Assembly (NCBI GenBank): GCA_002269645.1
Contig: NIVC01003490.1
Coordinates: 31,104-95,103 of the forward strand
DNA from: Macrostomum lignano
Lineage: Eukaryota
DNA length: 64,000 nt
Direction of reading: 5' to 3'
The position numbers were made by a program, and so were the translations under genes. Positions 1 to 64,000 of the stretch are shown piece by piece. Position 1 is the stretch's first letter. Each line of letters starts with the position of its first letter. A model generated the notes under the pieces. That model searched no databases, was not told where the DNA came from, and saw only the letters and a program-made list of their open reading frames with translations.

Positions 1-269
1 CATTACCTCTCTTTTCTCTTTTCCCTCCCTTGGCCTGCAGTCATACACTTGGTTGTCTATCTGGCCCTTAAGGTAAAAAAGGTTGCCGATACCTGATATA
101 TACGCTCGTACAAAGTATTTTTAAAGCAATATTTAGGAACAAATCAAACGCAAAGATCCATAGATTACATTGAATAAAATAAGCAAAATGTACTTTATTA
201 ATCAAAGTGATTTTTTTATCTGTAGCAATTAGCGAGTGTCGCAGAAAAGTTTCCAAAATTTTCCACTTT

Positions 270-10337
<10,068 letters not shown>

Positions 10338-12529
10338 CTTCTTTTTATGGTCGGCATGAATTTTGTTTGATTTTTAGGTATTTACCACTTGCTACTCCAA
10401 AAAATTATTAAGTAGTAACGTGGGTATCGATGCAATAAGAGAAGTTCATAGTTTTTGGGCCAACCAAGACTTAATATTAGCCCTACCCCTGACTACTCTG
10501 GAAAAGTCCTTAACGGAGTGATATTATCAAGCAGTCCTTTAAAATACGGTTGAAAGCCATGGAATGATCAAGTTATTAAGTAAGTTTAGCTCGAAGAGGG
10601 CTTTCAGTTGCATGGATAATCCAGCCTGACTGATATAAAACAAATTCTTTCTACTCTCGCTCATGGCTTCCTATCTAAAATATGAATGAAGAATGTGATA
10701 AGAATTTAGTTACAGGCTTCAAACGCATTATTTTAAGTGCAATCTAGCTAGCCCAACTGCATCTGCATACAGAAAAGAAAAGTTGGACAAGATTTAGCTT
10801 GTTGAGACAAATGAACATTTTGTTCCTTTGGTGTCAAAAATATTTTAAATACACACATACATATGCTGTTCATTAAAAACTAAGCTACAATAGAAAGTAT
10901 ACGTAGAAGGATTTAAAAATCATCAGGCAGTAAATCTGTATATGGGTGGGACTTGGGTAAAGAGTTCGAAGCTACAACTTTCATGAAAATATAACATCCT
11001 GACATTCCTCAACTGAGAAGTGAGAGTCTACAATATGCTGAAACTTAAACCCGTAATGGACCCAATTTGAAATGAAATGCTTCCTTTTTAAAATATATAT
11101 AATTAATAAATTCTTCAATAAGGCAATAAAGCAAGACATAAAATGGATAATTCTTCTTAAGTAGAGTTGAGAATTAAAATTTTATAAATAAGCGAGTTAA
11201 ATTATCGCAATAATTCTTTCATAGAGACCACTTTTTTAGATTTTTGAAGACTTAAACTTGTAGTTACAGTTAAAATAGTGTATTTTTTACTTTTTTATAT
11301 AAAACAAACCAAATAAAGCATAAAGCAGAAAAAAATTGTTTAACATTTATGTTTAAAAAATGAAACTATAGAGTGTGTGGAACCTGTCGTATTTATTATT
11401 TTTATTTTGTAATGGAATGCATTATTGTGCTTGCAGTTACCTCATTATTAGCGCAATGAGATACGATCAAAAAATGTGAGGTAAATTATTATGACAAGAG
11501 AGTATGCCAAATACCAATTTTAACAGAAAGAGAAGGTCCTTACTTCAGGTCTAGGAATCAAAATCCAAATTTTCACAAAAGTAAGACCTGACCTCGTGAC
11601 CTGACGTTAGATGTTAGCCAGTAAAGCGGGGGATTCAGGCCCTTGACTTAATATAAAATTTAAATTAAATTTTATTTTAGGTACAAACATGTTTTTCAAA
11701 AAGTAGAACTTTAAGTTTAACCTTTATTGATACTTCTAGTTCTAGGGTCTAGACCTAATAATATGCTTCTTGCCTTCTTATTGCTCAATTTTTATTGTTT
11801 CTAAACTTTTTTTGATTCCTAAAATTAAAAAGATTCAATTTACAACCGACTTTATTTCTTAAAATTGTTATTAGCTTCTTTCTGTCTTTTTTATCCTTTC
11901 AAATTATTTCTAGGCCTATTCTAGCTAGCTAGCCTAGCTTAACACAAGGTGCCCGCACCCTCATTTATCTCCTTTATCTCCTTTATTCTCCTTTATTTGG
12001 CAAACCCCTCTTTTATCTCTTTTATAGGCCCCCTATCTTTTATTTGGAAGATTTTTTGGACTTTCTCCTTTATTTAGCCACTTTAGCTCTTAGGATTTTT
12101 AGCACACAATACATAATATTAATATATTATTAGTTTAGGGTCCTTTTAAATTCATTTAAAAAATTCCATTCTATTGATTTGTATTATTTTCCTAGACAAA
12201 GTTATATATAAGAATAATTTGTAAGTTTCAACAAAATTGTTTGTATATATGATTAGGCTTAGGCCTAGTTACTAATTGAACAAACTTTAAAGTATCAACC
12301 ATAGGTTAGCCACAATATCAAATATGTGGAACTGTGAAATTGAAGATATATAAGTTCTTCTCAGGGCTACAAATTGACTAGAAGAATGATGTGATCAAAG
12401 CAATTAGCAAATGGGCCACAAAATGAAACAATCATAAGAATACTATTTCTTACAAACTGGCTTTCAAAGCAAGGATAGGCAGACTTAGATAAATAATCTA
12501 GCTAATGGTTGCAGGGATAGATAAGTGAA

Positions 12530-13500
12530 AAAAAGAATGAATAGACAATAAGAAAAAAGGAGAGGTAAGAGAAAGAAGAGAAAAGATAAATGGAGATAGG
12601 AGGATAAAAAGAAAGAGGGTAGAGAAGAGGGGAATGAGAAGAGAAAGAGAAGTAAGAGGACTATAAAGGGGAAAAAGGAGATAAAAGAGACAAGAAGAGA
12701 GAGGAAAGAGAGGAGAGAGATAAGATAAGAGAAAGAGAAAAGATAAGAAAAAAGAGAGTAAAGAGGAGAAAGAAAAGATTAAAGAAAAAAATAGATCAAA
12801 GAGGAGATATTAAAAAAAGAGATAATAAGGAAAAGAGTTCAGAGAAGAAAGAGGAAGAAAAGAGAAGAAAAGGGCCATAGCCCAGTGGTAGTGTAGCTGC
12901 TCTGGTATGCCAGTGACCCAGGCTCGATTCCAAGTGCAGTCACATTAATTTGGGGCTGAATTAGAATCTCGGCTTAGCTCTGCTCGTGCAATTAATGGCC
13001 TTGAGAGCCAACCCCCCCCCCTACCCCAAGGTGCAATGAAGTGTATATGCCTAACAATAATATAAAGTTATTAGTTATAAAGTCCTATGTGAGTGTGTGC
13101 CTGCATATATATCCGCATGCTTGTATGCCTGCTCAGGGGAGTCAGCAGAATGGGTAGTAATGCCTCTTGCCAGTTGTGTGCCTATGTTGCTTAAATTGTG
13201 CCAGGGTGCATATAACCTTCCTGCCTCTAATAAAAAAAGAACAGAGGGGATAGCAAAGGAAAGAAAAGAGAAAAAGGGAGAGATAAGAGGAAAGATGAGA
13301 GCTAAGAGGAGAGAAAAAAGATAAGAGAGCAAAGAGTAAAGATGAGATAGCAGAGGGGGGAGAGAGAAAAGAGTAGAGAAAAAAAGTGGAGATGAGCAAG
13401 ATAAGAGAAAAGAGAGTAAAGAGTATAGGAAAAAGGGAAGAAAAGAGAAGAGATGAAAGGAGAGAAAGAGAAGAGAAGAGATAGAAGATGAGATAGAAGT
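12530..13500. repeat. Purine-rich (GA/AAAG) low-complexity tracts 12530-12870 and 13235-13500
   Basis: Almost exclusively A/G on the plus strand. Confidence 0.85.
12872..13010 (+). mobile_element. Degenerate tRNA-headed SINE-like fragment
   Basis: GGGCCATAGCCCAGTGGTAG (A-box-like) and GGCTCGATTCC (B-box-like, 12921-12931), followed by a non-tRNA body; no clean cloverleaf. Confidence 0.5.
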
Positions 13501-14480
13501 TTTAAAGGACCCAAGGGACATAGAGAAATGTAGAGGCAAGAGGCCAAAGTTTGCCTATGTATAGGCCTTAGACAGATATTGCTTGTCATTCCATGGCAAC
13601 ATCAACCAAGATGATCAATACACCTCAAATCTTAATTTACCACAAATTTACTCCAATTTTTATTTACCTCTATTCTAACTATTAACAGGATTTTGTTGGA
13701 GTATGACTTCAGATTTAAAATTATTTTTCCAGGGATTGGAACTCAGTAGGTTCAAAATCTGTAGGTTAGAGTAGTTTAAAGTTTAGATGTAACAAATGAG
13801 TGATGTATGTTTAGGTCCATGTTGTTACCTGCAGATTTACCAAATTACCAAATTAAATCTCCTTTATTTTGGCATTAGTCAAATAGTCTCCTTTATTTTA
13901 CTTTTTCAAAATGTGCAAGCACCCTGTAATAATAACATATTATCTTTAAATAAAAATCTTGATTGGCTAAATTCCAACTACAATTATATTATCTTCTGTT
14001 GAATTTCTTATTAAATTAATCAGTAGCTAGGCATAGTTAAAGAGAGTTGGTCATTATGAAGTAAATTATATACTATAATATATAATTATTCTTTTGGATT
14101 TAAGAATGAAGCCTTTTTAATTGGTTTATATATTTTGAAATTTTCATAGGCTATGCATATACTGCTAGCTGACTAGGCTAGGCCTATAAAATTAAAGTTA
14201 TGTTTTTTGTCTTGAATAAAATAGTCCTAACTATATTGTAAGAAACAAAGAATATTCTAGGCCTTATAATATTATATTAATATAGCCTATAAGCTATTAT
14301 AGAAAATTCTTATTAAATAATTGATTCAAGCCTATTTTTAACCAAGAGTTATTATTGAAGATAAACAAGGAAAAAATGAAGAGAAAAATAATTCAAAGAA
14401 ACAAACATGAAATGGACAAACCAAAACATGGCACAAATGCATAAAAAATTGAGTATATAGTTATACAATTAAGTCACTTT

Positions 14481-15649
14481 TGAAGTATTTGGGTTTTGGT
14501 GGTTTCTAGTTTGTCTCGGGTGGCCTAGCCGTAGGTCTTGGAATCCCACCGCTGCCACCAATGAAGTATTTGTCTATTTCGCTTCCCACTCAGGCACTAG
14601 AGCTGCCAACCTTGGGCTCTTGGTAGACTCTCCCAGGAAGCCTCCTAGCAGTTCTTAGTAGCGTTGGTAGTGCTGCCACCAGCTCGCTCGGATCTTGTCC
14701 TTCGGTGAGGGAGACTCCAGGCCAAGCAAAATAAACAAGACACGAGAACTCAGCATGCCGTGCAGATTTGACAGTTCGTACCAGTGCACACCTCGTCAGC
14801 GATCCTGCCGGGCTCAAGTGCGGGGACAAGAAGCTGCGCTAGTTTTTGTTAGTTCTGTCGGGAGTTTCGCACTCATTCACAGGCACACAGTCGAAGATAG
14901 ATCAGAAGTCAAGTAAGTTGGCGGAGGCCTAGCGCAAGCTGCGCTGGACTTTCAAGAGAGCAGTTATCAGAGCGCTAGCAGAGAGAAGGATTAACAGTAG
15001 GGTTGACAGAAAGGTTGCCAAACAGAGGCACAAGAGGCCCATACTTATAGGATAGCAGGTCGATTTCACCATACAGTGAAAGCCTCCCCATTGCGCCAGA
15101 GTACGCAAGGCTGCTCTCACTGCCCCCCAATCTGGTGTGATTCAGTTCTATTTTTAGAAACAGGCGCGGAACCCTCAATTTGAGAGGCAAGGACGCCATT
15201 CCTAATTTAGAGCCTGACACCCAAGATTGCACAAGGGAGCGCAAAAGGACAGCACCTGAGGCATGTGATCCACTTCTGTATGGCCAGACAGAGAGAGTAC
15301 AGCCAGAACTGGCTGGACTCGAGCCAAGAGAACGCAGCCACACAAAAAGGGGGGATGGAGACAGACAAAGAATGAAACAAGGACAGGCTGAGCGGAGAAG
15401 CTCAGACACAGGGAATGCAAATGAACCGGAAAAGGGGGGAACAAGGGGGAATGCAGGCAGACAAAAGGACAATAGGGAAGAAGAGGGAAAGAGAGAGAGG
15501 GAGAGGGAGAGAGGGAGAGCTGAGGCCAGCGGCAGCCAGCAGCTCAGAAGGGCGCAGGGCACAGCTGACAAAGGGGGCACCTAACACTAAACTAGTGCTC
15601 ACTTCACTTTGGTCAAAACCAAGTCATATGGCTAGTGGAATTTCTAACA
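14481..15649 (-). mobile_element. Truncated LTR retrotransposon: putative ~1.09-kb LTR (15649-14562, TGTTAG...TACTTCA) followed by a tRNA-Leu primer-binding site
   Basis: Minus strand reads ...AATACTTCA-T-TGGTGGCAGCGGTGGGATTC. Bases 14541-14560 are complementary to the 3' end of tRNA-Leu(AAG/TAG) including CCA (GAATCCCACCGCTGCCACCA). The block is GC-richer than its AT-rich flanks. No gag/pol follows. The outer LTR boundary is uncertain and no TSD was found. Confidence 0.65.
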
Positions 15650-16123
15650 TTGTATCTATATACTTAAAATAGAATTCAAAGTCTAGCATTCTCTATTTTA
15701 AATTATGCTTGATTAGCAACTAGTCTTAAACCACCAAGGTCCAAAGTCACTGCAATTTAATAGCTTTTTTCATTTAAATTTAAAATTTACTTCGACTTTT
15801 AATTTCAAATAGAAAAATATATATTTAAAACCAAAATATATTATATAGATAGAACCAAAAGTTTAAAGTTCTGTTTGTGGCATAGTGGGATTCAATTTTG
15901 AACTATTATATAAAGAAATCAAAATAATTCAATAAATGCTGCATGATCCAAGTCTATAAAACAGAAACTTTAGTCAAAATCTTCTACTATTATGTATCAT
16001 TTCCTATATTTAAGACAAAAATATATTTGACTTCTGAATTTGCCTAGGTTTTGATGCTTATAAAAATTTTGTTTTTGCACCTTTAGCTTGTAAAATGGTA
16101 CTCAACTATTAATTTAAAAAACC

Positions 16124-19100
16124 ATGATTTCATGGCTAGTCAAACAGCTTTGCATGGAGAATGAAGCAACGGCAGCAACTGTGCCAGTACAGTCTGCTCT
16201 GACCAGTGACTGCTCTAGAGACAAAAGCAGCAGCAGTAGCAGTACCAGCAGCATCATCAACAGTGGCATTACCATGCCATTGGTACATGCATTGGCTGAC
16301 AAGCAATCAGATGTCGACCTGCTAGGCAAGGAGGAGCGCTGTATGCAGTGGTCCTATGCTGAACGATTACGCTGGATGTGGTGCCTGTTCGCTGGCCAGG
16401 CTGCTCTTTTTATCGCCCGCACTGTGACTCCTGTGTGCGCCGTGTCCATCAGCATGGAGCTGTCCTGGAATAAGAAGGAGACCGGGGCCGCTCTTGGCGT
16501 CTTCTTCTGGGGCTACATGGCCACGCAGTTTCTTGGCGGCTATCTGGCTGATACTAAGGTGAAATTTGAAAATTATGTATTTTTTAAGATAGGTAAACGG
16601 CCCGAGTAGCTATGACTATTTAGATGCCAAAGTGCCTCGTCATCTAAACTGCTACTATAACTAGACAAATTAGGTAAACGGCTCGAGTACCTATGACTCT
16701 ATTGTATTTCGATGCTAAAGTGCCTCGTCATCTAAACTGCTACTATAATTAGACAAATTGGGTAAACGGTCCGAGTAACTATGACCCCGTTTCGATGCTA
16801 AAGTGCCTCGTCATCTAAACTGCTACTATAATTAGACAAATTAGGTAAACGGCTCGAGTACCTATGACTCTATTTCGATCCTAAAGTGCCTCGTCATCTA
16901 AACTGCTACTATAATTAGACAAATTGGGTAAACGGTCCGAGTAACTATGACCCCGTTTCGATGCTAAAGTGCCTCGTCATCTAAACTGCTACTATAATTA
17001 GACAAATTAGGTAAACGGCTCGAGTACCTATGACTCTATTTCGATCCTAAAGTGCCTCGTCATCTAAACTGCTACTATAATTAGACAAATTGGGTAAACG
17101 GTCCGAGTAACTATGACCCCGTTTCGATGCTAAAGTGCCTCGTCATCTAAACTGCTACTATAATTAGACAAATTAGGTAAACGGCTCGAGTACCTATGAC
17201 TCTATTTCGATCCTAAAGTGCCTCGTCATCTAAACTGCTACTATAATTAGACAAATTGGGTAAACGGTCCGAGTAACTATGACCCCGTTTCGATGCTAAA
17301 GTGCCTCGTCATCTAAACTGCTACTATAATTAGACAAATTAGGTAAACGGCTCGAGTACCTATGACTCTATTTCGATCCTAAAGTGCCTCGTCATCTAAA
17401 CTGCTACTATAATTAGACAAATTGGGTAAACGGTCCGAGTAACTATGACCCCGTTTCGATGCTAAAGTGCCTCGTCATCTAAACTGCTACTATAATTAGA
17501 CAAATTAGGTAAACGGCTCGAGTACCTATGACTCTATTTCGATCCTAAAGTGCCTCGTCATCTAAACTGCTACTATAATTAGACAAATTGGGTAAACGGT
17601 CCGAGTAACTATGACCCCGTTTCGATGCTAAAGTGCCTCGTCATCTAAACTGCTACTATAATTAGACAAATTAGGTAAACGGCTCGAGTACCTATGACTC
17701 TATTTCGATCCTAAAGTGCCTCGTCATCTAAACTGCTACTATAATTAGACAAATTGGGTAAACGGTCCGAGTAACTATGACCCCGTTTCGATGCTAAAGT
17801 GCCTCGTCATCTAAACTGCTACTATAATTAGACAAATTAGGTAAACGGCTCGAGTACCTATGACTCTATTTCGATCCTAAAGTGCCTCGTCATCTAAACT
17901 GCTACTATAATTAGACAAATTGGGTAAACGGTCCGAGTAACTATGACCCCGTTTCGATGCTAAAGTGCCTCGTCATCTAAACTGCTACTATAATTAGACA
18001 AATTAGGTAAACGGCTCGAGTACCTATGACTCTATTTCGATCCTAAAGTGCCTCGTCATCTAAACTGCTACTATAATTAGACAAATTGGGTAAACGGTCC
18101 GAGTAACTATGACCCCGTTTCGATGCTAAAGTGCCTCGTCACCTTAAAAGTTACGAGTAAAAATTTTGCTACAGGATTTTGAATAAAGAAAATTTTGCTT
18201 ACTCACCGACAGGGTGGCGAGCGTGTCGTGGTGGCGGCCGCCTACGGCTGGGCCGGCGTCACCCTGTTTATCCCGTTCCTGCCGGCCCTGACTGAGAATC
18301 ATCGCACCCTGCTGACAGCCATCTTGGCTGCCCGAGTTGTCCAAGGCGCTTGCCAGGGCTTTCACAATCCGGCCGTTGGCAGTCTGATGTCGCACCGGGT
18401 CGGCTTAAAGGATCGCGGCACTACGTTTGCATTTCAAGCGGCCGGAGCCCACGTTGGGTGAGTGATTGATCTTGGCCAAGAGCCAAGTAAACCCAAGTAT
18501 TTTAAGTATATAGTTCTGTACGCTACGAGCTTTCAAATTCATTAATCTTAACTAGATATTGTATTTATGGCAGTTCTATCTAGACTAACTAAACCGGTAT
18601 TAGGCTGGGTGATAATTATTATCTATAATTGATTACCACACTACATATCGGGACTGAACCTATAGATACGTTTGTTTAATTAAACTCAATTTAAATTTGC
18701 GCCAATATAGAGCTAAAATTGCTAAGCAGCCTTTAAACACTGTAAAAGTACCTTTGCGCTTCCTAAACTACATTGTTCAGCTTGGAAATGTATCTCCTAT
18801 GATTTAAATTGTTGTTTAAACAGTGGGTAATCCCCCATTTTGGCGCGAATTTAAATTGAATTTAAGAAAAATTGATAGAGCATTTAATTGATGGGCACTG
18901 AGAATGCACATGTCTGACACAAGGACCACTGTAGTATAACAGGACAGGACGTAAAGCTCAAAGGTCGTGTGATTTTTGGACGCCAATTTCCTGGAAAAAG
19001 ACACAGCGGAGATCGAAAAAAATCTTTTTTTCATCCCAAAATCAATGACTGCATTTGACCTGGGGCAGTGAAGATTACCGTTCTATTAATTTATCCTGCG

Positions 19101-22100
19101 CAGCATGTTACTATGCTATATTTTATATTTTTATATTGGGGATATAGCCTAGTGGTCAGAGCGTCGGACTCACGACTTGAAGGTCGGGGGTTCGATTTCC
19201 AAAACCACTGAAACAGTTGTGTCCTTAAGCAAGACACTTAGCTCTGCATTGCTGCAGTTCACCCAGCTGTAAAATGGGTGCCAGCATTAGCTGGGGTAAT
19301 TGAGGGTGTGTGGCGACCCCCCAGTCCTTGGACTGAACAGACGTACGCAGCCTTCAGATGCGCCGCGCAATAGCTGCGGCTGAGCTGTCGGTTGCACAAT
19401 GCCATTGGTGAGTATTTATAACTTTGGGCTTATGATTTATACAGAAAATAATATGAAAATGAAACCTTGCCTACACAGCTGTATAAAATACGATAAAGTA
19501 ACGTGCTGTGCATGCTAAATTAAAGGAATGGTAATCTTTGCTGTTTATTTACGATTTCGTATGATCAAAATGCAATAATTGATTGTGATGAAAAAAATGA
19601 TTTTTTCCTATCTACGTAGTGTATTTTTTCAGGAAATTGGCCCAAAAAAATTGCACAATTAACTAACACATTGTCAATAAAATACAAAATCGAATTCACC
19701 GGATTCAACAAATATCTTAATTTGGCTTTTCTGATTTAATGTAAACACGATATATTTTAGTTTATAATTATTAGTACACGCTAATGTCCCATTAGTTTTA
19801 TAGAACTGTTAGATCGTAGATTAGTACAATAACAAAACATAGTTACAGTTATGTATTTTATCGCACCGAATTTCAGCTGAGTTTAACAGACACACTTTAT
19901 TTACGTAAGGAAGATTAGCGTATTGTTTAATCTCTTTGGTTACGGTGAAATTTCGTTATTAATTAACTTGTCTTGCTACCTGGTTGCGGCTGCGTTTGCT
20001 TGAAAAGTAAATTTTATTGCCTGACTTTAATGTGCTTTTCTTTAAGGTTAGGTCACAGAATACTAGAATATACTAGCAATCAGCGCCCCCCGTTGAGGAC
20101 CCAACAAAGAATGAAATACAAATTTTTGAATAAGCTACTTTTAGTTTCTCCTTGCAGTAACCTCAGCCATTCTCCTTGTAAGCCTTTACATCTAAGCAAT
20201 TCCCCCATAAGCCTTGCCATCTAAGAAATTCCTCTCTCCTTACTGCTCTCTCATTGGCTGAACTAGATTGAGCCTGCCCCCTAAGCTGAGTTTCGTCCGT
20301 CTGACTTTAAACTCTCCCCTTACTGCTCTCTCATTGGCTGAGCTAGATTGAGCCTGCCCCCTAAGCTGAGTTTTGTCCGTCTGACTTTAAACTCTCCCCT
20401 TACTGCTCTCTCATTGGCTGAGCTAGGTCCAGATTGGACCTGTCCCATTTTCGCCCTTACAAAGAGAGTAGGCACTACGTGTTTAACAACTATAATTTCC
20501 AGTGAATATCTAGTTATTCTAGTATCTGTGGTTTAGATCTTGAATTCTGAACTCCTAAAGTGGCATGATTTTCATCCAGGTTAAAAATTTGACATCGATT
20601 GCACACGATACTTGCAAGTGATTCATTGTCTTTTTTATCCAAATGTGTTTAGCATTGAGTCATGATAGCTACCATAATTTAGGGGGAGTGTTTTTACTGC
20701 TTTTGGAAATATTTTATTTGCAATTTTCCCGCTGATATGTGTTCAACTAGGCTATTACGATCTTAATCATATTTCATATTACAGACAGTAATAGATAAAG
20801 TGTATTATTAAGGTCAAGGCATGATTTATTCTCTAATACTTTAAATGGACTGCGGCTTTGCATCCCCCACAAGATAAGCATGTTGTGCTCATTTCATAAT
20901 CTATGCATACTACTATTAGTATTACACTACTTCCACCTTTAATAAACTTTCCGCAGCACTTTACTGTGCGGAAGTCTTGGCAGCATAATTCTGGATTTGT
21001 ACGGCTGGCGAATCCCGTTTATCTTGAGTGGTAAGAGATTTTTTATTTGAATTTGTTAGAGCTGCATTCCTGTAACTGAAATTTACTAATGGGAACAGGA
21101 GTAACCGACTAGTGGGTGTGAGGATCAGCACTGTTAAGATGGGGATCAGCACTGTTGGGATGGGGATCAGCACTGTTAGGATGGGGATCAGCACTGTTAA
21201 GATGGGGATCAGCACTGTTAGGATGGGGATCAGCACTGTTGGGATGGGGATCAGCACTGTTAGGATGGGGATCAGCACTGTTGGGATGGGGATCAGCACT
21301 GTTGGGATGGGGATCAGCACTGTTAGGATGGGGATCAGCACTGTTAGGATGGGGATCAGCACTGTTAAGATGGGGATCAGCACTGTTAGGATGGGGATCA
21401 GCACTGTTAGGATGGGGATCAGCACTGTTAAGATGGGGATCAGCACTGTTAGGATGGGGATCAGCACTGTTGGGATGGGGATCAGCACTGTTAGGATGGG
21501 GATCAGCACTGTTAGGATGGGGATCAGCACTGTTAGGATGGGGATCAGCACTGTTGGGATGGGGATCAGCACTGTTAGGATGGGGATCAGCACTGATGGG
21601 ATGGGGATCAGCACTGTTGGGATGGGGATCAGCACTGATGGGATGGGGATCAGCACTGTTGGGATGGGGATCAGCACTGTTAGGATGGGGATCAGCACTG
21701 TTAGGATGGGGATCAGCACTGATGGGATGGGAATCAGCACTGTTGAGTTGACAAAGCTAACGCACGCACTACTCTGTCTTGTCCGCAGGCTGCTTGACCC
21801 TCGTGTGGGCCCTGGCCACGCGCCAGCTCATGCTGATCGATTTGCCCAGTTCCGAGAAGCAGAAGTCGCCCCAGAAGCTGCACCACCACCACCTCCATCA
21901 TCCGCCATCGTCACCCAGCTCGTCAGCAAAAGCGCCAGCGGCAGCCATCGCCGCAATGCGCGACGTGCCCTGGTCCCGGCTGTTCCGCGCACCGCCATTC
22001 TGGGCAATGCTAGTTGGCCACTACGCTCACGGGCACGCCTATTACATCCTGTTGTCCTGGTTGCCAACTTATTTTCACGACACATTCCCCACGGCCAGGT

Positions 22101-22564
22101 CGTGGGTGTTCAACCTGGTGCCCTGGCTGGTCACCGTGCCCTCCGCCCTGATGTCGGGCCTGACAGCCGATGCGTTGATTCGCCGCGGGATCAGCGTGAC
22201 CGCTACTCGCAAAATTATCGTTAGCGTCACCCTGCTTGGCTGCGCCTTCTTCCTGCTGCTCATGCCCTACTGCAGCGGCTATGTGGCCTCCCTATCCTGC
22301 ATGGCTGCCGCTGTCGCTTTCTCCGGCTTTCACAATAGCGGCGTCCAATTAAATCCGACAGATCTGGCGCCAGACTGCGGCGGCGCCGTGTTTGGCATTA
22401 TGAATATGGCCGGCGCTCTGCCTGGCTTTCTTGGCGTCTACCTGGTTGGCTTCTTGCTGGAGTGGACCAAATCCTGGTCGGCTGTGTTCCAGCAGACCGC
22501 TGTGGTGTGCATTGTTGGCTGGCTGGTGTACCTGCTGTTCGGTTCGGGCAGGAGAATCATCTGA
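16124..22564 (+). CDS. SLC17A9: Vesicular nucleotide transporter (MFS, SLC17 family), 4 exons, ~509 aa
   Basis: Exons 16124-16558, 18213-18457, 20957-21030, 21789-22564; GT-AG, phases 0/2/1 consistent, total 1530 nt. Motifs match recalled SLC17A9: QWSYAE, WNKKETGAALGVFFWGY..TQFLGGYLAD, GGERV, VPWSRLFRAPPFWA, YILLSWLPTYFHDTFP, WVFNLVPWLV, DLAPDCGGAVFGIMN. The start could be a downstream ATG (16133 or 16154). Confidence 0.92.
16590..18140. repeat. 83-bp minisatellite with strictly alternating A/B variants (166-bp dimer), SLC17A9 intron 1
   Basis: A-unit starts at 16842, 17008, 17174 (period 166). A and B share a 43-bp constant part TAAAGTGCCTCGTCATCTAAACTGCTACTATAATTAGACAAAT. Confidence 0.96.
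19138..19410 (+). mobile_element. tRNA-derived SINE with CORE-like central domain, SLC17A9 intron 2
   Basis: A-box-like TAGCCTAGTGGTCAGAGCG, B-box-like GGTTCGATTTCC, then GTGTCCTTAAGCAAGACACTTAGCTC...CAGCTGTAAAATGGG, resembling the CORE/MIR consensus GGCAAGTCACTTAACC...CTGTAAAATGGG. Confidence 0.75.
20225..20430. repeat. ~79-bp tandem duplication (~2.5 copies), SLC17A9 intron 2
   Basis: CCTTACTGCTCTCTCATTGGCTGA(A/G)CTAG occurs three times at about 79-bp spacing. Confidence 0.85.
21118..21742. repeat. 21-bp tandem repeat (ATGGGGATCAGCACTGTTAGG), SLC17A9 intron 3
   Basis: About 29 copies. Confidence 0.96.
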
Positions 22565-22654
22565 TTTGCGATTCGTATCTTACTGGCTTTTACACACTGA
22601 TTTCTAGTTTACAGCTGCGGTGCATGCTTGAATTGGCCAAGCAAATATCTGCCG

Positions 22655-23000
22655 CCCGCCTTAGTCTCCGCCCATCTAAACAGCAGCCCGCCAGAATCTC
22701 CCCCCCATCTAAACAGCAGCCCGTCATAATCTCCCCCCATCTAAACAGCAGCCCGTCATAATCTCCCCCCCCCCCATCTAAACAGCAGCCCGCCAGAATC
22801 TCCCCCCCCCATCTAAACAGCAGCCCGCCAGAATCTCCCCCCATCTAAACAGCAGCCCGCCAGAATCTCCCCCCATCTAAACAGCAGCCCGTCATAATCT
22901 CCCCCCCATCTAAACAGCAGCCCGCCATAATCTCCCCCCCATCTAAACAGCAGCCCGCCATAATATCCCCCCATCTAAACAGCAGCCCGCCAGAATCTCC
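22655..23000. repeat. ~31-bp tandem repeat (CCCCCATCTAAACAGCAGCCCGCCAGAATCT) downstream of the SLC17A9 stop
   Basis: About 10 copies with a variable C-run. Confidence 0.92.
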
Positions 23001-23644
23001 GTATTTCCTAGAACCGATTCTCCCAACAATTCAAGCCCAGCCGGCAATATTGATATTATGCCTATCTTATGCTTACTCTGCCTTTTTGTCTGCCCTCCGC
23101 TGCATTCCTACCGCGCTCTCCTTGAACTGTGCAAACGTACATCCCTGCCGTAAAGTTTCATTTTTTAGTTCATCTTTTTAAATCAGTTCTTGTGTACTGT
23201 TCAATATTTGTTGTTTTATTTATTCATTGTTACTCCCGATCAGCTCAGTAGGTTTTATTGTATTTAGTCATTTTTTGTTTCTTGAAAAAACTATTGTCAG
23301 TTTTTTAAAGCCAGTCTCTGTTTTGTGAAAATCGTCTGTGTTTCTAATATTTATAACTTTGTACCTTGTGGCGCAGATTGAGAGATGAGCCAAGGTTTTG
23401 CTATGTTTTTTAAGTAAGACTAAGCTTAATTCCACAGGCTGCTGGTCAATGTACTTCTGTGATACGCCACATTCTAAATTGTCTCTATGATTTCTAGATT
23501 TTCTACAGATAAAGATGCTGCAATGTTTGCACGCTTGTCTGAGCGGAGCATCTTCACTTTGTGTCATGCCAGCCATAATTATTCCTTCGGCATTGAGATC
23601 AGTTCAACATCACATTAACATAAGCTCAACAATGCACCGAACTT

Positions 23645-24145
23645 CACCCAACCCACTGCACCCACCCCAATTGACCCAACCCACTGCACCCACCCCAATT
23701 AACCCTACCCACTGCACCCACCCCAACTCAGCCAACCCACTGCACCCACCCCAATTGACCCAACCCACTGCACCCACCCCAACTCAGCCAACCCACTGCA
23801 CCCACCCCAATTGACCCAACCCACTGCACCCACCCCAACTCAGCCAACCCACTGCACCCACCCCAATTGACCCAACCCACTGCACCCACCCCAACTCAGC
23901 CAACCCACTGCACCCACCCCAATTGACCCAACCCACTGCACCCACCCCAATTGACCCAGCCCACTGCACCCACCCCAATTGACCCAACCCACTGCACCCA
24001 CCCCAATTGACCCAACCCACTGCACCCACCCCAATTGACCCAACCCACTCACCCACCCCAATTGACCCAACCCACTGCATCCACCCCAATTCACTCAATC
24101 CACTACACCCACCCTAATTGACCCCACCCACTGCACCCATCCTAA
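23645..24145. repeat. 28-bp tandem repeat (CACCCACCCCAATTGACCCAACCCACTG)
   Basis: About 17 copies, two variants (AATTGA / AACTCAG). Confidence 0.94.
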
Positions 24146-25989
24146 TTCTTTAATAGCCATTCTTCCAGCAGCGTACCGCTCTGGCGGATTTCCTTTCAAC
24201 TTGAAGGCCCTTTCTTGCTGGTGCATTCTGTTCGGTTGTATCCCATGTCTATGCTATAAATCAAAGCAAACAATAAACAGAAGTTCACCATAGACAAAAG
24301 GTATTCAAGCTATCGTGTTCGATGTACTCTTTATCTGTATTTTTTGCTGTCGCTGTTGCCGCACTGCAGCTTTCCCTGTGCCTATTTGTTTGTTTATTTG
24401 TTTTTCCTATCGAACTTCATTTCAGGATTTAAAAACAGATAAATATATATTATTGAGTCTGTGAAAATGACGCGAACACGCGTCGCTTTTTTCTATAATT
24501 TCTCGATTTGAACAATATTAAAAAGTTTCGAATATGCTTCCGTTCCATTGTTAATTACAAATGAATAAAATTATACCAACAGGCAATAAATAATAAATAA
24601 GTAGTTCGAAAGAGTAAATAAAGACGGATTACCCGTGTATTTTTTGCAAAATTTTAATTAATAATTGACACGTGCGCAATTAAAATTGTGAGAAAAACTT
24701 CGATCGCTACTTACTAGAAAGCGTCGATCAACAGTAGTATGTTCATTATATAGCACCAGATATTGCGTGAGTGAAGAAAATAAACAGTATTTTCTTATGT
24801 ATATATAAAAAAGCTTGAGGTGAGCACTGTGCATCCGTGGACAGGCGTTCAGACAGCCTATCTAAGCAAATTAGCTCAACTAAAAAAGGCTGTTTTGTTC
24901 CCGTCAGGTTGGCCGAAATTTCTCTTCTTTTAAAACGCAAAACAAAAGCGATCGCGGTAAAGGCGGCGACAGCAGCAGCAGGCAAAGCGAACAACAGCTC
25001 AGCAGTGACGCATCATGTCATTAGACACAATATATCAAATAGAAAAAACTGCTTTGAGATTATATTGATTGGTTTTAAATTAATTAGCTGCATATAAACT
25101 GGAAAACTTTAAATTTATTTCCAATATATTACTAGTAGCATAGTTGGAATATTAACTTTAAAAAGCATTTGCTAGGTGCCCTTCAAGCGCTTGATCTGAT
25201 TCAAAGCTTAAAAATTCAGCCAAAATTATAGCATTTTAACAAACCCAGATGTAACTTAACAATCTACAAGACACATTAACTGCAATTTCTATTCCTATAG
25301 TAGTACAGACAGAAGATTCGCCCGAAATTTCTAGCAGTCCCAGCAGTGCAGCCAGATTGTTTCTACAAAAAAGCCAATTACGAGTATTATTAAAAGCATC
25401 GTTGCGAGGACGAACTGATATGCTGTTTATTTTGTGCCATAAAATTCAAACCGTACTCAACCATAGATTTGGACAAAAGCGGAAAAACCGCGGAATTCCC
25501 TCGGAAAACGCATGCAATTTCTAGCCGAAGAATAAATGAAACAATAAAAGACAAGCGAAAGAAACAGCAGACCAGTCAGGAGAGAGCATGTAAACAAATA
25601 AAATTGTTTTATCACATAAAATCGAATAGTTGCGTGCAATAATTGAGATTTACAAATAAATAGGGGATTTAATAATAGTGAGTACAGATAAATATTGTAA
25701 GAATGACAACCAATATCTTAATAATACACTGGGTACATCTCAACCACTTCTAACCGCAGAAATACTTAAAGCAGCCATGGTACACTTTAACTAATAATGA
25801 ATCAATGACACCTCCTTTTACACATTGAACAGCTTGTGCGATTATTTTCTAAAGCACAGGTTTCCAGTCAAGGTTGTGTAAACAAAGCCAATCATTAAAA
25901 GCTTGCAACCAATGCATCAAATCCTACGAGTATGAGCTTCTTCAAAATCTTCAAATGGCTGGTTTTTGGAGATTGGTTTGTCTACCACC

Positions 25990-26365
<376 letters not shown>

Positions 26366-26434
26366 CATCTGCAGTCCCAAGCAACCCCCCAGAGCACACG
26401 CGGACACTACTAGGAGACAGCAGCAATCGGGCAG

Positions 26435-27069
26435 TCAGGGCGGAGGCGGGGCCGGCTTGTTGCCGTACCGCAGCCGCTCGAATCCGGCGGGCAGGTCGGG
26501 CAGCCGGGCTCCGCCACCTCCGTGCCCGCCGAAGCCTCCGCCGTTGCCGTCCAATTCGGCATCGTCGGGCATGCGAGCTGGCGGCTTCTCCTCCGGCAGC
26601 ACCAACGGCCCGCCGCCGCCGTCACCGTCAGCCGACACTCTGGAGGAGCCCGACGTCATCGCCGCCGTCCCTGACGCCGGTGGCCAGAGTCGGTTGTCGT
26701 CCAGCTCTTCAGCAAATATCACCGGCACGTGTTTCTTCGTCACAAGGGTGTCGTGCAAATAGGGATCGTAATCCTCGTCGCCGGCCTCTCGACGCCTCTG
26801 GCGCCTGCTGCTGGAGCGCCTGTACAGACAGCAGACAATGACCAGGGCGGCGAATAGAAACAGCACGATAGCCAGCAGGGACAGCACCAGGGCCAGGAAG
26901 AAGTCCGCATTATCGGCTGCGGCCACGACGGCGGTCCCGGGTGCTGCGGACGAGCCGAGCGGGGTGGCGCCGCCACGGGCGATGGCCTCCTCGCTGGCCT
27001 CGGCAGGCATTGGGCAGCGCTGGACCGAGTTAATTGCGGGCGGAGCGGAGCTGTAGCAGAGACCGGCCA
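26435..27069 (-). CDS. Dystroglycan (beta-DG)-like single-pass membrane protein, terminal exon or stand-alone short ORF
   Basis: Hydrophobic helix [27 protein letters not shown] followed by a basic stop-transfer [29 protein letters not shown] and [10 protein letters not shown] match the recalled dystroglycan tail (TFIKKGVPIIFADELDD; PLILQEEKAP). Acceptor CCCAG at 27070; in-frame ATG at 27010 (191 aa). No upstream coding exons found nearby. Confidence 0.75.
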
Positions 27070-27344
27070 CTGGGCAGCGGGTGAATTATTGGGAGACAGG
27101 CTGTGAGAACCTGCAGCATCATCACTATGAAAGTCCGGATCCCCGATTCTTAATCTAAATCCTACATCCCAATCCTAGAACCGAAATCTTGAAAATATCC
27201 CAAAGTAGAGAGTCCCGATTCCATGGTTTTAGTTTCTCACTCCCATAGTCTGGATTAATTACCTTGATCTTTAATCCCACAACCTACATAGATTCTCAAA
27301 CCATAGTCAAGAGCCTCAGTCCTACTAAGCAGATCCCCAGCCCG

Positions 27345-27700
27345 ACAACCCAACCTAGATTCCTAATCCCACAGCCTAGATCCCTAATCCCACAACCTAG
27401 ATTCCTAATCCCACAACCTAGATTCCTAATCCCACAACCTAGATTCCTAGTTTCACAGCCTAGATTCCTAATCTTACAACCTAGATTCCTAGTTTCACAG
27501 CCTAGATCCCTAATCCCACAACCTAGATTCCTAATCCCACAACCTAGATTCCTAGTTTCACAGCCTAGATTCCTAATCTTACAACCTAGATTCCTAATCC
27601 CATAATCTAGATTCCTAATCCCACAGCCTAGATTCCTAATCCCACAACCTAGATTCCTAATCCCACAGCCCAGATTCCTAAACCCACAACCTAGATCCTT
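27345..27700. repeat. 21-bp tandem repeat (CCTAGATTCCTAATCCCACAA)
   Basis: About 16 copies. Confidence 0.92.
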
Positions 27701-28318
27701 ACCAAAAATCCAATTACTACTCTAAAGGTAAAAATACTCACATTACACTACTCTGTGAAAAGACAAGAGCAACATAGCAAATTAATTGGGCATAATGCTG
27801 TCAGATTATACTGCTAATACCAGGTGTTATTTTCCAATAAAAATCGCAGTACACCATAATAAACGGTGAGAGTAGTAGATAACCATAACTACAATAAATG
27901 ATATTTCTGAATTGGCTGGAAACGGTTTTGTTAGGAAACAAAGTACGGAAAAAATGATTAAAACTAAACAAAAATGCTTGCAGAAGGACTGAAAATTGAA
28001 TATTCCAATGGTTTATGCAAAAGTATGATTTGGCAATGCTGTATTATCAATGATATGATAAATGCTGACAATTTTTTGTAGAAACTGAGACCCATGGACT
28101 TTAAATCTTATAAGAAGCACCGCAGGTGTGACTTAATCTTGTGAATTAGAATTTATTCTTAAACAAGCTAGAAACCGCAATACCTGTACCTAATGAATAT
28201 TAAGTATTGACTATGAAAATCAGGGTCAATGACAACACAACTGCAACTGGTACACGTTTAGGCTGGCAAACAGGTCTGGAATTCGTTAAGTAAACGTACA
28301 GTTTTAATCCAAAAATTT

Positions 28319-41737
<13,419 letters not shown>

Positions 41738-41884
41738 CTGCAAAAGAGCAAACCGGTCGGGCTTAAGCACTAAACAGGCCGGGCTAATCCTGAAGGCCTG
41801 AACACCTACGCTTGCTGAGTCTCATTGTGCTAGACAAATTTATTTATCAAAATCTCACCCTAAATATGACAGAACTACTTCAAA

Positions 41885-42455
41885 ATCCCCTCCACCGAAT
41901 ATAGGACTGTCCCGAAATCTCACACCGAATATAGGACTGCCTGAAATCCCACCCCGAATATAGGACTGCCCGAAATCTCACCCAAATATATGACTGCCCG
42001 AAATCTCACCCCAAATATATGACTGCCCGAAATCTCACCCCGAATATATGACTGCCCAGAATCTCACCCCGAATATATGACTGCCCGGAATCTCACCCCG
42101 AATACAAGTCTGCCCGAAATCTCACCCCGAATATAGGACTGCCCAGAATCTCTCCCCGAATATATGACTGCCCGGAATCTCACCCCGAATATAGGACTGC
42201 CTGGAATCTCACCCCGAATATATGACTGCCCGGAATCTCACCCCGAATAAAGGACTGCCCGAAATCTGACCCTGAATATAGGACTGCCCGGAATCTCACC
42301 CCGAATATAGGACTGCCCGGAATCTCACCCCGAATATAGGACTGCCTGGAATCTCACCCCGAATATAGGACTGCCTGGAATCTCACCCCGAATATAGGAC
42401 TGCCCGGAATCTCACCCCGAATATAGGACCGCCCGGAATCTCACCCCGAATATAT
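41885..42455. repeat. 29-bp tandem repeat (CCCCGAATATAGGACTGCCCGGAATCTCA) between SF3B6 and RAD54L
   Basis: About 19 degenerate copies. Confidence 0.93.
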
Positions 42456-43036
42456 TAGAAATGTTCCGAAACGGAACTCAGGTGATTAAGACTGGATTAA
42501 AATCTCATAAATTAAATGGATTAACTTGCCTCTCTCATTATTAATCATCGTCAACTTTTTAATCCAGACTAATGGGTCTGCGCTGTAGTATAGGCACTAG
42601 TGCAAGAAAAACAATACAAACTTTTAAGATAAAAAAGACTAAATTTTTAGTTAGTTAATTTATTACCCGAATCTGAATAACTAGGTTGTTCAGCAGCTTA
42701 TTCTCGTCTATAAATTTATGAGCACTTCATTTCTCCAACCGAATTCTAATCAGTTAAGTGATAATATAAAAGAATCAAATAAAACGTGAAACAAACTGAT
42801 ACTACTTGAAGTAGTTAACCATAGATTGCAAATATTAACAGAATATTTCAATTTACAATTATATTTTAATTTCAACAGCTTTTTTAAAATGTTTGCATAA
42901 AACCAGCTTCGGCGGAAAAATTTTTTGACAGAGCCCACAAATTAACTATCAAAATACAGATTAGGTCGAAAATTACAAGCGCATCAATATACGCAGTAGT
43001 TACAAAAGTAAGTTCGCGCAGACAATTCACTTGGCT

Positions 43037-43408
43037 TCACTGAGCCTTAGGCGTGCCCAAACCGTACTTGGCTTTGATTCTGTCAATCTCTTCTCGCTTG
43101 GTCTCTACGCTGACCTTCTTCTGCACCTTTGTTGGCTGATAATAAAGCACAACCAGGTAGCGATTGCACACATTGAAGCCAGACAGGTGATCGCACGCGT
43201 TCTTAGCGTCGAATATGTCCTCGTAAACAACAAAAGCAGTGCCCCGAGTCTCTGGCGTGTTGCCAACCCGAATCTGCCTGATCGCGCCGTACTTGCCAAA
43301 GATGTCGTACATCTCCTCGGCGCTGATGCTGAATGGCAGATTTTTTACTAGCAGAATGCGGTTCACCTCCGGGGGCAGGCGGACGTTGAGTCGCTTGGAC
43401 AGGGCCAT
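43037..43408 (-). CDS. SF3B6: Splicing factor 3B subunit 6 (p14), 123 aa, intronless CDS
   Basis: [26 protein letters not shown]...[60 protein letters not shown] is nearly identical to recalled human SF3B6. An acceptor-like CCCCTGTTTAAG lies just upstream of the ATG. Confidence 0.97.
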
Positions 43409-46400
43409 GCTGGGCTGCTTGCTTAAACAGGGGCAACAGCGATGAGGATAACAAGCAGCAGGATAGAATTTTGGCATATTATATTATTTTCATTCCTTAC
43501 TAATAACATCGATCTAAAAGACAAACTGGAATATCAATTATTAGCTCATACTATCCATGATTCCATATCTTATATCTATCCATGTCTCATACCTCAAGAC
43601 AATTTCAAGATACCTTTAACTTTGCTTCCACAAGTCATCTTTAGGACATCACATTAAAGACTAGAAATTTACATAAAATATTGTTCCTACTGCCAGTAGA
43701 AATTTGCACATACAAATTTACCCAGGCATCAAATTGAAGAAAAAAGAAAAAGCTGCAACTTTTTTTGACACATTTCCCTTAATTTTGCTGTATTATATTC
43801 TGTGTTCTTTTTTCTTTTTTCAATTCTTTTTTATGATCTTCTACGCATTCTGGTCCTAAGACCTTTCTAAGAATTTTAAAAGCACAAAGCTTTTTATATA
43901 AGCAAAAAGAATCAAACAAAATATAAAAAAATACTAAAATATCTTTCAAAGTCTCATCGGTCCAAAGTCTTTATCATAAGATTGTAATAATTTATAGATT
44001 AATTAATAGACTATAATATTTACTAAATCTATCTCTTTAGCCACCAATGAATTTTATTAGTGTTCAGGCCAACCTAGGCATTGAAACTTCCTAGGTTGAG
44101 CCAATCCCAATTACTTGGCTTGCAAGCAATTAATCAACAGCATATTTCCCATCAAATGATAGACAATAAGACAACTCTAACAGTATTGCATTAATCAAGT
44201 TTCTGTCACTGCTGATTGGATTGGATACCCTGTAATTATGAAGTCCAGCATTTTCTAGTTGCATGAAAATGCAAAGAAAAAGTGCCTAGATTATATAAAA
44301 AAATCTATTTGACATAGACAAAAATCTTGATATAGAATATATACTATCTTGCAAGCAGAAGTGTTATCTAAATAAATTTATTTATATAACTTTCCTAGAA
44401 TCAAATACAAATAAGCTACAGCATAAGAATAGTCACCCTTTCAATAGTAAAGAGAGCAATAGCTTTGACTTTGATAGAGATAATGGGATCAATGATAGTG
44501 ACCACCACCTTTCATCTCTAAGCATACCATTTATTGCTCCTCAATCTGGCAAGCCAATACCCATAATTCCTATTAGAGCCAGATCATGACTATAATCAAA
44601 TTTGATTGAGTCTAAGAAAAAGCAATATTTCTGCAATAACAATATATCATTCTTAATGCCTAGTGCAATCTAAGAGCCATTACTTAGCAGCTTCTAGGTG
44701 TTATAAAACTTGAATTTCTTAGACCAAAAGACAACTAAAATGCTTATTGTAGTAAGTATAGCATCAACAATAGCAAGTCTTCTAGGTTCTAGTTCAACTT
44801 TTAGTCAGCAGTATTCTAGAGTTTCAAGAACTAAACTCATTCTTAAAACTTACTTTTCTACTAGCCTAGGTCTATATTTCATGCATTTTCATTCTTTAAA
44901 CATGCTCAATATTCATTATAGCTATAATGCCATAAAGATCTTTTAAAATTTACCAATTGGTGGCTAAATAGACAGCAATAGACCTAAAATAATTTGGGTT
45001 TTATATGTGATGCCCCAGTCTATACTTTTATGAAAAGTGTGATTGGGCATGGCAAATAGCTACCATATGAATTCTATATACTACTGAGGCTGACTATTTC
45101 AATGATGATATCAAATATAGATATCTATCATTTATATATATAGTAATGCTTATTAATGCTTAAAATCCCACCCTTTGTCACAAAGTTGTTAATGGTGCTA
45201 AATGTTTTGACTATGAAACTTCTACAGATACCAAGTTGTTATAGGTCTTATACTACTTCTGTTTCTATAATCTCACGATTGGCATAAATCTATTCGACAT
45301 ATTTTTGTTCTATATTGCAAAATGCTACCAAGTTAGTATAGGCCTAGCTCTAATTATTCTTGCCTAAGAAATTTTATTGTTAATACTTATTTCTACTTGA
45401 CTTTCTTAGAAAGTCCACAGTAGTGGTTAGTACCTAAGTAGTAAGACACTATGTTCTAATTTGAGTCCTAAAAGTAATGGCATTTCCCAGGGACCAAGGG
45501 TGTCTAGCTGTAGGTTTCTAGTTAGTTCATACTTCCTTTTTACTTTTGTGCCTATTACCTAGGCATAATTCTATTTGAGCTTGTACAGCTTCTTAATATT
45601 TCTATTCCTAGACCTTTATGACCTTGGTAATTCCCTATTCCAAATTCATATTCTGGGCCTTAACAACCTTGGTAACTCCCTATTACCTAAAATAAATAAA
45701 ATTCTAAAGCTTGAATTTTAAAAATCAATTGACTGCCTAACTAGCAGGGTTGGGAATAGTTATAATTTGAGCTTTTCTAGTTAGTTACTTAGTTAATGAC
45801 AGCTAAATAATAAAAAATAACCTCACAACAAATATAATAAATACTTTATAAAACATTTTATCTTTCTAATATCTATTATGTTAATTAGGTCCTAGGCATA
45901 TATCCTTAACTTTGAAAAATCAATTTAATTTAATTGCAAGCATTTGCTGTATAGAGATGCCCTACATAACAGTTTTGTCTGTGGATTGCTCTAGGCAATC
46001 AGTCATCAGCTTGATAGGACTTTTTGCGTTATATTGGATGTTTGTTGTCATGTAGGGCATCTCTGACATTCTGACAAGAATTAAAGCATTTCAATGAAGA
46101 TTTCAAGAAATTGGGCTACTTTTCCATAGACAAACTTCACTCATTTTTTTACTTAAATTTACCATAGGCTTAGTATAGACACTTTTTTTTCTTACCAATA
46201 ATAAAGCAAACTTTTTTCTAATCAGGCTATATTTGCACTGACAAATTTCACTTACTTAGACAAATTTGAAGTCACATTCTCTAAAAATTTACTATGGGCC
46301 TAGCCTACCTCGACACTCATTCTCTTCCCCTTGAATGCTATATAGTTTTGCATATGCTGGCAAACAATTTGAACTCACTTTTGATGAATCCAAAGTTAAA

Positions 46401-47078
46401 AAGGTATATTAACTACAGTATAATACATATTACTATACATTTTCAAATGCAACAATTGGTAAGATCAGACATAGTAGATATTTCAACCATAGGCCTAGAG
46501 TATTTTTATATTTATGAATATTTGCTTGGTTTTTAATAAAGATAAGGCCAACAAAACTATAGATGATAATAAAATGCCTGTGGCTACTGGCTAGGGTCAG
46601 ATAAAATTTTGATTGATAATTTATCATCATGATCTTGGCACTTTTCTTAATCTCAATCTTGGTTTTGAAATCTAAAGAAACAAGTCAAGATTTCTAACTA
46701 TAATCTATGTAACTATTTGTGATTGTGACTATGATTATTATATTTATGTTTGATATTTATCAAGTTATTAACAAGCTCAATATCAGGCCTAAATAATCAC
46801 TGCACATTTCCTTTCATCATCATTGGCATTGTACACATATAACAAATAACATTAATATTTATTATCATTGAATTGAAAGCAGATAGAGTAGGCCCCTGTT
46901 GCAGGCCTGTCGGGGAAGTCGAGGAAATCCCACACATTTAAGCCACAGTTGGGGTCGGACAATTTTCAAGATTGTCAAGACTCGATAGATATCTATTACT
47001 GTCAAGTGGGCCTATTTATTTACAACGTATTCATTTCCCGATTGACATTCAGATTCACATTCAAATTTTAACAAGATT

Positions 47079-47419
47079 AAACATTCGCCGACACTTATTC
47101 AGACACTTCTACAGACACTTTAGTTTCTGTCGTACGAATCGTATGAATTAGGATATTAGGATATTAGGATGAATTAGGATAAATACGAATTAGGAAGTGT
47201 CCTGGACAAATTTAACATTCTTCTTTACGTGAAGAGAATCTATGCAGAATAACAAATTTCATGATTCATATTTAATAAAATAAAGCAAAAAAAGCTTAAA
47301 ATAAAGCAGTTTACTGGTAGTTTGTTAGGAATAAACAAATTTAATGCTTGTTCCTACGATTCGTACGACAGAAACTAGAGTGTCTGTAGAAGTGTTTGAA
47401 TAAGTGTCGGCGAATGTTT
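47079..47419. mobile_element. MITE with 65-bp terminal inverted repeats
   Basis: 47079-47143 versus 47355-47419 are inverted repeats with 2 mismatches; no clear TSD. Confidence 0.8.
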
Positions 47420-47433
47420 CATACGTGAATTAA

Positions 47434-47694
47434 GGGGCCTTTTCATATTACCAATTCCAGAACCAGAATCGGTTCGGAATTCCAAGAAAAACAGCAGTAT
47501 AACTATTAAACTCTGTTAATATTTGACTGCCTTAACAACCTAACTTAGCACAATTTTTCACTTTCTTCTTGGCGATTGTCATTCAATAATAAAAACTTTA
47601 TAGCCCGTATTTCCCTCTAGTTATGGAGACAAAAAGTTATACTTCACAAATTGGTTCTGGTTCTGGAACCAGAGCAAGCAATATGAAAAGGCCC
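47434..47694. mobile_element. Small MITE, PIF/Harbinger-like ends
   Basis: GGGCCTTTTCATATT ... AATATGAAAAGGCCC 15-bp inverted termini, plus internal CCAGAACCAGAA / TTCTGGTTCTGG. Confidence 0.6.
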
Positions 47695-48734
47695 TAGAAG
47701 TATTTGTTTGACAGAATAATATTTAACTACTCTTTTTGAATCGCATTATAGAATAATCGTTTTGCATCGATCAAGGTCATACGGTATCGGTTTTTTATAA
47801 TTTCCTACTTAAAATCTTGTCGTTCTGTTGTTAGTCGTTAGCCGTTCGAAAATACCGTAAAAATTCCAGACGCTCTTTCAAATACCTTACTTATACAGAT
47901 CATTTTTAGAAAGCTCTTGAGGTTTACATTGCAGATAATCAGCGTGATAAATAGTTCAATTTTTACTTTACATCAGCGGCCTGGCTAAACAAAAGAATCG
48001 TTTTGTCAATCATAAAAGACTCGTCATGTAAACCATAAAATGAATTGTCATATGTCAGCTAGCCATAAAAGATTTTCTAAGATGCCAATTAAGGTTAATA
48101 GGAGGGAATTGCTGAGTTGCCAACGCTCATGGGGAAATCGCTGAAATTCTGTGGCTAAATGCTCATGAAGAATCGCTGAGATGTCAACGGCTTTCGGAGG
48201 AGGTTTGGTGCAATGTACGTTGCACATGGCTTTTGATTATGAGATGTCAAGGTTCATTTGGGAAAGGAAGAATTTGTTTCAGAATAACCTACACTTGTGG
48301 GTTTTGAACAATTTTACAGCCACTACTGTTATTAATTAAGGAAAATAATGTTGAAAGCAAAAAAGCATCCTAAGCTCCTATAGCAAATCACCCTTTGAGC
48401 TTTGGCTGAGCATCTGAGCAACCTCTCCAAGAGCCACAGCGTTTTAGGAATCCCCCATGCACGAGACTTTACATTTCAGAAATCCCCTTCGAGACTTTTC
48501 CCAAACAAAAAAATGTGACAACGCAAAACTGCCCTCAAAAAGATACGCACCAGCTCAGCTACTGTGTAATTACAAAGCGTGCATCACACACCGTAATCAA
48601 CAGCCTCTCACACTACGACGCCTGATATTCTGACGTAAGGGGCCTTGAAGGAAGATGCGCCTCAGAAGCCTACATCAGCAGGAGATTGCCGCGCTATGTC
48701 AATGCACAACGATCGAGGGTCAAGTAAGAGCTAA

Positions 48735-49072
48735 CCCGTACAACAATCCGACGTCGCACCGACCTCTGAACCGACGTCGTACGACGTCTATGTAACATTA
48801 CGTGTTTCCTATTGGTCGGACGTCGGGCCGACGTCGAAGTCGTAGTCCGAAAATTTATTTCGCGCTGCTTTAACATTTATTTTCGCGGGATGAACTGGCA
48901 AGCAATACTGTTATGCTTAATTTAATTATTTAAGGCGAATAACGTGAATTAAGGCGAATTTAATTTTTCGACTACGACTTCGACGTCAGCCCGACGTGCG
49001 ACCAATAGGAAACACGTAATGTTACATAGACGTCGTACGACGTCGGTCAGATACGTCGGATTGTTGTACGGG
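48735..49072. mobile_element. MITE with ~110-bp TIRs and TAA direct repeats
   Basis: Termini CCCGTACAACAATCCGACG ... CGTCGGATTGTTGTACGGG, flanked by TAA on both sides; internal CGACGTCG subrepeats. Confidence 0.85.
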
Positions 49073-49279
49073 TAACAAGAGAGTGACCCTAAGTGACCCA
49101 GTCGATGTTCACCTAGTGGGAGGGAACTGAAGTCTCAGTCGTTCTCAAGCGAGTCCACCAACAGTCCGACAGGGTCTGCGGGGCGAGGGCTCAGTGGGCT
49201 GACTTATAGAAGGCTGCGTGCCAACACCGCACTCCACAAACTGAGCAAAGCCTCAAGGAGCGGGAAAACACACGGACGG

Positions 49280-49785
49280 ATGGCTCGCTCACAGACAACA
49301 CACCAGATGGCTCGCTCACAGACAACACACCAGATGGCTCGCTCACAGACAACACACCAGATGGCTCGCTCACAGACAACACACCAGATGGCTCGCTCAC
49401 AGACAACACACCAGATGGCTCGCTCACAGACAACACACCAGATGGCTCGCTCACAGACAACACACCAGATGGCTCGCTCACAGACAACACACCAGATGGC
49501 TCGCTCACAGACAACACACCAGATGGCTCGCTCACAGACAACACACCAGATGGCTCGCTCACAGACAACACACCAGATGGCTCGCTCAACAGACAACACA
49601 CTAGCTGGCTCGCTCACAGACACAACACACTAGCTGGCTTGCTCACCGACACAACACACTAGATGGCTCTCGCTCACAGACACAACACACTAGCTGGCTC
49701 GCTCACCGACACAACACACTAGATGGCTCTCGCTCACCGACACAACACACTAGCTGGCTCGCTCACAGACACAACACAACAGATG
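49280..49785. repeat. 27-bp tandem repeat (ATGGCTCGCTCACAGACAACACACCAG) with a diverged distal part
   Basis: About 11 perfect copies, then variants. Confidence 0.95.
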
Positions 49786-50706
49786 GCTGTCAAGTGTTGT
49801 CAAGTCGCTGAAGAATCCCAGAATTTATGACTTTATGTGCTCAGCTCCAATTTTGTTGTCCAGCACAGAAAACACTTATAAACTTCAAGTAATTTACAGG
49901 CCAGTAATCTCAGTTGTAGGTATGCAGATATTTCTCTTCCCGACACAGCCGATCAATAGTGCTACCTTCATAAAGCGAAGGTAATTACGTAAAAATACCC
50001 ACAGGGAAGTCAAGTCATAAGCTAACATTGGAGCGAAATTCATTGCTTTCACAGATTGATTCAATTCAGGGAGTGGCGACAATAAACGGTTCCCAGCCTT
50101 CTTGCATTGCCATTCAGTTGAGATGTATAGCAGGCAATTAAAAAATTGCAAGGCTGGTCTGCTCCCAGATTTCTGCTTAGATCCTATATGCCAAAACTGG
50201 TTTGTTTATTCCTGGAAATGTTTCATTTGGCACCGTATATGAAAATGTAGATTTACGTGCAACCGATAAAAGATTTAATTTTAATTCAATCAAATTTCAG
50301 TCACTTTCCAATCTTTTTTCCCATCCTTTTCCCGTCTTTTTCATCCTTTCCCCAAATTTTTCCCCGCCTTTTCCCATTCTTTCCCCATCTTATTACCATT
50401 CGAATGACTCTTATTTTATTTTACTAATTTTAGCGTTTGCATTAAGCTCTGCCGGCTTCTTAAGATTTCATTATAAATATAATTCTTTCAAACAACTCAT
50501 TCGGCAAAAAGCAATAGTCTGTGGCCAACAAATTTATGATTATCAATAAACCCGTTGGGATATCGAAGATGAAAACTATTCAGCATTTGAGCACCCAAAA
50601 CGTTTGGGCAGCAACTAAAAATTTGTCGAATCCTGTTGCGGTAACGCCTAAAAGCAAATCGTGAGGTCGGTTAAATAATTGTCCAAGTCAACAGTACCGA
50701 CTCAAA

Positions 50707-53208
50707 ATGGCGTCGGCAAGCACCTGCGGCAGGCAGCATGCTCCAATGGGCACGCCAACCAGCGATGGATTCGAACCCAAGCAGCCTGACTTAGAGAAGA
50801 AAAAGGTTGTCATCGACTACTCACCTGGTCCGGATTCCATTAGCAAAGTGATGCGGAAGCGAACCCTGTCGATGATGGAACTCCTAGGTGACAATTTTGA
50901 CGGCAAAGAAGCTCGGTCTACGGATTTTCCTAAGTTTTCTGCATCCAGCAGAGGATTTTCAATTGAAAAGCACTCATGCAAACCGCCTGTAGCATCGAAA
51001 CCTGATATTAACCGTGAGGCTAAGCAGGTGGAAGATCGCAAAAGTGCAAAAAGATCGCAGTGCGGCATGCGCCAGGAAGATGACGTCCAACCGGATCAGC
51101 AGTTTTCCATACAGCAGTCCGACCACCGATGCCGCAGAGTGGCGCCCGGACAAGAATGCAAGCCTAAGCCAAAGACGAAGCCTTGCACATTTCCGCAACT
51201 ATCGTTAGCACTGTTCCCAATGCCTATGCCTATGGACGATATGCAACAAGTTCGACAACCAAAAAGTGGTAAGCGAGCAGATCAAACCACCATACACAGT
51301 GCTTCCACACGGTTCCCACAATTTGAGGATAGCAAAGGTAAGAAGAAACTTCGGGTTTCCTTCGCTCAAGAAGCTGAAGAAGACATCACAGCAATGTACA
51401 CGCGATGTGATCCGAAATGGCAGGAGAGACTAGCCAACGAAACAGCCAAAAAGGGGCGAAAAACAGCTGCAAAAGAAAACCAAAGCCGAGAACAGATCAA
51501 TCCAGACATTGGTAAGATGCCAAACTACACTGAGCAGTCGGGGAAACACCAGACGGTGCAACAAAAGCAGCCAAGTGTCAAAATTCAGCAGGAAACAAAG
51601 CGTAACATCACGGAAACGCAACTGAATGAGCTCCAAAGGTGCGTAGGCATGTATGATGATGGCAACTATCCTCAGGAAACAAACGCTGAACCAGAACTAC
51701 CGGAAGCACCCCAGTATAGAACTCCAAAAAAATACCGCGGTTCATGCTGGGACATGTACCAGCAAGAAAGTCCGGGAGGCAGCAAGGAAAGTGAGCAAAT
51801 GGAGCAGCTGCAATGTACAGAAAGTTCTCTGGGCGATGAGAAGCAGCAAAGTGGAAGCGAGACGCTTCAGGATGCTGAACGACTGCATCAGTGTAACGGC
51901 AAAATTTACAGCGAATATAATCGTGTAGAATTTGAGGCAAATAGGGATGAAGAAGACGAAGACGACACCGAGTCCAGAAAGCCTATAGGGAACGAAAATT
52001 TCGAAAAACAAGCAACCGATAAACAAAGACCTGGCTCAAGTGTTCTAGCAGAACTTGAAGTTAGTCGAATGGAACCAATCCCTATCCAGCAAACAAAGCG
52101 CGTTAGTCAGGACTACACGCTTCAAATTGGTGTAAGAAATTCCACTACAGGAGAGAGTTTTGCAGAAAACCAGCAAAGCACGACAAGAGACCAAGCTGTC
52201 GACAAGACACGTATTCAAGCCAGTCAAGAAGACCAACAGCAGCGAGTTCGGAGATGTAATTCTCAACATAGACCACAAGCACTGGCAAATCAAAAGTCAG
52301 TTCAACGACAGAGTCGCGCTGAAAAGCCACCTTGCATTGGCTTCCAACGGACTGGAGGATTAAATCAGCATCGGCGCAGCGAGAGCGAACCGAGTATGCA
52401 GCGAGACCGTCGGATTTCTCCGTCCGGTCAGCGGCCTGAACGAAGTGACGCACTCAGACAAAATACCTGGAAACGTGACGACAACAAAGTCGACCCGCCG
52501 CCTCAAACAGTAACCAAGTGCTTGGAGCAAACGGTGCAGCAACGACCAAAAGAATCGACAGATATTTTAGATGCATGCAATGAAGCTCTTCGACAAGACT
52601 CCGAGCGCAAAAGAAGGCGAGAGCAAGCGGAAAGAGCCCAGGAGATCGCTTTACTAGAAGCTCTAAAGCCGAAGCGCAAAGCTGCCCCGGAGCAAAACCA
52701 GCCAGCAACGACCTGCCCCAAGGTTGAATGCCATTGCTCGCTGCACTCGGAGCAGACCTGTAAAGGACCAGCTAAGAAGCGGCCAGTGGCCAAGCCAATA
52801 GCAGATTCTGACTGCAATAAACAAACAAAAGAGAGCACTAGCGACAGAATCAATCCGGAATCCGCCTGCTCAGAGGACGCAGGCAAAGTGGAATGGGTTC
52901 GAGAGGGCCACCTCCTCGTGAAGCTCAACAACGGCAAGCCGAGCGGTGCAAAGGTTGTGAGCAAAGGTAGCCTCTCCGACGACATATACAGTAGCGGCGA
53001 TCAGCCGGTAAAGGCGGAGTCCAGTGAGGCAACGACGCCGGAACAGAAAACGCTAGAAGAAGAGACAATGGAAGATTCATCAATGGTGGAGACTGTTCCT
53101 CAGCCTCCTCGAAACGATTTGCTGTGGGGCGCCGGCGAGGGCGAAAATACATTAGAGACCACTGATGATGACCCAGTCGCGGGATCTAAAAAGAAGTGCT
53201 GCTGCTGA
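50707..53208 (+). CDS. Uncharacterised intronless 833-aa Q/E/K/S-rich, probably disordered protein
   Basis: A 2.5-kb non-repetitive ORF with a good start context (AAAATGG), in AT-rich flanks. Contains KKKLRVSF and ends SKKKCCC*. No family recognised. Confidence 0.8.
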   Translation: MASASTCGRQHAPMGTPTSDGFEPKQPDLEKKKVVIDYSPGPDSISKVMRKRTLSMMELLGDNFDGKEARSTDFPKFSASSRGFSIEKHSCKPPVASKPDINREAKQVEDRKSAKRSQCGMRQEDDVQPDQQFSIQQSDHRCRRVAPGQECKPKPKTKPCTFPQLSLALFPMPMPMDDMQQVRQPKSGKRADQTTIHSASTRFPQFEDSKGKKKLRVSFAQEAEEDITAMYTRCDPKWQERLANETAKKGRKTAAKENQSREQINPDIGKMPNYTEQSGKHQTVQQKQPSVKIQQETKRNITETQLNELQRCVGMYDDGNYPQETNAEPELPEAPQYRTPKKYRGSCWDMYQQESPGGSKESEQMEQLQCTESSLGDEKQQSGSETLQDAERLHQCNGKIYSEYNRVEFEANRDEEDEDDTESRKPIGNENFEKQATDKQRPGSSVLAELEVSRMEPIPIQQTKRVSQDYTLQIGVRNSTTGESFAENQQSTTRDQAVDKTRIQASQEDQQQRVRRCNSQHRPQALANQKSVQRQSRAEKPPCIGFQRTGGLNQHRRSESEPSMQRDRRISPSGQRPERSDALRQNTWKRDDNKVDPPPQTVTKCLEQTVQQRPKESTDILDACNEALRQDSERKRRREQAERAQEIALLEALKPKRKAAPEQNQPATTCPKVECHCSLHSEQTCKGPAKKRPVAKPIADSDCNKQTKESTSDRINPESACSEDAGKVEWVREGHLLVKLNNGKPSGAKVVSKGSLSDDIYSSGDQPVKAESSEATTPEQKTLEEETMEDSSMVETVPQPPRNDLLWGAGEGENTLETTDDDPVAGSKKKCCC

Positions 53209-53726
53209 TTTACTACTCACAGTTTTTGTTTCCCATTCGGGCAAAATGCATATAAGCCTTGCAAATTTAATTTCTCAACAGCGTTAAAACCTTTTTCCCC
53301 GACATGGTGTCAAACTGCTACTGAAATGCAATTTATCTCGAAGCATTTGGTCACGATAGAAATTTTCTTTTTGCAAAACTGTCTATTGATTTTGTTTTTT
53401 TCTCTGGGAAACAAGAAATTGTTTTAAGTGTTGCACTTATTAAAAGGAGCCGCGAAATCACGCCAGACTTTCGTGATTAGTCCAGATAAGACCATTTAAT
53501 CAGTCTAGTCACGAGATAAAAGATCGCAACTCATTAATCTTTCCCTTTCCATCGGGCGAGGGCTTAGGAGTAGTTGGGTGGAAAAATCTAGGTACGGTCA
53601 AAACTCACGACTTGAAAGCGTGATCCGGCCTGAAGGCAGGAGGGAAAGAAGCAATCATTTTTTCATGAATTTCGTAAATCAGTCAGGCCCTGCTAAGGCT
53701 TTTCCCGAGAGCAGAAAATTGCAGGC

Positions 53727-53906
53727 ATGTTTGCGTTAGCCGCTAATATTAGCAAGGAAAAGATAAATTACATGATGCGGGAAGCTGAGACCCTGCAGAC
53801 CCGGGATGAGGAGCAATTACTTGCGCGGGCTACCCTGCAAAATGATTTGATAGAGGAGCCCCGGCAAAGCAGCGGGGATATGGATGCATATTCAAAGAGG
53901 TTGTAA
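53727..53906 (+). CDS. Possible small ORF or exon, 59 aa (MFALAANISKEKINYMMREAETLQTRDEEQLLARATLQNDLIEEPRQSSGDMDAYSKRL)
   Basis: GC-richer patch in an AT-rich context, preceded by an acceptor-like TTGCAG; below the ORF-track length cutoff; no homology recognised. Confidence 0.3.
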   Translation: MFALAANISKEKINYMMREAETLQTRDEEQLLARATLQNDLIEEPRQSSGDMDAYSKRL

Positions 53907-55090
53907 ATTAAAATTTTGTAAATGGTACGATTAAATCAACGATAATTTTTTTGTTTTACTATACTGAATATAATTTTGAAAACATACTTTCTGGTCTGAT
54001 GAAACCTGAACTGAAGGGCTGTATAAAATCGATGAAACGGAGAATCAGCTCCTACAATCTACGAGCGTGGCACTCAACGTTGCTGTGCTAGCTTGCCCGT
54101 TATTTTCGAATATTTGGCTTCTTCTACCAGTCATTAGTCATTTGCTGCCCCGCTGGCCAAATCTCTAAATCTGACTATATCCGACGAATCTTCTCCTGCT
54201 CTCAAGGTTCCTTTCGCCAGGCAAAGAGAGTAGAGAAAATGATCTATAAAAACAATTATATTCTTCTTTTATTAGCCGGCACAACTCTCCAGTTGCATTC
54301 CCCTTTCTCAGCGCATTCTCAAAACGGAGTATGAAAAAACCAATCGATCTGAAGTCTCTTGGTTCCAGTCACAGTGCTTGAGTGCAATTCCATTGTCTAT
54401 TTCAGTAATAAATTTAGAACAGTTTCACTCGGAGAGATGGCAGATTAAAAAAACCATTCATACATATTTGATACGGTGCTTAAAAGTACAAATCGGATGA
54501 AGCCGCTTCGCAGAGATTCGATTTTTCGGTGCATAGGTTGAGCCTATTGACAAACATCGTATACAGTCATGCAGATACATTTATACATAGAATTAACCTA
54601 CAGTTAGATATACCTTTAAATTATTATATGCACTTGTAATTGGCTAGTACAGTAACATTCAAAGCCCCACTCAATTATAGGTTTGGTTGCACCAAGGCAA
54701 TGCAAATTGGTTTCATGATTTAACACGCTTTGAAACAAGATGAAACACGTTTTGAGAGAAAGAAAAAGAAAAAATAGCAAAAAGTCATCTACTATTAATT
54801 ATGGAACACCTGCTGACCAATGCTGACCACTGCAAACAGGTAACACAAAGAAAGCAAGATAAATTGCATTGCCAGGTAGGTATCGATTTTTGATTCAACG
54901 GGATGCAATTTTGAAGGAGGGGCCATGACTGACAGAGGTGACGCTGGGCTTTCATGACAACCAGACGGGACGCTCCTTAGCTACAATTCTTGACTTGATT
55001 AGCCCAGTTATTGTCTCTTGACTGCCGTGAGAATCGCGGGCGCCGCCTCTTCCTCGTCGATGCTATCCTTTGCGGAGCACCGACTCAACT

Positions 55091-58000
55091 TCAATGGCGC
55101 GCGCTTCTGCTTCGGCTGCTGATGTCGAAGGCCACGCTCGCTCTCGTGCGGCGCAGCAGTCCGCAGGCCGGTGGCTTCAGGAACTGGTTGAACAGGGCGC
55201 TACTTCTCTCGTCAATGCTGTAGTCGCGACGTAGCCGGTGGCGGCGGGCCTCAGACGAGGCTGCGGATCCGCTGCCGCCGCTACCGGATAGGGAGGCTGC
55301 TGACGCGGAGACTTGGGATCTGCAGGGTTTGAGATCGAGGCTAAGCGATGAGGACGAGATTAGGGTATCCGCGGATGTTGTAGATTAAAGCATCAGTACT
55401 TTATGCTAGTAGCTTGAAAGGTCCGCACAGCGGAGTTGAGCTGTCTCATGGAGCTATTAGCTTTGAACGCTGTTTGGAGGAACTATAAATGCTTCAGATG
55501 TGAAAAATAAATCCAGATAACTTCGAGCAGAGTTATATTAGGATACATTTCTGTACAGTGTTAACAAGGGGAGGCTCCCACAATTAATCCAGATTCGATT
55601 CTGTTCGGAGACTCATCGATTTGCTACTGTGTTGTAATAATTAACATTACACGCTCGTAAACAGGTGAATGGCGTGTGCGATTCACGCCAATGACAGCCA
55701 ACGCCATAGGCGCAGACATGCCTGACGATGAGAAAATACATGCTGTTTGTTTGCCTGCTTACGTGTCCGCGTGCGTGCCTAAGGCGGGTCAGTGGACCAG
55801 CGAACTGCTTTCCACCTCTCTGGCAACCTGACAGTGCTCAAAACTGATAAACTAATACTAATATACGAGATACATGCAGCTGCAGCGTTAGCAAGTGGGT
55901 CTTCAAAATTTTGTTTGATAAAATCGATTGCTGCGTCCTGATACAACGATAGCTTCTCGGGAGTACCGTAGTGTTTGGGTTGTCTCCGTGCGAAATAGCT
56001 ATTCAAACGGATGATGCTTTGGCGTAAAATTAATGGGTTGTAACTACAAATTCAAGCGCTTTTTGTGCTAAACTTTGAAGTACGCTCGTAAGTTAACCAG
56101 ACTCATAAGAGCATCTATTTAGACGAGAGCTTCAACGCGCAGGGTCAGCTGCTGAAGATCGAGCTCAGGAGAGCGAATCATGATCAAGAACAGTTTATCA
56201 TGCTGTTGGGCAGCCATCATAGGTGAAGATTGAACAATTCCAAGTGCATATAATAGTGGACACTTGTCACTATCATATACCATTATAGAGCATTACAAAA
56301 GTTTCTGTAAGGAATAAGGTAGTGAAAGTTTTTTTTAAAAACGCTTGAAACTTTTGTTACCATTAACCGTAGTTCCCTAAGAAAAGACCCCAAGTGGGTG
56401 ACGTACAGTGGCAAAGCTGTAACGCTGTAACCCTCTAATTAAATTTTACATCTCCTGTAAACTGACTAAGCTGTTAATGAAACGCTCGGTACCTTCTCTA
56501 TTTGTACAAGTTTATTACGCCTTATTTCGCCTGGCCTCGTTTAATCCAGGGCAAGTACGAGCTCGAAAAAGATTTGTTACGCACCTGAGAAACCTAGCAA
56601 CCAGGGGATTCTCGTGGCAGCCGTAGAAGACGCCACTGAAGCTTTCTTCCGGACCAAATGCTTCATCGCTTCCGTCGCCTTCGCAGGTTTCGTCCTCGAA
56701 GACGCCGTCGCCATCGGTCGCCGACGCTTGAAGACAACTGCGACGCTCAACACTGCGGTAGCCGGAATCCCGCTGCAGCAGGCGGAGCTGGCCACGCTTC
56801 GCTGAAGAGACGCAGTCACTGACGTCCTCTGCTATCTCGATGCTGTCCTTACTGTCCTCGGCTTCATCCTCATCGTCGTCGAGCTCGTCCTCGAAGCTGG
56901 AGCGCAGTCGCCAGAGGTCGCGCGGCTCGACTATAGTCAGCCTCGCCTTGTCGGAGTTGTCGCTGGTGTTAATGACGATCTCAGTCAGTGAATTCGGTGT
57001 CGCTTTGTTGCCTTGTTGGGCTGTCACTTCCGGGGGATTTTTTGGTCTGGTGGTTTCCGGTGTGGGTACGTGTGCTTCGTGTGAGGCCTGGGTTTGACCC
57101 CATCTGCGGAGGGCAGATTTTTATCAACTGTAATACGAGCTAAACGCTTGCAATTACAAAAAGTGGCAAGCGGAACAAGGCCATAAGATAAATTGTGCAG
57201 AACTCACTCACTTCTTTGTGAAATTAATTTTGTGCTGGCAGACGGGCGCTTGCGGTAAAGTTGATACAGTAATAACAGCGGAGGCTGAAATGGATGAAAA
57301 ATTAATATGAATAGGTAGGTATGCTTTTGTCATGACATTTTCTAGAGTTAAGCCTTACTTGGTTGAAAACTTAAAAAGATTGTAAAAATCGATTCAACAC
57401 GTAATCGGCTGGCCCTTTTTGGTTAGTCGTATGGTTGGTTATGTAATAAAAATACCCTACAAGGTCATATTCATAGGGAAAGGTTTGCGGTAATGACAAT
57501 AAAACTTATTGGGTAGTAGAGGAAAGCAGAATTATTTTAGAATTCGCTGGAATCAGCTACAGACAGCAAGCATGAGTGGTAGTGCAAGCACATTTATTCG
57601 CCGCTGACTCAATTAAATTCGACAGCTCGACTAGACTATATAACCAAGATAGATTATCCCGTGATGAGATTTGTAGACGGCATATTCCATTCCCGCAGTC
57701 AGACAGCACCATAATTGCACCCGACAGCCGAAATGGTAAATCGCTATATTTTAGCAAGGGGGAAATTTCAAACTGCAAATACCGGTTCCGCACTAGCGAT
57801 TTTTCGAACTACTATCGGATCCAGGAGACGAATTATTCAAATGATCTGGGACCGTATAAATCGAACTGAATTTTTCATCTGATTTCCGATTCCAGCCACC
57901 GTATAAGCTCTCTAATAAATGAAAATAGTCCTAAATACACCATAAAAATGAAATGTCATTAAAATTGAATCGGTTTCAAAATGTAGCTTTTTGTAGACGG

Positions 58001-60344
58001 CTCACTAAACACCCCCTGTGTAGATCAGATGTAACTATGGGCCGTATGCAGAAAGCTCTGTCTAGGGTAGTCCGGTATTGAAAAGCTAGTCTAGACTTGG
58101 ATTTGGTATGCAGAAACGCAAAGTTAGACCGGTCTTCTATAGCAGAACTAGGCTAGCTAGACCATAGACCATAGACTGAACTACCCAAGCCCGGACTAGC
58201 TAGTCTGGACTAGGCTTTCTGCATACGGCCCTATGTAACTACCGCTCTATTGTAACGGACGCTACTGGTGCTACAAGCGTACGCATTTGACAATTAAAGA
58301 ATACCAACGACAAGACCGGGTACAAGTACTTTCAAAATTATGCAGCTGATAACTACCTTAACGATTGTGCTTTTGTGCGCCTCGGAAAACTCTAATTGCG
58401 ACTAAGAAGCGCTAGCTTTTAAAGCGTCTCAACAACGCGGCACTTAAGTATGTACTAACTATAACAAAAAGGACATCCGTGTTAACTTAGATTCTGAGTG
58501 TTTTGCCTCAGGAAGCCGATCAAGGCTAAAAAATCAGGCAAGGATAAAAGCTGCTCTAGCTATAGTTAAAGAGGCTGGTTTGCCCAGCAAAAGCAGTTAT
58601 TGTTTATGCCAAGAAAAGCGTGGAAAGAACTTTGCATTTGCCTCTACGTGTGTATGCGGGTACATTGACGGAAAATAGCCAGTAACAACACTGAAAATAC
58701 GTAACGCTGGGTGTTCTAAATGGATCGATCTGCGATGGCGTTTCTATACTTTTAATTGTTCGAATGACGCAGTACAGAGAGTCAACAAACAGCACCATAT
58801 ACGAGTGTAGCTTCACTATACCACTTGAATGAATGTATCGATCACGATGGTCTCTGCATTACTCTATCAGTCTCTCTTTCATTGCACTCCGCAATTATTT
58901 GCGGACTATTGTGATGACTCTCGATCTGGAAGGTGAAATCAACGATCAGACCATAATAAGCAAAACTTTATAGGGATGAAAACCACAAAATATTCGGTAT
59001 TGCATGGCGCAAACTGTTAAATCGAAGCTGTTTCAAAGCAGCTTACGAGCAAGTATATTCTGTTTGCATTCACCGATTGACACATTTACGAGCATGCCAA
59101 TTACATTCTCGGAAAAATGTACTTCAAGTCACTGAGTGGGGCTCATTTTTCACACACCGAATCTATTATTTTAGAAATTCTCAACATAATTTCCAGTCAA
59201 ATTCCCATTAATCCTCCGGTAGAATCACGCATCGAAGCACTCCCTAAGGATTGTTTTTTCCCAATCGGTGCAGCTCATTCCGCAGAGCATCGACAAGCTC
59301 CTCCTTTTTAAAGTCAAAGATCCTCCGCTTAAATTTCTCCTTCATTCTGAAGAATAGAAGGAAACAGAAAAGCGCCAGGTCAAGGGCAGCAGAGCATGGT
59401 GACTGTTGAAACGCCTATTTTATTCTTTGACTTTGAGAGCTAGAGAGCCCATCAGCAGCTCCAGAAACAACTGTGGTAAGCACACCGTACTGTACCATTC
59501 AGCCGGCACAGTCGCCACCTGATTGAGCACAACGGGCAAAAGGAAAGTTTGCCAATGTTTGAAGCATCCTTTGCGAAACTTGATTGAAGCATCCTCGGCA
59601 TCGCTGACCCATTGACGGCTCTGCTGTTTAGCCTCAGGGTCATAGTAGTACCCAAGTTTCGCCACCTGTGGAAATTTAATCCACCAAGTTCGATTGCCCT
59701 CCATTGAACTTGGCAAGCATGAACTGGGCGAACTCGAAATTCACTCTGCATTTGGCTGATGTAGCACCCAGCTAAGATTTTTGTGTAGGATCTTAATAAC
59801 TGTTGAGTCCTACACCCCAAAAAGGTGCTATAGTCAAAGAATTTCCATACGCTGATCTATGCCCTGTACTTTCCGCACAGCTTTAGCCACTACGGTGCAT
59901 CATAACGTTGGGACGATTGCGGAGACTTCAACTTGATGGCTTTGGTTGAAATTTGATCAATGCCACACAATGCGACGAAGACTATCGCACATAATACTAG
60001 CATATAATTAAATCTTTAGAAATGCAAGAACTTTATTTGGATCGAAAATTTGATTCCATAATTAGTGCCCATAGCCCTGAGGCAGCCATCGTCTTGAAAC
60101 TGAAGACATGCAACGCTTGAAAGTTCATTTAGATAAAAGTACACCGCACGCATGCACAGACTTACCACCGGCCTCTTGTTGATTGCTGAATGATTCGATC
60201 AGAGTCGAATTGCCGACGCCACCGACCAGGTCTACTGCACTCGGCGGCTCGCGCTGCGGGCCCTGCAGCTCGGCCTCTTCGGCTTTCCTCTCCTCTCTCG
60301 GACTGTCCGTCAGGCCGCACTCCTCTTCTTCAATAAGCGATTGG
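55091..60344 (-). CDS. CBARP: CBARP/BARP-like protein (voltage-gated Ca channel beta-subunit-associated regulatory protein), 3' exons only
   Basis: Phase-compatible exons 60344-60166, 57284-57212, 57103-56585, 55340-55091 (stop TGA). Three ordered motifs match recalled human CBARP: RDLWRLRSSFE (YRDLWSLRASLE), RLLQRDSGYRSVE (RLLQMDSGYASIE), RRDYSIDERSSALFNQFL (RRDYSIDEKTDALFHEFL). The 5' exons, including the TM segment, were not found. Confidence 0.75.
58039..58231. mobile_element. PIF/Harbinger-like MITE
   Basis: TIR GGGCCGTATGCAGAAAGC / GCTTTCTGCATACGGCCC with a 3-bp TAT TSD. Confidence 0.85.
59420..59830 (-). pseudogene. Decayed mariner transposase fragment
   Basis: YYYDPEAKQQSRQWV and TVPAEWYSTVCLPQLF resemble mariner segments after the first catalytic Asp; frameshifted. 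Confidence 0.65.
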
Positions 60345-61048
60345 CTGGGAAAACAGAATTTTTCCGTCTGATTAGCAGCTATTACTTTTAGGAGATCGAA
60401 TCTGCTTTTTGGCGTCGGTAATAATGCCTACTTACTTGAACCGCCCCATCTGTATATTAATTTCTATATACGCTCGCATGGATGGACGGATATTTGAAAT
60501 AAGTGCACGGCCAGCAGTGGGAGACTCAACAGTGGAGTACAAGCTATAGGCTGCAGAAGCAGCAATTAATTCCTCCCTAAAGGCAAAAAATTTGTCTCGC
60601 TTAGCTAACTCCCCTGCCGAAGCCCGCCGGCCGCTGTAATTAAAGAGAAAGGCAAAGCAGGAAAGAAGAGAGCGGGAAAAAGAGAAAGTGAGGACGAGTT
60701 ACTGAGCCGCCGAATTTGTCAGCTTTTCTCACTCTCGCAGGTCGGACTCGCGCGAAAGGGAGCAGGATTTAGGGGGGAGAGTGGCAGGTATTTACAAATT
60801 ACGGGCACGCTGGGCTTGGCACCTGGCGCTGGCCTGGCCTAGACAACTCGGCACGCTCGGCAAGATTTATCTCCTGATGAAATGCAACACAAAGCCGACA
60901 AAAATAGTTCGGAAATTGTTTTGGATGTTTTATTTTAGGGATCTTTACAGCAACATATTTACCTGAGGCAAGCTGAGACAAAGTTAGTTGTCGGCCAATC
61001 TTCAGCCAGTGCATCCACGTGGATGTACAACAAGAGTAACTTAGAAGC

Positions 61049-61263
61049 CGCTACACTCGCAATTCGTGCGATTGTCTTTTGAACAAAATACAATCTGTCT
61101 TTTGCTTGTTGCCATATCTCTAATGATGCTTTTTTTGAAGATTTACAGACAGCTGAGATATTGTTAATTTTCTGGTGAACAAAAACATTTCTATCCTGTT
61201 TAAGCATTTTCAGCCAAAACTGGCCTTTCAGTTAAAAAAAATTCACGACTTGCGAGTGTAGCG
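61049..61263. mobile_element. Small MITE-like inverted-repeat element
   Basis: CGCTACACTCGCAATTCGTG versus CACGACTTGCGAGTGTAGCG (20 bp, 1 mismatch). Confidence 0.6.
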
Positions 61264-61309
61264 AATTCCTACTTCAATGGTTCATGGTATGCCCGCCTGT
61301 AGTTCTGCA

Positions 61310-61985
61310 CAAGTACCCATCTCCCCAAGTACCCATCTCCCCAAGTACCCATCTCCCCAAGTACCCATCTCCCCAAGTACCCATCTCCCAAGTACCATCT
61401 CCCCAAGTACCCATCTCCCCAAGTACCCATCTCCCCAAGTACCCATCTCCCCAAGTACCATCTCCCCAAGTACCCATCTCCCCAAGTACCCATCTCCCCA
61501 AGTACCCATCTCCCCAAGTACCCATCTCCCCAAGTACCCATCTCCCCAAGTACCCATCTCCCCAAGTACCCATCTCCCCAAGTACCCATCTCCCCAAGTA
61601 CCCATCTCCCCAAGTACCCATCTCCCCAAGTACCCATCTCCCCAAGTACCCATCTCCCCAAGTACCCATCTCCCCAAGTACCCATCTCCCCAAGTACCCA
61701 TCTCCCCAAGTACCCATCTCCCAAGTACCCATCTCCCCAAGTACCCATCTCCCCAAGTACCCATCTCCCCAAGTACCCATCTCCCAAGTACCCATCTCCC
61801 CAAGTACCCATCTCCCCAAGTACCCATCTCCCCAAGTACCCATCTCCCCAAGTACCCATCTCCCCAAGTACCCATCTCCCCAAGTACCCATCTCCCCAAG
61901 TACCCATCTCCCCAAGTACCCATCTCCCCAAGTACCCATCTCCCCAAGTACCCATCTCCCCAAGTACCCATCTCCCCAAGTACCC
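61310..61985. repeat. 16-bp tandem repeat (GTACCCATCTCCCCAA)
   Basis: About 42 copies with occasional 1-bp deletions. Confidence 0.97.
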
Positions 61986-64000
61986 AGCTGCTCCGATCTG
62001 TAAGCAGCAATTGTCTCTGCATAGTGTAGGACTGATAACCCCCTCTCCATGAACTTGAATGCTTAAAAGCCTATTTTTAGGGTTTCAGAAGAAAACGCAA
62101 TGATGCGATTTGACAAGTCTGTCTGGTAGCAAATTGACGCGTCAGCCGCCCATTGTATTGCAGCAGCAGGTTTGCCAGCTCTTTGCATCCGTCATCCTGA
62201 GAGCCCCCGACTGTTCCCATCAACTCGGTTCTGCAAACGTACTCATTTTGACAGTAGTAAAGAATATTCCTCAAGGCACGCAAGTGGGACGTTTTCATGC
62301 CAGGAAAAATTTTGACAGATAGGAGCAGAGACGCGGCAAGGGCGGGTCGAGGCGGGGCATCAGCTGCTGCAGAAATTCAGGTACAGCGCGAGGCTCCCCG
62401 CGCCTCATTTCCTGATTCATTCGTGTTGAAAAAGCAACCTCAGACCGTTCTCTACTCAGTTTCCACCCTTGAGTACCGGCCTTTCCCTCGGCTGCCATTC
62501 TCTTTGTTCTTTTTCTTTATAGACACAAAATCAAGCCAGAGCATCAGTAGCGCGCTAACAACCTATCCTTTCTTTCTCGGACTGCTAAGACTGACCGAAC
62601 AGCTCAGTCAGACGGAAACATCACATTTTGCATTCATTATACTAGACTGTACAATCTTCAGGTACTCATGTGAAACACCCAGTCGATTCTGTTTGAGCCT
62701 GATGTCTCATCCAATTCATTGATCTAATCCCAATTACAAGCCGTGCATGGCTGCTCCTCTTCATGTCAGCAACATCCGTGATCTTCTATCCTATTATTTT
62801 CAGCTAGCAGCAGAGTGGGGTTGTTTTATTTAAATAAATTTTCAAAAAGCAAGTATTGCGTCGCATCATTTCGAGCGCTACCATCAGTAAAAGTATCTGA
62901 GAACGGACGAACTAACCAGCTGCAGTAGGTATTGGAGAGCTAAAATTCTAACAAGATTACAGTAGACATCAAATTGTCAGTTTTACTGTGCATATTTTCT
63001 GTTCTGTAGCTTGTATTGATTAGCCTTCCAGCCAAAATGAGAAGGCGTTTTACGGCTGGATAGCAATAAACTAAGGGCTCGGAGCTACGAAATTCCTTCC
63101 TAATGCGTCGTCTTAATTTCTACGGCGGGCTTCTACCCTGATAACTGGCAGGGTTCCTTCAAAGCCAAGGAAAAGGAAGCAACGAGAGAGAGGAGAAGGA
63201 AAACTATGGGAAATCTTCCCCTTAACTGGGCTGCGACAGATGGCCGACGTTCTTAGTTAAGCCTCGTCATCCTCGCAGAGTTGGGGCAACGGAGGGGAAC
63301 GTAAAAAATCAGCATCTATCTCTCATGTGGCCTGTAAAAGTTAATTAACAACAGGAACCTGGGACCGATTTTTCCAGTTCAAGGAAACCTTGCAGGCGGG
63401 AGTTTTCTATTTTCAACTTCGAAAACTCCCAGCTAGTAGGTCAGTTGCATCAGTTCCGCGACTCTCTGAACGCACTTGCGTGCCCGAACTCTAGCTGGTA
63501 AACAGTCAATACGAGTTTGGAAAGTTCATCTTACATGGGAAACTCAATTTTCATTGATGCTAACCACATTCAATGCCTCTTAAACTGTATTTATAAACTT
63601 TGCTACCCTTCAATTCTCTTAGAGTCTTAGAGGTCCCACAGTGTTCAGCTAGCTGCGAAGGCGTAATCAATACAGCTGTAACATTAAAATGTAAAAGTTC
63701 ATACACTTCCTTGACAGTTTTCATTTCCTTCTCAAAACGTGTCTGCGCACCTTACCTACACTCGTAGCTATCCTAACTGCTTGAACTTTCGTATTGATCC
63801 AGCTACCCCATGACTTCCTTTTAAGTGTAACTATGCTCCTTGTTTCACCTTTTCTGTCTTTCTCTCTTCCATTCATCAATGCTAATCTTTTTTAAAAAAA
63901 ACGTGACCTAATATTAAAGATCAGGTGCCTTTCTGGCTCGTACACTTGGAAATCATACAGTTCTTTATCAGGTACTCTGATTGAAGTTGATTTTTGAAAC

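What the first reader, a model, noticed from the sequence alone, without database searches (positions are those of the whole stretch)
55091..60344. Invertebrate homolog of CBARP/BARP detected by three short linear motifs
Seen: in an otherwise low-complexity protein, three motifs occur in the same order as in human CBARP (RDLW.LR.S.E; RLLQ.DSGY.S.E; RRDYSIDE...ALF..FL), and the last is in an exon absent from the ORF track. Known: BARP binds CaV-beta subunits and downregulates voltage-gated Ca channels; I know it mainly from mammals. Inference: the regulatory mechanism may be pan-bilaterian, and these motifs probably mark the functional core.
Basis: partly seen in the sequence, partly recalled or inferred. 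Interest (0 to 1): 0.7.

Follow-up and report, generated by a model that had tools for sequence, protein, structure and literature searches.

The report
Flatworm homolog of calcium-channel regulator BARP
This stretch of the flatworm Macrostomum lignano genome encodes most of a divergent relative of the vertebrate membrane protein CBARP/BARP, and it keeps exactly the residues that mouse BARP needs to bind calcium-channel beta subunits, so this regulatory link is probably much older than vertebrates.

Summary
On the minus strand, three motifs (PRDLWRLRSSFEDE, LRLLQRDSGYRSVERR, RRDYSIDERSSALFNQFL) lie in two exons, in the same order as in real mammalian CBARP sequences.

The window is Macrostomum lignano. 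Four GT-AG exons (60344-60166, 57284-57212, 57103-56585, 55319-55091) splice into one open frame.

The transmembrane exon lies about 2.5 kb beyond base 64000, as shown by a 94-98% identical sister contig and a 490-aa model.

A mammalian CBARP HMM picks exactly the two motif exons as the top hits among 1854 six-frame ORFs (E 1e-5 and 1e-3). No shuffle out of 6000 reaches the real score.

All seven residues shown by mutagenesis to be needed for CaV-beta binding in mouse (L-W-x-x-R; LF-x-x-FL) are conserved. They sit in the only two helices AlphaFold predicts.

Pfam's own CBARP profile gives only a faint hit, and whole-database single-sequence searches find nothing.

Public names for this protein (TSSC4, FAM189B) are unsupported.

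The window copy lacks one G, which frameshifts a C-terminal tail that other copies keep.

One metagenome contig with non-vertebrate-like CpG content carries the same three motifs.

"Pan-bilaterian" and actual CaV-beta binding remain untested.

The parts
60166..60344 (-). Exon X (179 nt): cytosolic acidic linker QSLIEEEECGLTDSPREERKAEE...NQQEAG. It is the first exon of the gene that lies inside the window.
   Evidence: Acceptor CTGTTTTCCCAG| and donor |GTAAGT. Matches aa 131-193 of the 490-aa M. lignano model P0124. Phase fits exon W.
57212..57284 (-). Exon W (73 nt): ASAVITVSTLPQAPVCQHKINFTK(K).
   Evidence: Acceptor CATCCATTTCAG| and donor |GTGAGT. Present in P0124 and P0123. X+W+Y+Z gives a single open frame.
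56585..57103 (-). Exon Y (519 nt): disordered region carrying motif 1 (domain I-like, PRDLWRLRSSFEDE, 56925-56884; LWRLR at 56916-56902) and motif 2 (LRLLQRDSGYRSVERR, 56787-56740; DSGYRS at 56769-56752).
   Evidence: Acceptor TGCCCTCCGCAG| and donor |GTGCGT. Mammalian CBARP HMM E 9.7e-4 among 1854 window ORFs. BLASTP HSP to rat CBARP 2e-5. AlphaFold helix 91-114 of P0001 covers motif 1.
55091..55319 (-). Exon Z as read in this copy (229 nt including the TGA stop): Ser/Gly-rich linker, then motif 3 (domain II-like, RRDYSIDERSSALFNQFL, 55231-55178; LFNQFL at 55195-55178), then the frameshifted tail TRASVAFDISSRSRSARH*.
   Evidence: Acceptor CAAACCCTGCAG|, and phase AG+A = Arg with exon Y. Best window hit of the CBARP HMM, E 1.1e-5. 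hhalign 96.4%. AlphaFold helix 251-261 of P0001.
55149..55150 (-). Site of a 1-nt deletion relative to the sister copy: one G is missing in CTGCGCC^GCACGAG.
   Evidence: Alignment of the window with L001 shows the exon is otherwise 100% identical. All five database models that reach the C-terminus continue with the HESERG... tail.
55008..55148 (-). Alternative (+1) frame that encodes the tail found in all other copies: HESERGLRHQQPKQKRAPLKLSRCSAKDSIDEEEAAPAILTAVKRQ*, with stop TAA at 55010-55008. In this window it is out of frame.
   Evidence: Translation. The tail aligns with the mammal-invariant blocks QRGRQHSDP and RAPLRRGDSVD. The statistics are weak: shuffle p about 0.02.
59423..59740 (-). 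Open frame resembling a mariner transposase, inside intron X-W. It is not part of the coding sequence. This is my reading, not a profile hit.
   Evidence: Its translation contains YYDPEAKQQSRQWV, which recalls mariner transposases. No Pfam hit.
61310..61986 (.). 16-bp tandem repeat (42.6 copies) in the intron upstream of exon X. It explains the long repetitive ORFs seen there in all frames.
   Evidence: Tandem Repeats Finder.

Best explanation
Window 55008-60344 (minus strand) holds the last four exons of a Macrostomum lignano gene. The gene encodes a single-pass membrane protein with a long disordered cytosolic tail, and it is a divergent homolog, probably the ortholog, of vertebrate CBARP/BARP. 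The first three exons, including the transmembrane exon (PWLMVLFLAGGVLGGVLMVVGVLLVCKFCF), lie 15 nt to about 3.7 kb beyond base 64000.

Shown here: the exon structure, the homology signal, and conservation of the residues that mouse BARP needs for CaV-beta binding.

Inferred: the flatworm protein works like BARP. The membrane anchor would hold a disordered tail whose two short helices capture the cytosolic CaV-beta subunit. Helix 1 (RDLWRLRSSF, the L-W-x-x-R motif) would occupy the pocket of CaV-beta that normally holds the alpha1 subunit's AID helix. Helix 2 (ALFNQFL, the LF-x-x-FL motif, preceded by RRDYSIDE) would bind a second site. Together they would pull CaV-beta off or away from CaV-alpha1 and damp voltage-gated Ca2+ channel activity.

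Motif 2 (LLQxDSGYxSxE) is equally conserved but has no known role. It fits the DSGxxS phosphodegron pattern and may control turnover; this is speculation.

The copy in this window has a 1-nt deletion that replaces the last 46 residues. This is either an assembly error or a variant paralog.
For: Organism and gene:
- 100% and 92% identical M. lignano proteins P0001 and P0002.
- Sister contig NIVC01003617.1 (L001) is 94-98.5% identical.

Splicing:
- Four exons with consensus acceptors and donors and compatible phases give one open frame.
- The same junctions occur in database models P0123 and P0124.

Homology:
- BLASTP to rat CBARP gives two colinear HSPs, 2e-5 and 5e-5.
- The mammalian CBARP HMM ranks the two motif exons first and second of 1854 window ORFs.
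- The spliced peptide scores 26.4 bits against shuffles of mean -2.7, max 11.6, with 0 of 6000 reaching it.
- P0124 scores 32.9 bits, p 1.5e-12, and the TM/CKxC, motif 1, motif 2 and motif 3 matches are colinear.
- hhalign gives 96.4%.
- A block query scores mammalian CBARPs at 29-35 bits, E 0.007-0.5 even when scaled to 5.8e9 sequences.
- Pfam PF27937 (CBARP) is the only family on record for the product, though the hit is marked faint.

Functional residues:
- Mouse L426, W427, R430 and L545, F546, F549, L550 are required for CaV-beta binding (PMC4003244).
- These map to rat 428/429/432 and 547/548/551/552, and all seven are identical in the flatworm (LWRLR, LFNQFL).

Structure:
- AlphaFold predicts a disordered chain with only two helices, at motif 1 and at ALFNQFL. 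The paper likewise models domain I as a helix.

Mammalian conservation:
- The three motifs are among the roughly ten most invariant blocks in mammals.

Third lineage:
- Metagenome contig L002 has the same three motifs in order.
Against: - The similarity is confined to about 60 residues in short blocks, and the remaining roughly 85% of the protein cannot be aligned.
- Whole-database single-sequence searches do not reach significance: phmmer finds only the protein's own M. lignano paralog at E<=0.001, and one search found no hit from any other species at E<=0.01.
- The curated Pfam CBARP profile gives only a 'faint' hit.
- Several blocks invariant in mammals (GRRVSFNEAALFEQ, GRRYTLTEGDFHHLKNARL..., ASLDGASPYFKVKKWKL) have no counterpart.
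- The N-terminal ectodomain is much shorter than in mammals and has no N-glycosylation sequon in the available models.
- My profile was built from mammals only.
- No binding, expression or phenotype data exist for the flatworm protein.
- This window's copy is frameshifted after motif 3.
Confidence: 0.75

Rival explanations
1. True homolog, but the conserved motifs serve another or an additional job rather than CaV-beta inhibition. One candidate is acting as an accessory or chaperone protein for nicotinic receptors, as mammalian BARP does for alpha6-containing receptors. Another is a general membrane scaffold whose motifs bind other partners.
For: BARP is used as a required accessory protein for functional alpha6beta4 nAChR expression (PMC11965388). 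BARP knockout mice did not show the phenotype expected of a simple CaV inhibitor (review PMC12992490). Motif 2 is as conserved as motifs 1 and 3 but lies outside both CaV-beta-binding domains.
Against: The residues conserved across flatworm, L002 and mammals are exactly those mapped by mutagenesis as CaV-beta contacts. No other partner has been mapped to these motifs in the papers read here.
Confidence: 0.15
2. The copy in this window is a non-functional or decaying paralog. The missing G at 55149/55150 would be real and would remove a conserved C-terminal tail.
For: There is a 1-nt deletion relative to L001 in an otherwise identical exon. All five database models that reach the C-terminus keep the long tail. 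That tail aligns with two mammal-invariant blocks. The window and L001 differ by 1.5-6% elsewhere, so they are distinct copies.
Against: All four exons are otherwise open and all splice sites are intact. All three motifs lie upstream of the frameshift. A single-base indel in a GG run is a typical long-read assembly error. Statistical support for tail conservation is weak (p about 0.02).
Confidence: 0.2
3. There is no common ancestry. Three short linear motifs arose convergently, or match by chance, in an unrelated disordered protein.
For: Short linear motifs do evolve convergently. Most of the protein is unalignable, and whole-database searches are not significant. The Pfam hit is faint.
Against: Four elements (TM-CKxC and motifs 1, 2 and 3) occur in the same order. 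The conserved flanks go well beyond what a binding motif needs (RRDYSIDE, LLQxDSGYxSxE). There is a possible fifth and sixth block in the tail. Shuffle controls give 0 of 6000. A third lineage (L002) is intermediate in sequence, with ERSNALFNEFLRHDP.
Confidence: 0.07
4. The protein is what public databases call it: TSSC4, FAM189B, or a protein-kinase-domain protein.
For: These are the UniRef names attached to P0001/P0125, P0126/P0127 and P0124.
Against: Three unrelated names are attached to near-identical products of one gene. Pfam finds no family at all, at E up to 10, in P0001 or P0002. PDB sequences give no relevant match. I did not scan the 490-aa model itself against Pfam; all of its residues are accounted for by the seven exons of this gene.
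Confidence: 0.01

Closest known systems
Vertebrate CBARP / BARP (C19orf26, Dos; Pfam PF27937 'CBARP'); mouse protein characterised by Beguin et al. 2014 (PMC4003244)
   Same: - N-terminal single transmembrane helix followed by CK(R/F)C(W/F), then a long disordered cytosolic tail.
- The same order of domain I motif (D-L-W-x-L-R-x-S-x-E), LLQxDSGYxSxE, and domain II motif (RRDYSIDExxxALFxxFL).
- All seven mutagenesis-defined CaV-beta-binding residues are identical.
- Possibly also the RGxxHxxP, RAPL and DS[IV]D blocks of the tail.
   Different: - About 490 aa against about 700 aa.
- Less than 15% of positions can be aligned.
- Very short ectodomain without an N-glycosylation sequon.
- The mammal-invariant juxtamembrane and central blocks are absent.
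- The Pfam profile hit is only faint.
- Spacing between motifs differs: 50 and 93 aa, against 71 and 39 aa in rat.
- No functional data.
AID (alpha-interaction domain) helix of CaV-alpha1 I-II loop
   Same: It works alike, by inference. It is a short amphipathic helix with an essential Trp that docks in the CaV-beta AID-binding pocket, and BARP domain I competes with it.
   Different: There is no sequence relationship. The paper models BARP domain I in the reverse orientation. AID is part of the channel itself, not of a separate membrane anchor.
RGK GTPases (Rad, Rem, Gem/Kir)
   Same: They are CaV-beta-binding negative regulators of voltage-gated Ca2+ channels. The review says their mechanism appeared early in evolution (PMC12992490).
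   Different: They are folded small GTPases that bind the CaV-beta nucleotide-kinase domain. They have no TM anchor and no sequence similarity.
Metagenome contig Ga0056116_1004781 (L002), 943-aa open frame
   Same: It carries the same three motifs in the same order (ELWSLRAML; LRGDSGYKSLE; QRDYSIDERSNALFNEFLRHDP). Its motif 3 is 76% identical to the flatworm and 70% identical to rat.
   Different: The source organism is unknown. All motifs sit in one uninterrupted frame. Spacers are much longer. It has a C-terminal RIPVIQ like the mammalian AIPVIEEE. No TM exon was found on the 6.5-kb contig.

Membership tests
CBARP/BARP (Pfam PF27937) | Match to the curated family profile PF27937 | tested here: inconclusive
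   PF27937 is precomputed for P0001 and P0002 and for all 120 mammalian CBARPs listed. On the M. lignano product it is marked 'faint', meaning no single hit reaches E 0.001. The model is absent from the local Pfam copy. My own mammalian HMM gives 26.4-32.9 bits, p down to 1.5e-12 per sequence.
CBARP/BARP (Pfam PF27937) | CaV-beta-binding domain I: helix with essential L, W and R (mouse L426, W427, R430) | tested here: met
   The window encodes RDLWRLRSSFE at 56925-56884 with L, W and R in register. AlphaFold predicts a helix over it.
CBARP/BARP (Pfam PF27937) | CaV-beta-binding domain II: two Leu-Phe pairs LFxxFL (mouse L545, F546, F549, L550), preceded by RRDYSIDE | tested here: met
   RRDYSIDERSSALFNQFL at 55231-55178. 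BLASTP 5e-5. hhalign 96.4%. HMM E 1.1e-5 in the window.
CBARP/BARP (Pfam PF27937) | Invariant central motif LLQxDSGYxSxE between domains I and II | tested here: met
   LRLLQRDSGYRSVERR at 56787-56740, against mammalian LLQMDSGYASIEGR, which is invariant in 20 mammals.
CBARP/BARP (Pfam PF27937) | Single N-terminal transmembrane helix with N-out/C-in layout, followed by CKRCW | tested here: met
   This feature is not inside the window. In the sister copy L001 (exon 1306-1446) and in models P0124, P0126 and P0127 the sequence is PWLMVLFLAGGVLGGVLMVVGVLLVCKFCF. It aligns to HMM positions 47-80. Topology is inferred only.
CBARP/BARP (Pfam PF27937) | N-glycosylated ectodomain (mouse N25). This is a property of the mammalian protein and is not known to be family-defining. 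| tested here: inconclusive
   There is no N-x-S/T before the TM in P0124 or P0126, but the start codon is uncertain: there are two alternative acceptors and a possible internal ATG.
CBARP/BARP (Pfam PF27937) | Other mammal-invariant blocks (GRRVSFNEAALFEQ, GRRYTLTEGDFHHLKNARLTHLHLPP, ASLDGASPYFKVKKWKL, SLDTRGSPKRH). Whether they are conserved beyond mammals is unknown here. | tested here: not met
   The HMM alignment of P0124 covers only HMM positions 47-80 and 365-582. The blocks are listed. They may be vertebrate additions, and I had no non-mammalian vertebrate sequences.
CBARP/BARP (Pfam PF27937) | Reciprocal best match at whole-database scale | tested here: inconclusive
   Forward phmmer of P0001 against 1.84e9 representatives finds nothing but the protein's own M. 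lignano paralog at E<=0.001. Locally, a 109-aa block query scores mammalian CBARPs at E 0.007-0.5 when scaled to 5.77e9 sequences. The matching database search failed at the word-index step. The reverse search is clearly positive within the window.
CBARP/BARP (Pfam PF27937) | Physical binding to CaV-beta and suppression of CaV currents | not testable with these tools
   This needs pull-down or ITC and electrophysiology. No complex-prediction tool was available.
TSSC4 (name given by UniRef to P0001 and P0125) | Match to a TSSC4 family profile or to a TSSC4 sequence | tested here: not met
   No Pfam family of any kind at E up to 10. phmmer against PDB chains at E<=10 returns no chain named TSSC4. 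Sister models of the same gene are named FAM189B and protein kinase.

The most novel reading that the evidence does not exclude
The BARP-CaV-beta module predates vertebrates. It consists of a membrane anchor plus two helical CaV-beta-binding motifs and a DSGxxS-type motif. It would have been kept in at least Platyhelminthes and one further CpG-undepleted lineage purely as short linear motifs inside a freely evolving disordered tail. BARP, described in a 2026 review as 'not in a large family', would then be an ancient bilaterian regulator of calcium channels that standard homology searches and orthology tables miss.
Probability: 0.5. Interest if true: 0.6.

Novelty: new member of a known kind. 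Interest (0 to 1): 0.5.

Why it matters
BARP is the only known integral-membrane protein that captures CaV-beta subunits. It has been studied only in mammals, and none of the 79 papers in the library that mention CBARP or its full name uses a '-like' gene name for it. The 40 listed are vertebrate or biomedical studies.

A flatworm homolog has three consequences:
- It pushes the origin of this regulator back to before the protostome-deuterostome split.
- It gives an evolutionary filter that singles out about 60 residues as the functional parts of a 700-residue disordered protein. This includes a third motif, LLQxDSGYxSxE, that nobody has studied.
- It offers a tractable invertebrate for loss-of-function tests. 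To my knowledge RNAi and transgenesis are established in M. lignano.

It also corrects misleading public names (TSSC4, FAM189B). Finally, it shows how motif-only conservation escapes billion-sequence searches but is recovered by a targeted family profile.

Tried and rejected
- Local Pfam on the single exons and on P0001 and P0002 gave nothing. The CBARP model is newer than the local copy.
- The search for homologous proteins with the spliced peptide returned only two M. lignano proteins.
- Exhaustive phmmer against 1.84e9 representatives returned only the protein's own M. lignano paralog.
- The third and last database search, with a 109-aa block query that works well locally, met only 7 word-sharing candidates and returned nothing, not even P0001. 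I could therefore not survey other invertebrate phyla.
- A metagenome scan by protein alignment matched 28 pattern stretches, none confirmed. A stricter DNA pattern then found one contig, L002.
- Exact look-ups of P0001 and P0002 in assemblies found nothing on record. P0123 worked.
- PDB sequence search gave no relevant structure.
- A direct X-to-Y splice was rejected because the phases clash (1+1 bases). This is resolved by exon W.
- A hydropathy scan for a TM exon inside 57100-64000 found no convincing candidate, consistent with the TM exon lying outside the window.
- The TSSC4, FAM189B and kinase names were rejected.
- Literature searches for an invertebrate CBARP found none. The JCB paper has no supplementary text held.
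- The sample identity of Ga0056116 could not be found.

It matched database entries at 96-98% identity. All later analyses used database sequences only.

Full report
**1. What is in the sequence.**

The finding lies on the minus strand. Three-frame translation shows the following:
- PRDLWRLRSSFEDE and LRLLQRDSGYRSVERR in one open stretch (57120-56518).
- RRDYSIDERSSALFNQFL in a second open stretch in another frame (55384-55094). This stretch has no start codon, which is why it is missing from a start-to-stop ORF list.

Exact coordinates are 56925-56884, 56787-56740 and 55231-55178.

**2. Organism and gene model.**

The spliced peptide is 100% and 92% identical to two Macrostomum lignano proteins, so the window is flatworm DNA. 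Cluster members of these proteins include a 490-aa model, P0124, and an NCBI model, PAA50513.1.

The NCBI model led to contig NIVC01003617.1 (L001), a 94-98.5% identical sister copy of this locus. Mapping P0124 on both sequences gives seven exons.

Four of the exons are in the window:

| Exon | Coordinates | Acceptor | Donor |
|---|---|---|---|
| X | 60344-60166 | polypyrimidine-CAG | GTAAGT |
| W | 57284-57212 | polypyrimidine-CAG | GTGAGT |
| Y | 57103-56585 | polypyrimidine-CAG | GTGCGT |
| Z | 55319-55091 | polypyrimidine-CAG | (stop codon) |

The phases are compatible and joining the exons gives a single open frame of 332 codons. The 73-nt exon W was missed. Without it, X and Y are out of phase.

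The window ends at the position equivalent to L001 3924. The next exon upstream (L001 3784-3909) therefore starts only 15 nt outside the window. The transmembrane exon (L001 1306-1446...SVTPWLMVLFLAGGVLGGVLMVVGVLLVCKFCFNSQ...) lies about 2.5 kb outside, and a 5' exon lies about 3.6 kb outside.

The start codon is unsettled. Two acceptors 8 nt apart give the two N-termini seen in P0124/P0127 and in P0126. There is also an in-frame ATG just before the TM.

**3. Is it homologous to CBARP?**

745 proteins were found and the best 120 are all mammalian CBARP/Dos. They contain YRDLWSLRASLELH, RRLLQMDSGYASIEGR and RRDYSIDEKTDALFHEFL, in that order.

The tests gave these results:
- (a) BLASTP of P0001 against rat CBARP gives two colinear HSPs. 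One spans motifs 1 and 2 (2e-5) and one covers motif 3 (5e-5).
- (b) An HMM of 104 mammalian CBARPs searched against all 1854 six-frame ORFs of the 64-kb window ranks exon Z first (E 1.1e-5) and exon Y second (E 9.7e-4). Every other ORF has E>1.
- (c) The spliced window peptide scores 26.4 bits. 3000 global and 3000 local shuffles average -2.7 and reach at most 11.6.
- (d) Against the full-length P0124 the score is 32.9 bits (per-sequence p 1.5e-12). The TM/CKxC segment aligns to HMM 47-80, and one alignment runs through motifs 1, 2 and 3 (HMM 365-582).
- (e) hhalign of a 20-mammal profile against P0124 gives 96.4% probability on motif 3.
- (f) The three motifs are among about ten blocks that are at least 95% invariant across mammals.
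- (g) The precomputed Pfam family for the flatworm proteins is PF27937, the same one carried by every mammalian CBARP. The look-up tool names it CBARP but marks the flatworm hit 'faint', so on its own it is only a hint.

There are also points against. phmmer of P0001 against 1.84 billion representatives finds only the protein's own M. lignano paralog at E<=0.001, because each short block pays HMMER's local-alignment entry cost. A trimmed 109-aa block query raises mammalian CBARPs to 29-35 bits, which is E 0.007-0.5 even when scaled to 5.8e9 sequences. The corresponding database run failed at the word-index stage.

No other family competes. Pfam finds nothing and PDB finds nothing relevant.

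The UniRef names TSSC4, FAM189B and 'protein kinase domain-containing' are attached to near-identical products of this one gene. They have no support.

**4. Functional reading.**

Beguin et al. 2014 (PMC4003244) showed several things about mouse BARP:
- It is a 698-aa type I membrane glycoprotein with no known domain except one TM.
- It binds all CaV-beta isoforms through domain I (aa 422-442). This is a predicted helix that docks in the AID-binding pocket, and binding is lost when L426, W427 or R430 is mutated.
- It also binds through domain II (aa 525-563), where binding depends on L545-F546 and F549-L550.
- Binding displaces CaV-beta from CaV-alpha1 and lowers channel activity without changing surface expression.

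Rat numbering is shifted by +2, so these residues are the L, W and R of DLWSLR and the LF..FL of ALFHEFL. The flatworm has DLWRLR and ALFNQFL, and all seven residues are identical.

An AlphaFold model of P0001, using the flatworm-plus-mammal alignment, is disordered overall (mean pLDDT 50). It has just two helices, residues 91-114 and 251-261. These cover motif 1 and the ALFNQFL core of motif 3 and carry the highest local confidence.

I therefore infer that the protein is a membrane-anchored trap for CaV-beta that works like BARP. This step is inference: nothing here tests binding.

Motif 2 lies between the two mapped domains. Its DSGYxS core fits the DSGxxS phosphodegron pattern known for beta-TrCP substrates. 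That comparison is from my own knowledge and is untested.

**5. The frameshift.**

Exon Z is identical to L001 except that one G is missing between 55150 and 55149. In this window the frame therefore ends as ...LLRRTRASVAFDISSRSRSARH* at 55091.

L001 and all five database models that reach the C-terminus instead continue HESERGLRHQQPKQKRAPLKLSRCSAKDSIDEEEAAPAILTAVKRQ*. That reading would stop at 55010-55008 in the window.

In a full alignment this tail lines up with the mammal-invariant blocks QRGRQHSDP (RGxxHxxP), RAPLRRGDSVD (RAPL...DS[IV]D) and IEEE. The statistical support is weak: 0.9 bits and shuffle p about 0.02.

The long tail is therefore probably the native one. The window has either an assembly error in a GG run or a variant paralog. 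P0002 differs at the same codon (R to G), so the site is variable or error-prone.

**6. Beyond flatworm and mammals.**

The literature library has no paper describing an invertebrate CBARP. A 2026 review calls BARP 'not in a large family'.

A degenerate DNA pattern for RDYS[IV]DE-x3-ALF-x2-FL, scanned over JGI metagenome contigs, found exactly one contig (L002, 6.5 kb). It has a 943-codon open frame with ELWSLRAML, LRGDSGYKSLE and QRDYSIDERSNALFNEFLRHDP in the same order, and a C-terminal RIPVIQ that recalls the mammalian AIPVIEEE.

Its motif 3 is 76% identical to the flatworm and 70% identical to rat, and it mixes residues of both. Its CpG observed/expected ratio is 1.1-1.26, including 3 kb of non-coding DNA. 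That is unlike CpG-depleted vertebrate genomes, so it is probably a second non-vertebrate homolog. Its source organism is unknown.

This supports 'wider than vertebrates'. It does not establish 'pan-bilaterian'.

**7. Verdict.**

It is also supported for two of the three motifs being the functional core.
- The mechanism is inferred, and the phylogenetic breadth is open.
- The item is a new, previously mis-named, highly divergent member of a known family.
- It is of moderate interest to calcium-channel biology, and it is a clear example of motif-only conservation.

Noticed in passing
window 55149-55150 (minus strand), and 55008-55148: One G is missing relative to the sister contig L001. This frameshifts the last 46 codons. 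The lost tail, which all five database models that reach the C-terminus keep, aligns weakly with two mammal-invariant CBARP blocks (RGxxHxxP; RAPL...DS[IV]D). P0002 has an R-to-G change at the same codon.
   Followed up: yes
L002 (metagenome contig Ga0056116_1004781) 646-3474, minus strand: A 943-codon open frame carries the same three CBARP motifs in order plus a C-terminal RIPVIQ. CpG observed/expected is 1.1-1.26 across the contig, which is not vertebrate-like. The source organism is unknown, and no TM exon was found on the contig.
   Followed up: partly
database proteins P0001, P0124-P0127 (products of this gene or its paralogs): Near-identical products of one M. lignano gene carry three unrelated UniRef names: TSSC4, FAM189B and protein kinase domain-containing protein. 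None is supported by any profile hit.
   Followed up: yes
window 56769-56752 (DSGYRS within motif 2): The motif conserved between the two CaV-beta-binding domains has a DSGxxS core like the beta-TrCP phosphodegron. It is conserved in flatworm, L002 and mammals, and no function is reported in the papers read.
   Followed up: no
L001 1290-1330 (outside the window): Two alternative acceptors 8 nt apart in front of the TM exon give two different N-termini (P0124/P0127 against P0126). An in-frame ATG (MATQEGSVTPW...) sits just upstream. The true start codon is unresolved.
   Followed up: partly
window 36278-37324 (-) and 59423-59740 (-): There is an intact 348-aa Tc1/mariner-type transposase ORF (HTH plus DDE_3 domains). 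A second open frame that recalls a mariner transposase (YYDPEAKQQSRQWV), but has no Pfam hit, lies inside the X-W intron of the CBARP-like gene.
   Followed up: partly
window 61310-61986: A 16-bp tandem repeat (CAAGTACCCATCTCCC, 42.6 copies, 98% matches) lies in the intron upstream of exon X. It creates long spurious ORFs in all six frames.
   Followed up: yes
window 50707-53208 (+): An 833-aa uninterrupted ORF has no Pfam match. It is convergent with the CBARP-like gene and is also called as an 833-aa gene on the sister contig L001.
   Followed up: no
window 29400-32409 (-): RAD54-like SNF2 helicase exons (SNF2-rel_dom, Helicase_C, weak Rad54_N). One ORF runs on into a long repeat that translates as (SVCL)n. 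Similar repeats occur at about 8.6-9.2 kb and 25.9-26.4 kb.
   Followed up: partly
window 26435-27070 (-), 43037-43477 (-), 21779-22564 (+), 6658-7050 (-): Other neighbouring genes: a dystroglycan-like TM/cytoplasmic fragment (PF05454, E 7e-7), an RRM protein that I read as SF3B6/p14-like, an MFS transporter exon, and a MORN-repeat exon.
   Followed up: partly
tool behaviour: A 109-aa chimeric block query that detects mammalian CBARP locally met only 7 word-sharing candidates in the search for homologous proteins. It did not even recover the source protein.
   Followed up: no
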